This document shows, one piece after another, positions 1 to 64,000 of a DNA stretch of 64,000 nucleotides (its first letter is position 1; each line of letters starts with the position of its first letter). This DNA is from an uncultured Actinomycetota bacterium. Lineage in GTDB: Bacteria; Actinomycetota; UBA4738; HRBIN12. Location of the stretch: contig CAWIUW010000013.1 of NCBI GenBank assembly GCA_963839395.1, forward strand, positions 25,870 through 89,869. The letters are read 5' to 3'. Made by a program: the position numbers and the translations under genes. The notes beneath the pieces are model-generated. The model did no database searches, was not told the DNA's origin, and saw nothing but the letters and a program-made list of their open reading frames with translations.

Positions 1-298
1 ACCGGCCGAGCCGTGGGGTGCGCATTCGTGTGGGAGTCGCACCTCGACCTCGCCCTCGCGGCGGGCGTGCCCGCCGAGACGGTCGAGGTGCTGCAACGGG
101 GATCCAGTGAACCTCGGCACACGCGAACGGATCCTCGTCTCATTCGTCGACGAGCTCTGTGGAACCGGCACGGTGTCCGAGGAGACATTCGAAGCTGCCC
201 GGGAGCTCCTCGGCGCGCGGGAGATCGTCGAGCTCGCATTGACGGTCGGCTACTACACGATGCTCGGGTATGTCATGGGTGCCTGCGACGCATGTTGA
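1..298 (+). pseudogene. Carboxymuconolactone decarboxylase (CMD/AhpD-like) family protein. It is 5'-truncated by the window edge and has an apparent +1 frameshift near 97-104 in a G run.
   Basis: Frame 1 reads ...GCAFVWESHLDLALAAGVPAETVEVLQRG. Frame 2 from 107 reads NLGTRERILVSFVDELCGTGTVSEETFEAARELLGAREIVELALTVGYYTMLGYVMGA. Together these make one CMD-like sequence. Removing one G in cggggat restores LQRDPVNLGTRER. Confidence 0.55.
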
Positions 299-363
299 GG
301 ACGTGGGAGGTCTCCCATCCCGAGGTGCTCGGGGTCCCGGCGATGAGGGATGCTCTGCACCCC

Positions 364-672
364 TCAGGCCTGAACGTCGACAGGATCCAGGACGATCACG
401 CCGATCGGCTCCTCCAAGAGGTCTTCGACCTGGCGCCGGTAGTCGACGTAGTGATCCGTCGCTCGGTGTGCTTCGAGCGCCTCCTGGCTCCGGTATCGCT
501 CGAACAGATGCAGCGTGCCACCCGCGTCGCGTTGCTCGTAGAGGTCGTACCGCTCGCACCCCGGTTCGGCCCTCGTCCGCTCGACCATCCACGTGAGCAG
601 CGAGCGGAGGTCGCCCGCTCGCCCGTCCCGAGGATGGAACGAAGCGAAGACGGAAACCGCGTTATCGGCCAT
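364..672 (-). CDS. Antibiotic-biosynthesis-monooxygenase (ABM) domain protein, 102 aa
   Basis: It is the C-terminal 102 aa of the 364..1593 minus ORF, MADNAVSVFASFHPRDG...HLFERYRSQEALEAHRATDHY. This is the typical ABM/Dabb ferredoxin-like fold. ATG is at 670-672. Confidence 0.7.
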   Translation of the reverse strand: MADNAVSVFASFHPRDGRAGDLRSLLTWMVERTRAEPGCERYDLYEQRDAGGTLHLFERYRSQEALEAHRATDHYVDYRRQVEDLLEEPIGVIVLDPVDVQA

Positions 673-867
673 GCTCACCTCGCGACGGCTCGGACGATCG
701 TCGGGACCGGGGCGCCGCCGGACCGCTTCCCGACGGGCGCAGTGTATCGACCGGCCGGACGCGCCGAGGGGAGTGCCTGAGCCATCGGGCGGATCCTCGT
801 CGTCGACCCGCTCCTCACCAGCGAGGGCTTCGGCATCGGCCCCGACTGGGCCGGGCCGGAGCACGAG

Positions 868-1716
868 GTGCTGATCCCCACGGGTTTCGAGATCGAGCAC
901 CTCCGGCCCCTGCTTCCGGAGGTCGCGGCTCTCCTCACGGCGCACGCCCCCGTCACGGAGGAGATGATCGCGCTGGCTCCGAAGCTCCGACTCGTGGCGA
1001 AACCGGGCGCCGGCGTGGACAACATCGATGTCGCCGCGGCCGCCCGGCGCGGCGTGACGGTGACGAACGTCAGCGGCGCAAGGGGCAGGGCGGTCGCCGA
1101 GCACGCGCTGTTCCTGCTGCTCCACCTCACGAAACGCGGGTGGCTGCGCGGCGATCCCGCGTGGCGCGACACACTCACAACCCAGCTCGGCGGGAAGACG
1201 CTCGGGATCGTGGGACTCGGCGATATCGGCGCTCACCTCGCTCGCTTCGGCCATGGTCTCGGGATGCACGTCGTCGCCAACACCCGGACTCCCGACCCCG
1301 ATCGAGCGCAGGACATCCCGGTGCGGTTCGTGGATCTCGGCACCCTCCTGGCTGAGGCCGACGTCGTCGTCCTCTGCGTGCCGCTGACCGATGCCACCCG
1401 AGGGATGATCGATCGGAAGGCGCTGAGGACGATGAAGGACGACGCGTACCTGATCAACGTGGCGCGCGGTCCGATCGTATCGACGGACGACCTGCTCGAG
1501 GTCGTGCGAACTGGCCATCTCGCCGGCGTGGGGCTGGACGTGACCGACCCGGAGCCGCTCCCCGAGGACCATGGACTCCGTCTCCTCCCCCACGTCTTGA
1601 TCTCACCCCACAACGCGGGACGGACGTTCGAGTCTCAGGCCGAGGCGTTGATGAGGATGCGCGAGAACGTACGGCTCGTGCTCTCGGGTGCCCCGGCGAT
1701 CGATCCGGTGGGCTGA
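868..1716 (+). CDS. D-isomer-specific 2-hydroxyacid dehydrogenase (NAD-binding). Conserved coding sequence extends upstream to about 784, where there is a possible ATC start after a GAGGGGAG SD.
   Basis: Contains GxGxxG (GIVGLGDIGAHLA), the catalytic R/E/H region and ...HVLISPHNAG. Upstream in frame is GRILVVDPLLTSEGFGIGPDWAGPEHE (N-terminal beta1), with no canonical start before GTG 868. Confidence 0.75.
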   Translation: MLIPTGFEIEHLRPLLPEVAALLTAHAPVTEEMIALAPKLRLVAKPGAGVDNIDVAAAARRGVTVTNVSGARGRAVAEHALFLLLHLTKRGWLRGDPAWRDTLTTQLGGKTLGIVGLGDIGAHLARFGHGLGMHVVANTRTPDPDRAQDIPVRFVDLGTLLAEADVVVLCVPLTDATRGMIDRKALRTMKDDAYLINVARGPIVSTDDLLEVVRTGHLAGVGLDVTDPEPLPEDHGLRLLPHVLISPHNAGRTFESQAEALMRMRENVRLVLSGAPAIDPVG

Positions 1717-1750
1717 TCGAGAGGGCGGGTCTTCATCCGGTCCCGGTCGA

Positions 1751-2770
1751 TCACGGCGGCGAGCCGTCGAGGCCGAGGAGCCGTGCCGCGTTCCCGCCCG
1801 CGATCATCGATCGTTCCTTCTCCTCCAGACCCTCGACCTGCGCGAGCAGCCCGAGAGGATCGGTCTCCCCCATGTCGAACGGGTAGTCGGTGCCGAGCAG
1901 CACGTGCTCGGGACCCCACCGGCGGACTAGCGTTCCGAGCATCTCGGCGTCGAACACCATCGTGTCGAAGTACAACTGTGCGAGGTAGGTGCTCGGCGGG
2001 CGGCTGATGTGCTCGCGGCAGTCCTCCCTCTCCTCATAGGCGTGATCGAATCGCGCCGGGTAGAACGGCAGATACCCCCCGCCGTGCATCACACAGACCT
2101 TCAGGTCGGGGAACCGCTCCATCACGCCGCCGAAGATCATGCGGGCGATGAACACCGTCGAGTCCATCGGCATGCCGACGGTGTTGATCAGGTAGTAGTC
2201 GGCGAGTCGCTCGCCGTGCGTGAAGCCGTTCGGATGGACGACGAGCAGGAGGTCATGCTCGACGACCTTCTCGAAGAACGGCACGAAGCGAGGGTCGTCG
2301 AAGTCGACACCGTTCACGTTCGTGCAGATCTCCAGACCGGCGAACCGGAGCTCGTCGACGATGCGCTCCAACTCGGCAAGCGCGAGATCCACGTCCTGCA
2401 GCGGCAGCGTGCCGAGGCCCACGAATCGATCGGGATGCGCCTGCACGATCTCGAACAGGCGGTCGTTCACCATGCCGGAGAGCTTCGCCCCGATAGCCGG
2501 CTCCGCCCAGTAGAAGTATTGGGGAGGGACGACCGAGATCGCTTGGAGATCGACCCCCATGCGGTCCATGTCGCGCAACCGCTGCTCCGGCTGCGTCAGG
2601 TTCGGCACGATCTCCGCGAAGTGCTTCTTGTTGTAGGCCTCGCTGACCGGTCCCGAGAAGCCGATGAACGGGTCCTTGTCCGGGGTGAACAGCGGAGCGG
2701 CGATCTCCTCGGCTTCGGGTGTCATGACGTGGGCATGGATGTCGATCACCACGCCGTCGTTGTCCGCCAT
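1751..2770 (-). CDS. Amidohydrolase-2 family protein (ACMSD/2-amino-3-carboxymuconate-semialdehyde decarboxylase-like metal-dependent hydrolase)
   Basis: 339 aa. VIDIHAHVMTPE... and HPNGFTHGERLADYYL...VCVMHGGGYLPFY...LLGTDYPFD motifs of the amidohydrolase_2 TIM barrel. Confidence 0.8.
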   Translation of the reverse strand: MADNDGVVIDIHAHVMTPEAEEIAAPLFTPDKDPFIGFSGPVSEAYNKKHFAEIVPNLTQPEQRLRDMDRMGVDLQAISVVPPQYFYWAEPAIGAKLSGMVNDRLFEIVQAHPDRFVGLGTLPLQDVDLALAELERIVDELRFAGLEICTNVNGVDFDDPRFVPFFEKVVEHDLLLVVHPNGFTHGERLADYYLINTVGMPMDSTVFIARMIFGGVMERFPDLKVCVMHGGGYLPFYPARFDHAYEEREDCREHISRPPSTYLAQLYFDTMVFDAEMLGTLVRRWGPEHVLLGTDYPFDMGETDPLGLLAQVEGLEEKERSMIAGGNAARLLGLDGSPP

Positions 2771-2852
2771 CCCCGCCCTCCGCGGTCAAAGGCGTCCAGA
2801 GGTGGGGACGCCGCCGATTTCAGACATTATATACAACTTGACGAGCGGCCGT

Positions 2853-4051
2853 CTAGGCTTCGACCGGGAAGTTCCCGTCCTTCGGACGGTGAAGGCCGAA
2901 GGCGACCTCCGGGTCGCCCGGACGGAACGTGCCTGTGACCTGCGCCCGCTCCCCGACCTCGCGCGTCCGAGCCGTCGTGGCCCGTCCGAGCTCGAGCTGG
3001 GCAGGCTCCCATGCCCGGAGCGCCGCCGGCACGGCGCCGTCCGCCGCCTCGATCGCCTCGGCGAGGGCGCGCGCGTCGGCGGCCGCCTTCGCCGTGCCGG
3101 CAGCGATGTGAGGCCGGAGCGCGAACGCGGCGTCGCCCACCAGGCAGATCCGCCCGCGCACCATCGCCGGGACCTCGAGGTCCACGATCACCTGGACGAA
3201 CGGTTCGGGAGTGGCGCGAACAAGCTCCGTGAAGGACGGTGGTAGATCAGCGGCTGTCGCGTGGAGCTCGTCGACGTGCTCGTCCCGAACCGCGCCGGCC
3301 GGGAGTGACAGGTCGTGCCGCGTTCCCGATCGATCGGTCAGGAGCGCCTCGAGGGGCGGTCCATCCCGCACGTTGCGATACCAGACCCAGTTCATCGACC
3401 GACCGGCGCCATCGGTGGCCGGGATCTCGTACGAGAGCACGTGCGTCCGTTCGCCGATGTGGTACGTGAGGACGTTACGGAGCTCGTCGTTCGCCCGACC
3501 GGGGAGCTCACGCTTCCGGAAGGGTGCCGCGCCATCCCACGTAGCCCGCGTAGGCGGGCCGGAGGTCGGGGAACAGCAGACTTCGGACGGTCGAGCGTAT
3601 CCCGTCGGCGCCCGCCAGCAGGTCGAACGACTCGGAATCGCCGTCCGCGAACCGAGCGATGACCTGGTCGTCCGCTTCGTCGAGACCGACAAGGTCCTTC
3701 CGCAGGTGGTAGCGATGGGGTTCGAAGAAGTCGACGAGCGCCGCGTACAACGTCGCATAGGAGGTGAACCGGTACACGATCGGCTCCTCGAGAAGCACAT
3801 CGCCCAGGCGCGTCAGGTATCGGAGCGTCCGAGCCGAGGAGCTCACGCGTCCGAGATCGAGCAGCCCGTGATCTTCGAAGTAGCGGGTCGTGACCGGGTG
3901 CAGCACGATCCCGGCGCCTCGTCCCTCGAGCGGTACGGGAGACTCGTTCGAAAACCTCTACTTCGCAGCCGACATCCCGCAGCTGGAGTGCCGTGATGAG
4001 CCCGCCGAGCGACCCCCCGACGACGGCGACGTGCGGCCTCGCGGGCGACAC
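2853..4051 (-). pseudogene. FAD-dependent aromatic-ring monooxygenase (salicylate/3-hydroxybenzoate hydroxylase-like), split over three reading frames by two apparent frameshifts near 3510 and 3910
   Basis: Frame A (3392..4051) has the N-terminal Rossmann motif HVAVVGGSLGGLITALQLRDVGCEVEVFER. Frame B (3508..3906) has LHPVTTRYFEDHGL...GADGIRSTVR. Frame C (2853..3800) has ...GRICLVGDAAFALRPHIAAGTAKAAADARALAEAI. Together about 399 aa, as expected for this family. Confidence 0.75.
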
Positions 4052-4055
4052 GGCG

Positions 4056-4436
4056 TCAGTGCTTCAGCTCGACGGTGACGAAGCGAAGGGTCGAATCGCC
4101 GACGTTCTCGAGGTCGTGCACGAGGGGGTCTTCGGGCGAGTTCTCCAGGTACTTCGTCTCCCCGAGGGCGTAGTCCCGGACGACCAGGGTGCCGTCCACG
4201 AATCGCTGGAGACCCCGGCCGGGTGCCACCACGGTCCAGAAGTACGTGGCATCGTGCACGTGGAAGGGACCGCGCTCGCCCGGCTCGAGATCGATCTCGA
4301 AGACGCGGACGTGATCGTTCTCGAACCACAGCGACGTGCCGATCTGGCGGTTCGCCGACGCTGCTTCCAACTCACCCGCGAAGTCCTCCACGCGGTAGGT
4401 CCCTCGCTCCTCGCCCTGCGCGCTCATCCCTCCCAT
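4056..4436 (-). CDS. Cupin domain protein (about 126 aa)
   Basis: The C-terminal 126 aa of ORF 4056..4781 (MGGMSAQGEERGTYRVEDF...HVHDATYFWTVV...) has cupin His motifs. ATG is at 4434-4436. Its stop lies 4 nt before the FAD monooxygenase start, suggesting an operon. Confidence 0.65.
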   Translation of the reverse strand: MGGMSAQGEERGTYRVEDFAGELEAASANRQIGTSLWFENDHVRVFEIDLEPGERGPFHVHDATYFWTVVAPGRGLQRFVDGTLVVRDYALGETKYLENSPEDPLVHDLENVGDSTLRFVTVELKH

Positions 4437-4500
4437 CGCCGCCTCCGCTCGAACCTCGTTCGTACATAAAATACAACCTGGATCCAGTCCGGGGAGGGAC

Positions 4501-5883
4501 GTGCGGGCAGACCTCGCGATCGTCGGCGGCACCGTCGTGACCGGCTCCGGCGTGAAGCGCGCCGACCTCATGATCCGCGGGGGCCGGATCGCGGACGTGA
4601 TGCCGGGGATCGGAGACGTCTGGGCGGAGGCCTCGATCGATGCCGGCGGCCTCCTCGTGATGCCGGGGATGGTCGACACGCACGTCCACCTGATGGATCC
4701 CGGGCCGACCGAGCGGGAGGACTTCCCCACCGGAACGGCGGCGGCGGCCGCGCGAGGCGTGACCACGATCGTCGAACACACCCACGCGCATCCCGTGCGT
4801 GATCGGGACGAGCTCGTCGAGAAGGCCGCCTACCTCCGAGGCCGGTCGAACGTCTCCTTCGGTCTCGCCGCCCACGTCTGGCCCGACCGGATCGATGCCC
4901 TCGATGAGGCGTGGGCTGCGGGGGTCGCCTTCTTCAAGGTGTTCACCTGCACGACGCACGGCGTGCCGGGCATCGAGGGCGAGGACCTGCGGCGAGCGTT
5001 CGCGCGAGTGGCCAGCTTCGGCGGCACGTGTCTGGTCCATGCCGAAGACGAGACACGCACCGAGGAGGCAGAACGATCGCTACGAGCCGCCGGGCGCACG
5101 GATCCGAACGTGCTCACCGAATGGCGATCCCGCGAGGCCGAGCTCGAGGCGGTCCGGGCCGTCGCGGAGCTGGCGGTGGAGACACGCGCCCGTCTCACGA
5201 TCGCCCACGTCTCCTCGCCCCCAGTGGCGGAGGCGATCGTCGCCGCGCGCCGCCGAGGAGCCGATCTCGCCGCCGAGGCGTGCCCCCAGTACCTGCTCCT
5301 GCAGGAGGACGAGGTCCTCGAGCACGGAGCGTTGCGGAAGTTCACCCCACCGGCTCGGAACCGATCGAGCGAGGACGCGGACGCGATGTGGCGGCTCCTG
5401 GCGGACGGCACACTCACCCACGTGGCGACCGACCACGCGCCCTCGACGATGGCCCAGAAGCTGAACGGGAACATCTGGGACGCACCCTTCGGCCTCCCGG
5501 GCCTCGACACGACGACCCGGCTGCTCCTCGACGCCGCGGCCACCGGACGGCTCTCCTGGTCCGACATCGTCCTGCGCTATGCCGAGGAGCCCGCCAGGCG
5601 ATACGGCCTGTGGCCGGCCAAGGGGCGCTTGGAGGAGGGCGCCGACGCGGACCTCGTCCTGGTCGACCCCACCGCGACCGTGCATATCCTCGACGAGGAC
5701 GTGATCTCCAAGGCTGGGTGGACGCCCTTCGCGGGTCGCACGACCACAGGCGATGTGGTGCGCGTCTTCCTCGGAGGCGAGGAGATCGCGCGCGACGGCA
5801 CGCCTCGCGACGAACGCACCGGCCGGTTCCTCCCCGGCCCCGGCGCGGCCGGCGGCCTCGACGAGGTGCTGCCGAACGACTGA
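4501..5883 (+). CDS. Cyclic amidohydrolase (dihydropyrimidinase/hydantoinase/allantoinase/dihydroorotase superfamily)
   Basis: 460 aa. N-terminal DLAIVGGTVV...GGRIADV, the metal ligands DTHVHL and the ...HVATDHAP motif are present. Confidence 0.8.
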   Translation: MRADLAIVGGTVVTGSGVKRADLMIRGGRIADVMPGIGDVWAEASIDAGGLLVMPGMVDTHVHLMDPGPTEREDFPTGTAAAAARGVTTIVEHTHAHPVRDRDELVEKAAYLRGRSNVSFGLAAHVWPDRIDALDEAWAAGVAFFKVFTCTTHGVPGIEGEDLRRAFARVASFGGTCLVHAEDETRTEEAERSLRAAGRTDPNVLTEWRSREAELEAVRAVAELAVETRARLTIAHVSSPPVAEAIVAARRRGADLAAEACPQYLLLQEDEVLEHGALRKFTPPARNRSSEDADAMWRLLADGTLTHVATDHAPSTMAQKLNGNIWDAPFGLPGLDTTTRLLLDAAATGRLSWSDIVLRYAEEPARRYGLWPAKGRLEEGADADLVLVDPTATVHILDEDVISKAGWTPFAGRTTTGDVVRVFLGGEEIARDGTPRDERTGRFLPGPGAAGGLDEVLPND

Positions 5884-5892
5884 AGACCGCGG

Positions 5893-6282
5893 TCAGGTCG
5901 ACGGCCGCGCCGCGACGAAGTCGACCTCGATCCGCCAGTCGGCGTGCGCCAGCCCGGCGACGAACATCAGGGTGGACGCCGGGCGGTGACCGCCCAGGAA
6001 CTCGTCCCGGACGGCGCGGGCGGTCGACAGGTCGTCGCGATCGACGAGCAGCATCGTGAGCTGCACGATGTCCGAGATCTCCATCCCGGCGCCGGCGAGC
6101 ACTCGCTCGATGTTCCGCCACGTCAGCCGCGACTGCTCCTCGATGTCCTCGCCGATCCGGCCGTCGGTGTCCACGCCCGTCTGCCCGGAGCCGAAGACGA
6201 ACCGCATCGGGCTCTCGACCTCGATGCCGTGCGAATAGCTGCCGAACGGGCCGGCAACCCCTGCCGGGTTGAACGCGCGCAT
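5893..6282 (-). CDS. ridA: RidA/YjgF/TdcF family reactive-intermediate deaminase
   Basis: 129 aa, PFGSYSHGIEV...FGSGQTG...RPASTLMFVAGLAHADWRIEVDFVA. Canonical RidA pattern. Confidence 0.8.
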   Translation of the reverse strand: MRAFNPAGVAGPFGSYSHGIEVESPMRFVFGSGQTGVDTDGRIGEDIEEQSRLTWRNIERVLAGAGMEISDIVQLTMLLVDRDDLSTARAVRDEFLGGHRPASTLMFVAGLAHADWRIEVDFVAARPST

Positions 6283-6367
6283 CTGTCTCCGTTCTCCTCG
6301 TCGCGACCGGCACCATAGCGTTCCGCTCCGCCTCCCGCCGCGGGCGGTCCGGCCCTAGCATGCGGAC

Positions 6368-7912
6368 GTGCGGATCCTCGTGTGGCACGGCTGGCTGCTG
6401 GAGGGCTCGGGATCCAACGTCGCCACCGCTCGCATCGTCGAGGTCTGGCGAGCCCAGGGCCACGACGTGCTCCTCCTCTGCCAGGAACGCCACCCGGAGC
6501 GCTACCCGTGGATCGACGCCCACGGCTCCGTCGACCGAGACGGGGTCTCGGAGCTGGCGCCGAACCCGAACGCCGCGAGCGCCCGCGGACGATGCGTCCT
6601 TCTCCGTCCCGACATCGGCCCGACGCTCCCGGTCTTCGTCGTCGACCACTACGAAGGGTTCGAGCGCGTCCGCCCCTTCGTCGAGCTCACCGGTGAGGAG
6701 CTCGATGCCTACCTGCGAGCGAATACCGAGGCGATGCGCGTGGCCGCGGCGTCCCACCAACCCGAGATCGCGTTCGTGGGCCACGGGATCCCGGGTGCGG
6801 CGATCGGAGGTCGCGCCCTCGGCCCCGGGCGATACGTCGCGAAGATCCACGGCAGCGACCTCGAGTACGCGATCCGGCCCCAGGAGCGCTACCGCGAGCT
6901 TGCGCGCGAAGGACTCGAAGCCGCTCGCGCGGTCGTCGGCCCGAGCCGCGAGGCCCTGGCGCGTTGCGCGGAGCTGGTGCCCGAGATGCGTGACCTGGCG
7001 CGTGTCGTCCCGCCGGGGGTCGACGTCTCGGCGTTCCGTCCACGCCCGCGCGCCGAGGCGCTGCGGGAGGTGGCCTCGCTCCTGGAAGAAGACCCGGACA
7101 CCGTCCGAGGGCGGCCGTCGTCCCTGGACGCAGAGGTGGAGCGGGCCCTCGACGCGAGGGACCGGGCGGCGATCGCAGCGCTGTTCGAGGCATACGACGA
7201 GGATGTTCCCGAGCCGGATGCGGCGGCTCGGCTCCGCGCGCTCGCCGAGAGGCACGAGCCGATCGTCGGGTACCTCGGCAAGCTGATCCCCCAGAAGGGA
7301 GTCGAGGTCCTCCTCGAAGCGCTGCCTGCCCTCCGACACGAGACGGTCGCGCTCGTGGTGGGGTTCGGATCGGATCGGGACTGGCTCGCGGGGCTGACGA
7401 TCGGGCTCCGGCGAGGCGATCGAGCCGCCCTCGAGTGGCTTCGGGACGTCGGCGGGCTCCCGGTGGATCCATCGGCGACTCCCCTCCCCACCGGGAACCA
7501 CCCGGACGTCACGTTCACCGGCCTGCTCGACCACCGGTACGCGCCTCGCGCACTGGCGTCCATGGACGTGCAGGTCGTGCCGTCGATCCTGCAAGAAGCG
7601 TTCGGGATGGTGGCGGCGGAGGGCGCCGCCTCAGGAGCGCTCCCGATGGTCGCCCGGCATTCCGGGCTCGCGGAGGTCGCGGCGGCGCTCGAGTCCGAGG
7701 TCGGTCGCCCCGAGCTGTTCTCCTTCGATCCGGGCGAGGGGGCCGTGCGACGGCTGGCCGCGGGCATCGACCGCCTGCTTTCGCTGCCGATCGACGAACG
7801 CGCAGAGCTGCGTCGAGCCGTGAGCTCGTTCGTCGCGAACCATTGGACGTGGGAACGGACGGCGGCCGGACTCCTCGCTGCGGCCGAACCGGCGTCGCGA
7901 GCGCGGACATGA
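6368..7912 (+). CDS. Glycosyltransferase family 4 (GT-B fold, 514 aa)
   Basis: MRILVWHGWLLEGSGSNVATA N-terminal GT4 motif and the C-terminal EAFGMVAAEGAASGALPMVARHSGLAEV (E-x7-E-like) motif. Confidence 0.8.
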   Translation: MRILVWHGWLLEGSGSNVATARIVEVWRAQGHDVLLLCQERHPERYPWIDAHGSVDRDGVSELAPNPNAASARGRCVLLRPDIGPTLPVFVVDHYEGFERVRPFVELTGEELDAYLRANTEAMRVAAASHQPEIAFVGHGIPGAAIGGRALGPGRYVAKIHGSDLEYAIRPQERYRELAREGLEAARAVVGPSREALARCAELVPEMRDLARVVPPGVDVSAFRPRPRAEALREVASLLEEDPDTVRGRPSSLDAEVERALDARDRAAIAALFEAYDEDVPEPDAAARLRALAERHEPIVGYLGKLIPQKGVEVLLEALPALRHETVALVVGFGSDRDWLAGLTIGLRRGDRAALEWLRDVGGLPVDPSATPLPTGNHPDVTFTGLLDHRYAPRALASMDVQVVPSILQEAFGMVAAEGAASGALPMVARHSGLAEVAAALESEVGRPELFSFDPGEGAVRRLAAGIDRLLSLPIDERAELRRAVSSFVANHWTWERTAAGLLAAAEPASRART

Positions 7913-7926
7913 GGTCCTCGGGTCGA

Positions 7927-8706
7927 TCATCCCTTCTTCCGCGCCTTCCATGCTTCCTCGATCGGCCAGCGCCGGGACCACTCCGCGGTGGCTAGGGGAT
8001 CGGCCGGTGTTTCCGCGTCCTCGGGTGCTCGGACCTCCACCAGGTCCTCGACCTCGAACCCCGCATCGCGGAGCAGACGGATCATGTCCCCATGCGTGAG
8101 CGCGAACTCGACAGCCCCGTCGGCGTCCGGCCAGTCGAACCGATGCATGCCGAAGTGATCGCGTTGCAGCTGCTCGGTCGCAGGGAGATCCTCGTCGGGA
8201 GACGTCAGCATCGACAGGTACGAACGACCGAGGAACACCAGCGCCCCTCCCGGACGGAGGATCCGCGCCGCCTCCGGGATCCATCGGTACGGGTCGCACC
8301 AGATGGCCGCTCCGTACTCGGAGACCGCCAGGTCGAAGATCCCGTCTCGGAGCGGGGCACGCTCGGCGTCGGCGTGGATCAACGGGAACCGGACGCCGAA
8401 CTCGGCCTGGAACTTCAGAGCGGTCGCGAGCTGTCGCCCCGAGTTGTCCAGACCGACCGCCCGGGCGCCGCGACGCGAGAGCCACGACGACACGTACCCC
8501 GTCCCGCAGCCGAGCTCGATGACGTCGAGACCCTCGACATCCGGGAGCAGTCCGAGCACGGACTCGGAGACGTTCCAGATCCCCCACGTGATGTCCTCGG
8601 CCGCCCACGCGACCCTGCCCCGCTCCACCCAGCTATCGGCATCCGCGTCCCACGAGACTCGATTGGCGAGCACATGATCGGGATCCGGCTTCTCGACGTC
8701 TCCCAT
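7927..8706 (-). CDS. Class I SAM-dependent methyltransferase
   Basis: VIELGCGTGYVSSWLSRRGARAVGLDNS (motif I) and ILRPGGALVF. Start is taken at internal ATG 8704-8706 (MGDVEKP...). The ORF track extends it to 8829. Confidence 0.7.
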   Translation of the reverse strand: MGDVEKPDPDHVLANRVSWDADADSWVERGRVAWAAEDITWGIWNVSESVLGLLPDVEGLDVIELGCGTGYVSSWLSRRGARAVGLDNSGRQLATALKFQAEFGVRFPLIHADAERAPLRDGIFDLAVSEYGAAIWCDPYRWIPEAARILRPGGALVFLGRSYLSMLTSPDEDLPATEQLQRDHFGMHRFDWPDADGAVEFALTHGDMIRLLRDAGFEVEDLVEVRAPEDAETPADPLATAEWSRRWPIEEAWKARKKG

Positions 8707-8815
8707 CGCCCGACACCATACGGCCGAGGTCGGAGGACGCGAACGGGCCTCCGGACCCAGCCGCTGTGCGCGTCGGCTGGCATTCGGGTATACCGGATGC
8801 GAGAGGAGGCTGGAC

Positions 8816-9047
8816 ATGGACGAGACCACGACACGTCGAGCTCACCGACGAAGACATCCGGACGGTGATGCCCGGCAGTGCCGCACCGAAGGCCGAGACC
8901 GATCCCGACACGAAGGACGGCGACGGCACGGACGGTGACACGACCGACAAGAAGGACGGTGATGCCGGCGACCAGGACGGCACCGACGGCAAGGACGCCG
9001 ACGGCACCGACTCCGGCGACATGGACGGGACCGACAGCACGTCGTGA
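8816..9047 (+). CDS. Small highly acidic D/G/T-repeat peptide (about 76 aa), with an apparent 1-nt frameshift just after its ATG. It is translationally coupled (GTGA) to the downstream oxygenase gene.
   Basis: A perfect SD GAGGAGG lies 6 nt before ATG 8816, but in the +1 frame relative to the high-GC3 ORF ...VELTDEDIRTVMPGSAAPKAETDPDTKDGDGTDGDTTDKKDGDAGDQDGTDGKDADGTDSGDMDGTDSTS*. The stop TGA 9045-9047 overlaps GTG 9044-9046 of the next gene. Confidence 0.5.
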
Positions 9048-10255
9048 GCCTTGACACGCTCGACCGGGTCCGTGCCGGGCGCGGGCCGCTCGAGCGCTGC
9101 ACCGGCGACCCTCGGTCGTTCCTCGCGAACGACTGGGGGAAGCGGGCGGCGGTCCGCCTCGGCGGACCGCCGCCGACGGCCTCTGCGCCCGCCGGCTTCG
9201 AGGACCTGCTCTCCCTCGACGACGTCGACAGGTTCCTCACGACGACAGCGCTCCGCACGCCGTTCTTCCGCCTCGTGAAAGCGGGCGAGCAGATCCCCGG
9301 ATCCAGCTACACGCGCTCGGGCCGCTCGGGGTCGAAAGACGTCTCGGGCATCGCCGATCCGGCCCGCGTGGCGGCGCTCTTCGAAGACGGGGCCACGATC
9401 GTGCTGCAGGGCCTGCATCGCTGGTCCGAGACGGTCGCGCGATTCTGTCGTGACCTCGAGCTCGAGCTCGGCCACCCGTGTCAGGTCAACGCGTACATCA
9501 CGCCACCGGGCGCGCAGGGATTGGATCTCCACGAGGACGCGCACGACGTCTTCGTCCTCCAGGCGTTCGGCCGCAAGCACTGGGAGGTGCACGCCGCTCC
9601 TCGCGAGGAGACCCGCGATCCGCTGCACGTCGAGGTCACATCGGGCGCGACGATCTACATGCCCGCGGGCACGCCGCACGCCGCCCGAGCGCAGGACATC
9701 TTGTCCGGCCACCTCACCGTCGGCGTCCACGTGACGCCATGGCGCGAGGTGCTGACCGGCGTCGTCGGGCGGGTGGCCGCGGAGATCGAGGAGCCCGTGG
9801 CCGCCGGATGGACCGAGGACGTCGAGGGGTTCGCCGACGACCTTCGGGGCCGGCTCGCGGCGCTCGCCTCGGCGCTCGGCGAAGTCGACGTCCTGACGGA
9901 GGCCGGCGAGCGCCGCGAGCGATTCCTCTCGAGCCGGGCGCAGCTGGCACGTGGGACGATCGCGGAGCGCGCGGCGCCGATCTCGGTGGACGATGCCACG
10001 GTCGTCGCCCGTCGCCCGGGCGCGGTCTGCGAGACGGCGACGCGGTCCGATCACCTCGTCGTGCTCCTGGGGGACAGGCGGCTCGAGATGCCGGCGTGGG
10101 TCGAGCCGGCGATGCGTCGGATCGCGGACCTGGACGAGCTCTCCGAGCTCACGGTCGGCGAGCTCGCGCCCGATCTTCTCGACCCGGCCGGCCGCGCGGT
10201 CCTGGTGCGCCGCCTGATCCGCGAGGGGTTGCTCACGATCCGTGGCGGTCCCTGA
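9044..10255 (+). CDS. Cupin-4/JmjC-type 2-oxoglutarate/Fe(II) oxygenase of the ribosomal-oxygenase (YcfD/RoxA-like) family
   Basis: 403 aa. QVNAYITPPGAQGLDLHEDAHDVFVLQAFGRKHWEVH ... ATIYMPAGTPHAARA closely resembles the YcfD HxD...H facial triad and fold. Confidence 0.7.
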   Translation: MSLDTLDRVRAGRGPLERCTGDPRSFLANDWGKRAAVRLGGPPPTASAPAGFEDLLSLDDVDRFLTTTALRTPFFRLVKAGEQIPGSSYTRSGRSGSKDVSGIADPARVAALFEDGATIVLQGLHRWSETVARFCRDLELELGHPCQVNAYITPPGAQGLDLHEDAHDVFVLQAFGRKHWEVHAAPREETRDPLHVEVTSGATIYMPAGTPHAARAQDILSGHLTVGVHVTPWREVLTGVVGRVAAEIEEPVAAGWTEDVEGFADDLRGRLAALASALGEVDVLTEAGERRERFLSSRAQLARGTIAERAAPISVDDATVVARRPGAVCETATRSDHLVVLLGDRRLEMPAWVEPAMRRIADLDELSELTVGELAPDLLDPAGRAVLVRRLIREGLLTIRGGP

Positions 10256-10260
10256 GCACC

Positions 10261-11154
10261 GTGCCCTCCGTCGGGGACCGTTGCTCGCTCCGGAGCCTGG
10301 CCGTCGAGGAACCCCTCGCCGGCACGGCCTCGACGATCCGCCATTGGCTGCTGATCGAGCATCCCGGCCCATGGGGGCGCGACGGGCTCCTCGACGCCCG
10401 GCTGCCGGCCGGGGTCGGGAGGGACCTCCGGACGCTCGAACGCAGAACCGGCGCGCGCGTCCTGCTGATCCGCAAGACGCGCAGGGCCGATGCGGTCCCC
10501 GATGGTCCGTTCATGTGTTTCGCCATCGATACGCGCGACGCGTGGATGGGCTTCCGGGAGTTCGGGCGGATCGAGGATGCGCCCGCCTTCGACCCCCGGG
10601 ACCGCGATGCCTACTTCGACCCGGAAGGTGAGCCACTTTTCGTGATCTGCACGCACGGCCGGCGCGACCCCTGCTGCGCGGAGCGTGGACGACCCCTCGC
10701 GGAAGCGGCCGCCGCCGTGGGTTGGGATACCACCTGGGAGAGCACGCACGTCGGCGGCGACCGCTTCGCCGGCAACCTCGTCGCGTTCCCCCACGGGTTG
10801 TATTTCGGCCGGGTCGAGCCCGGTGAGGTCGATGGCCTGATGCGGGCGTACGACGCGGGTCGGATCGAGCCGCTCCCCCGCTACCGGGGCCGCTCCTCCC
10901 ACCAGTTCCATGTCCAGGTGGCCGAACGATCGCTCCGGGAGCGGTTGGGGCTCGACGGCGTCGACGCCGTGACACCGCATCGGGCCGATCGTGACGGGGG
11001 TCGGGCCGAGGTCGAGTTCGCGACGGAACGTGGACCGCACCGGGTCAGGCTCGAGCGCGTGCTCGGGGCGCCGATGCGACTCACGTGTCACGCCTCGAAC
11101 GAGGAAGCTCCCCCTACCTGGCGAACGCTCGAGATCGAGCCGCTCGGCGACTGA
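10261..11154 (+). CDS. Sucrase/ferredoxin-like (Suc_Fer-like, thioredoxin-like [2Fe-2S]) family protein
   Basis: GTG start lies 6 nt after the oxygenase stop. IRHWLLIEHPGPWG ... FVICTHGRRDPCCAERGRPL ... THVGGDRFAGNLVAFPHGLYFGRV. Confidence 0.65.
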   Translation: MPSVGDRCSLRSLAVEEPLAGTASTIRHWLLIEHPGPWGRDGLLDARLPAGVGRDLRTLERRTGARVLLIRKTRRADAVPDGPFMCFAIDTRDAWMGFREFGRIEDAPAFDPRDRDAYFDPEGEPLFVICTHGRRDPCCAERGRPLAEAAAAVGWDTTWESTHVGGDRFAGNLVAFPHGLYFGRVEPGEVDGLMRAYDAGRIEPLPRYRGRSSHQFHVQVAERSLRERLGLDGVDAVTPHRADRDGGRAEVEFATERGPHRVRLERVLGAPMRLTCHASNEEAPPTWRTLEIEPLGD

Positions 11155-11158
11155 TCGG

Positions 11159-13102
11159 CTACACCACCTGCCAGCGGTCGATCGCGACGCCGTTCCCCGA
11201 GCTGGCGGCCCGGTGCGTGCCCAGCACGACGATCCGCGCGGTGTGCGATCCGTCGACCAGCCCAGCCGCCAGTGGGACGGTGGCGAACGCCTTGGTCGGG
11301 GCGTACAGATCCACGACACGTACGAGCGCACCGTCCACCCACACCTCGGCACGGCCCATCGCCGGACCACGGAGAGCGCGGAGCGAGGCCCCCGTGCCCT
11401 GGAAGCGCAGCCTCGCGAACGCGTCACGCGCGTCGCTGATCGCGAAGCTGCCGCCGCTCGCAGATGCGTTCGCGACGTTCGCCCAGGTCGCGGACGCCGA
11501 CGGGTTCCGGCGGGTCTCGCCGCCCCAACGCAGCGCATCGATGCCGACGCGCGTGCCGGACGCCGCGGGCCGCTTCGTCCCGAGCACCTCCACGGTGAGG
11601 GTGTGCGGACCGGCGCCGAGCTGCGCGAACGTACGTCGCACGCCGGTCACCGGGCGGCGCGCGTAGCCGTCGAACGTGTCCACAGGCGTTCCGTCGATCG
11701 AGATCCGGCCCCTGCCCATCCCGGGTCCCGAGACCGTGAACAGCGTCACCGTCCCACCGGAGAAGGCGTACGTCGCAGCGGCACCCGACCGTCGCTCCCA
11801 GCGGTAGGAGCCGCCGATCGCACCGGCGAGGGACACCTTGCCCCAGCCGAAGGCCGTGCCTGCGCCGTCCTGCTCGACGCTGACCACGGAGTCGAAGGTC
11901 GCAACGACCTCGATCGACGAGGTGACCGTCACCTCGCAGGCCGGAGCGATGCCTCCGCATCCGCCGCCCCAGCCGACGAAGGCCGACGCGGAATCCGCGT
12001 CGGCCGCGAGGTCCACCGTGGCGCCGACCGGGAACGACGCCGTGCACGTCGCTCCGCACTCGATCCCTGCCGGTGTCGACGAGACCGTCCCGTCCCCGGT
12101 CCCCTGCAGCTCGACGTTCACCGGATAGGTGAACACGGCGGAGACCGTCTTGGCGCCGAGGGCGGTCACGTCGCACGTCGGGGTGGAGCCAACCGCGGCG
12201 CACGCCCCCGTCCAGCGGAGGAACGAGGCGCCCGGATCGGGGGTGGCGGCGAGGGTGAGCACCGTGTCCGGGTTCGCGAGCCTGTTGCATGCGATGGCCG
12301 CGCCGCCGCACGCGATCCGGGCGCCGGTGATGACCCCGCCGGCGGCGGGCGTCACCGTGAGCGACGCGATCTTCCCGCGCAGGAGACCGGAGCCGTTGAA
12401 ACGATCGCGATCGACGTTGGTCGAGATCCCCGACACGCTTCCCGTCGAGGTCCATTGCCAGAACGTCCACCCGTGCCCGCCCCAGTTCGCGGCGGGAACG
12501 TTGGGCGATTGGACACCCCAATGCGCGATCCACAAGGGGTAGCCGTGGTCGGCGAACCACGTCGTGTCGCCGAGGTACGTCCGCCAGAAGTGCGGGCTCG
12601 CGTAGATCATCGCGCGCACGCCGGTCCGCGTGAACACGCGGGCGAGCCACGTCCGTACCCAGTCCGTCAGCTGCGGGACGGTGAGGCCGCCGTGCTCCTC
12701 GATGTCCAGGACCGGCAGCACGTCACCGGCCTCGATCTGGGCGACGTCCACGAAGTGATTCGCCTCGGCCCTCGCATCCCCTGCGGCGAGGCTGACCTTG
12801 GCACGGTGATACGCACCGACGACGAGCCCGCTTGCGGAACCTTCGGCCAGATACTCGGCGTACCTCGGATCGACGTAGTCGTGACCACGAGTCGCTCGCA
12901 TGATCGCGAACCGAGTCGGCGTCGATGCGACGGCCGCCCAGTCGACGTCGCCCTGCCACATCGAGACGTCGATCCCCGGCACCCTCGTCGGGGCGGCCAT
13001 CGCGCGAGGAGCCGGCACAACGATGAGGCTCGCCGCGACAGCGGCGAGCACACACGCGATCCCCACGAGTGCACGGCGTGCACCCACCCCCGTTGCCCGC
13101 AT
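11159..13102 (-). CDS. Secreted GH25 muramidase (lysozyme) with C-terminal Cys-containing beta-repeat domains
   Basis: Signal peptide MRATGVGARRALVGIACVLAAVAASLIVVPAPRAMA. GH25 catalytic motif GIDVSMWQGDVDWAAV ... MRATRG ... LDIE. This is followed by about 4 repeated about 80-aa modules with paired Cys (GACAAVGSTPTCDVT, CGATCTASF, GGGCGGIAPACEV). Confidence 0.75.
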   Translation of the reverse strand: MRATGVGARRALVGIACVLAAVAASLIVVPAPRAMAAPTRVPGIDVSMWQGDVDWAAVASTPTRFAIMRATRGHDYVDPRYAEYLAEGSASGLVVGAYHRAKVSLAAGDARAEANHFVDVAQIEAGDVLPVLDIEEHGGLTVPQLTDWVRTWLARVFTRTGVRAMIYASPHFWRTYLGDTTWFADHGYPLWIAHWGVQSPNVPAANWGGHGWTFWQWTSTGSVSGISTNVDRDRFNGSGLLRGKIASLTVTPAAGGVITGARIACGGAAIACNRLANPDTVLTLAATPDPGASFLRWTGACAAVGSTPTCDVTALGAKTVSAVFTYPVNVELQGTGDGTVSSTPAGIECGATCTASFPVGATVDLAADADSASAFVGWGGGCGGIAPACEVTVTSSIEVVATFDSVVSVEQDGAGTAFGWGKVSLAGAIGGSYRWERRSGAAATYAFSGGTVTLFTVSGPGMGRGRISIDGTPVDTFDGYARRPVTGVRRTFAQLGAGPHTLTVEVLGTKRPAASGTRVGIDALRWGGETRRNPSASATWANVANASASGGSFAISDARDAFARLRFQGTGASLRALRGPAMGRAEVWVDGALVRVVDLYAPTKAFATVPLAAGLVDGSHTARIVVLGTHRAASSGNGVAIDRWQVV

Positions 13103-13145
13103 CCGACCACCATACGGCCGGTGGCAACCGAGACGGCGCTAGTCT

Positions 13146-13361
13146 GTGCTGATGTTGGGCGAGGAAGACGCGGTGGTGCTCGAGGTGAAGCCGTTCGATC
13201 TCCACGGCGTGCGGTACTACGATCTCGCCGTCGGCTTCCCCGATCGCTCCGTCCAGCAGGCGAGGCTCGGCGCCGAGAGCGTGCCGGACGACCTCAAGAA
13301 GGGCGACCGGATCCTCGCGACACGGGTGGCGAACATGGTCATCTCGGTCCGCCACCCGTAG
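13146..13361 (+). CDS. Hypothetical small protein (71 aa)
   Basis: Very high GC3 in frame (MLMLGEEDAVVLEVKPFDLHGVRYYDLAVGFPDRSVQQARLGAE...). No recognised domain. Confidence 0.4.
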   Translation: MLMLGEEDAVVLEVKPFDLHGVRYYDLAVGFPDRSVQQARLGAESVPDDLKKGDRILATRVANMVISVRHP

Positions 13362-13367
13362 CGGCGA

Positions 13368-13811
13368 TCACCGCTTCAGCGTGAGTGCGGCGCCTGCCGC
13401 CACCAACAGCAGTCCGGCGGCCCTCGTGACCGTCATCGGGATGCGCGGTGAGCCCATCCACCCGAACGCGTCGATCGATGCGCCGGCCGCGAGCTGGCCG
13501 GCGATCAGCAGGGCGACGGTCGCGAACGTGCCGATCCGAGGAGGCGCGTACGCGATCGCCAGGACGATCAACGCACCGAAGAGGCCACCCAGCCACATCC
13601 ACCGCGGCTGATGGATCGACGCGACGATGGAGCCGCCGCGCCCGAACACCAGCGCGAGTGCGACGACGAGGATCGCGGCCAGCACGACACCGAACCCTGC
13701 GGCGCCGACGGTGCCCACCCGGCGACCGAGCGCTCCGGACACCGACGCTTGCGCGGCACCCGCGATGCCGGCCGCAAGGGAGAAGGCGATCGCGATCCGG
13801 GTGCCCGTCAC
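13368..13811 (-). CDS. DMT-superfamily small membrane transporter (DUF606/YdcZ-like)
   Basis: 147 aa. 4-5 TM helices, Gly/Ala-rich, typical of the DUF606 bacterial/archaeal transporter family. Confidence 0.6.
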   Translation of the reverse strand: MTGTRIAIAFSLAAGIAGAAQASVSGALGRRVGTVGAAGFGVVLAAILVVALALVFGRGGSIVASIHQPRWMWLGGLFGALIVLAIAYAPPRIGTFATVALLIAGQLAAGASIDAFGWMGSPRIPMTVTRAAGLLLVAAGAALTLKR

Positions 13812-13862
13812 GGCGGCGAGGCTACCGAACGCGCGCCTCTCCGCGCCCGATGCGCTCGTCCC

Positions 13863-14772
13863 CTAACGGGCTCTGCGTGACGTGGCCTTCCGGGCGGCCG
13901 TCGTCTTGCGCTTCCGGGTGCTCGCGGCCTTCTTGCGTGCCGGGGCCGTCTTGCGCTTGCGCGACGCCGCGGCCTTCTTCCCTGCGGCGACACGCTTCGG
14001 CGACTTCCGCGTGGTGGCCTTGCGAGCGGTCGTGCGCTTGCGGGTCGGCGGCCTTCTTGCGTGCCGGGGCCGTCTTGCGCTTCCGCGACGCCGCGGCCTT
14101 CTTCCCGGCGGCGACACGCTTGGGCGACTTCCGCGTGGTGGCCTTGCGAGCGGTCGTGCGCTTGCGGGCGGTAGTCCGCTTGCGGGTCGCGGCCTTCTTC
14201 CGTGCCGGGGCGGTCTTGCGCTTGCGCGACGCCGCGGCCTTCTTTCCTGCGGCGACACGCTTGGGCGACTTCCGCGTGGTGGCCTTGCGAGCGGTCGTGC
14301 GCTTCCGGGTGGTCGCGGCCTTCTTCCGGGCGGGGGCCGTCTTGCGCTTGCGCGACGCCGCGGCTTTCTTGCCTGCAGCCACGCGCTTCGTCGACTTCCG
14401 CGTGGTCTTCCTCCGCGTGGCCGGCCTCGTCGATGCCGTCTTCCTTGCAGCCGTTCGCTTCCTCGTCGCCGCCTTCGTGCTCGCGGCGGTCGCGGCCTTG
14501 CGCGCGACGGTCGATCGGCGCGTCCGCGTGGTTGCGGGGTCGGTGGCAGCCCCGTCCAGGGGCCCGCCCAACGGCATGGCCGTGGTTTCGGTCCTGGGCG
14601 CAGGACGGTCCCACGCGGGGGTTGCGGGCTGCCAGGACGGTTCGGGGGCGCTCGGCGCATCGAGCGCGCCGTCTTCGGTCTTCTTCATCTGCTCCGGATC
14701 TTGCGTCGACTCCTCAGTGTCGTTCCACTGCGGTCGATCCTGGTCCCAGGTGCGCTCGTCGGATGACGGCAT
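13863..14772 (-). pseudogene. Lys/Arg/Ala/Thr-rich tandem-repeat protein (histone-H1-like basic tail, acidic N-terminus), about 303 aa. It has a frame change inside the first repeat unit.
   Basis: N-terminus MPSSDERTWDQDRPQWNDTEESTQDPEQ... in frame 13822..14772. The repeats RKATTRKSPKRVAAGKKAAASRKRKTAPARKKAAT(T)RKRTTA (42 and 47 aa) continue to ...KKAASTRKRKTTAARKATSRRAR* in frame 13863..14660. The DNA repeat units are 124, 141 and 126 bp, so unit 1 is 2 bp short. Confidence 0.55.
13927..14450. repeat. Tandem direct repeat with 124/141/126-bp units, decaying beyond. It encodes the basic KAAASRKRKTAPARKKA repeats.
   Basis: GCCTTCTTGCGTGCCGGGGCCGTCTTGCGCTTGCGCGACGCCGCGGCCTTCTTCCC... recurs starting at 13927, 14051, 14192 and 14318. 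Confidence 0.85.
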
Positions 14773-14864
14773 GGAGAACCTCCTCTCCTCGAGGGTCTCC
14801 TGTCCCGTACCCCAACATCCTCGAAATGATGCGCTCGAAGCCGAACCAGGTCGTCAGAAGGGAT

Positions 14865-15918
14865 TCAGGCGTCGACCCTGGGCCACGGCCGGCCGGGAGA
14901 GACCATCGCGCTCCCGGTCGCCATCGCCACGCGCTTCCCGTCCGCGTCGTCCACGCGGCACGTCGTGACGGCGATCGTCCGTCCTCGCTGCTCCACGGTC
15001 GCGCGCGCGACGAGCTCCCGCGAATCCGGTGTCACGGGCCGGAGGAAGTTGACCTTCAGGTCGAGGGTGCCGAACGACGTCCCCGGCGGCAGCGTGGTCG
15101 TCACCGCCGTGTTGATCGCGGTGTCCGCGAACGCGGTCACCACGCCGCCGTAGAACGTGCCGAAGCCGGTGCAGAACCAGAGGGAAGCAGGCATCGCGAG
15201 CGTGACGCTGCCCTCCGCGACGTCGACGAAGCGGAGGCCGAGCAGCGAGCAGTTCGGTGCGGGAGGCCGCTCGCCTTTGTGCCCAGAGCTGCACGAGGTC
15301 CAGCCCGCTCGTCTCGTCCCAGACGGCCTGCGGGAGGACCTCTCCCTCCGCCGGACGCAGGTACGGATCGGGCGTGTCGAACGACTTCGACTCGACCGGC
15401 GGGAACTCCTCGGGTGGGTCGGGCGGATCGAACGGGAGCGGCTGCAGCACGCACCTCGACGTGGCGTGCGCGAGGAGGACACCTCGAGCATCCTCGACGC
15501 GAGCTTCCGACAGCCCCTGACGCCGTCCCGCGTGGATCACCGAGCCACGCGCGATCAAGCGCTCGCTCGCTGGCGACGCGGGTTCGAGGAAGTTGATGGA
15601 CAGGTCCGAGGACAGGAGTCCGATGCCCTTCGGAAGCGTGGTGAAGACCGCGCCGGCGAGCGCGGCGTCCGCGACGAAGCCGAGCGTCCCTCCCGCGAAC
15701 ACACCGGCGGCCGTCTGCCACCACGAGCTCGCGGGGATCGACCAGGTGGAGACACCGGTCCCGGCCTCGTCCACGACCAGACCGCTCAGGTGCGTGAGCG
15801 GCGGCGCCGGCAGCTTCTTCTCGATGAAGAGCCGAAGCTGATCGACGCCCGGCATCCCGAACAGCCCGGGCTGCTCGAGATACGCGAAGGACCCCCGGAC
15901 CGGCTCGTGGACGATCAC
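14865..15918 (-). pseudogene. Tandem double hot-dog PaaI-family thioesterase, with an apparent frameshift between the two hot-dog domains (about 15280)
   Basis: N-terminal domain in frame 14854..16044 (GVSTWSIPASSWWQTAAGVFAGGTLGFVADAALAGAV...). C-terminal domain in frame 14865..15491 (LLGLRFVDVAEGSVTLAMPASLWFCTGFGTFYGGVVTAFADTAI...). GTG start at 15916-15918 (VIVHEP...). Confidence 0.6.
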
Positions 15919-15946
15919 GAGGCGAGGATATCGGCCCTCCGGTCGT

Positions 15947-17200
15947 CTATCGTCCGCGCCTCGCGGGGCGCGGACGCGATCGTGGCTGCGGCCGGCGAAC
16001 GTCGCTGCGGGGCTTGGGCGCGTCGGCGCGCAGCCCCGCGTCACCGAACTCGGCGTGCAGTTTCAGGACCTTGGCGATCCTTCCGACGTCACGTGTCTTC
16101 TCCGGCGTCACGAACGTGATCCCCGTGCCGCTCCGGCCGGCGCGAGCCGTGCGGCCCACTCGGTGCAGGTAGTCCTTCTCGTCGGCTGGCGGGTCGAAGT
16201 TGATCACGTGGGTGATGTGTTCCAGGTCGAGCCCGCGCGCGGCGACGTCGGTCGCCACCAGCACGTCGTTGGCGCCCGCGGCGAATCGCCCGAGCGCGCG
16301 CTCCCGTGCCGACTGCGTCATCCCGCCGTGCAACGCACCTGCGTGGAAGCCCTCGGCCTTCAGGGTCCTCGCCAGCCGATCGACACCTCGCTTGGTTCGA
16401 ACGAACACCAGCGTCAGCCCGCGGTCGGCGGCGAGCTCGCGCACCAGGGCTCGAGACCGTCCGGCCTGGTCAACCGCGACGAATCGATGAAGCGCCTCGG
16501 TCACGAGCGGGCCGTCCTCGCCGGCCACCTCGTGGCGAACGGGGTTCTGGATGAAGCGCGCCGCGAGCCGGCCGACCTCGCCGTCGAGCGTCGCGGAGAA
16601 CAACATGGTCTGCCGCTCGGGTCGCAGCATCTGGAGGATGCGGGTGACGTCGGGCAGGAAGCCCATGTCGAGCATCCTGTCCGCTTCGTCCAGCACGCAG
16701 ATGCGCACCCGGTCGAGGCGGAGCATCTTGCGCTGCACGAGGTCGATCAAACGGCCGGGCGTGGCGATCACGATGTCGGCATGGCGGGCCCGCTTCGCTT
16801 GCGGTCCGAGCCCGACGCCACCGTAGACGGCGGCGATCCGCAGACGCTTCACGTCGGCGATCACGCGGAACTCCTCGGTGACCTGGCTCGCGAGCTCCCG
16901 GGTCGGCGTCAGGATGAGCGCATTCGGGCTCCCGCCGCCGGGCGTCAGCCGCTCGACGATGGGCACCGCGAACGCGAGGGTCTTCCCGGAGCCCGTGCGC
17001 GAGCGCGCGAGCACGTCTCGGCCCGCGAGCGCGTCCCGAAGGACGAGGGACTGGATCGGGAACGGTTCGCGGATCCCGCGCATCCGAAGGGCTTCCACGA
17101 CCGGGCGTGAGACGCCCAGCGCTTCGAAGGTCGGCGTTCGGGTCGGTTCGGAACGGGCGGGCACGACGGCATCGCGCCGTGCATCGACTACTTGTGACAT
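15947..17200 (-). CDS. DEAD-box ATP-dependent RNA helicase with a basic C-terminal tail
   Basis: Q-motif FPIQS. Motif I TGSGKT, PTRELA, DEAD (VLDEADRML), SAT, and HRVGRTARAG (motif VI). ATG at 17198-17200 with GAGAGGAAG SD. Confidence 0.85.
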   Translation of the reverse strand: MSQVVDARRDAVVPARSEPTRTPTFEALGVSRPVVEALRMRGIREPFPIQSLVLRDALAGRDVLARSRTGSGKTLAFAVPIVERLTPGGGSPNALILTPTRELASQVTEEFRVIADVKRLRIAAVYGGVGLGPQAKRARHADIVIATPGRLIDLVQRKMLRLDRVRICVLDEADRMLDMGFLPDVTRILQMLRPERQTMLFSATLDGEVGRLAARFIQNPVRHEVAGEDGPLVTEALHRFVAVDQAGRSRALVRELAADRGLTLVFVRTKRGVDRLARTLKAEGFHAGALHGGMTQSARERALGRFAAGANDVLVATDVAARGLDLEHITHVINFDPPADEKDYLHRVGRTARAGRSGTGITFVTPEKTRDVGRIAKVLKLHAEFGDAGLRADAPKPRSDVRRPQPRSRPRPARRGR

Positions 17201-17354
17201 GACTACTTCCTCTCGGAATGTGTGGGGACGATCGACTGCTCCGAGAAGAAGGAGGGGAGGCGACTTCACCACGTGGACGTCGACGCGAGTTCGCGTCGAC
17301 GCGTGACTGTCACAGTGTACGCGATATCTGAGCCCGTTCGAGTAGCGAGGCGGT

Positions 17355-20300
17355 TCAGCCGCTCCCGAGGCGCTCGAGCCGAGCACGGATGCGGGCCGCG
17401 GCGGGGACGTTCCCCTTCCGTTCGTAGCGGGCGAGCGCCTCGTCGAACGCCGCGCGCGCGTCGTCGTGGCGGCCGGCCGCCTCGAGGACCATCCCGCGCA
17501 CCTCGTACCCGTCCCCCTGCCACACCAGATAGTCGGTTCGGTCGACGATCTCGACCGCCTCATCCGCGAGCGTCAGCGCCTCCTCGAACTCGCCCCGATC
17601 GGCCAGCACCCGGGCTTTCGCCATGCGCCACACCGCCTGCGACGCGAAGTCGTCCTCTGCCGTCAGCGTGCGACTCGTCGCCGCGCACTCCTCGGCCTCG
17701 TCGAACCGAGCGAGATCGCAGAGCGTGAGCGCGAGCAGCCCGGTGACCGTGGAGTTGAACCCGGTCTCACCGATCTCGTCGAAGGCCTCGTGTGATACCC
17801 GGAAGAGGCGTTCCGCCTCCTCGAGCCGTCCCGCGAGACGCTCGGTCTCCGCGATCATCTGGATCCCCGAGACGTGCCGCATCGGTGTCCCGAGCTCCAC
17901 GAACGTCTGCGCGGAGCGGTCGGCCGAGGCCCGGGCTTCGTCGAAGCGACCCGCCATCCCGAGCAGACCGGCCCGTGTCCGGAGGTTCAGGGCCTCGCCG
18001 CTCAGGCTGTCCCCGACGATGTCGTCGGCGCGCTCCATCACGACGAAGGCCTCGTCCAGCGGCAGCGAGCCGAAGTAGGCGGCCGTGTTGATCTCCGCCG
18101 CGATCTCCTGACGCTGCCGCCGTGTGAGGGAAGGCCTCTCCATCAGCCGCGTGGCGATCGCGGCCGACTCCGCGGTCCGCCCCTCGAAGAAGGAGAACCG
18201 AGCGAGGAGGATCAGCGCCCGATCACGATCCTCCTCGTGCCCGACGGCCTCCAACTCCTCGAGCGCCGCCTCGACGTCGGCCCGTGCCCGACCGAGCGTG
18301 TAGGTAGGGTCGAGCTGGCCGATCGCGGGGGCGCGAACCAGCTCCGCGCGGAGCGCGAGGCGTCGATCCCCGATCTCCGTCGCCAGGGCGGCCGCCCGCG
18401 TGGCGGTGTCGAGCGACTCCTGGAAGGACAGATCCTCGTCGAATATCTCCGCGAGCAGCACCATCGCTCGGACCAGTTCGGTGCCGTCCAGCAGCTCGAG
18501 GCTCCGCTCGAGGAACGCCCTCGCCGCCTTGAAGTCGTCTCGCTCGTCCGCCCGCAGCCCGCAGCGGTACAGGTGATCACCCGCTCGGCGGGCGAGCGCC
18601 CTCGTCCGCTCATCCGCGGTGCCGAGCTCGGTGCGATACCGGTACGCCCGTTCCAGGTGGTAACCGAGGATCTCCTCGTATTCGGCGATCCGGTCGGCGG
18701 CGGCGCGCGCGAGCCACTCGGCGAACCGCTCGTGCAGGTCGGCGCGCTGCTCCTTCGGCATCGCCTGGTAGGCGGCGTCACGGATCAGCAGGTGGCGGAA
18801 CCGGAATGCATCTTCCCCCGCGAACTCGGCGCGATCGGGCCGGATCAGCTCCTTCCGCGCCAGCGCGAGCAAGCGCGAGCGGACGTTCGGCCTCGCCGAG
18901 TCCTGGCTGAGCGTGGTGACCGCGCCGGTGTGGAACACCTTGCCCTCGACCGCGCCACGTTCGATCACCGCGCGCTCCTCCGCGTCCAGGCGATCGAGCC
19001 GTGCCGCGAGCAGGAGATGGATCGTGGGTGGGACGGTCACGTTCGCGAGGTCCTCGACGGACCGCCATGAGCCCTCCTCGAATCGGAGGAGCCCGTCGTC
19101 GATCAGCATCGCGAGCATCTCCTCGACGAACAAGGGGTTCCCTTCGGCGGCATCGAGTATCCGGTCGCGCGCCGCTCGCGGGATGTCGGCTTCCCCGAGG
19201 AGGTTGTCGACCAACATCGACGCCTCGTCGCCGGGAAGCGGCTCGAGGAGGATCGAGGTGGCGTTCATCTTGCCGCCACCCCATCCGGACCGGATCTCGA
19301 GGAGCTCGGGCCGAGCGACGCAGACGAGAAGGACGGCCGCATCCCGCGTCCAGTCGGCGAGATGCTCGACGAGATCCAGCATCGTCGGCTCCGCCCAGTG
19401 GATGTCGTCGAAGACCACCACGACCGGTCGTTCGCGGGCGAGATGCTCGAGTACCTTCCGGACTGCCCAGAAGGCGTCCTCCGTGGCACCCGGGGGGGCC
19501 CAACCGAACAGGCCGCCCACGAGCGACGCGATGCGGTCGCCGTCCGCGGACTCGGCGAGCAGCGCTTCCAGCTTCGATCGTGCTGCAGCCGGCGGCTCGC
19601 CCTCGATGATGCCCGCGGCCTGATGGATCACCTCGGCGAGCGGGAAGAAGGTGATCCCCTCTCCGTAGGAGAGGCACCGTCCGCGGAGGACGGTGGCCGT
19701 CCCGACAGACCCCTCGAGGAACTCACTGACGAGCCTCGACTTCCCGACCCCCGCCGAGCCCAGGAGCGTGAACAGGTGCGACGTGCGCTCGGTGACCGCG
19801 CGCTCGAGGGCGCGCTCCAGCATCGCGAGCTCCTTGCCGCGACCCACCATCGGCGAGTCGAGGTGACGCACGTGCCCGGCGACGTCGGCCAGGACAGCCA
19901 CGAGGCGGTGCGCGGGAACCGGCTGCTCCTTGCCCTTCAGGTCGAGTGCGGCGACCGGCTCCACCTCGACCGCATCCTTCACCAGCCGAAAGGTCGTCTC
20001 GCCGAGGAAGATCTCGCCGGGCGAGGCTGCCTGCTCCAGCCGGGCGGCGACGTTCACCGCGTCCCCCGTGACCAGACGTTGGCCGGCCGACGGGTCGCCG
20101 GCCACCACCTCGCCCGTGTTCACCCCGATCCGAGCGGCGATCCCGACGCCGTGCTCACGTTGGAGCTCGAGGTTGAGCCCCTCCAGCGCCTCCCGCATCC
20201 CCGCGGCGGCGCGAACGGCCCGAACCGCGTCGTCCTCGTGCAGTCGGGGGATCCCGAAGACCGCCATCACGGCATCGCCGATGAACTTCTCGACGGTCCC

Positions 20301-20540
20301 GCCGTGGCGCTCGATCACGGCCGCCATCTCGTCGAAGTAGCGGCCCATCACGCGGCGGAGCGCTTCCGGATCGAGGCGTTCGCCGAGGGACGTGGATCCC
20401 GTGACGTCGGCGAAGACGATCGTGACGACCCTCCGGACGTCGCCGGGGGATCCATCGGTCTCGGCGAGCGGGGTCGCGCAGTTCTGGCAGAAGCGAGCCT
20501 TGTCGGCGTTCTCTTCTCCGCAGGAGGGGCAGCGCTTCAC
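17355..20540 (-). CDS. Multidomain signalling protein with zinc ribbon, class III adenylate/guanylate cyclase, AAA/STAND-type ATPase and TPR (1061 aa). This is the intact paralog.
   Basis: CPSCGEENADKARFCQNC. Cyclase VTIVFADVTGSTSLGERL...KFIGDAVMAVFG. P-loop LLGSAGVGKSRL. Long C-terminal TPR/helical repeats. Confidence 0.85.
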   Translation of the reverse strand: MKRCPSCGEENADKARFCQNCATPLAETDGSPGDVRRVVTIVFADVTGSTSLGERLDPEALRRVMGRYFDEMAAVIERHGGTVEKFIGDAVMAVFGIPRLHEDDAVRAVRAAAGMREALEGLNLELQREHGVGIAARIGVNTGEVVAGDPSAGQRLVTGDAVNVAARLEQAASPGEIFLGETTFRLVKDAVEVEPVAALDLKGKEQPVPAHRLVAVLADVAGHVRHLDSPMVGRGKELAMLERALERAVTERTSHLFTLLGSAGVGKSRLVSEFLEGSVGTATVLRGRCLSYGEGITFFPLAEVIHQAAGIIEGEPPAAARSKLEALLAESADGDRIASLVGGLFGWAPPGATEDAFWAVRKVLEHLARERPVVVVFDDIHWAEPTMLDLVEHLADWTRDAAVLLVCVARPELLEIRSGWGGGKMNATSILLEPLPGDEASMLVDNLLGEADIPRAARDRILDAAEGNPLFVEEMLAMLIDDGLLRFEEGSWRSVEDLANVTVPPTIHLLLAARLDRLDAEERAVIERGAVEGKVFHTGAVTTLSQDSARPNVRSRLLALARKELIRPDRAEFAGEDAFRFRHLLIRDAAYQAMPKEQRADLHERFAEWLARAAADRIAEYEEILGYHLERAYRYRTELGTADERTRALARRAGDHLYRCGLRADERDDFKAARAFLERSLELLDGTELVRAMVLLAEIFDEDLSFQESLDTATRAAALATEIGDRRLALRAELVRAPAIGQLDPTYTLGRARADVEAALEELEAVGHEEDRDRALILLARFSFFEGRTAESAAIATRLMERPSLTRRQRQEIAAEINTAAYFGSLPLDEAFVVMERADDIVGDSLSGEALNLRTRAGLLGMAGRFDEARASADRSAQTFVELGTPMRHVSGIQMIAETERLAGRLEEAERLFRVSHEAFDEIGETGFNSTVTGLLALTLCDLARFDEAEECAATSRTLTAEDDFASQAVWRMAKARVLADRGEFEEALTLADEAVEIVDRTDYLVWQGDGYEVRGMVLEAAGRHDDARAAFDEALARYERKGNVPAAARIRARLERLGSG

Positions 20541-20580
20541 GAGCGAATCCTAGAGGGTGCTCAGGATGCGCCGGGGCCGG

Positions 20581-20786
20581 TCAGGTGCGGATGTACGCAC
20601 CACGGGAGCCGAGCTCGAAGAAGGTGGTCCCCGACGGCACGTGGGGTGCCACGTCGTCGCCGAGGGACCTCTCTTCCGACTCCGACGGTGTGCCGGTGTT
20701 CTCGATCTCGGCTCCGCCGTCGGGCTCGAGGAACTCCTGGAGCGACGATGGATCGAGCGGGCGGATCCGATCCTTCACGATCGACA
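20581..20786 (-). CDS. Hypothetical small acidic protein (68 aa). Low confidence.
   Basis: MSIVKDRIRPLDPSSLQEFLEPDGGAEIENTGTPSESEE... A GAGG SD lies 6 nt upstream. No homology recognised. Confidence 0.3.
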
Positions 20787-20805
20787 TCGGTGCCTCGCTT
20801 TCGTT

Positions 20806-20843
20806 GTGGGAGGAGGGAGTCCACCGAGGTGGACCCCCTCCCG
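20806..20843 (-). terminator. GC-rich stem-loop (about 14-bp arms) downstream of the ABM gene. It is a putative intrinsic terminator lacking a U tract.
   Basis: GGGAGGAGGGAGTCCACC-GA-GGTGGACCCCCTCCC is an imperfect inverted repeat. Confidence 0.4.
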
Positions 20844-20892
20844 ACACGACCGCGCTCGTGCAGCGGCACGACGCGGCCTGAAGAACCGATCT

Positions 20893-21198
20893 CTAGACCT
20901 TCGCGGGCGTGCCCTCGAAGAAGGCCATGTCCCCGATCTGGGTCGAACGGAGCTCGACACGGTTCGCGATGTGCTCGCGCACCCATCGCTCTGCCACCGG
21001 AGCGGCGGCGTCTGCTTCCTTGCGGGTCTCCCAGAAGCTCAACCCCACGACCTTCCTCTCACCGAGGTCGGCGACGCCGAACCGGATGAAGCCTGGCTGC
21101 TCCTGGAACGTGCGCAGCATCCCCTCACGGGCGATGTCGGCGAGCTCCTGGAAGTTGCCGTCCTTGATCTCGTACGTTGCGATGCGAACGTGCTGCAT
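20893..21198 (-). CDS. ABM (antibiotic biosynthesis monooxygenase/Dabb) domain protein
   Basis: 101 aa. MQHVRIATYEIKDGNFQE...GFIRFGVADLGERKVVGLSFWETRKEADAAA. AAGGAG SD 7 nt upstream. Confidence 0.7.
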   Translation of the reverse strand: MQHVRIATYEIKDGNFQELADIAREGMLRTFQEQPGFIRFGVADLGERKVVGLSFWETRKEADAAAPVAERWVREHIANRVELRSTQIGDMAFFEGTPAKV

Positions 21199-21465
21199 AT
21201 GTGAGTTGCTCCTTCGATGGTTCGGTCGATGTGCGGGATGTTTCGGACCCGCGACCGTCAGACCAGCGTGAGCCCGATCGAGAGCGAGAACGCTCGGGGT
21301 ATCGAGCCTTCGCGGGGACCAGCGATGGGACGGGATGGTCGGAAGCGACCTCCGTGACTCCTGCTTCTCCCCTCACATGGATGGGGATCGCGTCGCATCG
21401 AGTGTACGTCTTCCCTCCGACGGCACGACCGGCGTGGTTCCGAGCTTCTGATAGGAATCGCGCCG

Positions 21466-22260
21466 ATGGAGGAAGTCTTCTCGAAGGACGGCACGACGAT
21501 CGCGTTCGACCGGTCGGGTGAAGGACCCGGGATCCTCCTCGTGGGTGGCGCGCTGAGCGATCGTTCGGCGGCGGCGGAACTGGCCGCGGAACTCGCTCCG
21601 CGCTTCACGGTGATCGCGTACGACCGCCGGGGGCGGGGCGACAGCGGGGACACTCAGCCGTACGCGGTCGACCGGGAGGTCGAAGACATCGAGGCATTGA
21701 TCGTCGCCGCAGGCGGGAACGCGTTCGTGTTCGGTCATTCCTCCGGCGCCGTCCTCGCCCTCGAAGCGGCTCACAGGTACCCCGACCGGATCTCGAGGCT
21801 CGCGTTGTACGAGCCGCCGTTCATCGTCGACGACGGCCGGCCACCGCTCCCCGCCGACTTCGTCACGCGGCTGGAGGAGCTGGTCTCATCGGGCCGCCGT
21901 GGTGACGCGGTCGAGTACTTCTTGGCGACGGGTCCGGGTGTCTCTCCCGAGGTCGTGTCCGGGATGCGAGGAGAGCCCTTCTGGTCGTCTTTCGAAGCGG
22001 TCGCGCACACACTCGGCTACGACGGCATCGTCATGGGAGATACGACAGCCGGCAGCCCCGTGCCGCTCCACCGATGGGCCTCGGTGGCGGTGCCCACGCT
22101 GATCATGGACGGCGGCGCCAGCCCCGAGTGGCAGCGGAACGCCGTCCGGGCGCTCTCGGGGGTTCTCCCGGAGGCGCGGCACATGACCTTGGAGGGTCAG
22201 GGCCACGGGGCTGACCCGAAGGTCCTCGCGCCCGCGCTGGTGGCGTTCTTCACCGACTGA
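21466..22260 (+). CDS. Alpha/beta-fold hydrolase
   Basis: 264 aa. Nucleophile elbow FGHSSGA. ILLVGGALSDRS...YDRRGRGDS is typical of the fold. Confidence 0.8.
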   Translation: MEEVFSKDGTTIAFDRSGEGPGILLVGGALSDRSAAAELAAELAPRFTVIAYDRRGRGDSGDTQPYAVDREVEDIEALIVAAGGNAFVFGHSSGAVLALEAAHRYPDRISRLALYEPPFIVDDGRPPLPADFVTRLEELVSSGRRGDAVEYFLATGPGVSPEVVSGMRGEPFWSSFEAVAHTLGYDGIVMGDTTAGSPVPLHRWASVAVPTLIMDGGASPEWQRNAVRALSGVLPEARHMTLEGQGHGADPKVLAPALVAFFTD

Positions 22261-22398
22261 GTCGAGTGAGACTCTTCGCGATGTCTGTAGGCCGCTCGTC
22301 TGACAGCCATACGCCCGGCAGAAATCGCTGTCGGCTCGTCGTACGATCTCGGACCGCGTTCGATCGAGGGAACTCGCGGCTCGAAGGACTGGTGGCAG

Positions 22399-23418
22399 AT
22401 GGATCCCCGGCGCAGAGTGCAAGTCGTCCTGGGTGAAGCGGAGCGGACCGACGGACTCCTTCGTTTCATCTTGGAAGGCGAAGGGTTCGACATCATCGGG
22501 CTCGCTTCGGATGACCACGAGCTCGCGCGAGTCCTTCGCGGCGCTCGACCTGATGTGGTCGTCCTGGACGGCGGCATCTCCGCTGCCGCTGCCGTGGAGG
22601 CCCGCGAGCGCGCCGAGGGAGCCTCTCTCGTCGTGGTCTGGCCGGATGGAGTGGCGGCGGTCATCGCTGAGGAACGCGTCGACCCTTCTTCTTCCATCTC
22701 GGACCTGGGCGAGGCGGTCCGACGAGCTGCCGGATCCGCCAAGGTCAGCCACACGATCATCCGCGTCCCTGACGTGCGGGCCGCGCACGTGCAAGAGGAG
22801 AGTCAAGCCGAGATCCCATACCCAGACATCCGGCAGGACCCACCTGTGCCTTCACGATCTCGAGGGCGCCGTGGTCAGCTCCTCGTCGCGGCCGCCACTT
22901 GGATGCTCGCCCTCACAGCCCTCACGACGATCGCGATCGCCGTGCCGAACGCACTGAAGCTCTCTTCCCGCCAAGGCGAACGCCCTTCGTCCGGCGTGTC
23001 CGTGAACCGCCCCGACGAGCGGACCACTACGCCTCAACGGCCCACAGACACGGGCAGGCGGCCGGCCTGCGACGCTCCCGCCACGCCTCAGGGCCGGACG
23101 AGTAGCTCCCGCGGGGCGACCTCCGAACCGGTTCGCGCGCAGGGGTGTCCCCCGGATGGCGCCCAGGGTGATGCGGGCAACAAGGGCGATCGAGGAGGTC
23201 GTCCCGACGACCCAGGGAACCAGGCGAACGGACAGGATCCACCCGGTCCGGTGTCGGGCCACGCTCAGGGAGGAACCAACGGATCGCAGGAGACCGATAG
23301 CGAGGAACGGGAACACGCGAGCGGCGGGAAGGCCGGGACCGGCGGGAGCGCCGGCAAGGGGCAGGAACAGAGCTCCGTCGGAAACGCCACCCGGACCGAT
23401 ACCGGCACCGCTGGGTGA
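22399..23418 (+). CDS. Membrane protein with an N-terminal receiver (REC)-like domain, a single TM helix and a long Gly/Pro/Thr-rich low-complexity C-terminal region
   Basis: VQVVLGEAE...FDIIGLASDDHELARVLRGARPDVVVLDG...ASLVVVW follows the beta1-alpha1-beta2-alpha2-beta3 pattern of receivers, with D retained in VVVLD. TM helix LLVAAATWMLALTALTTIAIAV. The tail is rich in G, P, T, R and D. Confidence 0.6.
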   Translation: MDPRRRVQVVLGEAERTDGLLRFILEGEGFDIIGLASDDHELARVLRGARPDVVVLDGGISAAAAVEARERAEGASLVVVWPDGVAAVIAEERVDPSSSISDLGEAVRRAAGSAKVSHTIIRVPDVRAAHVQEESQAEIPYPDIRQDPPVPSRSRGRRGQLLVAAATWMLALTALTTIAIAVPNALKLSSRQGERPSSGVSVNRPDERTTTPQRPTDTGRRPACDAPATPQGRTSSSRGATSEPVRAQGCPPDGAQGDAGNKGDRGGRPDDPGNQANGQDPPGPVSGHAQGGTNGSQETDSEEREHASGGKAGTGGSAGKGQEQSSVGNATRTDTGTAG

Positions 23419-23493
23419 CCGGCGGCAACGGGCGACGAGGTCGTCCGAACGACCTCATCCGGTCCAGGAGTTGCGCACATGGCGTAGACTGGG

Positions 23494-23694
23494 TTGGTGG
23501 AAGGTGAGCGGAACGTCTACAAGACCGAATCCGGAGTCATCTTCCGGGTCTCCGAGACGCAAGAAGGCCACATCTCCGTCGAAACCCTCGCGGATGCCGC
23601 TTGGGTCTCCGGAAGGATCGGGATGGTCGGTTTGCGCGTCCTCCCGACGACCACTCGCCTAACGGCTCGCCAGATACTCGCCCTTCCGATCTAG
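23494..23694 (+). CDS. Questionable small ORF (66 aa, TTG start)
   Basis: Moderate GC3 and several rare codons (gaa, ata, cta). No domain. Confidence 0.2.
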   Translation: MVEGERNVYKTESGVIFRVSETQEGHISVETLADAAWVSGRIGMVGLRVLPTTTRLTARQILALPI

Positions 23695-24025
23695 GGGCTT
23701 CGGTCCCCAACCCGAGCTCGTTCGGCCCTCCCTTCTTTCTCACGTTCGTCCTGTGTCCGGCTCCGCGCCGATAGCCGAAGGTCTCGACACCTCATCCCCC
23801 GTCGCGCCAGAACGTCCCCCGTGTGCCCGATGAAGTCATCGGCCGTCAGCCGACCAAGATTGCGACATTCGAGTGATAGCGCTGTCGCCCGCTGGGGGGC
23901 AAAGTGACCCTTCGTCCGGCCGACGCCGAGTGCCGGTCACCAGAGAGGACCAGGGATCGCCGTGATCGACGCCGGGAGCCAGGCCATCGAGGGGACCCAG
24001 ACAGCGCGGGAGGATCGCGATCGTC

Positions 24026-25636
24026 TTGGGTCTCGTCATGAGCGCCTTGCTCGCCCTCACGTTCCTCCCACCCTCACCGGTTCGGGCGGAGACGTTCGTC
24101 CCCGTCGTGGTACACGAGCGGAGGCCGACCACTGACTCCGCGGAAGCGTTGATCGAGGCTGTCGGCGGCAGCGTCACCAGGCCCCTCCCCTTGATCGGCG
24201 GGTTCGCCGCCGAAGTGCCGGACGATCGCCTGTCGCTGCTCGGCCCCGATGGTCCGATCGCGGGTCTGTACGTCGACGGTCCCATCCACATGGCTGCTGC
24301 GGGGACGACGGCGTATGACGACCTCGAGCCCAACCTCGCGTGGCGGAAGACGATCAGGCTCCCCCAGGTGCCGCTCGGCATCGACGGCAGCGGCGTGACG
24401 GTCGCGATGATCGACACCGGCGTCGCGCAGGTCGCGGACCTCGGTGATCGGGTCATCGCTCGGGTCGACTTCACACCCGGAGGCAACGGCGAGGACGCCT
24501 ATGGGCACGGGACGCACCTCGCGGGCGTGATCGCGGGAGACGGTACCGCCTCGGGTGGCAAGTGGCGGGGCGTCGCGCCGGGCGCGCAGCTCGTCTCCGT
24601 GAAGGTGGCAGGGCCCGATGGCGCGACCGACGTCTCCGTTGTGATCGCCGCGCTGCAATGGGTCGTCACCCACCGCGCGCAGTACGGGATCAAGGTGCTG
24701 AACCTCTCGTTCGGCACGGACAGCGTCCAACCGTACGCGGTCGACCCGTTGAACGCCGCGGTGGAGCGCGCGTGGGCGGCGGGCATCACCGTCGTGGTCT
24801 CGTCGGGGAACCGGGGACCGGGAACGATCAACAAGCCCGGCGACGACCCGTTCGTGATCACGGTGGGGGCGACCGACGGCAAGCAGACCGCCGACCGGAA
24901 GGACGACGAGGTCGCTCCCTTCTCGAGCAGCGGCATCACACAGGACGGCTTCGCGAAACCGGACCTCGTGGCACCAGGCACCACGATCGTGGCCACCCGT
25001 GACGCCGGAAGCACGATCGACGGGCTCCATCAGGACGCCGTCCTCGACGGCGACTACTTCAAGGGGACCGGCACATCCCAGGCGGGGGCGGTCGTCTCGG
25101 GCGTGGCCGCGCTCCTCTATCAGGCGAATCCGTCCCTCCGACCGAACACGGTCAAGAGCATCCTGTTGGGAAGCACCTTCCGAGCCTCGCAATACCGGAC
25201 GGGTGGCGGGGCGGGGCTCGTCGACGCGGCAGGCGCCGTGCAGAGCATCGGGAGCGGCGACTGGGCCAACGTCGGGTTGCTCCGGTCGCTCGGGGCGGGG
25301 TCACTCGAGGGCAGCCGAGGGCGGTTCCACGTGCACACCGATCTCAACCACGACGGCCAGCCCGATCTCGTCACGGGTGAGCAGGACGTCCTCGGCGCGC
25401 CGTGGGACTCGACCTCTTGGTCCTCGACCTCGTGGTCGTCGACGTCGTGGTCTTCCACGAGCTGGTCATCGCTGATCTCCGAGAACACGGGCTGGTCCAG
25501 CAACTCGTGGAGCTCGACGTCCTGGAGCGGCATGTTCTGGAGCTCGAACTCATGGAGCTCGAACTCATGGAGCTCGACGAGTTGGAGCTCGAACTCATGG
25601 AGCTCGACGAGCTGGAGCTCGGCGGCCTGGAGCTGA
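24026..25636 (+). CDS. Secreted subtilisin-like S8 serine protease with a C-terminal tandem (S/N)(T/S)SWSS hexapeptide-repeat tail (copy 1)
   Basis: Signal peptide MGLVMSALLALTFLPPSPVRA. Catalytic triad motifs VAMIDTGV (Asp), HGTHLAGVIAG (His), GTSQAGAVVSGVAAL (Ser). The last 77 aa are STSWSS repeats. Confidence 0.9.
   Translation: MGLVMSALLALTFLPPSPVRAETFVPVVVHERRPTTDSAEALIEAVGGSVTRPLPLIGGFAAEVPDDRLSLLGPDGPIAGLYVDGPIHMAAAGTTAYDDLEPNLAWRKTIRLPQVPLGIDGSGVTVAMIDTGVAQVADLGDRVIARVDFTPGGNGEDAYGHGTHLAGVIAGDGTASGGKWRGVAPGAQLVSVKVAGPDGATDVSVVIAALQWVVTHRAQYGIKVLNLSFGTDSVQPYAVDPLNAAVERAWAAGITVVVSSGNRGPGTINKPGDDPFVITVGATDGKQTADRKDDEVAPFSSSGITQDGFAKPDLVAPGTTIVATRDAGSTIDGLHQDAVLDGDYFKGTGTSQAGAVVSGVAALLYQANPSLRPNTVKSILLGSTFRASQYRTGGGAGLVDAAGAVQSIGSGDWANVGLLRSLGAGSLEGSRGRFHVHTDLNHDGQPDLVTGEQDVLGAPWDSTSWSSTSWSSTSWSSTSWSSLISENTGWSSNSWSSTSWSGMFWSSNSWSSNSWSSTSWSSNSWSSTSWSSAAWS
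25403..25633 (+). repeat. 18-bp tandem repeat array, about 12 units, encoding Trp-containing hexapeptides. It is interrupted by LISENTGW and SWSGMFWSS.
   Basis: tcgacctcgtggtcg-type units. The opposite strand reads ELELMELDE. Confidence 0.9.
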
Positions 25637-25647
25637 GGAGAGACGAC

Positions 25648-27846
25648 ATGAAGACACTTCCTCGATCGGTGAAGCTCCTGATCGCGGGAGCCACGCTCCT
25701 GGGCATCGGCTGCGTCGCGATCCGGGTCCCCGAGATCGCTCGCTGGGACGTGGAGGACGTCCTCGCCGTCATCGTCATCGCAGGACTCACGCTCGCCGCC
25801 GAGCGGTGCTCGATCCCACTTCGCCGCGGAACCGAAACCGTGAACTTCGCGCTCACGGACGGCGTGTGGGCCGGCGCGCTCCTTCTCGTCACACCGGGAG
25901 TGCTGACGGTGGCGGTGCTCGTGGGCGTGCTCGTCGGGCAGGCACTGAACCGCTGGAAGCCGTTCAAGATCGCCTACAACGTCTCGCAGTTCCTGATCGG
26001 CCTGACGCTCGCGGAGCTCACCCTCGCGTTCCTGAGCACGTGGGGCGCCGGTCCGACGGACCCTGCGCGCTGGGCCGCGGTCCTGATCGCGATGTTCGTC
26101 GCCTTCGCCGTCAACGCGAGCGCGATCATGCTCGTGGTGTCGATGGTCGAGGGCACTCGCTTCATCGACGTGTTCCGTCTCCCCCTCGCGTTGAACGTGA
26201 TGCACTGGCTCGGCAACGTGTTCCTCGGCATCCTCGGCGCATTGGTCTGGGCCGCCGAACCCGTTGCCCTGATCCTGATGATCGCGCCGGTCGCCCTCGC
26301 GTACGTCACCTACCGGCGTTGGGTGGAGGGCATCCGGGAACGCGATCAGATGCGCGACCTCTACGAGGCGGGAAGCACGCTCGTCGCCCCGCTGGCCGCG
26401 ACGCAGACCTTCGGCGACTTCCTCGGACTGCTCGAGAAGCTGCTCCCGGCCGATCGCGTGGAGCTCGTCGTCGTCGACGAGAACACCGTCGCGGTGCACA
26501 CCTCGACGGGGATCCGCCACCTCACGGTCGACGACGCGGGAGCGGATCCGCTCGACGCCTTCGTCGCGGTGCACAGCGGGATCGCTCCCCAGATCGCACT
26601 CGTCGGCGACGGGGAGGACGTCCGTGGGGTCCTCGCCGTGTACCGGAGTGAGGTCCTCACCGCGACGGAGCGTTCCCTCCTCGACGGGTTCGCGGCCCAG
26701 ATCGCAACCCGACTCCGGAACCACCGGATGTACGGGAAAACGCTCGAGCGCGCGCGGCTCTCCGAGATCGTCTCGCATACATCCGACGGCGTTTTCACGG
26801 TCGACCTCGAGGGACGGATCACGACGTGGAACCCGGCGATGCACACGCTGGTGGGCTACTCCGAGGACGACGCGATCGGCCGGCGGTGCGAGGAGCTCCT
26901 CGGCCTCGGGCTGCTCACGGTCCTCGCGGACGACGACGCAGGGAACGGCGCACTCGGCGGTACGACTGCCACGACGAAGGATGGGGCACTGAAGGAGCTT
27001 CGGCTCCGCACGAGCACGATCCGCGACGACGAGGGGGCGCCGCCCGCCCGGATCGTCGTGGTTCGCGACGTCGGCGAGGAGATGAAGGCGGAGCAGATCA
27101 AGCGCGACTTCGTGTCGATGGTCTCCCACGAGCTCCGCTCACCCCTGACGCCACTCCGCGGATTCCTCTCGAGCCTCGTCGAGGGCACCGTCGACGACGC
27201 TCCCGAGAAACGTCACGAGTACTACCGGATCATGCTGCGGCAGGCGCAGCGGTTGGAGCGAGTCGTGAACGACATGCTCGATGTCTCGCTGATCGAAGCC
27301 GGCGGGCTCGTGGTGGATCTCCAGCCGGTGTCGGTGGACCATGTGTTGAGCCGCGTGGTGAAGGAGTTCCGCGACCAGCACCCGGACCGCCCCGTCGTCC
27401 TCCGCGACCTCGATCGGACCGCGACCGTGTTCGCCGATCCCTTCCGCGTGGAGCAGGTGGTGCTGAACCTGCTGTCGAATGCCCACAAGTACACCCCCGC
27501 GGCGCTGCCCATCAGGGTGAGCACCATGACCTCGGAAGGGTCGGTCACCATCGCGGTGCGCGATCAAGGCGCAGGCATCGCGCCGGAGCATCGCGAGATG
27601 ATCTTCGACCGCTTCTACCGGGTGCAGGACGACCCGGCCTCGCGGCAACCTGGGACCGGCCTCGGCCTCTACATCGCGCGAACGCTCGTCGAGGCGATGT
27701 CCGGGCAGATCTGGGTGGACTCCGAGCTCGGCGCCGGCACGACCTTCTTGTTCAGCCTGCAGACCATCGACGTGGACCACCTCGCGGAGATCACGCTGGA
27801 CGAGCTCCCGCGGTCGGCCGAGGTGGCTCTCGTCCCCATGCCGTAG
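25648..27846 (+). CDS. Orphan sensor histidine kinase with a 7TM N-terminal domain, GAF-like, PAS, HisKA and HATPase_c (copy 1). It lies 12 bp downstream of the protease.
   Basis: ATG 25648 with GAGGAGAG SD. TM block MKTLPRSVKLLIAGATLLGIGCV...RCSIPLRRG... H-box VSHELRSPLTPLRGF. N/G1/G2 boxes LLSNAHKYT, GTGLGLYIARTLVEAMSGQIWVDSELGAGTTF. Confidence 0.85.
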   Translation: MKTLPRSVKLLIAGATLLGIGCVAIRVPEIARWDVEDVLAVIVIAGLTLAAERCSIPLRRGTETVNFALTDGVWAGALLLVTPGVLTVAVLVGVLVGQALNRWKPFKIAYNVSQFLIGLTLAELTLAFLSTWGAGPTDPARWAAVLIAMFVAFAVNASAIMLVVSMVEGTRFIDVFRLPLALNVMHWLGNVFLGILGALVWAAEPVALILMIAPVALAYVTYRRWVEGIRERDQMRDLYEAGSTLVAPLAATQTFGDFLGLLEKLLPADRVELVVVDENTVAVHTSTGIRHLTVDDAGADPLDAFVAVHSGIAPQIALVGDGEDVRGVLAVYRSEVLTATERSLLDGFAAQIATRLRNHRMYGKTLERARLSEIVSHTSDGVFTVDLEGRITTWNPAMHTLVGYSEDDAIGRRCEELLGLGLLTVLADDDAGNGALGGTTATTKDGALKELRLRTSTIRDDEGAPPARIVVVRDVGEEMKAEQIKRDFVSMVSHELRSPLTPLRGFLSSLVEGTVDDAPEKRHEYYRIMLRQAQRLERVVNDMLDVSLIEAGGLVVDLQPVSVDHVLSRVVKEFRDQHPDRPVVLRDLDRTATVFADPFRVEQVVLNLLSNAHKYTPAALPIRVSTMTSEGSVTIAVRDQGAGIAPEHREMIFDRFYRVQDDPASRQPGTGLGLYIARTLVEAMSGQIWVDSELGAGTTFLFSLQTIDVDHLAEITLDELPRSAEVALVPMP

Positions 27847-27849
27847 TCG

Positions 27850-28917
27850 CTAGGGAGCGGTCGGGACCGGAGCCGGGCGGAACGCAGCGAGGACGATCCG
27901 GAAGGTCGTTCCACGTCCCTCCTCACTCTCCACCGTGATGGAACCGCCGTGGGCCTCCACGATCGCCTTCGTGATCGACAGGCCGAGCCCGGTGCCGCCG
28001 TTGCTCCTCGCGCGATCGGTCTCGACGCGGGTGAAGCGGTCGAAGATCCGCGGGAGGTCCTCGGCGCGGATGCCTCGCCCCTGGTCCGTCACATCGATCA
28101 CGAGGCGCCCGTCGTCCGACCGACACTCGACACGGATCGTGTCCCCGTCGTCCGTCGCTTCGACCGCGTTCTCCAGTACCGCGTCGAGGGCGGTCTCCAG
28201 ACGCGCGCGATCGGCGCGGATCGTTCCGCGCGCCGTGATCTCCACCTTCCAATCGCGCGCGGCCGTCGGCTCCCACCGGCGCACCCATCCCTCGACGAAC
28301 GACTCCACCTGCACCGGACCCGTCGTCAGGAAGCCCGGATGTCCCGCCGTCGTCAGGACGAGCAGCCGTTCCGACAGGCTCGAAAGATGTCCGAGCTCGT
28401 CGAGGATCACCTCGGCGTCCTTCGAGACCTGTCCGTTGAGCCCCGAGTCGCGGATCAGCTCCGCGTGACCGCGCGCCACGGTGATCGGTGTCCGGAGCTC
28501 GTGCGATGCGTCGCGCACGAACTCGCGCTGCCCCATCAGGAGAAGGTGTTCCGATTCGGCCAGCCGCCCGGCCTCCTCGGTTGCGGTGCGCCGCCGTTCC
28601 GCGTGCCACACCATCGCGACGAACATCGCCGCCATCAGCGGGACCTCCGCGAGCTCATCGGGGCTCTCGTGGCCGCGCGCGATCGACCATGTGAGGGCGG
28701 CGCCGGTGACGGCCATCACGACGACCAACAGGACCATCGTCGTGCGGAGGCGCCACAGCCGGATCCCGTAGACGAGCGTGAGACTGACCCAGATGAAATG
28801 GAACGGGATCGTCTCCCAGTGGCTCAGCAACGCGATGACCACCAGGTTGGCCGCGGCGAACACGCCCCACGCGAGCTCGACCCAGCGCCTACGGAGCGTT
28901 GAACCGATATCCGACAT
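27850..28917 (-). CDS. Sensor histidine kinase (2 TM, HAMP-less, HisKA + HATPase_c), partner of the adjacent OmpR-type regulator
   Basis: ASHELRTPITVARGHAELI (H-box). GTGLGLSITKAIVEAHGGSITVESEEGRGTTF. Overlaps the regulator gene by 29 nt. Confidence 0.85.
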   Translation of the reverse strand: MSDIGSTLRRRWVELAWGVFAAANLVVIALLSHWETIPFHFIWVSLTLVYGIRLWRLRTTMVLLVVVMAVTGAALTWSIARGHESPDELAEVPLMAAMFVAMVWHAERRRTATEEAGRLAESEHLLLMGQREFVRDASHELRTPITVARGHAELIRDSGLNGQVSKDAEVILDELGHLSSLSERLLVLTTAGHPGFLTTGPVQVESFVEGWVRRWEPTAARDWKVEITARGTIRADRARLETALDAVLENAVEATDDGDTIRVECRSDDGRLVIDVTDQGRGIRAEDLPRIFDRFTRVETDRARSNGGTGLGLSITKAIVEAHGGSITVESEEGRGTTFRIVLAAFRPAPVPTAP

Positions 28918-29554
28918 TCCGCACCGTCTCGATCACGTCGCCGCCGAGCTTGGCTCGGAGGCGTCCCACGCAGACATCCACCACGTTGCTTCCCGGATCG
29001 AAGGAGTAGCCCCAGACGTCGGCGAGCAGTCGCTGGCGACTACGCACCTCCCCCTCCTGTCGCATCAGATGCTCGAGCAGGAGGAACTCCCGTTCGCTCA
29101 GGGTCACGTGTCGCCCGTTCACCTCGGCGATGCGCCGGGTGAGATCGAGGGTCAGGCCGCCTCCCCGGAGCAACTGATGACGGGGTCCGGTGCCGGGCTG
29201 CCGCACGCGCGCCCGCACGCGGGCGAGGAGCTCGGCGAGCGAGAAGGGCTTGGAGAGGTAGTCGGAGGCGCCGAACTCCAGGCACCGGACCTTCGTCTCG
29301 ACGTCGGAGAGCGCCGACAGCACCAATACGCGCTGTTCGGGTCTGCTCTCCATCAGGCCCTGGAGGACGGACATCCCGTCGAGGCGAGGCAGGAGCAGGT
29401 CGAGCACCACCAGCTCGTAGCTGCCCGTGCTCGCGAGCTCGAGTGCGCGGATCCCGTCCTGGGCACCGTCGACCTGGAACCCCTCCGCCGCGAGCGCTCG
29501 GGACACGAAGCTGACGATCCTCGGCTCGTCGTCGACCACCAGCACCCTGGTCAC
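28889..29554 (-). CDS. OmpR/PhoB-family response regulator (REC + winged-helix)
   Basis: VLVVDDEPRIVSF...YELVVLDLLLPRLDG...LVLSALSD...VGYRF. Confidence 0.9.
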   Translation of the reverse strand: MTRVLVVDDEPRIVSFVSRALAAEGFQVDGAQDGIRALELASTGSYELVVLDLLLPRLDGMSVLQGLMESRPEQRVLVLSALSDVETKVRCLEFGASDYLSKPFSLAELLARVRARVRQPGTGPRHQLLRGGGLTLDLTRRIAEVNGRHVTLSEREFLLLEHLMRQEGEVRSRQRLLADVWGYSFDPGSNVVDVCVGRLRAKLGGDVIETVRNVGYRFNAP

Positions 29555-29569
29555 GGAGCGGATGCTAGG

Positions 29570-29668
29570 CCTGACATGGCCGGCGCGATAGTCCTATGAC
29601 GGAACCGTCATCAGACGCGTTCGGCCACGTGACCGTGAGGTGACGGTTCCCTGACGACCCTGACATGG
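29570..29668. promoter_or_regulatory. Divergent promoter region with repeated motifs, candidate response-regulator operators
   Basis: Direct repeat CCTGACATGG at 29570-79 and 29659-68. Palindrome TGACGGAACCGTCA at 29597-29610. TGACGGTTCC at 29641-50. Confidence 0.4.
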
Positions 29669-29753
29669 ACCACCTGTGGTGGGTCCCACGCCATACAGTC
29701 GCTCGCGAGCCGGCCACCTGGTCGTGGCCCGCCGACCGAGAGGGGGAACCACC

Positions 29754-30173
29754 ATGGGTTCACGCCTGCAACGGCTGCTCGTCGTCCCCGCGGCCATCGC
29801 GATCGCGCTCGCCGTCGGGGGCTGCGGAGGAGGGAGCGGGATCGGGGTCACACTCGCCGACTTCTCGATCACGCCGGATGAGACGAGCGCCTCAGCGGGC
29901 GAGCTGACCTTCGACGTGACGAACGATGCCGAACAGACGCACGAGTTCGTGATCTTCAAGACCGACCTCGCGGCCGATGCGTTGCCCACGGACGACGAAG
30001 GCCTCGTGGACGAGTCGGGCGAGGGTGTCGAGCTCGTCGATGAGATCGAGGACATCGAGGCAGGCTCCACGCAGTCGCTCACCGTGACCCTGGACGCTGC
30101 CGATTACGTCTTCATCTGCAACCTGCCCGGCCACTACGCGCAAGGGATGCACACGAGCTTCACCGTGAGCTGA
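29754..30173 (+). CDS. Cupredoxin (type-1 blue copper, plastocyanin/azurin-like) lipoprotein
   Basis: Lipobox LAVGGC after the signal peptide. Cu ligands in ...CNLPGHYAQGMH (Cys, His, Met) plus an upstream His. GAGGGGGAA SD. Confidence 0.75.
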   Translation: MGSRLQRLLVVPAAIAIALAVGGCGGGSGIGVTLADFSITPDETSASAGELTFDVTNDAEQTHEFVIFKTDLAADALPTDDEGLVDESGEGVELVDEIEDIEAGSTQSLTVTLDAADYVFICNLPGHYAQGMHTSFTVS

Positions 30174-30213
30174 GCTCGACCAGCCCCGCTCTAAGCGCAG
30201 ACGGAGGACGAGG

Positions 30214-33200
30214 CTAGGACGAGAGCTCGGCGTCCCGGGCGGCCAGCATGTGGCGCGTGCGCAGGAGTTCCTCGACACCTTCGATCGGGAGCGGCCTGGA
30301 GAAGTAGTACCCCTGACCCAGCTCGCAATGGAGCTCCAGCAGCTTGTCGAGCTGATCGGCGCGCTCGATGCCCTCCGCCACCGGACGGAGGTTGAGGATC
30401 GCCGCGAGCTCGATGATGGCGGCCGTGAGCGCCGATTCCTCTCCCCCTTCGCTCACGCCGTCCACGAAGGACTTGTCCACCTTCAAGATGTCGACCGGGA
30501 AGCGGCGGATGTAGTTGAGGGATGAATAGCCGGTCCCGAAGTCGTCGACCGCGAGCATCACGCCGAGCTGCTTGAGCTGCGTGAGGCGCTCGTTGGACAG
30601 CGCCATGTCCTGCATCATCACGCTCTCGGTGATCTCGAGCACGAGACACTCCGGCGGCAGCCCCGTCTCGAGGAGGACCTTCGCGATCTCGCGAACGATC
30701 TCGGGACGCTGCAGCTGTCGGGCGGACAGGTTCACCGCCATGTGGAGTGGGGCCGCGTCCGGGACGGATCGCTGCAAGATGTCACCCTTGCGGCACGCCT
30801 CCCGGAGCACCCAGGCACCGATCTGGACGACGAGGCCCGTCTCCTCCGCGAGCGGGATGAAGTCGAGCGGCATGACCAGGCCACGGGTCGGATGATTCCA
30901 TCGAACGAGCGCTTCGAACCCCTCGATGTCACCCGACTCCAGTCGGATCACCGGCTGGTAGTGCAGGACGAACTCTTCGTTCTCCACCGCCCGCTGGAGG
31001 TCCGCCTTGAGCTCGAGCCGGCGAAGCGCGGTGTCGTGCATCTCGGGCTCGAAGATCTGGAATCGGTTCTTCCCCGCCTCTTTCGCGATGTACATGGCGA
31101 CGTCGGCGTTCCGGAGCAGCTCCTCCGCGCCCTCGGGCCCGGTCGTCCGGCCGACGCCGGAGGTCGCGATCCCGATGCTCGCGCGAACGAAGACCTCCTT
31201 CCCGTCCAGGAGGAACGGCCCGTCGAGCGCCTGCAGGATCCGGCCGGCGACCGCGGCGGCGCCCACGCTCTCGCCTCCGTCCTCGATCAGGATCGCGAAC
31301 TCGTCCCCTCCGAGACGGGCCGCGGTGTCGGGCGTCCGCAGGCAGGTCCGCAACCGCTCGCCCACCTCGCCGAGCAGGCGGTCGCCGGCCGCGTGGCCGA
31401 GCGAGTCGTTGATCGTCTTGAAGTCGTCGAGGTCCATGAACAGCACAGACACGGGGTCGGTCTCACGGGTGAGCCGCTCCAGGGCGTGCTCCACGCGGTC
31501 CCGGAACAGCGCGCGGTTGGCGAGCCCGGTGATCGAGTCGTGGAAGGCCTGGTGTGAGAGCTGCTCCTCGAAGGCCTTGCGCTCGGAGACGTCCCGGGAG
31601 TTGAGGACGATCCCCTTCACGTTGGGGTCGTGCATCAGGTCCGTGCGGAGCGTCTCGATGTGCAACCAGAAGTCGTCTCGGTGTCGCATCCGCGACTCGA
31701 TCAGCCCGGTGGACGTCCCCGCTTCCCGTCCGCTGAGGGTCAGGAACTGCAGGACCTGCGTCTTGTCGTCGGGATGGATCAGCCGCGTGAGCTTCGTGTT
31801 CTCGAGCTCCGACGGGTCGTAGCCGAACACACCCTCGACGGAGGGACTCACGTAGCGGACGGTCGAATCCGCATCGACGACCATGACGACGTCGGTCGAG
31901 TTCTGGACGAGGGAGCGGAACCGGGCCTCGGTCTGCTGGCGGAGCAGGTCCTCGGTCAGGGCGGCGCTGTCGAGCGCGAGGGCCACCTGGGAGGTGAGCG
32001 CCTCGAGGGTGTCCCGGTTGGCCCTCGGGAGCGCGGTGGGGCCTCCCACGACGAGGAGTCCTCGCAGCTCGTCCTTCATGAACAGCGGACCGCTCAACAG
32101 GAACGCGGACTCCTCCGGGAACCCGAGGGGTCCCGCGATCTCGGACTCCTCCACCACCACCTCGTAGGAGCGGTGGGTCTTCAGGCGGTCCCGCTTCCAT
32201 TGCGGCAGGATCGAGAGCGCGATCGTATCGCCCACGACGTTTTCCCGGCCGCCGGCGGCGGCCACCACGGCATAGTTCTCTGCTTCATCGCCCACCAGGA
32301 TCCGGATCACGGCGCTCTCGCCCGCGATCGACCGGGCCGCCTGCAGGGTCGCTGCGTAGATCCCCTCGCGGTTCGTCGCCGTCACGAGCGCCGTGCCGGC
32401 GCCGCGGAGCGCCCGTTCGCGGACGGCCGACTGCTCCTGCTTGCGGACCAGACCCGCGATCCGCACGACGACCAGGAGGAACAGCGCGGCCGACGCCCCG
32501 ATCAGAACCGGCAGGTCGCCCGCGACGTTCCGCAGGTGCTGGATCATCATCACGCTGGGCGCGAGGAGCGAGGCGAGCGCGAGCAGCCAGAGTCGGCCCC
32601 TCGACAGCCGTGGCTCGTTGTCCGGGGTCCGCTCGGACAGCGCCCGCATCGAGCCGTGGAGCGCGGCCGCCCCCCACAGGATGTAGAAGGTGGCCCACCC
32701 CGCCTCGAGGTATCCGGACTGGTCGTACACGATGCCCTGGACCGACAGATAGCTGTAGGCGAAGTCCGTGACGAACAGCGCGAGGGTCGCCCCCGCCATC
32801 AGGTAGAAGGCCGGGGCTCGCCGGCCCCCGCCGATCGCGAGGCGGACGACGACCGTCAGCAGGATCAGGTCCATGACCGGGTAGCCCATCGCCGTCAGCT
32901 TCTGGAGCAAGGTCACCTGCGGGTCGTGGGCGAGCGGCGACAACAGGAAGACCCACGAGATCGTGCCGACGCCGATCGCGACGATCAGCGAGTCGATCAC
33001 ACTTTCCCGGTCTCCTCCCGGCGTGCGGAGGCGGATCAACCAGAGGATGCCGGCGATCAGGCAGGGGTAGACCGAGAGGTAGAAGACGTCGCCGGCCGAC
33101 GGGAACGGGAGCTCGGTCCCGAAGAACCGGTCGTAGTTGTACGTGATGACGTCACCCGCGACGAAGAACGCCTGGCCGAGGGCGAACAGGTACCACGGCA

Positions 33201-33366
33201 GCCGCGTCTGTGGCTTCCACATCCGGACGGCGATCACGATCACGATCGGCGAGGAGATCGCGATGACGTTGAACAGCGGCCCGAGGCGAAGACCCGGCAC
33301 GAACAGGAACGCGGCCGTCACGACGACGCCGCCACAGATATAGAGCAACCACGCTCTCTGTCTCAC
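30214..33366 (-). CDS. Membrane-bound GGDEF-EAL protein: polytopic N-terminal sensor domain, GAF-like, PAS, GGDEF diguanylate cyclase, EAL phosphodiesterase
   Basis: GGDEF (RLGGDEFAIL) and EAL (EALVRW...) motifs. About 8 TM helices. Probable GTG start at 33364-33366 (MRQRAWLLYICGG). The 1483-aa ORF-track extension upstream is spurious. Confidence 0.85.
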   Translation of the reverse strand: MRQRAWLLYICGGVVVTAAFLFVPGLRLGPLFNVIAISSPIVIVIAVRMWKPQTRLPWYLFALGQAFFVAGDVITYNYDRFFGTELPFPSAGDVFYLSVYPCLIAGILWLIRLRTPGGDRESVIDSLIVAIGVGTISWVFLLSPLAHDPQVTLLQKLTAMGYPVMDLILLTVVVRLAIGGGRRAPAFYLMAGATLALFVTDFAYSYLSVQGIVYDQSGYLEAGWATFYILWGAAALHGSMRALSERTPDNEPRLSRGRLWLLALASLLAPSVMMIQHLRNVAGDLPVLIGASAALFLLVVVRIAGLVRKQEQSAVRERALRGAGTALVTATNREGIYAATLQAARSIAGESAVIRILVGDEAENYAVVAAAGGRENVVGDTIALSILPQWKRDRLKTHRSYEVVVEESEIAGPLGFPEESAFLLSGPLFMKDELRGLLVVGGPTALPRANRDTLEALTSQVALALDSAALTEDLLRQQTEARFRSLVQNSTDVVMVVDADSTVRYVSPSVEGVFGYDPSELENTKLTRLIHPDDKTQVLQFLTLSGREAGTSTGLIESRMRHRDDFWLHIETLRTDLMHDPNVKGIVLNSRDVSERKAFEEQLSHQAFHDSITGLANRALFRDRVEHALERLTRETDPVSVLFMDLDDFKTINDSLGHAAGDRLLGEVGERLRTCLRTPDTAARLGGDEFAILIEDGGESVGAAAVAGRILQALDGPFLLDGKEVFVRASIGIATSGVGRTTGPEGAEELLRNADVAMYIAKEAGKNRFQIFEPEMHDTALRRLELKADLQRAVENEEFVLHYQPVIRLESGDIEGFEALVRWNHPTRGLVMPLDFIPLAEETGLVVQIGAWVLREACRKGDILQRSVPDAAPLHMAVNLSARQLQRPEIVREIAKVLLETGLPPECLVLEITESVMMQDMALSNERLTQLKQLGVMLAVDDFGTGYSSLNYIRRFPVDILKVDKSFVDGVSEGGEESALTAAIIELAAILNLRPVAEGIERADQLDKLLELHCELGQGYYFSRPLPIEGVEELLRTRHMLAARDAELSS

Positions 33367-33449
33367 AGGTTCGATATCGGTTCGGGGAGAAGCCGACCTT
33401 AGGAGGCGTCGTCCCTGCTCAGGCCCCTTAGATGGAGCTGTGAGGGAGC

Positions 33450-34787
33450 TCACAGGGGAGCCGGGGCGCGGCTGGGGACCGATGGCCCTTCGACCGGGGG
33501 CAGGATCCCTTCGGGGTCCTCCCGCGAGGCGTCGGCGAGGGCACCCGTTCGCTCGATGTCCCGCATGCCGGGGAGGAACAGGAACGAAAGCGTCACGATG
33601 GCACCCAGGATCCCCGCGCCCACCAGCGTGTTCCGGGGTCCGAAGATCCCGGCGACGGGGCCCGTCAGCGCGAAGGACAGCGGCACGAGACCCGTCGAGA
33701 TGAACCAGTCGAAGCTGGACACCCGGCCGAGGAGCCTCGCGGGCACCAGCCGACCCTTCGTGGTCGCCCAGACGATGGTGCCGGCGCCTTCCAGGGCGTT
33801 GAAGACGAAGCTCGCCACCATCAGCTGCCAGGGGAACGACGCGAGCCCGTAGCCGGCGATGGCGACCGTCGACAGGGTCCAGACCACGTACATGAACGTG
33901 ATGTGCTTGCGAGGCATCTCCCGGTTCCCCATGACGACCGCGGCGAACATCGCCCCGACGCCTCCGAGGGCGAGGATGAACCCGAGGTCCCGGGCCGATC
34001 CGTGCATGTGGTTCTTCACGATGAACGGAAGCAGGACTTCGGACGGTCCCCAGAAGATCAGATACGCGAGGGTCGCTGCCAGGAACGTGCCCCAGAGCCA
34101 CACCCTCGATCTCACGAACCGGAACCCTTCGCGGATGTCTTTGAACGCGCCCCTCCGCTCCTCGTGAGGACGTTCGATCTCGTGCGACCGCATCAGGGCG
34201 ACGCACACGATCGAGAGGACGAACGTGAACGCGTCGATCAGGAACGCCGGTCCCGGATGACCGCTCCACATGGCGATGAGCCACCCGCCGATCGCGGGGC
34301 CGATCATGCGGGCCGCGGCCGGGCGGATGAACTGGTCCAGTGAGTTGGCCTGGTTCAGGTCGGCACCCGGGACGAGCTGCGGGACGATCGCGTCGAAGGC
34401 CGGCCCGAAGAACGCGGTGCCGGCGCCGAAGGTCGCCGCGACGATCAGGATGTGCCAGAGCTCGAGGTTCCCGGTGATGGACAAGGCTCCGAGGATCCCG
34501 ACGCTCACCGCGCGCAGCGCGTCGGCAGCGATCATCACGCGCCGCCGGTCGAACCGGTCGCTGACGACGCCACCCACCAACAGGAAGACGATCTGCGGCA
34601 CGGTCATCGCGACGCCCACGATCGAGAGCGCCGTGGGCGCGTTCGACAGCTCGTAGACCTGCCACGCCAGGGTCACGAGGAAGATGCCGTCGCCGATCAA
34701 CGACGCGGTCATCCCGGTCCAGAGCAATCGGAAGTCGCGGTGTCGGAGGGGGCGGAGGATCCGGACGCGCTCGACCAGACCCCTCAT
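33450..34787 (-). CDS. MFS transporter (EntS/efflux-like, 12 TM)
   Basis: MRGLVERVRILRPLRHRDFRLLWTGMTASLIGDG... is a typical MFS_1 N-terminus. ATG 34785-34787 lies 2 nt after the TPR gene stop. Confidence 0.8.
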   Translation of the reverse strand: MRGLVERVRILRPLRHRDFRLLWTGMTASLIGDGIFLVTLAWQVYELSNAPTALSIVGVAMTVPQIVFLLVGGVVSDRFDRRRVMIAADALRAVSVGILGALSITGNLELWHILIVAATFGAGTAFFGPAFDAIVPQLVPGADLNQANSLDQFIRPAAARMIGPAIGGWLIAMWSGHPGPAFLIDAFTFVLSIVCVALMRSHEIERPHEERRGAFKDIREGFRFVRSRVWLWGTFLAATLAYLIFWGPSEVLLPFIVKNHMHGSARDLGFILALGGVGAMFAAVVMGNREMPRKHITFMYVVWTLSTVAIAGYGLASFPWQLMVASFVFNALEGAGTIVWATTKGRLVPARLLGRVSSFDWFISTGLVPLSFALTGPVAGIFGPRNTLVGAGILGAIVTLSFLFLPGMRDIERTGALADASREDPEGILPPVEGPSVPSRAPAPL

Positions 34788-34789
34788 GG

Positions 34790-35485
34790 TCACGCCGTCT
34801 GGGAAGCCACCCGGAGGGTGGATCGGAGGAGGTCTCGGGCCGCGATCGCTTCCCGCGTTCCCGCGAGGGCGGGTCGTTCGGCGAGGCACTCCTCCAGGTC
34901 GTCGAGGCCCATACGGACGACGCCTCGGAGACGCTCGACGCCCCCGTTGACCGCCTGGTGGATCCCGCGCTGGTACTCGAGGAACGCGCGACCGCGGTCG
35001 CCCTCGCACATCAGTGCGAGGGCGAGGTCGAACCGAACGGCCGTCCACCGTCCGTCGAGCTCGAGGGCGCGACGGAGGGTCGCGACGGCCTCCGGGTAGC
35101 TGCCGAGCCGGAGCTGGCACCACCCGATCAGCTCGAGGAGATCGATCTCCTTCTCGGCGCGAGGGGTGCCCTCGTCGATGACCGCTCGCGCGAGCCGGTT
35201 GGCCTCTTCGATGTCACCCATCCGCCGGTAGACGTTCGAGAGACCCTCCTTCGCCCAGAGCGCGGTGGGGTCCAGTTCGAGCGCGCGCGCGTAGGCGTCG
35301 CGCGCACCGGCGAGGCCGTCGGCGCCGAGGTTCTCGAGCGCCCATCCGCGCGCCGTGTGGACGGCGGGCTCGTTCGGGTGCTCGGCGACCTGCCGATCGA
35401 GCTCTTCGAGCGCCGCCTCGTATCGGCCGGCCTCGGAGAGCTCCTCCACGCGGCCCAACCCTTCGGCGACAGGACCTTTCGTCAT
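34790..35485 (-). CDS. TPR-repeat protein (231 aa)
   Basis: Repeated AxxxYxxALELDP / WAKEGL / AxxAxxRALELD helical-repeat signatures. Confidence 0.7.
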   Translation of the reverse strand: MTKGPVAEGLGRVEELSEAGRYEAALEELDRQVAEHPNEPAVHTARGWALENLGADGLAGARDAYARALELDPTALWAKEGLSNVYRRMGDIEEANRLARAVIDEGTPRAEKEIDLLELIGWCQLRLGSYPEAVATLRRALELDGRWTAVRFDLALALMCEGDRGRAFLEYQRGIHQAVNGGVERLRGVVRMGLDDLEECLAERPALAGTREAIAARDLLRSTLRVASQTA

Positions 35486-36894
35486 CCCGTGTTCCCTCCC
35501 GCTCGGGCGGCTCGTTCCCGGAGGAGCTCGCGATGTCCGTCATGTTGAAGTTCGAAGCGTTCGTTGATCTCGCCGAGGACCTCGCACAGCCGCTCGATCT
35601 GCTCGTCACCGTTCGCCGCGGTGATCTGGATCCGGAACCCGACCTCGTCCATGGGCACGAGCGGGTAGGCGGCCATCGTCACGTAGAGCCCGCTGTCGAA
35701 GAGGTAGCGACCGACCACATCGATGTCCTCGTGGTCGGCCAGGGGAACCTCGATCAGCGGGTAGCCGGATCGATTGGGCGTGTAGATGTCGAGCTCGTGG
35801 AGCCGGTCGAGGACCCGGCGGGTCTTCCGGTACATCTGGAGGCGGTTGAGATCGCCGCGTCGCTCGTTCACGTCGAGTCCCGCGATCGTCGTCGCGAGGG
35901 ACGCGATCGGCGAAGGCCCCGAGTAGAGGTAGGGAGGCGCCGCGACCTTCAACACGTCCTTGAGCCGCGTCGGCAGGGTGAGGAACGCGAGCAGCGACGA
36001 GTACGCCTTGGAGAAGCCGGCGACGAAGATCACGTTCTCGTAGGTCTCGCCCTGGTGGCGGACGACGCCGTTGCCGCGCTTGCCCCACGGACTGAGCTCG
36101 TCGGTCGCTCGCTCGCCGACGACCCCGAACCCGTGGGCGTCGTCGACGTAGAGGAGCGCGTCGTATTCGCGCGCCAGACGGGCGAACGCGTGCAGATCCG
36201 GCGCATTGCCGAGCATCGAGTTGACGCCGTCGAGCGCGATCACGCGAGGCGTGATCGCGCTCGACCGCAGCAGCTCCTCGAGATGGCCGGGGTCGTCGTG
36301 GCGGAAGCGTTGGACGGTCGCGCCGTGGCCGCGCGCGATCATCGCGCCGTCGTAGATCGTCTTGTGTGCCCGTCCGTCGAGGAACACCGTGCCCGCGCCC
36401 GCGAGGACCGGGATGACGGACATGTGGATGTGTGTGATCGTCGGGAACAGCAGGGTGTCCTCTCCCCCGACGAGCTCCGTCACCTTGTGCTCGATCTCCT
36501 CGTACAGCACCGGGCTCCCGAGGAGCCGCGACCACGACGGGTGGGTGCCCCACGCGTCGAGGTACGCCGGGACCGCATCGACGATCTCGCGGTCGAGGTC
36601 GAAGCCGAGGTAGTTGCACGACGCGAAGTCGAAGAGCCACCGGTCGCCGATCCGGATCCGCCGGCCGTCCTGCTCGTCGATCACGGCGTCGAGCATCGGG
36701 TGGGAGTTCTTCAGCCGAGCGAGGTCCGCGACGGTCTCCATCCAGCGATCGAGCCATCCGTCGCTCTGGCGCCGGAGCGGTTGCGGTCCGATCGGACCGG
36801 TCACGACCGTGTCGGTCGCCCGCCGGCGCGGGTCATCGGACCTCGCGCGAGCGAACCAGGGTGGACGGGAGGCGCGTTCAGCAAGCGGCGACAT
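35482..36894 (-). CDS. PLP-dependent alpha-oxoamine synthase family enzyme (BioF/KBL/SPT/CqsA-like class II aminotransferase)
   Basis: FASCNYLGFD, DDAHGFGVVG, PLP-lysine motif GFSKAYSS. ATG 36892-36894. The ORF-track N-terminal extension to 37311 is Arg-rich and spurious. Confidence 0.8.
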   Translation of the reverse strand: MSPLAERASRPPWFARARSDDPRRRATDTVVTGPIGPQPLRRQSDGWLDRWMETVADLARLKNSHPMLDAVIDEQDGRRIRIGDRWLFDFASCNYLGFDLDREIVDAVPAYLDAWGTHPSWSRLLGSPVLYEEIEHKVTELVGGEDTLLFPTITHIHMSVIPVLAGAGTVFLDGRAHKTIYDGAMIARGHGATVQRFRHDDPGHLEELLRSSAITPRVIALDGVNSMLGNAPDLHAFARLAREYDALLYVDDAHGFGVVGERATDELSPWGKRGNGVVRHQGETYENVIFVAGFSKAYSSLLAFLTLPTRLKDVLKVAAPPYLYSGPSPIASLATTIAGLDVNERRGDLNRLQMYRKTRRVLDRLHELDIYTPNRSGYPLIEVPLADHEDIDVVGRYLFDSGLYVTMAAYPLVPMDEVGFRIQITAANGDEQIERLCEVLGEINERFELQHDGHRELLRERAARAGGNTG

Positions 36895-37055
36895 GAGACC
36901 CGTATCGGCCGAATGGGTGAGGGGCTTAACACCTACAAGGGGGTATCTCCCGCGCCGGACCGAGCACGGACGCAGCACGGACGCGCCCCTCTTCGTGAGG
37001 GGCAACGCAGAACCCCCGCACGTGTGGCCCATATGGGGGACACCGGGCTCGCGAT

Positions 37056-39200
37056 TCAGGCGTCGACGGGGAGGCTGCCGGCCAAGGTCGTGCCCCCGCC
37101 CGGGGTCGATCGAACCTCCATCGAACCGTCGAGCGCCGAGAGCCGGTCGGCGATCCCCTGCAGCCCGGTGCCGTGGGAGGACGTGGCCGCGTCGAAGCCC
37201 ACGCCGTCGTCGGTTACCTCGAAGCGAAGACGCCCGTCGCCGTCGGTCAATCGCACGGTGGCTCGTGAGGCCGAGGCGTACTTCGCGACGTTCTGCAGCG
37301 CCTCCAGGCACGAGAAGTACACGGCCGCCTCGGCTTCGCGCGCGTACCGCCCGACGCCCTCGGCCTCGATCGTGACCGGCACCGCCGACTTCCGGGCCTG
37401 CGATCCGAGCGCCGCGGCGAGCCCCTGGTCGGCGAGGAGCGGCGGGTAGATCCCGCGCGCGAGGTCCCGGAGCTCCTCGAGCGCCTCGGTCGCGTCTCCC
37501 TGGAGCTGCCCGGCGATCGACTTCGCCTGTCCGGGGTCGCGCTCGACCAACCGCTCGAGGAGCCCGAGCTTCACGGTGAGCGCCACGAGCTGCTGTTGCG
37601 CGCCGTCGTGCAGGTTCCGTTCGAGCTTCCGTCGCTCCTCGTCCTGCGCGGTGACGAGTCGCTGGCGAGACGTGCGGAGCTGCTCGATCGTGTCCAGGAG
37701 GTCCTCGGTGAGCGCCGCGTTCCGCATCACGAGTCCGGCCTGCGCCGCGAGGTCCTGGACCAGCTTCTCCTCGGTCGCCGAGAGCGACTCCCCCGCCCGC
37801 TTCTCGATCGAGAGCGCGCCCAGCAGCTCGTCGCGATGACGGACCGGCTCGAAGAAGGTGGAGCTCGTCGCGACGCGTTCCTCCGACGACGACACCGCCC
37901 GCGATGGCGGTGCCACTGCCTCATCGGGCCACGTCGCTTCGGGCCGGAGCTCATCAGAGACGCGCACCCACACGTCGGCCCGCGCCGCCCCGGTGCCCTC
38001 CCCGAGCGCTCGCGCCATCCTCGGGAGCAGCTCTTCGTTCGCGTACGTCTGCCCGACCCGCTCGGAGAACTCCGACAGCACCTCGTACGGTGTGGCGCGC
38101 TTCCCGTAGACGAGGCGGTCGGCGAGGCGTTGCGCCCGCCGCCGGGCCGGCTGGAACGCGAGGGCAACGACGGCCGCGGCGGCGGCCGAGAGCACGGGGC
38201 TCGCCTGACTCCCCACGAGCGCGCCCACCCCGACGACGATCGCCACGTAGACCACCGTGATGAACACGGCGAGCGCCCCGAAGAGCACCGCCTTGTTGAT
38301 CACGACGTCGATGTCGAACAGCCGGTACCGCAGGATCGACACCCCGATCGCGAGCGGGATCAGCACGAACGACGGGACCACGATGGTCTGGAGCAGCGTG
38401 AGCCAGCCCGGTTGGTCCTCTGCTCCCCAGGAGTACGGGATCGAGGCGATCATCGCTCCGGCATAGAGCAACGCGACGAAGACCGCGGCGGTGAGCAGCC
38501 ACCGCAGCTGGAGCCGCTCGACCCCGCTCGACCGCCGGAAACGAAGGATCAGCGCGACCAACGACCCGATCACCCCGATGGGGATCACGAGGATCAGGGC
38601 CTGCGCGGCGTTCAGGAACGGACCGAGGGCCTCGATCCCCAGCGGGTTCGGCTCCGTCGGAGCGATCGACTCCGACATCGGAGCCGGATCGAGCAAGATC
38701 GAGAGGTAGATCACCACGAGCGCGACCCCGAGCGACCACGCGAACCATCGCCACCGCGGCGACGGCAGATGCCCGTCCGGGAACAGCAGGAGGAGGAACG
38801 TGACGGGCAGCACCACGATCGGGACCCAGCTCGGCGAATCGAACGCGATCAGCACGAGGCCGGTGTCTGGGTCGCCCGAGTAGAGCAGGTACTCCCCGAG
38901 CGAGGTGAGGATCGCCGTCAGCCCGAAGAACGTCCCCATCCCGAGCATCAGCCATCCGATCGAGTTCTCCGGGCGGCGGACCGCCAGCACGTACCCGATC
39001 ACCGGGAACATCGCGAACGAGAGGACGAAGCTGATGTCCCCGAGCGGGTTGCCGGCACCGGGAGGACGGATGGAAGCGGCGAGGAACGTGAACACGAGCC
39101 CGATCGCGAAGCCGAGCGCCGTGACGCCGGCCAGGACACGTGCGAGCAGCAGGTGCCTGCCGCGCTCGACGTCGGCGGGAGGAGTCCGTTCCTGCAGCAC
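37056..39200 (-). CDS. Orphan sensor histidine kinase of the HisKA_3 (NarX/DesK-like) class with a 9-10 TM N-terminal domain
   Basis: H-box ERRKLERNLHDGAQQQLVAL. HATPase_c GTGLQGIADRLSALDGSMEVRS. Long polytopic N-terminus. GTG start proposed at 39198-39200. Confidence 0.8.
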   Translation of the reverse strand: MLQERTPPADVERGRHLLLARVLAGVTALGFAIGLVFTFLAASIRPPGAGNPLGDISFVLSFAMFPVIGYVLAVRRPENSIGWLMLGMGTFFGLTAILTSLGEYLLYSGDPDTGLVLIAFDSPSWVPIVVLPVTFLLLLFPDGHLPSPRWRWFAWSLGVALVVIYLSILLDPAPMSESIAPTEPNPLGIEALGPFLNAAQALILVIPIGVIGSLVALILRFRRSSGVERLQLRWLLTAAVFVALLYAGAMIASIPYSWGAEDQPGWLTLLQTIVVPSFVLIPLAIGVSILRYRLFDIDVVINKAVLFGALAVFITVVYVAIVVGVGALVGSQASPVLSAAAAAVVALAFQPARRRAQRLADRLVYGKRATPYEVLSEFSERVGQTYANEELLPRMARALGEGTGAARADVWVRVSDELRPEATWPDEAVAPPSRAVSSSEERVATSSTFFEPVRHRDELLGALSIEKRAGESLSATEEKLVQDLAAQAGLVMRNAALTEDLLDTIEQLRTSRQRLVTAQDEERRKLERNLHDGAQQQLVALTVKLGLLERLVERDPGQAKSIAGQLQGDATEALEELRDLARGIYPPLLADQGLAAALGSQARKSAVPVTIEAEGVGRYAREAEAAVYFSCLEALQNVAKYASASRATVRLTDGDGRLRFEVTDDGVGFDAATSSHGTGLQGIADRLSALDGSMEVRSTPGGGTTLAGSLPVDA

Positions 39201-39306
39201 GGGTGGATGTTCGCACGGTCGTCGGTCCGCACCCAAGGGCGCCGACCTGCGGATCTGCTGGGAGGCAGGCCCCTCGCTCGGCCCAGGTGCCACCACCACG
39301 CGTCGA

Positions 39307-40596
39307 TCAGGGTTCGACGGTTCCCGAAGCCTCCTCCCCGGTGTCGAGCCGGACGTCACCACCGTCGGCTGCCTCCGACCCGAGACGCTTCCACCCCTCG
39401 CGCTCCAACAGCAGCGAGACGGCGGTCCCGAGCACGAGTGCCCAGAAGAACGGACCCAATCCGAGCAGCCTGAGATCCGAGAGCGCGATCGCGAACGCGA
39501 ACAGCGGCCCCAGGATCAGCGGCCCGCTCGTGATCTCCCGGAGCGCGCTCACGAGGGCGGGGATCAGCGCCAGCCCTGCCATCGCGAGGAGCAAGACCGG
39601 GGGGACGAGGACCGCCAGATCCGCGGCCGTGCCCGCGAACAGCGCGATCAGCGCGCCCGTCGCGACCGGGAGGAAGACGGCGCGGTAGCGGAGCGATCGG
39701 TCGCCGGCCCCCGGTCCCGCGGCGAGCAACAACGGCGGCAACGCCAGCGACATGGCGATCGGGCCGAAGAACGAGCCCGCGACCGTGCCGATCCCGCTCA
39801 CGATGTTGATGAGTCGCTCGGGCGGTCGGAATCCCTGGCTCCGGAGGTAGATGACCGAGGGGACGTTCGATTGCACCGTGAGCAGGGCGACCAGCACCGG
39901 TGTGGCGGTGACGATCGCGGTCCAGGAGAACCCGGGTCGCACGACCTCGAGGCTCGGAAACTCGAGGGAAGAGGGCACGGCTCCGAGTTGCCCGGTCACG
40001 GCCGCCACCAGGAGTCCGGCGACGAACGAAGGGAGGATCGCCGGAAGTCGTGACCCGAGGAACCGCTGACTCAACAGATAGACCACGAGCGCCGAACCGA
40101 CCATCAACGGCACCTCTGCGGGGATCGCCACACCGCCCACCGACGTGCTGATCGACGAGAACATGTCGACGACGAACGGCATCACGGCCCCGGCGATCAG
40201 ACCGTGGACGATGGGCGCGGGGATCCAGGTCGCGACCGATCCCGTGAGGCCGAAGACGGCCGCCAGGAGCACCAGCGCCCCGGCCACGAGGGATGCTCCG
40301 GCGAGATCCGCGAACGCGATCTGGTCGCCCAGCGAGACGAAGAAGATGATCGCGAAGATGTTCCCGGTGAGGATGAGCGGCTGGCGGTACCGGATCGAGA
40401 GCACCAGGGTCGGGATCATCGGGAGTCCGTAGACGACGGCGATCCACCCGCTGGACTGCTCCTCGGAGAGCGCCAGCCCGCCGGGCCCCGCCGCGGTGAG
40501 GATGATCCCGAGGACCGCGAAGAACACGATCGCGATGGGGATCGAGGCGATCAAGGCAGGCAGCGTGCGCCGGAGCTCCCCCGAGGTGCGCATCAT
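39307..40596 (-). CDS. BenE-family benzoate/H+ symporter-like membrane transporter
   Basis: Start MMRTSGELRRTLPALIASIPIAIVFFAVLG... at 40594-40596. About 12 TM. The BenE family pattern is present throughout. Confidence 0.7.
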   Translation of the reverse strand: MMRTSGELRRTLPALIASIPIAIVFFAVLGIILTAAGPGGLALSEEQSSGWIAVVYGLPMIPTLVLSIRYRQPLILTGNIFAIIFFVSLGDQIAFADLAGASLVAGALVLLAAVFGLTGSVATWIPAPIVHGLIAGAVMPFVVDMFSSISTSVGGVAIPAEVPLMVGSALVVYLLSQRFLGSRLPAILPSFVAGLLVAAVTGQLGAVPSSLEFPSLEVVRPGFSWTAIVTATPVLVALLTVQSNVPSVIYLRSQGFRPPERLINIVSGIGTVAGSFFGPIAMSLALPPLLLAAGPGAGDRSLRYRAVFLPVATGALIALFAGTAADLAVLVPPVLLLAMAGLALIPALVSALREITSGPLILGPLFAFAIALSDLRLLGLGPFFWALVLGTAVSLLLEREGWKRLGSEAADGGDVRLDTGEEASGTVEP

Positions 40597-40603
40597 CGGT
40601 CCC

Positions 40604-42184
40604 TCAGTTGGCGGGCCTGATCGGCCTGCCGAGATAGACCCACACGGCATCGGTGTCCGCGTCCACGCCGACCGCCAGCACCTCGGCGCCGACCGGGAAC
40701 TCCTGCACGTCGCGGCTGGACGCGTCCACGCGGTAGATGGAGCCGTCGCGATCTCCGATCCAGATGGCATCGCGACCCGCCGCGATGTCGGTGGCATCGT
40801 TGCCGACGCGGGCCGAGCCCCTCACCGAACCGGACACGGTATCGACCTGGGTGACGATCCCGACCTGCGCATCGAGGATCCAGAGCTCGTCGCCGCGGCC
40901 GACCATCTGGTCGATGCTCCCGGCGATCTCGATCCGTTCCCCCGTCGGCTGCAGGGTCTCCCGGTCGACACGGTTCACCACTCCCTCGAGGATGTCTGCC
41001 ACCCACAGGCCGTTCTTTGTGCCGACCATCGGCCCGATCGAGAGGTTCGTCTCCGTCTGGTCACGAGCTCCGGTCGCCGGGTCCATGCGGACGAGCGTCC
41101 CGTCGCTATCGCCGACCCAGAGCAGTCTGTCGACCGCGAGTGAATATGTCGCGATCCCGGCCGCGGACGGCAGGACGAGGAACGGCCGCGGCTCATCGGT
41201 CCCCGGGTGCACGCGATAGAGGGTGCGGTCGGTGAGAACCCACACGGCATCGAGGCCGGCTTCAACGGACTGCGACGTGCCGACGCCGACCTCGATCCTG
41301 TCAGATCGCAGATCTCCGTCGATCGGATCGATGTGAAGGAGTTTGGGTGGTCTCATCAACCACACGCCGCCCTCACCGACGGCCAACGGGTGATCGATGA
41401 ATCTGAGGTCGTCGGAGAAGCGGCTCTGATCCCCTCCGATGAACACGGTCTTCCCGACCCGCCCGGTCTCGGGGTCGATGCTCGCCACCGTGTTCCTGAG
41501 GACATCGCTGCCGACGGCAGGCTGCTCGGCCCCACCTCCCCACACCACCCACGCCCCCACGATCAGCGCGAGGACGCCGGCCGCGATGCCCACGAGCAAC
41601 GCCCAGCGTCGTCCACCCGCCGGGAAGATCTCCCGTCGGCGCTCGGCCGCCACCTCCTCTTCGAGAGGTGGCGCCACTTCACGGCCGTCGACTCCGGTCA
41701 CGCCGAAGAGCCGGAACTCGCCGTCGAGCCCCTTGAGCTGATGGACGCCGTGCTCGGCGAACGTGATGCCTGCGCCGGGAACGATCTCTCGCACGGAGGC
41801 AGGAACCAGGACCTCCCCCGCACCTGCGACCGACATCACCCGAGCCGCGGTGTTCACGACGAGGCCGCCGGGCTTCCGGCCGACCGTCTCCAGCTCGCCG
41901 AAGCTGACGCCGGCCCTGATCTCGATCCCGAGCCCGCGGACGGCCTCGGTGGCCTCGACGGCACACCGGATCGCGTCGGCGGGGCGTTCGAACGCCACGA
42001 AGAACCCGTCGCCGGCGGTGTCGATCTCACGGCCACCGAAGCGACTGATCAGACGGCGAAGGAGCCGGTGATGCCGGGCCACGAGCTCGCCCCACCGGGT
42101 GTTGCCCATCTCGGCGGCGATCGCCGTGGAGCCGACGATGTCGGTGAACAGAACGGCGCCGAGGCCGCCGGTGCGCCGCTGCAT
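40604..42184 (-). CDS. Membrane-anchored class III adenylate/guanylate cyclase with an extracytoplasmic beta-propeller-like C-terminal domain
   Basis: Cyclase AVLFTDIVGSTAIAAEMG...GDGFFVAFERPADAIRCA. One TM (WALLVGIAAGVLALIVGAWVVW). The C-terminal region has repeated D/G/W/V beta-strand motifs. The stop is 7 nt before the BenE start. Confidence 0.8.
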   Translation of the reverse strand: MQRRTGGLGAVLFTDIVGSTAIAAEMGNTRWGELVARHHRLLRRLISRFGGREIDTAGDGFFVAFERPADAIRCAVEATEAVRGLGIEIRAGVSFGELETVGRKPGGLVVNTAARVMSVAGAGEVLVPASVREIVPGAGITFAEHGVHQLKGLDGEFRLFGVTGVDGREVAPPLEEEVAAERRREIFPAGGRRWALLVGIAAGVLALIVGAWVVWGGGAEQPAVGSDVLRNTVASIDPETGRVGKTVFIGGDQSRFSDDLRFIDHPLAVGEGGVWLMRPPKLLHIDPIDGDLRSDRIEVGVGTSQSVEAGLDAVWVLTDRTLYRVHPGTDEPRPFLVLPSAAGIATYSLAVDRLLWVGDSDGTLVRMDPATGARDQTETNLSIGPMVGTKNGLWVADILEGVVNRVDRETLQPTGERIEIAGSIDQMVGRGDELWILDAQVGIVTQVDTVSGSVRGSARVGNDATDIAAGRDAIWIGDRDGSIYRVDASSRDVQEFPVGAEVLAVGVDADTDAVWVYLGRPIRPAN

Positions 42185-42249
42185 GGGCGGAGTCTAGGGT
42201 CGCCTCGGTCCCGGGTCGAGCCAAGGGGAGTTCGGCCGGCCGCGCAGGT

Positions 42250-43023
42250 TCAGGAGTGGATCGAGCGTGTCCTGCGGCAGGTCGGGTACCGAGAGCATCC
42301 GAGGAACCGCGCTCCGTCGGTCGTGCGGGTCCGAGGGATCATGTGTCCCCCGCAGCCGCATCGTTCCGACGGGAGCGTGTCAACCCACGTGTTGGCATCC
42401 GCCGCGGCCGCGGCGAGCACGATGACGTCACTCGAACGGAGGATCGGCGGCTGCCCCAGCATCCAATGCTTCACCGCACGTGGGCCACCCACGAAGACGT
42501 CAACCGGCCGTTCCTCTACGGTCCATTCGTCGGCAAGGATCGCGAGCAGTCCCCGCACCTCCACCGATCTGCCGATCGCCCTGGACAGCAACCTCGCGGT
42601 CCGGACTGCTTCCTCGGACGCCTTCGGCAGGAAGTCCGTCCGTTGGCCGTGGTGAGTGACCGAGCCCGAGGTCACGACGATCTCGCCTGAGAGGTATCTG
42701 GTGTTGATCGTGAAGACCCCGCTCGGCCCGATCACGAGATGGTCGATGTGGGCGCCTCGCGCGCCGACCGGGACGTCGTGGAACGCGAACCAGCCGTCGG
42801 GCAGGCGCCCCAGCCACCAGCCGGTGATGCGTTCGCCGCTCGCTTCCCTGCGCCACGCGCGCTTGTCGGTGTGGATCCCCAAGAGCCGTGCGAAGCGGCT
42901 CCCAACGGGCTGGGCAGCCCTGAGCTCATGAGGCTGTTCGGTGACCGACGTGCCGGGTCGGCGCCCAACCGGCGTCTCGCCCGGCCCGACGCTCGGCATC
43001 CGTTCGTTGGGATCGACAGCCAT
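42250..43023 (-). CDS. NERD (nuclease-related) domain protein fused to a topoisomerase-type C4 zinc ribbon
   Basis: NERD core ...GWFAFHDVPVGARGAHIDHLVIGPSGVFTINTRY.... C-terminal CGCGGHMIPRTRTTDGARFLGCSRYPTC. Confidence 0.65.
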   Translation of the reverse strand: MAVDPNERMPSVGPGETPVGRRPGTSVTEQPHELRAAQPVGSRFARLLGIHTDKRAWRREASGERITGWWLGRLPDGWFAFHDVPVGARGAHIDHLVIGPSGVFTINTRYLSGEIVVTSGSVTHHGQRTDFLPKASEEAVRTARLLSRAIGRSVEVRGLLAILADEWTVEERPVDVFVGGPRAVKHWMLGQPPILRSSDVIVLAAAAADANTWVDTLPSERCGCGGHMIPRTRTTDGARFLGCSRYPTCRRTRSIHS

Positions 43024-43160
43024 AGAGGGATGCTCGGCACGTCGAGCGATTTCCTGAGCTGGCGCTCATCGATGTTGCTCGCACCAGGCGTCTGTCTCCC
43101 GGAAGTCGAGTAGCTATTCGATGACCCCGCGGTCCCCCGGGTTCGCCCACGGTCCCCCCA

Positions 43161-45011
43161 ATGCCCCACATCTGCTGTGGGACTGCCGACACCGGCACAT
43201 TCCCTCCTCCGCGCGATACCGCTCAACCGGTTCGGCCCTCAAAGTTGGCCCTTCGTCCAGGGCCGGCACCGGTCGGTCGCGACAGGGAGGGGACACCGCT
43301 GCTCGAGATCTCGGTCAGGAGGTCGGCGGTCGATGCTGCCCCGAGGAGCTTCATCGCCGTCGCGAGCCTCATCCTCTGCGCGGTGATCGCCGCCACCCTC
43401 GTCCAAGCGCCCTCGACCGACTCCCGGCCCGACATATCGGTTCTGATCCACGAAGCGGATCCGGCTTCGCGCCTCGCAGAGGATCTCGTCCACGCTATAG
43501 GCGGCAACGTCACTCGACCGCTCCCCCTGATAGGCGGGTTCGCTGCGTCCGTGCCGGACGATCGCCTCTCGATGCTGGCCGCCGACGACGCGATCATCGA
43601 GCTCTCCGTCGACGGCCGCATCCAGATGGCCTCGTCCGGCACGGACGCATACGACGCACTCGACCCCAACCTCGCCTGGCGGAAGGCGATCCGCCTGGGC
43701 CAGCTGCCGGCCGGGATCGATGGCAGCGGCGTAACCGTCGCGATGATCGATACCGGCGTGGCACACCATGAGGATCTCGGCGACCGGGTGGTCGCGCGGG
43801 TCGACTTCACGCCGGGCGGAGCCGGGGACGACCAGTTCGGACACGGCACCCATCTCGCGGGCGTGATCGCCGGCGACGGGACAGCCTCTTCGGGCAAATG
43901 GCGTGGGGTCGCCCCCGCGGCACAGCTCGTTTCCGTGAAGGTCGCCGGCGCGGATGGCTCCACCGACGTGTCCGTCGTGATCGCGGCACTCCAATGGGTT
44001 GTTTCACACCGGGATCAGTTCCACATCCGCGTGCTGAACCTCTCGTTCGGAACCGACTCGATCCAGCCGTACGCGCTCGACCCACTCGACGCGGCCGTCG
44101 AGCGCGCATGGGCCGCCGGCATCACGGTGATCGTCTCGGCCGGGAACCGCGGCCCCGGGCTCGGGACGATCGCCAAGCCGGGCGACGATCCCTACGTCAT
44201 CACGGTCGGCGCAGCGGATCTGAACCAAACCCCAGAGCGGTGGGACGACGAGGTGGCTCCGTTCTCGAGCCGAGGTCCCACCCAAGACGGCTTCGAGAAA
44301 CCGGACCTCGTCGCACCCGGGACGACGATCGTCGCCACGCGCGACGTAGGCAGCGCGGTCGACCAACTCCACCCCGAGGCCATCATGGACGACCGATACT
44401 TCAAGGGCACGGGGACCTCGCAGAGCGGCGCGATCGCATCGGGCGTGGCCGCGCTGATGTACGAGGCCAACCCGCACCTGTCGCCGAATCGCGTGAAGGG
44501 GATCCTCACCGGCACGGCCTTCAAGACGGCGGCCTACCGCGTCGGGGGCGGCGACGGCCTCATCGACGCCACCGGTGCCGTGCTTGCAGCCACGAGCGAT
44601 GTCGCCAACCCGAACGCCGGGTTGATCAGATCGACCGGGCTGGGGACGCTCGAAGGCAGCCGAGGTCGCTTCCACGTGGAAACCGATCTCGATGGGGACG
44701 GGCAGCCGGACCTGGTCGAGGGCGAGACGGATGTCCTCGGCGACCCGTGGGACTCGAACTCGTGGTCCTCGACCTCGTGGTCGTCGAACTCCTGGAGCTC
44801 CACCTCATGGTCGTCCTTGATCGGGGAGAACGACGGCTGGTCGAGCACATCGTGGAGCTCGACATCGTGGAGCGGGATGAGCTGGAGTTCGACCTCATGG
44901 AGTTCGAACAGCTGGAGCTCCACCTCGTGGAGCTCCACCAGTTGGAGTTCGACCTCATGGAGTTCGACCAGTTGGAGCTCGAACAGTTGGAGCTCGGTCG
45001 CCTGGAGCTGA
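43161..45011 (+). CDS. Secreted subtilisin-like S8 serine protease with a C-terminal (S/N)(T/S)SWSS repeat tail (copy 2). Its 5' end is uncertain, with a probable frameshift near 43335.
   Basis: About 80% identical in protein to copy 1, with the same triad motifs. ATG 43333 has a perfect AGGAGG SD 9 nt upstream, but it is +1 to the main frame. Adding one nt after MLPR gives the signal peptide MLPRRSFIAVASLILCAVIAATLVQA. Confidence 0.8.
   Translation: MPHICCGTADTGTFPPPRDTAQPVRPSKLALRPGPAPVGRDREGTPLLEISVRRSAVDAAPRSFIAVASLILCAVIAATLVQAPSTDSRPDISVLIHEADPASRLAEDLVHAIGGNVTRPLPLIGGFAASVPDDRLSMLAADDAIIELSVDGRIQMASSGTDAYDALDPNLAWRKAIRLGQLPAGIDGSGVTVAMIDTGVAHHEDLGDRVVARVDFTPGGAGDDQFGHGTHLAGVIAGDGTASSGKWRGVAPAAQLVSVKVAGADGSTDVSVVIAALQWVVSHRDQFHIRVLNLSFGTDSIQPYALDPLDAAVERAWAAGITVIVSAGNRGPGLGTIAKPGDDPYVITVGAADLNQTPERWDDEVAPFSSRGPTQDGFEKPDLVAPGTTIVATRDVGSAVDQLHPEAIMDDRYFKGTGTSQSGAIASGVAALMYEANPHLSPNRVKGILTGTAFKTAAYRVGGGDGLIDATGAVLAATSDVANPNAGLIRSTGLGTLEGSRGRFHVETDLDGDGQPDLVEGETDVLGDPWDSNSWSSTSWSSNSWSSTSWSSLIGENDGWSSTSWSSTSWSGMSWSSTSWSSNSWSSTSWSSTSWSSTSWSSTSWSSNSWSSVAWS
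44748..45008 (+). repeat. 18-bp tandem repeat array, about 14 units, encoding the SWSS hexapeptide tail of protease copy 2
   Basis: Same unit and same internal interruptions (LIGENDGW, SWSGMSWSS) as copy 1. Confidence 0.9.
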
Positions 45012-45024
45012 ATGGGTAGATGAC

Positions 45025-47226
45025 ATGACCACACTTCCCCGCTCCGTGAAGCTCCTGATCGCGACCGCCACCCTGCTCGGCGTCGCCTGCGTGGCGATCC
45101 GCGTCCCCGAGATCGCCCGCTGGCAGCTCGAAGACGCGCTCGCCGTCATCGTGATCGCCACGCTCACGATCGTCGCCGAGCGATGCTCGATCCCCTTGCG
45201 CCGCGGCTCCGAGACGGTCAACTTCGCGCTCACCGACGGCGTATGGGCCGGAGCCCTGCTTCTCGTCTCGCCGTCGATCCTGACGGTTGCGGTCCTCCTC
45301 GGCGTGGGGGTCGGTCAGGCACTGAACCGATGGAAGGTCTACAAGATCACCTACAACGTCTCCCAGTTCCTGATCGGGATCACGCTCGCGGAGATCGCGT
45401 TCTCGATCCTCGGTGCATGGGGACAGGGGCCGACCGATCCGGTGCTGTGGGCTGCGGTGCTCGCCGCGATGTACATCACGTTCGCCGTGAACACCACCGC
45501 GATCATGCTCGTGGTGTCGATGGTGGAGGGCACGCGGTTCCTCGATCTGTTCCGGCTTCCCCTGTCGATGAACGTGGTGCATTGGGTCGGGAACATGGCG
45601 CTCGGCATCCTCGGCGCGATCTTGTGGACCGCCGAGCCCGTCGCGCTGGTCTTGATGATCGCCCCGGTGGGGCTCACGTTCACGACGTACCGCCGGTGGA
45701 TCCAGAGCATCCGCGAACGAGACCAGATGCGTGATCTGTACGAAGCGGGCCGCGCCCTGTCCGGTCCGCTCGCCTCCACCGAGGACTTCGGCGGGTTCCT
45801 AAGCCTGCTCGAGAAGCTCCTGGCGGCCGACCGCGTGGAGCTCGTGGTCGTGGAAGGGAGCAGCGTCGCGGTCCACGCCTCTGCGGGCGTGCGCTACCTC
45901 ACGGTGGACGAGGCGGAGACCGCTCCCCTCGAGGCGTTCGTCGCCGTGCACTCGGGCGTCGCGCCACAGATCGCGCTCGTGGGCGACGAGGGCGACGTGC
46001 GGGGCGTGCTCGCCGTCTATCGGCCGCAGGTGCTCACCGCGCCCGAGCGTCTCCTCCTCGATGGGCTCGCGAACCAGATCGCGGCCCGGCTCCAGGACCA
46101 CCGGCTGTTCGGCAAGACGCTGGAGCGCGCGCGCCTGTCGGAGATCGTGTCGCACACATCCGATGGCGTGTTCACGGTCGACACCCTCGGGCGGATCGCC
46201 ACCTGGAACCCGGCGATGCAGGCCCTCACGGGGTACACCGAGGTCGAGGCACTTGGACGGCCGTGCCACGACCTCCTTGGGCTCGCTCGGGACACGGTCT
46301 TCTCCGACGGTGCCGCCGGAGACGGCGAGGCGAGAGACACGGAGATCCGGACGTGCGACGGGACGAAGAAGGACGTGCGCCTGCGGACGAGCGTGATCCG
46401 CGACGACGAGGAGGCGCCGCCCGCGCGGATCGTCGTCGTTCGCGACGCGAGCGAGGAGACCCGCGCCGAGCAGATCAAGCGCGACTTCGTCTCGATGGTG
46501 TCGCACGAGCTGCGGACGCCATTGACGCCGCTGAAAGGGTTCTTGATGAGTCTCGTCGAAGGCACGGTCGAGGACTCTCCCGAGCGGCGAGAGGAGTACT
46601 ACCGGATCATGCTCCGCCAGGCGCAGCGCCTGGAACGGACCGTGAGCGACATGCTCGACGTGTCGACGATCGAGGCCGGCGGTCTGGTCATCGATCTCCA
46701 ACCGGTGCCTCTGGACCACGTGCTGGGACGCCTGGTGAAAGAGTTCCAGGAGCAGCACCCCGGGCGTCGCGTCGCCGTTGGCGAGATCGGGCGGCCGGCG
46801 ATCGTCCTCGCCGACCCGTTCCGGGTGGAGCAGGTCGTGTTGAACCTGCTCTCGAACGCGGACAAGTACACGGCTCCGGGGCTACCGATCACGGTCGGCG
46901 CCATCACGAACGGCCGCCACGTCACGATCTCCGTTTGGGACAAGGGAGAGGGCATCGCGCCGGAGCACATCGATCGGATCTTCGACCGCTTCTACCGGGT
47001 GAAGGACGAGTCCGGCTCGCGGCAGCCGGGGACGGGGCTCGGCCTCTACATCGTTCGAACGCTGGTCGAGGCGATGTCGGGGAGCATCTGGGTCGAGTCC
47101 GAGGTCGGCGTCGGCACGACGTTCTCGTTCAGCCTCCCGATCATCGAAGTCGCCCAGCTCGGAGAGGCGATCGGGGTCGATCTCGCCGCCCCAGAGTTGG
47201 TCGAGCCGCGACTGGTCAGGCGCTGA
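45025..47226 (+). CDS. Orphan 7TM-GAF-PAS histidine kinase (copy 2), 13 bp downstream of protease copy 2
   Basis: MTTLPRSVKLLIATATLLGVACVAIRVPEIARW... About 80% identical in protein to the 25648..27846 kinase across its whole length. Confidence 0.85.
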   Translation: MTTLPRSVKLLIATATLLGVACVAIRVPEIARWQLEDALAVIVIATLTIVAERCSIPLRRGSETVNFALTDGVWAGALLLVSPSILTVAVLLGVGVGQALNRWKVYKITYNVSQFLIGITLAEIAFSILGAWGQGPTDPVLWAAVLAAMYITFAVNTTAIMLVVSMVEGTRFLDLFRLPLSMNVVHWVGNMALGILGAILWTAEPVALVLMIAPVGLTFTTYRRWIQSIRERDQMRDLYEAGRALSGPLASTEDFGGFLSLLEKLLAADRVELVVVEGSSVAVHASAGVRYLTVDEAETAPLEAFVAVHSGVAPQIALVGDEGDVRGVLAVYRPQVLTAPERLLLDGLANQIAARLQDHRLFGKTLERARLSEIVSHTSDGVFTVDTLGRIATWNPAMQALTGYTEVEALGRPCHDLLGLARDTVFSDGAAGDGEARDTEIRTCDGTKKDVRLRTSVIRDDEEAPPARIVVVRDASEETRAEQIKRDFVSMVSHELRTPLTPLKGFLMSLVEGTVEDSPERREEYYRIMLRQAQRLERTVSDMLDVSTIEAGGLVIDLQPVPLDHVLGRLVKEFQEQHPGRRVAVGEIGRPAIVLADPFRVEQVVLNLLSNADKYTAPGLPITVGAITNGRHVTISVWDKGEGIAPEHIDRIFDRFYRVKDESGSRQPGTGLGLYIVRTLVEAMSGSIWVESEVGVGTTFSFSLPIIEVAQLGEAIGVDLAAPELVEPRLVRR

Positions 47227-47338
47227 GCAGCTCCTCGCTCGTTCGATCGACCATCCGCATCCTCTCTCGAGGACGGTCAACGATAGCCTCGCGGGCACCC
47301 GGCCGGAAGCTGAGACCGACCGGCGGGAGATCGGATGA

Positions 47339-47809
47339 TCAGCGAGCGCGATCGGGTGGATCGTCCAGCCCGTAGAGCCGGCGACCGGCAGCAGACATGC
47401 GGGCGGCCTCAGCGGGACTGATCAACCGCAACGGATCGTTCGACGCTTGCTTGCGTTTGCGGCGAAGAAGGCCGCGTCCCTTGGCTTCGGGCTCCGGTGC
47501 CGGAGGCCTCGGAACCGACGAGTGTCGCGCGTAGGCGGGCCTCACCATCAGCGCCTTGGTGCCATCTGCGCCGACCGCGTGCTCCTGTGCGCCAGATTCC
47601 ACGGGCCCCGACAGGCCGGTGTGGGATGGGAGTGTCTCATCGGCCGGTGGCGTGTACGGCGTGGTGCCAGTTCGAGCAGCCACGAGCCATCGTTCCTCGA
47701 GGTCCCGGCGATGGAACTCGGCCGCGAACCGATCCGCGCCCCACTTGATCGCCCGCTGCTGCGCGTATCGCAGCAGGGCAGTCTCGACGAGCTCCTCCTC
47801 GGTCTGCAC
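47339..47809 (-). CDS. Hypothetical protein (156 aa, GTG start)
   Basis: High GC3 in frame. MQTEEELVETALLRYAQQRAIKWGADRFAAEF.... No domain recognised. Confidence 0.35.
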   Translation of the reverse strand: MQTEEELVETALLRYAQQRAIKWGADRFAAEFHRRDLEERWLVAARTGTTPYTPPADETLPSHTGLSGPVESGAQEHAVGADGTKALMVRPAYARHSSVPRPPAPEPEAKGRGLLRRKRKQASNDPLRLISPAEAARMSAAGRRLYGLDDPPDRAR

Positions 47810-48066
47810 GGGCTATGTATCGGCATCCCGACATCCAGAACTTCAGTTCGTAGCCCTCACCGACGGGAGGAACGGAGGACGGGTGAGACAGCGGAGGGCC
47901 GCCGACCAGCGGATCCTCGCGGTTTCGGACCAGAGAAGGGGCGGGTCTCACGCCCCTGCAGTAGGCGCCCTGTGGGGGTTGCACCGGTCATCCGAAGCTC
48001 CGAGGATTGCGAAGGTAGTTCCGATCGATGCCGAACCCCCGAGGAGGCATCACGCGCACGCGCACG

Positions 48067-48573
48067 ATGGTTATCGCAGGCACGGGAGCTGCCGCCGTCG
48101 TCTACCTGTTCGAGCCGCACGGGGGAAAGGCGAGGCGCGAGCGCATCCGTGCCTCGATCCGGCCGCTCACGCGTACGCGAACCGTCCCGGTGGAACCGAT
48201 GTCTGCACCAACGCCCGAGGCGTCCCGCGAGGAGCCGATCGCCGAGCCGGCCCGGGCGCCGTTCAGGGACGAGCCCATGCCCGTGGCGAGCCCGAGCGCC
48301 GGCGTAGACGACGCCACGATCATCCGCGGCGTCAGGACGAAGCTCCAGGAACGGCGCGACCTCAGGACCGACGATCTCGTGGTGGACGTGGTCAACGGCG
48401 TGGCGTACCTCTCGGGCGACCTGCATGACCGACAGACGTTCGGCGAGGTCGTCGACCTTGCCGCGGAGGTCCCCGGCGTCCGCCGGGTGCAGAGCCTGCT
48501 GCACCTCCCGAAAAGCGAGACGATCTCAAGGAAGATCTCCGGTCAGCGAGCCGACGAGGATCGCCGAACGTGA
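48067..48573 (+). CDS. BON-domain protein with N-terminal TM anchor (OsmY-like)
   Basis: TM MVIAGTGAAAVVYLF. BON DLVVDVVNGVAYLSGDLHDRQTFGEVVDLAAEVPGVRRVQSLL. The ORF track starts at 48028. Confidence 0.6.
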   Translation: MVIAGTGAAAVVYLFEPHGGKARRERIRASIRPLTRTRTVPVEPMSAPTPEASREEPIAEPARAPFRDEPMPVASPSAGVDDATIIRGVRTKLQERRDLRTDDLVVDVVNGVAYLSGDLHDRQTFGEVVDLAAEVPGVRRVQSLLHLPKSETISRKISGQRADEDRRT

Positions 48574-48588
48574 AGCGTCTCCGAGCGG

Positions 48589-48864
48589 TCAGGATCCGCT
48601 CGGGTGGTGGATCGGCTCCTCGTGCTCGATCAACGCGCTGATCACAGAGCCCTCCTCCGCCAAGCCCGCATGTCCGGAGGTCTGGGCGATCACCGTGAGC
48701 AGGGCGCCGAGCGCCGCCTGGGCGTTGGGAGCGTCGATCCTGGCGATGAAGCGAGGATCCCCGCTCTCGGGATCGCGCGCCGCCTCCACCTCGTCGACGA
48801 TCGCGTAGGTGTTCGCGAGCACCGGGATCTCGTGCAGGGCTTCGTCATCGACATCCGCCCGCAT
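48589..48864 (-). CDS. Hypothetical small protein (about 91 aa)
   Basis: GC3 is 100% from about 48840 downward (ALHEIPVLANTYAIVDEVEAARDPESGDPRFIARIDAPNAQAALGALLTV...). No confident family. Confidence 0.4.
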   Translation of the reverse strand: MRADVDDEALHEIPVLANTYAIVDEVEAARDPESGDPRFIARIDAPNAQAALGALLTVIAQTSGHAGLAEEGSVISALIEHEEPIHHPSGS

Positions 48865-48937
48865 GCGAAGGTCAAGCCGATACCACATCGATCTGCGCAC
48901 CGTAGCGCGGCGCGGCGATCCCGTACAGCTGGACGGC

Positions 48938-49432
48938 TCATCCCTCCTCGAGCTCGTCGCGGAGCGCCGAGAGCCATTCGATCGCGATCCGGTCCTGCGG
49001 GCGGTCGGCGGCGCGCTTCATGCGGATCAGGTCGTCGAGAGAGGCCACTCGGACGACGAGCCCGTCGAGGTCCTCGTCGGTGGCCGACGCATCGAGGTCG
49101 GCGAACCCATCGGTCCCGGCCGGCGTGCCCAAGCAGTCCACCGGACCCGCATCGGTCATGAACGTGAAGTGATCACCCGCCTCGAGCGTTCGGCCGTCGA
49201 GGAGGAACGGAACGTCGAGGGAGACTCCACGGAGACGGGCATGGAGGCCCCGGAGAGCTGCGGCGAGACGCTCGAGGTTCCCGCGATCGCGGGCATGGCA
49301 GATGTCGACGTCGCCCGTCATCATCGGCGAGCCGCGGAGCGCCGCCGCGTAGCCGCCTATCAGCACGAACCGTACGCCGTGCTCGACGAGCGCCCGGAGC
49401 CCGGCGATGGGGTCGAAGGCAGGCTCGCTCAA
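48938..49432 (-). CDS. Minimal nucleotidyltransferase-fold protein (toxin-like, MenT/AbiEii-type NTase), about 165 aa
   Basis: NTase motif VLIGGYAAALRGSPMMTGDVDI (GG...G..T.D.D). C-terminal ...DDLIRMKRAADRPQDRIAIEWL. The TTG start at 49430-49432 overlaps the TGA of the upstream HTH gene (TTGA coupling). Confidence 0.6.
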   Translation of the reverse strand: MSEPAFDPIAGLRALVEHGVRFVLIGGYAAALRGSPMMTGDVDICHARDRGNLERLAAALRGLHARLRGVSLDVPFLLDGRTLEAGDHFTFMTDAGPVDCLGTPAGTDGFADLDASATDEDLDGLVVRVASLDDLIRMKRAADRPQDRIAIEWLSALRDELEEG

Positions 49433-49746
49433 GGGCGGACCTCGCGACGGCGGACGCTCCGGGTGCGGTTCCATTCTCTGGCGGTGAGCCGCCCGCGCTC
49501 GACCGGTGTGAGGCGCAGCCGCTCCCGGATCAGCGTCCGGTCCACGCCGTGGCCCGGTCGCTCCACCAGCGCGAGGGCCAGGCCACACGGCCGGAGCAAG
49601 ACGTCGAGCGTGTCGAGCCGTGGGGACACGTGATCGCGCTCGATCCGTGATACGGCCGGCTGGGGCACGCCCGCCGCGCGCGCGAGCTCGCGCTGCGTGA
49701 GCCCTGCCCTCCGCCGAGCCTCGCGCAAGACGGTCCCGGCTCTCAT
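49429..49746 (-). CDS. XRE-family helix-turn-helix transcriptional regulator (antitoxin-like)
   Basis: LREARRRAGLTQRELARAAGVPQPAVSRIERDHVSPRLDTLDVLL. Confidence 0.75.
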   Translation of the reverse strand: MRAGTVLREARRRAGLTQRELARAAGVPQPAVSRIERDHVSPRLDTLDVLLRPCGLALALVERPGHGVDRTLIRERLRLTPVERGRLTAREWNRTRSVRRREVRP

Positions 49747-49747
49747 G

Positions 49748-49779
49748 CTGCTATGATAACAGATTCGTTATCAGCAGAC
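49748..49779. promoter_or_regulatory. AT-rich palindromic operator TGATAAC-N6-GTTATCA (extended GCTGCTATGATAACAGATTCGTTATCAGCAGA), immediately 5' of the HTH gene start and inside the divergent promoter shared with the UvrD-like gene
   Basis: Perfect 7-bp arms at 49754-49760 and 49767-49773 in a background that is otherwise above 70% GC. It begins 8 nt upstream of the ATG at 49744-49746. Confidence 0.6.
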
Positions 49780-49820
49780 GCTCGCGCAGAAGCCCGGAGG
49801 CACGATGCTAGGGTCCGCTC

Positions 49821-51754
49821 GTGCGCGACCTGGACGGCATCCTCGCCGGGCTGAACGATCCCCAGCGCGAAGCCGCCCTCGCGCTTCGCGGCCCGGTCGC
49901 GATCCTGGCGGGTGCCGGCACCGGCAAGACCACCACGATCACGCATCGCATCGCCTGCCAGGTCCGGAGCGGCTCGTTCAAGACATCGCAGATCCTCGCG
50001 GTCACGTTCACGGAGAAGGCCGCCGGGGAGCTCAAGCGGCGGCTCGCGGCGCTCGGCGTCGACGGCGTCGAGGCGCGCACGTTCCACTCGGCCGCGCTCT
50101 CACAGCTGTCGCGGCTCTGGCAGACGCATACCGGCGAGCCCCTCCCCCAGGTGCTCGATCACAAGGCGCCGCTGATCGCCTCGCTCGCGAACGCGCTGCC
50201 CCCGCCCCACAAGTTCCTCCCCCGCCGCGAGCTCGCCGGCGAGATCGAGTGGGCGAAGAACCGGATGATCCCGCCGGACCGGTACCTCGCCGACCTCGAG
50301 CCCAACCATCACGAGCCGCCGATCCCACCGGAGCTGATGCTGCGGATCTACGAGGGGTACGAGCGGCGCAAGCGCACGATGGGGCGCCTCGACTTCGAAG
50401 ACATGCTGGGTCTCGCTCTGCGGCTCTTCGACGAGCACCCCGAGGCTGCGGAGATCGTCCGCGCTCGCTTCCACGCCTTCACCGTCGACGAGTACCAGGA
50501 CGTGAACCCGCTCCAGGCGGGGCTGCTCGACCGATGGCTCGGCCCGCGCGACGACCTCTGCGTCGTGGGCGACGACTACCAGACGATCTACGCGTTCACC
50601 GGCGCGTCGCCCGAGCACCTGCTCGGCTTCACGCGGCGGTTCCCGAACGCGACGGTCGTGCGCCTCGAGGAGAACTACCGCTCCACGCCGGAGATCCTCG
50701 ACTTCGCGAACCGCTTGGCTCCACATCTCGGTGGGTTCCGGAAGACGCTCCGGGCGACCACGGCCTCGGGAGCGCCGCCGGTCGCGCGCGCCGCACGCGA
50801 CGAGGGCGGCGAAGTCGCGTCCGTCGTCGGGGCCGTCCGGGGACTCCACGACGAGGAGGCCGTGCCGTTCGAGGAGATCGCCGTGCTCTACCGGATCAAC
50901 GCTCGATCGGAGCCCTTCGAGGAGGCGTTCGCTTCCGCCGGCATCCCGTACCAGGTGCGCGATGGGGCGTTCCTGCGACGGCCCGGGCCACGCTCGGTCC
51001 TGCAGCGGCTGAAGCGGTTGGGCCACGACGACTCGCTCGTGCACGCGGTCACGGCGATCACCGCGGAGTTCGGGTACGACCCTGGATCGTCCCCGGACTC
51101 GGACGAAGAGGTGACGCGCCAGTCCGACCTCGCGCGGATGCGCTCGCTCGCGGCGGAGTTCGAGCGGGCGCATCCGGACGGCGACGCCGCGGCGTTCCTC
51201 GCGGAGTTGACGAACCGGTTCTCGACGGAGCACAGCGGCCGCGGCGTGAACCTGCTCACGTACCACCGCGCGAAGGGTCTCGAGTTCGACGCCGTGTTCC
51301 TCCCACGGCTGATCGACGGTGAGCTCCCGTTCCGGTCGGGCCGCGCGAAGGCCGACCCGCAGGAGGAACGCCGGCTGCTCTACGTCGGGATCACCCGCGC
51401 CCGCCGCTTCCTCTTCCTGACGTGGGCGGTCGAAGGGCGGTCGCGGCCGAGCCCGTTCCTCGAAGAGATGGGGGTCTCAGCCTCGCGGCCGTCGGGACGA
51501 GGGTCGCCCCGACCGGTGTCCGTCTCATCGGCAGGTGGCGGCGCGCTGTTCGACCGGCTGAAGGAGTGGCGACGGAAGCGAGCACAGACGGATGACGTGC
51601 CCGCCTACGTCGTGTTCCACGACCGGACGCTCGCCGAGATCGCCGACCGGAAGCCGGGAGACCGGGCAGACCTGGCCGTCGATCTCCGGCGTCGGACCGG
51701 CCAAGCTCGAGCGGTACGCCGACGAGATCCTGGAGATCGTCGGCCGGACGTGAC
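49821..51754 (+). CDS. UvrD/Rep-family DNA helicase with C-terminal HRDC domain (UvrD2-like). The HRDC is interrupted by an apparent frameshift near 51660.
   Basis: GPVAILAGAGTGKTTTITHRIA (Walker A), VDEYQDVN, YRST motifs. After ...VPAYVVFHDRTLAEIADRKP the HRDC continues in the +2 frame as ...ISGVGPAKLERYADEILEIVGRT* and ends at 51752-51754. Confidence 0.75.
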
Positions 51755-51777
51755 CGGGACGTGGAAGCGTCCTTGCC

Positions 51778-54752
51778 TCATCGCGACTCGCCGAGCCCAG
51801 CGAGCCGATCACGCACCCGCTGAGCCAGAACGAGGTGCCCCTTCCGTTCGTATCGATCGAGTGCCTGCCGGAGTGCCGCGGCTGCCTCGTCGGGCTTCCC
51901 TGCGAGGAGGAGCACCTCGGCGAGGTCGGCGTTCGCATCGCCTTGCCCGATGAGCGAGTCCGTTCCTTCGCCGATCGCGACCGCCTCACGGGCGAGCCGC
52001 TCCGCCTCGGCATGCTCGCCTCGGCGAGCAAGAACCCTGGCCCTGACCTGCCGCCACACCATCTCCTTCAGAACGTCGTCCCTCGAGCCGAGCTCCGCCG
52101 AGCGGCCGGCCCAGTGGTCGGCCTCGTCCAGCCGGTCGAGGGCGTAGTACGCCCGCGCGAGGTTCCCGGCCGCGGGCGCCAGGAAGTCTCGGTTCGCCCA
52201 TCTCCTCGTGCAGCCGGAACCCCTCTGCTCCCTGCTCGGCTGCCGCGGTGGGATCACCGGCCCAGAGCTCGAGGTCGACGGACTCGAAGGCGAGGAGGTT
52301 CGCGAGCAGGGTTCCCCCGCCCCGCTCGGACTGGTCCGCACGCGCCTCGGCGAGGATCGGCGCGGGCCTCGTCGAGACGACCGAGCATCGCCACCGTCAT
52401 GGCGCGGTAGGCACGGAGGAACTGGTCCCGCGCCGCACGCGGTTCGTTCTCGTCGAGCCACTCGAGAAGATCCGGACGCGGGGGTCGACCCGAAGTAGCG
52501 ATACGCGGCGAGGGACCCGATGCCCCCGGCCGGCAGGCCGGCCTGCCGAGCGTGCGCGAAGGCCCGTTCGGTGGCTTCCAGCGCCGCGTCCATCTGTGCG
52601 CGTACCCCCGCCACCTCGGCGAGCCCCGAGTAGGCGATGTAGAGGGCCAGATGGTCGCCGGCGGCCTCGAGCTCGGGTAAGGCCCCCTGGATGGATGCGG
52701 CAAGCTCCTCCGTCGCTCCCTCTGGCTGGAGGTTGAGACGGGACACACCCGCCATGATCCTCCCGGAGATCTCGACGACACGATCGCCCGTCGCAGCAGC
52801 CCGCTCGGCGAGAAGATCCGCTCGCCGGAGCGCTTCGTCGGTCCTGCCTGTCCAGAACAGGACCTCCCCGAGCTCCGTCTCGAGGGCGAGGTCGATCTCG
52901 TCCGGAGGCACGAGTGTCGCTGCGCGCTCGAGCAGGCTCACGGCGGCGCCGTAGTCCTGCCGGCGGGCCGCACGCTGCCCGCCTGCAACCAGGCGCCGCC
53001 GCGCCGCGGCGGCGAGGGTGCCGTCGTCGGCTGTCCCGAGCTCGGAGCGGTAGCGGCAGGCCTGTTCGAGGTGGTAGCCGAGGAGCTCGTCCAGTTCCAC
53101 GAGCTCGGTCCCGTGCTCCTCCAGCCAGGATGCGAAGCGCTCGTGGAGGTCCGCCCTGGTCGCTTTCGGGAGCGCGTCGTGGGCGGCGTCGCGGATGAGG
53201 ATGTGGCGGAAGCGGAAGCCGTCCTCGCCCGGGAACAGCGGCTTCTCCGGCCTGATCAGCTCCTTACGAACGAGCGCGGTCAGGCGCGACGTCACCTGAG
53301 TCTCCTCGGGTGAGAGCGCCTGGACGGCACCTCGGTGGAAGATCTCACCCTCGATCGCGCCCCGCTCGAGCACGCTCCGCTCGGCCGTCGGGAGCTGGTC
53401 GATACGCGCCGCGAGCAGCGCCTGCAGCGTGGGCGGCACGACCACCTGGCCGTCCGTTTCGCGGGCCACGGCGAGCATCTCCTCGATGAAGAGGGGGTTG
53501 CCGCCCGAGGCGCGAGCGATCGTGTCGCGCAGCTCGCCGGTCGATCCGCTCCGGGATGAGCTCGTCGACGTCTCCGTCGCCCAGGGGTTCGAGCCGAAGC
53601 GCCACCGGCCAGGCAGGGCGGCGCTCCGTGAGCTCCGGCCGCGCGATGCAGAAGAGCAGGATCGCTGCCCCCGAGGACAGGAGCTCGACGTGCTCGATCA
53701 GGTCGAGGAACACCTCCTCGCCCCACTGGATGTCGTCGAAGACGACCACGAGCGGCCGTTCCGCAGCGGCGTGCTCCAGCGTCTTGCGGAACGCCCACGC
53801 GATCTCTTCGGCGGATGTCGCCGCCTCCCTCTCGCCGAGCAGCGAGCCGACCGCCTCAGCGGCGGCACCTTCCGGAGGCTGCACGTGGAGCTTCTTCAGC
53901 ACCTCGACGACCGGCCAATAGGTGATCCCCTCGCCGTATGGGGGGCAGCGGCCGCGCAGGACCGTCGCCTCGATCGACGCAAGCAGCTCCGCGGCGAGCC
54001 GAGACTTGCCGACGCCTGCATCCCCCGCGACCGTGATCAGCTCGCAGCGTTCCTCGGCCCGCACGCGCTCCCATGCCTGCTGAAGCGATCGTGAGCTCGC
54101 GCTCGCGGCCTACGAAACGTTCCCCTCGCGGGCGCTCCGGCACGTCGTGCACGCGCAGCAGCCGGTAGGCGAGAACCGGCTCCGACTTGCCCTTCAGCTC
54201 GAGAGGCTCGAGCGGCTCGACGTCGGCTGCGTTGCGAACGAGCGCGAGCGTCGGTTGGCCGATCAGCACGTCTCCGGGTGGGGCCGCCTGCTCCAGCCGA
54301 GCGGCGACGTTGACGGCATCCCCGGTCGCGAGCCGCTCCTCCGTCCCCGTCACCACCTCCCCGGTCATGACGCCGATCCGTCCCTCGAGCCCGAGCTCGG
54401 GAAGCGCGTCCCGCATCTCCGCCGCCGCCCGTACCGCCCGCAGCGCGTCGTCCTCGTGCAACGCGGGCACGCCGAACACGGCCATCACCGCATCACCGAT
54501 GAACTTCTCGACGCTGCCGCCATGCCTCTCGACGATCGCCTTCATCCGGTCGAAGTAGCGCGCGAGCACCGCACGGAGGCGCTCCGGGTCGAGCGCCTCT
54601 CCTAGCGCGGTCGAACCGGTCAGGTCGCAGAAGAGGACGGTGACCGTCTTCCGCTGTTCGCGAGGGAGCGCCGCGCCGGAGGCCGCGCCGCATCGGGGGC
54701 AGAACGTGAACGCAGACTTCGACTCGTAGCCGCAGTTCACGCATGCCGGCAC
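51778..54752 (-). pseudogene. Zinc-ribbon/class III cyclase/AAA-STAND/TPR protein, paralog 2, fragmented into three frames
   Basis: 53856..54752 (MPACVNCGYESKSAFTFCPRC + cyclase VTVLFCDLTGSTALGE...). 53345..54064 (AAA: ITVAGDAGVGKSRL...VVFDDIQWGEE). 51778..53478 (TPR region). Confidence 0.75.
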
Positions 54753-54761
54753 GCGAGAAGT

Positions 54762-57700
54762 CTAGGTGCCGTCACTTCGGACGTCGTCGATCAACGCTCG
54801 CGCCGACGCCGTCCCGGGCTCGTGCCCCTTGCGCTCGTACGCCGCCAACGCGGCGCGGGCCGCGTCCGCCGCTTCCTCGGGCAGGCCGGCCGCGCGTGCG
54901 ACCTCCGCGAGCGTCATCAGGGTAGTCCCCGTGGAACCAGGGGCTCTGCGCCTCGGCGTAGAGGTCGACGGCCTCTCGTGCGAGCCGGCGCGCCTCTTCG
55001 TGCTCGCCTCGGGACGACCGGACCAGCGCCTGGGCGGAGCGCGCGCTCGCCTGCGTGGCCAGGTCGTCGTCGGCGCCCATGGTGCGCGCGATCGTCGCGA
55101 ACTCCTCCGCCTCGTCGAACCGACCCAGACGACAGAGCGCGACGGCGAGGTATGCCGCGGAGGTCGACCCGTGTCCCTCGTCGCCGAGGCGCCGATGGAT
55201 CTCGTATTCCTTGCGGAACGATCGCTCAGCCGCCTCCGGGTCACCCGCCATCTGCTCGATCTCGCCGCCGAACTCGTAGCACGCCGATGACCCACAGACT
55301 CCGAACCGAATCGCTCAGCGAGCGCCTCGGACTCACGGATCCGTTCACGGGCTCGATCGAAGTCACCGGTCATGGCGTCGAAGACACGCTTCCGTGCATC
55401 AGGGCGACGTGGCCGATGAGTCCGTCGCGCCCGAACTCGGTCACCACCGCATCGAGCGACGGCCTCCCTTCGGCGGGCGACGTCGACCCGAGCAGCTCGG
55501 TCGCCAACTTCATGGTCATCGCGTCCATCAGGAGCGACCGATCTCCGGTGCGGCGCGCGTGCTCCACGGCGTGGATCGCCGCCTCCCTCGCCGCGTCGAA
55601 ACGGCACGGCATCCATTCCACCTGCGCGAGCCCCAACCACACGACGCGAGCGCCTCGTCGTCGCCGCCCGGCTCGAGCTCGGCTCTCGCCGCGGCCACCT
55701 CCGCTCGGAGGTCGTCGGTGGTGAAGCCGATCGGGTCGATCATCATCTGCACGAGGCCCCGTTCGATCCTGGCCATCCACTCGATCGATCGCTGTCCGCT
55801 CGCAGCGGCCGCCGCCACGGCCTCGTCGAGCGCGAGCGAACGCCACGCGTGGGTCGAGGCCGCGCAGGCTCGCCCGCCCGACGTCGTACAGGGCGCGGGG
55901 TCGATCCGGATGACCCTCGGGGAGGAGGTCGGCCGCGTGCCGGAACAGCGTCGCGGCCGCCCGGTCGTCGCTCCGATCCGACGCTCGGCGGGCGCTCGCC
56001 GCGTAGTGCCTGGCGGCTCGAAGCCCCAGCTCCCGACCCGCCTCATCCAGCGGGCCGAGCTCCGAGCAGGAGCAGGTGTGCCTGCTCCAGGTGGTAGGCG
56101 AGGATCTCCTCGAACTCCTCGACTCGGGCCTCCCCGACGCCCTCGAGCCAGTCGGCGTACCGCTCGTGCAGCTCGGCACGGAGCGCCTTGGGCGCGGCCT
56201 CGTAGGCGGCGTCGCGGATCAGCTGGTGGCGGAACCGGAACGCGTCCTCGCCCGCGAGCATCGAGCGGTCCGGCCGGATCAGGTCGCGCCGGACGAGGCT
56301 CATCAGGGTCGGCCGCACCTCCCCGCCGTCGACGTCCAGCAACGCCGCGACCGCGCCCACGTGGAACTGCTTGCCGCACACCGCCGCCCGCTGGATCGCC
56401 GCCCGTTCGTCGCCGGTGAGCTGATCGAGCCGCGCGGCCAGCAGCGCCTGGATCGTCGGAGGCACCCGGAGGTCGGACAGCGCACCCGTCGCCACCCATC
56501 GGTCGCCGTCGCGAGCGAGCAGTCCGTCGTCGATCAGCATCGAGAGCATCTCCTCGACGAACAGCGGCGTGCCCTCGGCCGCGGCGAGGATCCGATCGCG
56601 CGCCTCCTCCGGGAGCGCGGCGCGACCGAGCAGGTTCCCGATCAGGTCGCCGCACTGATCGTCGGAGAGCGGCTCGAGCGAGATCGTCGTGGCGTTGAAC
56701 TTGCCGCCGGCCCCAGCCCGCCCGCTCGTCCAGCAGCTCGGGCCGCGCGAGGCAGAGCACCAGGATCGGCGCCTCGCGCGCCCAGTCCGTGATGTGCTCG
56801 ATCAGGTCCAGGAACGTGGGCTCGCCCCAGTGGATGTCGTCGAACACCACGGCGAGCGGCGCGGTCTGCGCGACCGCCTCCAGGAACGACCGGACCGCCC
56901 AGAACGTCTCCTCGACCGAGCTGTCGCGATCGGCCGCGGCGAACAGCTGCGCGAGCGTCGAGCACGCCGGGCCGTCCGTCCCGATGCACCGCGCAGATCT
57001 TCCGCTCGATCTCCTCGGGCGCGTCGAAGTCCTCCAGGCCGGCCGCCTCCTTCACGACCTCGCCCACCGGGAAGAACGTGATCCCCTCGCCGTACGGGAG
57101 GCACCGGCCTCGAAGGACGGTCGCCTCTTCGAGCGAACCGAGGAACTCCTCGACCAGCCGGGATTTGCCGACCCCGGGGGTACCGAGGATCGTGAACAGC
57201 TGACACGAGCGATCGGCGATCGCGGCCTCGAACGTCTGCCGGAGCCGGGAGAGCTCCCGCTCCCGACCGACCATCGGCGAGTCCAGGCGACGAGCGAGCC
57301 CGGCGACCCCGGCCGTCACCTCGACCAGACGGAACGCGGCGAGCGGCTCCGACTTGCCCTTGACCTCGAGCGGCGAGACCGGCTCGGCGACCACGGCGTC
57401 CCGGACGAGGCGAAGGGTCTCCTCGCCGATCAGGACGGTTCCCGGCTCCGCCGCCTGTTCCAGCCGGGCGGCGACGTTCACGGCGTCGCCGGTGACGAGC
57501 GTGTCGGCTTGTTCCCCCGCCACCACCTCGCCGGTGTTCACGCCGATCCGGGCGGCGAGCGAGACGCCGTGGTCGCGTTCCAACTCCTTGTTCAGCGTCG
57601 TGAGCGCGTCTCGCATCTCCGCCGCGGCGCGAACCGCCCGAAGGGCATCGTCCTCGTGGATCGCCGGGACCCCGAACACCGCCATCACCGCGTCGCCGAT

Positions 57701-57952
57701 GAACTTCTCCACGGTCCCCCCGTGGCGCTCCAGCGCCGCGCGCATCTCGGCGAAGTAGCGCGACATCACCCGGCGGAGCGATTCGGGGTCGAGGCGCTCG
57801 CCCATCGCGGTCGAGCCCGTGACATCGCAGAAGACCACCGTCACGGTCTTGCGGACCTCCTGGCGGCCGGGCGGAGCCAGCGGCGCCGAGCACGCCGGGC
57901 AGAACGCGAAATCGTCCGGGGACTCCCGCCCACAGTTCGCGCAGGTCAGCAC
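54762..57952 (-). pseudogene. Zinc-ribbon/class III cyclase/AAA-STAND/TPR protein, paralog 3, fragmented over at least 5 frame segments
   Basis: 56642..57952 (MLTCANCGRESPDDFAFCPAC, cyclase, P-loop ILGTPGVGKSRL). 55528..56850 (MVFDDIHWGEPTFLDLIEH...). 56043..56549, 55370..56179 and 54762..55640 (TPR). Confidence 0.7.
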
Positions 57953-58074
57953 TGCTGGAGCCTATGACACGGGCTTCCCGAGGACGAGGCGCCCCACCAC
58001 GGAGACGCCCGACTGCTACCTTCCGCGCTCCGTCCCGCACACTTGAGGGGATCGCTCACGAAGGAGGAGAGGAC

Positions 58075-58425
58075 ATGCCAGGTATCGAGAGCAGGACTTT
58101 CAACAAGCCGGACGAGACGAAGTCGATGGACAAGACGACGATCGAACTGGTCGGGCTCGCGGGCGGCCGGATCCAGCGGACGACGTTCGAGCCTGGATGG
58201 CGGTGGTCCGAGTGCATCGGGCCGGCGGTCGGCTCGGATCGCTGTCAGGTCGAGCACATCGGGTATGCGGCTGCGGGTCGGCTGCAGATCGAGCACGACG
58301 ATGGGAGCACGACCGAGATCCAGGCCGGTGACGTCTTCCGGGTCGCGCCGGGACACGATGGGTGGGTCGTCGGCGACGAGCCGGTCGTCTGGATCGAGTT
58401 CCAGGGAGCGGCCCACCTGACGTGA
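58075..58425 (+). CDS. Cupin domain protein (116 aa)
   Basis: ATG 58075 with GAAGGAGGAGAGG SD. ...VEHIGYAAAGRLQIEHDDGSTTEIQAGDVFRVAPGHDGWVVGDEPVVWIEF. Confidence 0.65.
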   Translation: MPGIESRTFNKPDETKSMDKTTIELVGLAGGRIQRTTFEPGWRWSECIGPAVGSDRCQVEHIGYAAAGRLQIEHDDGSTTEIQAGDVFRVAPGHDGWVVGDEPVVWIEFQGAAHLT

Positions 58426-58446
58426 AGCGGAAGCGAGGAGCTCTCC

Positions 58447-58797
58447 TCAGGCGGACGTCTTGTCGAGATGCTGGAGGAGCTGGTGCGCCGCGAGCTCGAC
58501 CTCCTTGTGACGCCACTCGGCGGCGCGGTACTGACACGCGATCAGCCCGCTGCGATGGAGACGCCGGAAGTCGCCGTAGACGAACGCGTGCCGCGACTTC
58601 GTCTCATCGGTCGCGCCCTCGGTCAGGCCGAGGAACCACTCGGCGTAGTCATCCCATGAGTGCGACTCGAGGTAGGCGTTCTCATCGTCCGCCCCCGGCT
58701 GCACCTCGCCCCACTCGCTGTCCAGGACGTACTGGTGGGCATCGATGAGCTTCCTGGCTCGGGCGACGGCGGCCCGGTTCACGATGTAGGAGGCCAT
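58447..58797 (-). CDS. Hypothetical protein (116 aa)
   Basis: MASYIVNRAAVARARKLIDAHQYVLDSEWGEVQPGADDENAYLESHSWDDYAEWFLGL.... High GC3, no family recognised. Confidence 0.45.
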   Translation of the reverse strand: MASYIVNRAAVARARKLIDAHQYVLDSEWGEVQPGADDENAYLESHSWDDYAEWFLGLTEGATDETKSRHAFVYGDFRRLHRSGLIACQYRAAEWRHKEVELAAHQLLQHLDKTSA

Positions 58798-58810
58798 AGC
58801 TCCTTCTTGG

Positions 58811-59209
58811 TCACGACTTCGGCTGTCGCCCGGCGGGTTGGAACAGCTCCACGACGTTGTCGGACGGGTCTTCGAGGAGGATCTGCTTGCCGCCCGGACC
58901 TTCGATGATGTCGTTCCGGAACCTCGCGCCCACGTCGCGGAGACGAGCGACCTCGGTGTCGATGTCGTCGACGACGAAATGGATCCGGTTCCATCCACCC
59001 GGTCCGGGCTTCGTGCCATCGGGCATCGGACGTCCCGCCGAGCTGGTCGGTCCCGCGAGCAGCAGGCGGAGATGGCCGCGCCGCACATCCGCGAACGCGG
59101 GCGACGCGTTGGTCAGGAGCTCGAAGCCGAGAAGGTCCGTGTAGAACGCGATCGCCTCATCGACGTCATCGACCATGTAGCGAACGTTGACCGTCTCTTC
59201 ATCCGGCAT
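58811..59209 (-). CDS. VOC-family (glyoxalase/bleomycin-resistance/dioxygenase) protein
   Basis: 132 aa. VRYMVDDVDEAIAFYTDLLGFEL...RIHFVVDDIDTEVARLRDVGARF. Confidence 0.75.
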   Translation of the reverse strand: MPDEETVNVRYMVDDVDEAIAFYTDLLGFELLTNASPAFADVRRGHLRLLLAGPTSSAGRPMPDGTKPGPGGWNRIHFVVDDIDTEVARLRDVGARFRNDIIEGPGGKQILLEDPSDNVVELFQPAGRQPKS

Positions 59210-59315
59210 GTGAGGACCTCCTCACCCGTGTTCGGTCCGCGCAACGAGACTACCGAACGGGCATCTGGAGCGATGGCATGAGATCGGAGCGGGAGCCCGA
59301 CCTGACCGACTGACG

Positions 59316-60101
<786 letters not shown>

Positions 60102-60132
60102 CGCGCGGTGAGCCTACGCCCGCAGGAGCTCA

Positions 60133-60658
60133 GAGTGGAAGTGACAACTGTCGGCGTCGCGCCAGGGCGCGGGGGGTGCAGTCGACCAGGAGGAATCGAA
60201 CGAAGTGCTGGTTGCTGAGCGCCATCGGTCCCCTCGCGCGGCGCACCGCCTCGATCGCCTCCTCGGGCGTGTAGCCGAGCTCCACGAGCGCGCGTCCGAC
60301 GAGGAGCCCGGAGCGGTTCACGCCGCTCAGACAGTTCACCGCGACGTGCTTGCCCCTCACTGACGAGCGAGGCGATCCTCTCGCCCGCCCTGTGGATCAT
60401 CTCCGCATCGGCGATGAACGGGACGTCATCGAGCGGAAGGAAGCTGTACCGAGGATCGGGGTCCCCCTCCCACCGATCTCGTCCGCCCACGTCGATCAGG
60501 ACATCGAACATCGACAACATCTCGGCTGGCGAATGCGCGGCGCTCGCCTGGGTGAGCCCCCGGATCACCTCCGTGTACGGCTCGACCGGGTAGTCGTACT
60601 GGACGACGTCCTCCGCCTTCATACCTGCATCGTCGGACTCGAGGACGCCGTCCGTCAA
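60133..60658 (-). pseudogene. Dual-specificity/tyrosine protein phosphatase (CX5R), with an apparent frameshift near 60360
   Basis: N-terminal part in frame 60098..60658. The catalytic VAVNCLSGVNRSGLLVGRALVELGYTPEEAIEAV is in frame 60130..60360. Confidence 0.55.
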
Positions 60659-60735
60659 CGGTCTTCCCGTTCACCCGCGTTCGAAGATCACGTCGCCCTC
60701 TGGACACGGGCGTGTCGCGGATTAGGCTCTGCGTC

Positions 60736-60906
60736 ATGGAAGAGATGAAGTGGAAGGTCGAGGTTCACGGCGACCGCGTCGTCCTGATGCTTCCGCATCC
60801 GGAAGGCGGTCAGGACACGACGTACGCCTTCGACACGAGCGCGGATGACGCTCGCGAGCTGGCGGAGTCGATCAGCGCCGCGGCCGACGAGGCGAGCGCC
60901 ACCTGA
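60736..60906 (+). CDS. Hypothetical small protein (56 aa)
   Basis: MEEMKWKVEVHGDRVVLMLPHPEGGQDTTYAFDTSADDARELAESISAAADEASAT. High GC3. Confidence 0.4.
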   Translation: MEEMKWKVEVHGDRVVLMLPHPEGGQDTTYAFDTSADDARELAESISAAADEASAT

Positions 60907-61007
60907 TCACACGGGAGAGCTGAGGGCCTGCCCCTACTCCCAGCCCCGGTCTCCACGTTGGGCACCATGCGCTGCGATGAGGGAGTGTCAAAGCGGGCTC
61001 AGACGGT

Positions 61008-61613
61008 TCACCGCGACGTGCCTCCGCTCACCCGGTCGAGGAACGCCCGCGAGCGCTCCGCCACCAACGCGGTCGCCTCCGCGTCGTACGACGGGAGGGA
61101 GCTGTCGGTGAACAGGTGTCGGTCGCCCGGGTAGACGAACAGCTCGGAGAGCGCGGGTCCCACCGTCTCGACCAGCTCCCGTGCGGCATCGAGGTCGCCC
61201 CCTTGCCCGAAGAACGGGTCCTCTTCCATTCCGTGGATCTGCACGGGGACCCCTTCCGGCCACGGTCCGAAGGCCCACTCGCCGGTGATCGGCATGCAGG
61301 CCTCGTAGAGCAGCGCTCCGCGCGCACCCGGTCGCGTCTGCGCGAGTCGCTGCGCTTCGCCCACCCCGAAGGAGAAGCCCGCGTACACAAGGCCATCGGA
61401 CAGGTCGGCGACGGCCTTCTCGGCACGCTCCCGGAGCACGTCGTCCCCGATCGTGTTCGCGAGGGCCATGCCGTCGTCGATGCTCTCCGGCCGTGCGCCG
61501 TCGAACAGGTCGGGCGTGTGCACGGTGTGCCCGCCGGCACGGAGCTCCTCGGCGAACGCGCCGACCCCATCGGTCAGTCCTTGCACGTGATGGAACAGAA
61601 CGACCTCTGCCAC
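61008..61613 (-). CDS. Dienelactone hydrolase family protein
   Basis: 201 aa. VVLFHHVQGLTDGVGAFAEELRAGGHTVHTPDLF...GFSFG (nucleophile elbow)...H. Confidence 0.75.
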   Translation of the reverse strand: MAEVVLFHHVQGLTDGVGAFAEELRAGGHTVHTPDLFDGARPESIDDGMALANTIGDDVLRERAEKAVADLSDGLVYAGFSFGVGEAQRLAQTRPGARGALLYEACMPITGEWAFGPWPEGVPVQIHGMEEDPFFGQGGDLDAARELVETVGPALSELFVYPGDRHLFTDSSLPSYDAEATALVAERSRAFLDRVSGGTSR

Positions 61614-61676
61614 GGCTAGACTCCTCTCATCGGACGACTTCCATCGACTGAACCAGAATCCTAGAATATTCCAGAC

Positions 61677-62264
61677 ATGTCAAACGATGAGCGGAAGGTC
61701 CCCGACTACGACCTCGAGGAGATGGTCGTGGTCACCGCGCACGACCAGCTGCGAGCGCTGGCCGACCCCTTGCGTGCCACCCTCCTCGAGCTGGTCCTCG
61801 AGCGTGCCGCCACGATCACCGAGATGGCGCGGGCGGTCGACCGTCCCAAGAGTTCCATCGCCTACCACGTGAACCTGCTCGTGGATGCCGGTCTCCTCCG
61901 CGTGGTGCGCACGCGGCGAGTGCGAGCGATCGAGGAGCGATTCTACGGACGGGTCGCCCGGACGTTCTACATCGGCGTGCTCAACCGTCCCGAGGACAAG
62001 CAGGTCGCGGCGGCCATCAATGGGCTCGCGCAGGCAGCCGCCGAGTCCGGACCGGCCCACGTAGCCGATGAGCTGCGGTGCACGCTCTCGCACGCCCGCA
62101 TCCCGATCGAGGACGTACGCAGCTTCTGGGCACAGGTCCAGGAGATCGCGCGCACGTTCGCCAAGATCCCCAGGGCGGGCGACCAGGTCTACGGCTTCGT
62201 CGCCGGCCTGTATCCCACCGACGCGCCCACGCTCCCCGACCCCGAGCCAGACGCGACCGACTGA
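61677..62264 (+). CDS. ArsR/SmtB-type winged-helix transcriptional regulator with C-terminal extension
   Basis: LADPLRATLLELVLERAATITEMARAVDRPKSSIAYHVNLLVDAGLL. Confidence 0.65.
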   Translation: MSNDERKVPDYDLEEMVVVTAHDQLRALADPLRATLLELVLERAATITEMARAVDRPKSSIAYHVNLLVDAGLLRVVRTRRVRAIEERFYGRVARTFYIGVLNRPEDKQVAAAINGLAQAAAESGPAHVADELRCTLSHARIPIEDVRSFWAQVQEIARTFAKIPRAGDQVYGFVAGLYPTDAPTLPDPEPDATD

Positions 62265-62299
62265 CGTCGGACGGCAGCATGACCGCTCGTCGTCGATGT

Positions 62300-64000
62300 T
62301 CAGTCGAGCAGAGCGTCCACCGCGCCGAGCGTGTCGGTCAGTCGCTCCGCCAGCGTCGTCGCGAGCCATCGGTGCAGCGCCGCGGCGAGCTCCGGCTCCT
62401 CGGACTCGAGGCGCTCGATCGACTCGCGGCTGATGCGAAGGACCACGGAAGGGGCCTCGGCCACGACGTCTGCGGTGCGCTGGATGCCCGTGTAGAGCGT
62501 GATCTCACCCACGACGACGCCGGGCCGGAGCGTCCGCAGCCGGAGCCGGCTGCCCTCGGGCGTCGTGGTCTCCACGGCCAGGCGCCCGGACTCGAGCACG
62601 TAGATGTCGCCCGGCGGGTCGTCCTGGTGCAGCAGGACCGTGCCCTCGGGCACCGAGACGCGCTCGAGGTGGGCCTCGAGGCCAGGTGGCAGACCGTCGG
62701 GACCGCGCGCGGAGGGATGCTCCGCCACGGCCTCGGCCAGGCCGGGGGCGGAGAGCAGTGCGTCCTCGCACCGCTGCAGCCCCCGGTCCAGGTCGGGCTC
62801 GAAGGAGACGAGCCCATCGCTCTCGACCACGCCTCCGCGCGCGAGCTGGGCGCGAACCGGATCGGACGCGGCCGTGAAGATCACCTCGGATCCGGAAGAC
62901 TCCGCCAGGCGCATGCACCTTCACGAACGACACGACCGCCGAGGAATCCACGCCCGTCACGCGCCGGAGATCGATCACCAGGAACCGCGGCGGCGTGGCC
63001 TCTTCCACTCGCTGTGCGGATCCGCTCCAGCAGGCGGTTGGTCGATCCGAAGAACACGAACCCGCTCACCCGCAGGATCTGGACGCGCTCGGAGAGCCCG
63101 CGCAGCTCGGCGCGCTCGGTCGGCCGGTCGATCGACGTTGCGAGCGATAGGTCTCGCCGAAGGCGACCTCGCGCACCAGCTCGATCCGGCCGTAGCTGAT
63201 CGCGAACAACACGACCGCGAGCACCAGGCCGATCACGACACCGGTCAGGAACCCCCAGACGATGATCCCCAGCAGGATCACCACCACCACGGCGTATTCG
63301 CGCGGGGGCAGCGACCGCCGCTTGTCCCAGACCCACTCGACGATGAAGGCGAGCCCGAGGAACACCAGCACGCCCCCGACGATCATCTTCGGGATCAGCG
63401 CGACGACCGAGCCGCCCAACACGACGGCGGCCAGCGGGACGAGCGCCGCGACGAGCCCGGCCGCGCGCGCGTCCACGCGCATGTGCGCCGCGAGTGCCGT
63501 GAGGCTGAGCGCGTGATAGCCGGGGATCCCACCGAGCGCCCCCGACACGAGGTTCAGGACCCCGGCCCCGCGCATCTCCTGGTTCGTGTCGAGGTCTCGG
63601 TCCAAGACGAGCTCGGTGCCGCTGATGTTGAACAGGATCGCGAACGTGGCCACGAACACGGCGGTCGCGATCCCGGCCCACGATGCGAGCACGGAGGGCC
63701 AGTCGGCGCCGCCGAGCGCCCTGAACGCCCACGGCTGCCACGGCTGCGCCGTCTCGGACGGTGAGAACAGCAGCCACCCCCCCTCGCGGACCTCCTCGAT
63801 CGAGGAGCCGGTGGCGACCATCCCCGCCACGAACACCACGAGCCCGATCACGATCACCGCCGGGATCACGAGCGGCCGCTTCACGACCCGCACCGCGACG
63901 AGCAGGAGTACGCCGAACGCGAGGGCCGAAAGCCAGTGGGCGAGGTGGTATTGGCGGATCAGCGCGGGGACACAGTTGCACCACCGCCCTGCGCGGTAGC
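62300..64000 (-). pseudogene. SulP-family anion transporter fused to STAS and cyclic-nucleotide-binding (cNMP) domains. Its N-terminus lies beyond the window end and it is fragmented by at least 3 apparent frameshifts.
   Basis: SulP TM region in frame 63066..63893. STAS pieces ...RVQILRVSGFVFFGSTNRLLERI (62881 frame) and PPRFLVIDLRRVTGVDSSAVVSFVKV (62505 frame). cNMP-binding domain in 62300..62914 (GDIYVLESGRLAVE...GVVVGEITLYTG). Confidence 0.65.

Follow-up and report, generated by a model that had tools for sequence, protein, structure and literature searches.

The window, that is the whole 64,000-nucleotide stretch of DNA that was analysed, carries three minus-strand copies, here termed A, B and C, of a gene for a large signalling protein. 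Copy A (17355..20540) is an intact single open reading frame of 1061 residues in which four regions follow one another: a zinc ribbon of the CxxC...CxxC type (residues 1-25, 20466..20540; Pfam Zn_Ribbon_1, E=6e-7 over residues 4-25), a class III nucleotide cyclase domain (residues 39-206, 19923..20426; Guanylate_cyc, E=8e-23), the AAA_16 core of a STAND NTPase (residues 231-404, 19329..19850; E=2e-23, 83.9 bits) and a TPR solenoid, the presumed sensor (residues ~640-1061, 17355..18623; TPR_12, TPR_2 and TPR_21), all encoded on the minus strand. Matches to the Pfam TPR families fall within residues ~920-1058, and the helical repeats of the TPR region were modelled with pLDDT >90. The copy is identical to P0001 on ENA ERZ25039547 contig_106948. 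On the A side of that contig exact sharing was seen only for genes beside a response regulator, and a look-up with the glyoxalase reached the locus.

A tblastn search of the window with A revealed two further full-length copies, C (57943-54795, E=0.0) and B (54743-51790, E=3e-154), each of which uses all three minus-strand frames. Copy C (54762..57952, minus strand) has the architecture of A and comprises 1060 codons after 10 single-base frame corrections, and copy B (51778..54752, minus strand) shares it, though its zinc ribbon is matched less strongly, and comprises 989 codons after correction of 5 single-base insertions. The two genes lie head to tail, C followed by B, with the stop codon of C at 54762-54764 and the GTG start of B at 54752. 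As the spacer between them is 9 nt, C and B are probably co-transcribed. The sequence-only reading had proposed three paralogs with a zinc-ribbon, cyclase, STAND NTPase and TPR architecture, two of them in tandem, and all of this was confirmed by tblastn and by Pfam matches in A and in the corrected B and C. It had also placed one tandem copy in at least 5 frames; the fragmentation itself is evident, but since one strand has only three frames the count is to be read as segments, of which there are 6 in B (5 breaks) and 11 in C (10 breaks). A fourth, weaker cyclase gene lies at 40604-42184 in the window.

In the corrected B and C proteins the cyclase, AAA_16 and TPR domains are all complete, and every catalytic and Walker motif is kept. 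Scores against PF00211 were 81.5 bits for A (cut-off 21.9; profile positions 9-175 of 183), 85 for corrected C and 68.9 for corrected B. The cyclase motifs F[AC]D[VL]TGST, IGDAVMAVFG and GDAVNVAARLE are present in all three copies. Cysteines C4, C7, C18 and C21 of the zinc ribbon are invariant across the family alignment, as are the metal-binding residues D45 and D89 and the transition-state residues N163 and R167 of the cyclase, which were aligned to Cya2. This Synechocystis enzyme (2W01) is the best solved cyclase match of A (E=2e-30) and, together with CyaB (3R5G) and CyaC (1WC0), makes up the closest solved cyclases (E=2e-30 to 2e-20), with which the window cyclase shares the metal-binding Asp, the transition-state Asn and Arg and the domain length. 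The product of a class III cyclase is defined by a pair of specificity residues, Lys/Asp for ATP and a Glu/Gly-type pair for GTP. The first position is a lysine in the window proteins (K85 in 'EKFIGD'), which is adenylyl-cyclase-like and also found in 6FHT, the version engineered into an adenylyl cyclase, whereas Cya2 has a glutamate. Around the second residue the alignment to Cya2 has a gap of 3 residues, so that the product is not readable from sequence; the cyclases of A, B and C are probably adenylyl cyclases.

The NTPase carries a Walker A motif of the form G..G.GKS in all copies (GSAGVGKS in A) and a Walker B motif of the hhhhDD type (VVVVFDD in A, LVVVFDD in B and LAVVFDD in corrected C). 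A Foldseek search with the NTPase and TPR part of A gave PH0952 of Pyrococcus horikoshii (6MFV) as the top PDB match, with E=1.9e-9 over 813 aligned columns and TM scores of 0.25 and 0.36 that are low because of inter-domain geometry. The two proteins share the order AAA_16, Walker A, Walker B, helical arm and TPR, although sequence identity is only 14%. A sequence search of the PDB with the NTPase-TPR part returned nothing at E<=1 except one meaningless match. PH0952, MalT, GutR and AfsR have DNA-binding or no effector domains, whereas the window proteins have a cyclase effector. Neither GerE nor another helix-turn-helix domain was matched in Pfam by A at E<=0.01 or by corrected B and C at E<=0.001, and the proteins end in TPR.

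Among studied proteins, the mycobacterial Rv0386-type cyclases are the nearest relatives, and the predicted fold resembles that of the MalT-like PH0952. A glutamine-asparagine pair lies behind the side guanylyl cyclase activity of Rv0386, and the window cyclases differ from the mycobacterial (mclx) proteins in carrying the canonical specificity lysine. One account words the pair as that of Rv2488c (bioRxiv 10.1101/2024.03.06.583649). The mclx proteins Rv0386, Rv1358 and Rv2488c resemble the window proteins in having an N-terminal class III cyclase followed by a MalT-type P-loop ATPase with Walker A and then by TPR, in their length of ~1000-1100 residues, in being actinobacterial and in occurring as several paralogs per genome (bioRxiv 10.1101/2024.03.06.583649; PMC4452763). 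In contrast, they end in a LuxR/GerE helix-turn-helix, which the window proteins lack, and the latter have an added N-terminal zinc ribbon. This LuxR-less subfamily is experimentally unstudied. A further resemblance was found to the TOMM kinase/cyclase fusion model TIGR03903, to which residues 31-653 of A align over the cyclase and ATPase part (model positions 277-906, E=6e-75); the score of 252.8 bits is far under the cut-off of 705.75 and the N-terminal kinase (model 1-276) is unmatched.

Frame breaks in C and B were placed using intact orthologs from another species (L006) as guides. Copy A had been tried as the guide and was rejected, as several junctions were misplaced in the divergent TPR region. 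A reference-free 7-state Viterbi tracker based on codon usage found the large switches, missed closely spaced compensating indels and called spurious switches where genes overlap at their ends (25400 being one case), and was taken as a lead only. In C, numbered by ortholog residue and on the minus strand, single-base insertions were located at residues 323 (56985..56986), 416 (56706..56709), 629 (56066..56067), 706 (55834..55835), 853 and 857 (55380..55394), 884 and 887 (55288..55298) and 1008 (54924), and one base is lost at residue 769 (55644..55646). The extra base at residue 323 is absent in two sibling assemblies, L085 and L090, both of which have one more base at residue 769; residues 884 and 887 lie in a hot spot that recurs in five assemblies, and the remaining sites were placed by guide alignment and sibling comparison. 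In B, guide alignment gave single-base insertions on the minus strand at residues 223 (54086, approximate to a few nt), 402 (53548), 758 (52476), 797 (52358) and 851 (52195), the last four positions also being approximate. Insertions of one base thus account for 14 of the 15 lesions. After correction C is 88% identical to its intact guide ortholog over 1060/1060 codons with no stops and no codon indels, and B is 86% identical to its own over 989 codons with no stops and 2 codon indels. Coding periodicity in a GC3 frame plot is kept in every segment of both genes. Exact look-ups of copy A by its coordinates and of the first, 436-residue fragment of C gave no match.

The sequence-only reading had interpreted the broken frames as decay following tandem expansion, with sequencing error as the alternative. 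Real and very recent pseudogenisation, in which B, C or both would have been inactivated by genuine frameshifts and begun to decay, does have points in its favour. Two sibling strains lack B, which is hence dispensable, frameshift pseudogenisation is documented for mycobacterial relatives in M. tuberculosis isolates (PMC4452763), and B and C carry 2.4 frameshifts per kb versus a mean of ~0.65 per kb in the other genes compared. Local densities reach 3.3-3.6 per kb in the SulP and 4HBT genes. However, no marks of a pseudogene in the form of relaxed selection, in-frame stops or lost segments were seen in B or C. Values of dN/dS were 0.16-0.21 between window C and its relatives and 0.17-0.23 between pairs of intact orthologs, and 0.22-0.26 for window B versus 0.25 for intact copies. 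Changes unique to window C on its terminal branch comprise 37 synonymous, 11 non-synonymous and 0 stops, where neutrality would predict ~74% non-synonymous changes, and the ratio is as in intact orthologs. Fifteen independent frameshifts had left neither a stop nor a lost codon behind. Bacterial pseudogenes are biased towards deletions, which argues against pseudogenisation given that nearly all lesions here are insertions.

Comparison with sibling assemblies bears directly on C, for which L085 is 92% and L090 95% identical across the gene. Neither shows the extra bases of the window, and each has extra bases elsewhere in the gene: 150, 324, 513, 887, 941 and 957 in L090 and 544, 883 and 1021 in L085. 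Every lesion of the window C is thus private to the window assembly. Orthologs of C in other Nanopore metagenome-assembled genomes (MAGs) are broken at different sites again, while intact ones come from Illumina assemblies and from several Nanopore assemblies. A MAFFT majority consensus of C from the window, L090 and L085 failed to bring back the full open reading frame (431 residues), owing to alignment noise from the more distant L085, and speaks neither for nor against error. B has no near-identical sibling copy and is dispensable, so that genuine pseudogenisation is less easily dismissed for it than for C.

Certain positions are hit in more than one assembly, namely residues 323/324 and 879-890. 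Nothing more specific speaks for biological recoding, that is, programmed frameshifting or phase variation that would tune expression of both sensors. The position and identity of the inserted base at the recurrent spots vary by assembly, the 15 sites share no slippery motif or repeat tract, and orthologs elsewhere are plain uninterrupted open reading frames, which effectively refute recoding and leave it a negligible probability.

Lesions of the same type were observed well beyond B and C. At least five unrelated genes, intact in siblings, are broken in the window, with 6 lesions in SulP-STAS, 3 in 4HBT, 2 in DSPc, 2 in a gene for a 316-residue protein and 1 in a gene for a 420-residue protein, and a comparison of the window with a 98.5%-identical contig gave 29 gap openings, mostly of 1 nt, over 22.8 kb. 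In the sibling assembly L087 even copy A has to be corrected at 6 or more places within its first 560 residues, a PAS-kinase gene takes 26 corrections and an S8 peptidase gene 8, and in L003, from the same assembly series, many housekeeping genes are fragmented. The sibling and related contigs are long-read MAGs and assemblies of the Microflora Danica (MFD) project, with Flye-style 'contig_N' names and accessions ERZ250394xx-395xx; these assemblies are Nanopore-only and were made with Flye and one Medaka polishing round. The breaks in B and C would accordingly be indels, nearly all insertions, left by this kind of metagenome assembly, and since unrelated genes are struck too, fragmentation would track the assembly rather than the gene.

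The distribution and type of the errors call for some caution. Errors are strongly clustered, because copy A and the 24-30 kb stretch show zero indels between two assemblies; coverage or strain mixture may lie behind this, which is a guess. The inserted bases are not homopolymer extensions, and no motif was enriched near the lesions after multiple testing, either among GATC, CGATCG and nine other chosen motifs or in an unbiased 4-mer scan. Both traits depart from what classical Nanopore errors look like, and the first is a point for genuine mutation. The idea that methylation motifs caused the errors, based on GATC/ATCG at several junctions, was rejected for want of significant enrichment. Not every lesion of the window is random error. 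A UvrD-type helicase gene with a C-terminal HRDC domain (49821..51753, plus strand), the convergent neighbour of B, is frame-broken at ~51678, where its conserved tail resumes in the +1 frame, and the stitched protein has a complete HRDC domain (E=2e-23). This lesion is common to the window and L090, and the use of the helicase as evidence of random error was withdrawn on that account.

Weighed together, the apparent decay of B and C is almost certainly single-base insertion error of a Nanopore-only metagenome assembly, as judged indirectly from the comparisons above. It is highly probable that A, B and C are functional old paralogs and that the breaks in B and C are assembly indels and not biological decay; genuine recent pseudogenisation appears very improbable. 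The sequencing-error alternative was thus borne out by codon colinearity, selection and the assembly-private lesions of C. The case serves as a warning that runs of single-base insertions in Nanopore-only soil MAGs may make healthy genes resemble decaying pseudogene families. Error and decay can be told apart without reads by codon colinearity with orthologs, by dN/dS and terminal-branch counts and by asking whether lesions are private or shared across sibling assemblies.

The proposed tandem expansion was not upheld either. The copies are 44-48% identical to one another overall and 36-38% in the TPR region, and each belongs to a separate lineage of intact orthologs that are widespread, constant in length and under purifying selection. 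The tandem of C and B is intact in other species (L006 and L008). By these comparisons A, B and C are paralogs that diverged long ago within a signalling gene family very common in actinobacteria; the family, which has been annotated before, spans no fewer than 8000 clusters. This bears out that uncultured soil Actinomycetota carry several old, conserved cyclase-STAND-TPR paralogs with diverged TPR sensors. The slot downstream of C holds a B-type gene in the window, L006 and L008, another paralog in L007, and is empty in L085, L090, L014 and L017. Of the fast turnover that had been suggested for the family, the presence and absence of B among close strains and this variable slot hold, but expansion followed by decay does not. 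Orthologs of C keep their neighbours across species, among them a cupin-like gene for 116 residues with a weak Cupin_2 match (58075..58425, plus strand) that is the divergent neighbour of C in the window and adjacent to its orthologs in L011, L012 and L085.

The layout of effector, STAND NTPase and repeat sensor had also been likened to Avs antiviral proteins, in which case the copies would be NLR- or Avs-like sensors with a second-messenger cyclase as effector, following Pycsar or CBASS logic. Besides the layout, the fastest evolution in the TPR part (dN/dS 0.23-0.42), the strain-variable B with the variable slot, and the several paralogs per genome are consistent with such a role. The layout alone does not decide the matter, since defence and non-defence STAND clades are interspersed (PMC13581612). 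In PADLOC-DB 2.0.0 (2023; newer Avs families lie outside it) no Avs model matched A, B or C and no other STAND defence model matched the NTPase at E<=0.01; the copies matched only PycC, and PDC-S27 marginally (E=7e-4 over 44 residues). The PycC match of the cyclase (PDLC00734, E=2.7e-21) fits the Pycsar idea but reflects generic class III homology, given that ordinary adenylyl and guanylyl cyclases match better (Cya2, E=2e-30). A Pycsar effector, in which a cNMP-binding domain is fused to a TM or TIR killing domain, was not found next to any of the copies, which are flanked by the cupin-like gene, helicases, an ABM-domain gene and transporters. The closest cNMP-binding domains occur in SulP transporters, at a distance of over 4 kb from C. 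The window orthologs are conserved, evolve under purifying selection and have stable neighbours, which speaks against a defence-island setting, but B varies between strains and a NERD gene lies 9 kb away. Their nearest fold is a MalT-like one. An antiviral role is on this evidence unlikely.

A likely signalling mechanism is suggested by the protein families, on the basis of the Cya2 homology and the PH0952 fold match. The divergent TPR domain of each paralog would bind its own ligand or partner, which would release auto-inhibition of the STAND NTPase. Nucleotide-dependent oligomerisation would then bring the N-terminal cyclase domains together; active sites of class III cyclases are formed at the dimer interface, and the assembled domains would make cAMP. 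The signal may plausibly be received by two SulP-STAS transporters that bear cNMP-binding domains and are repeatedly encoded close to C-type genes. A more elaborate possibility is that the locus is a strain-variable array of cAMP-producing STAND sensors, with C fixed, the downstream slot swappable, the neighbouring SulP-STAS-cNMP proteins as output and the fragmentation artefactual, to which we give a low probability. Were the sensors to detect phage or other foreign proteins, such an array would constitute a cyclase-effector NLR-like immune module in Actinomycetota. Genes for SulP-cNMP proteins were seen close to orthologs of C at 6 or more loci, and these recurrent neighbours provide a testable hypothesis for the output of the cyclase-STAND-TPR proteins.

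Three paralogous genes on the minus strand of the window (G+C approximately 70%) combine a zinc ribbon, a class III cyclase, a STAND NTPase and TPR repeats. Copy A (17355–20540) is a single unbroken ORF of 1061 aa, in which Pfam places the zinc ribbon at residues 4–25, the class III nucleotide cyclase domain at residues 39–206, an AAA_16 P-loop NTPase at residues 231–404 and the TPR repeats near the C-terminus. Copies C (57943–54795) and B (54743–51790) were both matched to A over their full length by tblastn, each split over all three frames, with strong coding periodicity within every segment in the GC3 plot. A 9-nt gap separates the stop codon of C (54762–54764) from the GTG start of B (54752). 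The sequence-only reading of three copies, two of them tandem and fragmented, was thereby borne out; its "at least 5 frames" holds as at least five segments, not literally as frames.

Many intact orthologs were found for both the C-type (about 1058–1060 aa) and the B-type (980–992 aa). The C-B tandem is intact, with a spacer of 19 nt, in two other species, represented by loci L006 (1060 and 989 aa for C and B, respectively) and L008 (1060 and 984 aa). With the L006 proteins as guides, a frameshift-aware alignment of protein to DNA restored C to 1060 codons with 10 frame corrections (nine +1, one -1), no in-frame stops, no codon indels and 88% identity to L006, and B to 989 codons with 5 corrections (all +1), no in-frame stops, two codon indels and 86% identity. 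The cyclase, AAA_16 and TPR domains were complete in both corrected proteins and all catalytic and Walker motifs were present. Nei-Gojobori dN/dS of corrected C against five relatives was 0.16–0.21, compared to 0.17–0.23 for intact-versus-intact pairs, and that of B was 0.22–0.26 against 0.25 for the intact comparison. Codon changes unique to the window's C, counted only where three close relatives agree among themselves, comprised 37 synonymous, 11 non-synonymous and no stops. The non-synonymous share of 23% equals that on the relatives' own terminal branches, while roughly 74% is expected without selection. Real frameshift decay of the pair, the reading first proposed, has precedent in that frameshift pseudogenes occur among the mycobacterial relatives of these proteins (PMC4452763); intact reading after correction and dN/dS values like those of intact pairs argue against it.

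The lesions of C were further compared to two near-identical sibling contigs, L085 (92% identity to the window across C) and L090 (contig_106948, 95%). Frameshifts fall at residues 323, 416, 629, 706, 769, 853, 857, 884, 887 and 1008 in the window, at 150, 324, 513, 887, 941 and 957 in L090, and at 544, 883 and 1021 in L085. Where the window has a lesion, each of the two siblings is without the extra base, or possesses the base that the window is missing; the lesions are thus private to each assembly, contrary to decay. Hot spots recur in C orthologs at residues 879–890 (five assemblies) and 323/324 (two), located at window 55288–55298 and 56979–56986, L085 6898, L017 12636, L035 2665 and L090 15672–15677. 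The conserved GATTCGGTTCGG adjoins the hot spot at residues 879–890. As the inserted bases vary in position and identity from assembly to assembly, these hot spots suggest an error-prone sequence context, not inheritance. B has no such comparison because it is missing from both siblings.

Frameshifts were also counted in other window genes using sibling ORFs as guides. A SulP-STAS transporter carried 6, a 4HBT thioesterase 3, a DSPc phosphatase and a 316-aa protein 2 each, a 420-aa protein 1 and a JmjC gene 1 that may lie in either assembly, while eleven further compared genes and copy A had none. Lesion density in B and C (2.4 per kb) exceeds that of the other compared genes (approximately 0.65 per kb), which would favor decay, but is exceeded in SulP and 4HBT (3.3–3.6 per kb). 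The errors are heavily clustered, copy A and window 24–30 kb being clean in two assemblies. In bacteria, genuine pseudogenes show a deletion bias, whereas B and C together have 15 lesions of which 14 are single-base insertions, a preference seen also in the lesions of other window genes and in L035 and L017. The inserted bases are not homopolymer extensions and no enriched motif was found near them, both of which are atypical of Nanopore errors in their classical form. A UvrD-type helicase (49821–51753, plus strand) is frame-broken within its HRDC domain at approximately 51678 with identical sequence in L090; this shared lesion is not random noise, but either a true mutation or a basecalling error of a systematic kind. 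With respect to the JmjC gene, a 1-nt difference at window 10034, between L002 19392–21503 and window 9038–11154 (plus strand), fuses the JmjC_2 and Suc_Fer-like genes into one 703-aa call in the sibling. In the window the two remain separate ORFs, the first properly terminated and the second properly started, and this error seems to lie in the sibling rather than the window.

The A protein is identical to database protein P0001 on ENA ERZ25039547 contig_106948 (261 kb). The window is nonetheless distinct from that contig, at 98.46% identity over 22.8 kb with 315 mismatches and 29 gap openings, mostly single-base and many within genes. Further siblings from the same assembly series are L085/L091, L087, L090 and L092. 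In L087 (ERZ25039532 contig_27767, corresponding to window 19091–36979) there were 129 gap openings in 18 kb, or approximately 7 per kb. Its copy A ortholog needed at least 6 corrections in the first 560 residues, its PAS-kinase 26 and its S8 peptidase 8, illustrating the poor quality of some contigs in the series; in L003, of the same series, many housekeeping genes are fragmented. A scan of species-representative genomes matched mainly MAGs named "MFD...bin", whose contigs carry names in the Flye style. The MFD (Microflora Danica) catalogue was built from Nanopore data alone, using Flye (--meta --nano-hq) for assembly and a single Medaka round for polishing (PMC12313526), and the near-identical siblings lead us to infer that the window comes from the same catalogue. 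Selection, private lesions, broken unrelated genes and insertion direction combined assign the fragmentation to the assembly and not to the genes. It is very probably sequencing or assembly error, as the sequence-only reading had allowed as its alternative; for B alone our confidence is somewhat lower.

B is a clean presence/absence polymorphism (window 51756–54779; L090 17875–17908; L085 1–6400). In L090, B is missing and the convergent helicase lies 24 nt beyond C, while L085 has neither B nor helicase. C ends in VRSDGT* where B is present (window, L006, L008) and in VSAG* where it is not (L090, L017, L014). In L007 another paralog, 46% identical, fills the B slot. Between C and the cupin gene, L090 (11207–14686) also carries 3.5 kb of inserted sequence that the window lacks; within it lies a 453-aa gene that matches GerE (LuxR-type HTH). 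CAWGWB010000007.1 has the same order on one strand, C, B and, after approximately 28–31 kb, an A-type gene (coordinates of L008, L050). Mutual identity of A, B and C is 44–48% overall, with 60–70% in the cyclase, 54–57% in the NTPase and 36–38% in the TPR region. By these identities the copies are old duplicates with diverged sensors rather than products of a recent expansion, and the tandem expansion followed by decay proposed earlier is not supported. The family numbers at least 8000 clusters, annotated at source as "class 3 adenylate cyclase/TPR repeat protein" and, among the matches listed, mostly from Actinomycetota but also from Chloroflexota. A, B and C are real, ordinary members of this known, abundant and little-studied signalling family.

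The closest match to the cyclase domain of A was Cya2 (2W01, E=2e-30). Both the metal-binding Asp residues and the Asn/Arg pair are present in this domain, and Lys occupies the first specificity position, which points to cAMP as the probable product; the second specificity position falls in an alignment gap against Cya2. Sequence search found no PDB relative of the NTPase-TPR part. The AlphaFold model of A (mean pLDDT 74.7; NTPase and TPR confident, cyclase poor) best matched PH0952 (6MFV, E=1.9e-9), a MalT-like STAND protein whose sensor consists of TPR repeats. Among relatives that have been studied, the closest are Rv0386, Rv1358 and Rv2488c of mycobacteria, which combine cyclase, ATPase, TPR and LuxR parts; the window proteins differ in having no LuxR domain and an added zinc ribbon. 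Judged from domain content, they belong to the broader cyclase-STAND-TPR kind, outside the mclx family proper. An antiviral, Avs-like logic had also been proposed. PADLOC returned generic PycC cyclase homology alone and no Avs model, and no Pycsar-type effector gene adjoins A, B or C. Defence and non-defence clades are interspersed in a recent STAND phylogeny (PMC13581612), so that architecture alone is no proof of immunity, and the proposal is not upheld.

In a putative signalling scheme, the TPR domain of each paralog would bind its own signal and relieve auto-inhibition of the STAND NTPase. Nucleotide-dependent oligomerisation would then pair the cyclase domains, and the paired domains would make cAMP. 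A plausible receiver is a pair of SulP-STAS transporters, encoded in tandem, that bear cNMP-binding domains at their C-termini. The pair occurs within 1–8 kb of C-type genes, at 62271–64000 (minus strand) in the window and also in L090 (2454–6903), L011 (5111–9510), L012 (4613–8944), L004/L018 (L004 156–4339), L014 (6559–10812) and L085.

A fourth class III cyclase (40604–42184, minus strand; 526 aa), whose C-terminal part resembles DUF6923, adjoins a NERD and topoisomerase-type zinc-ribbon gene (42250–43023, minus strand), with a BON-domain gene nearby (48028–48573, plus strand); the trio recurs near a C ortholog in L004. The 316-aa protein with two lesions relative to the sibling contig (gene 13818–14768, minus strand) is basic, had no Pfam match and carries tandem repeats of 124–141 nt at 13903–14406. 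Two S8 peptidases (24036–25634 and 43161–45011) end in 15-nt-period repeats (25502–25634 and 44754–44996) encoding SWSS[TN] runs.
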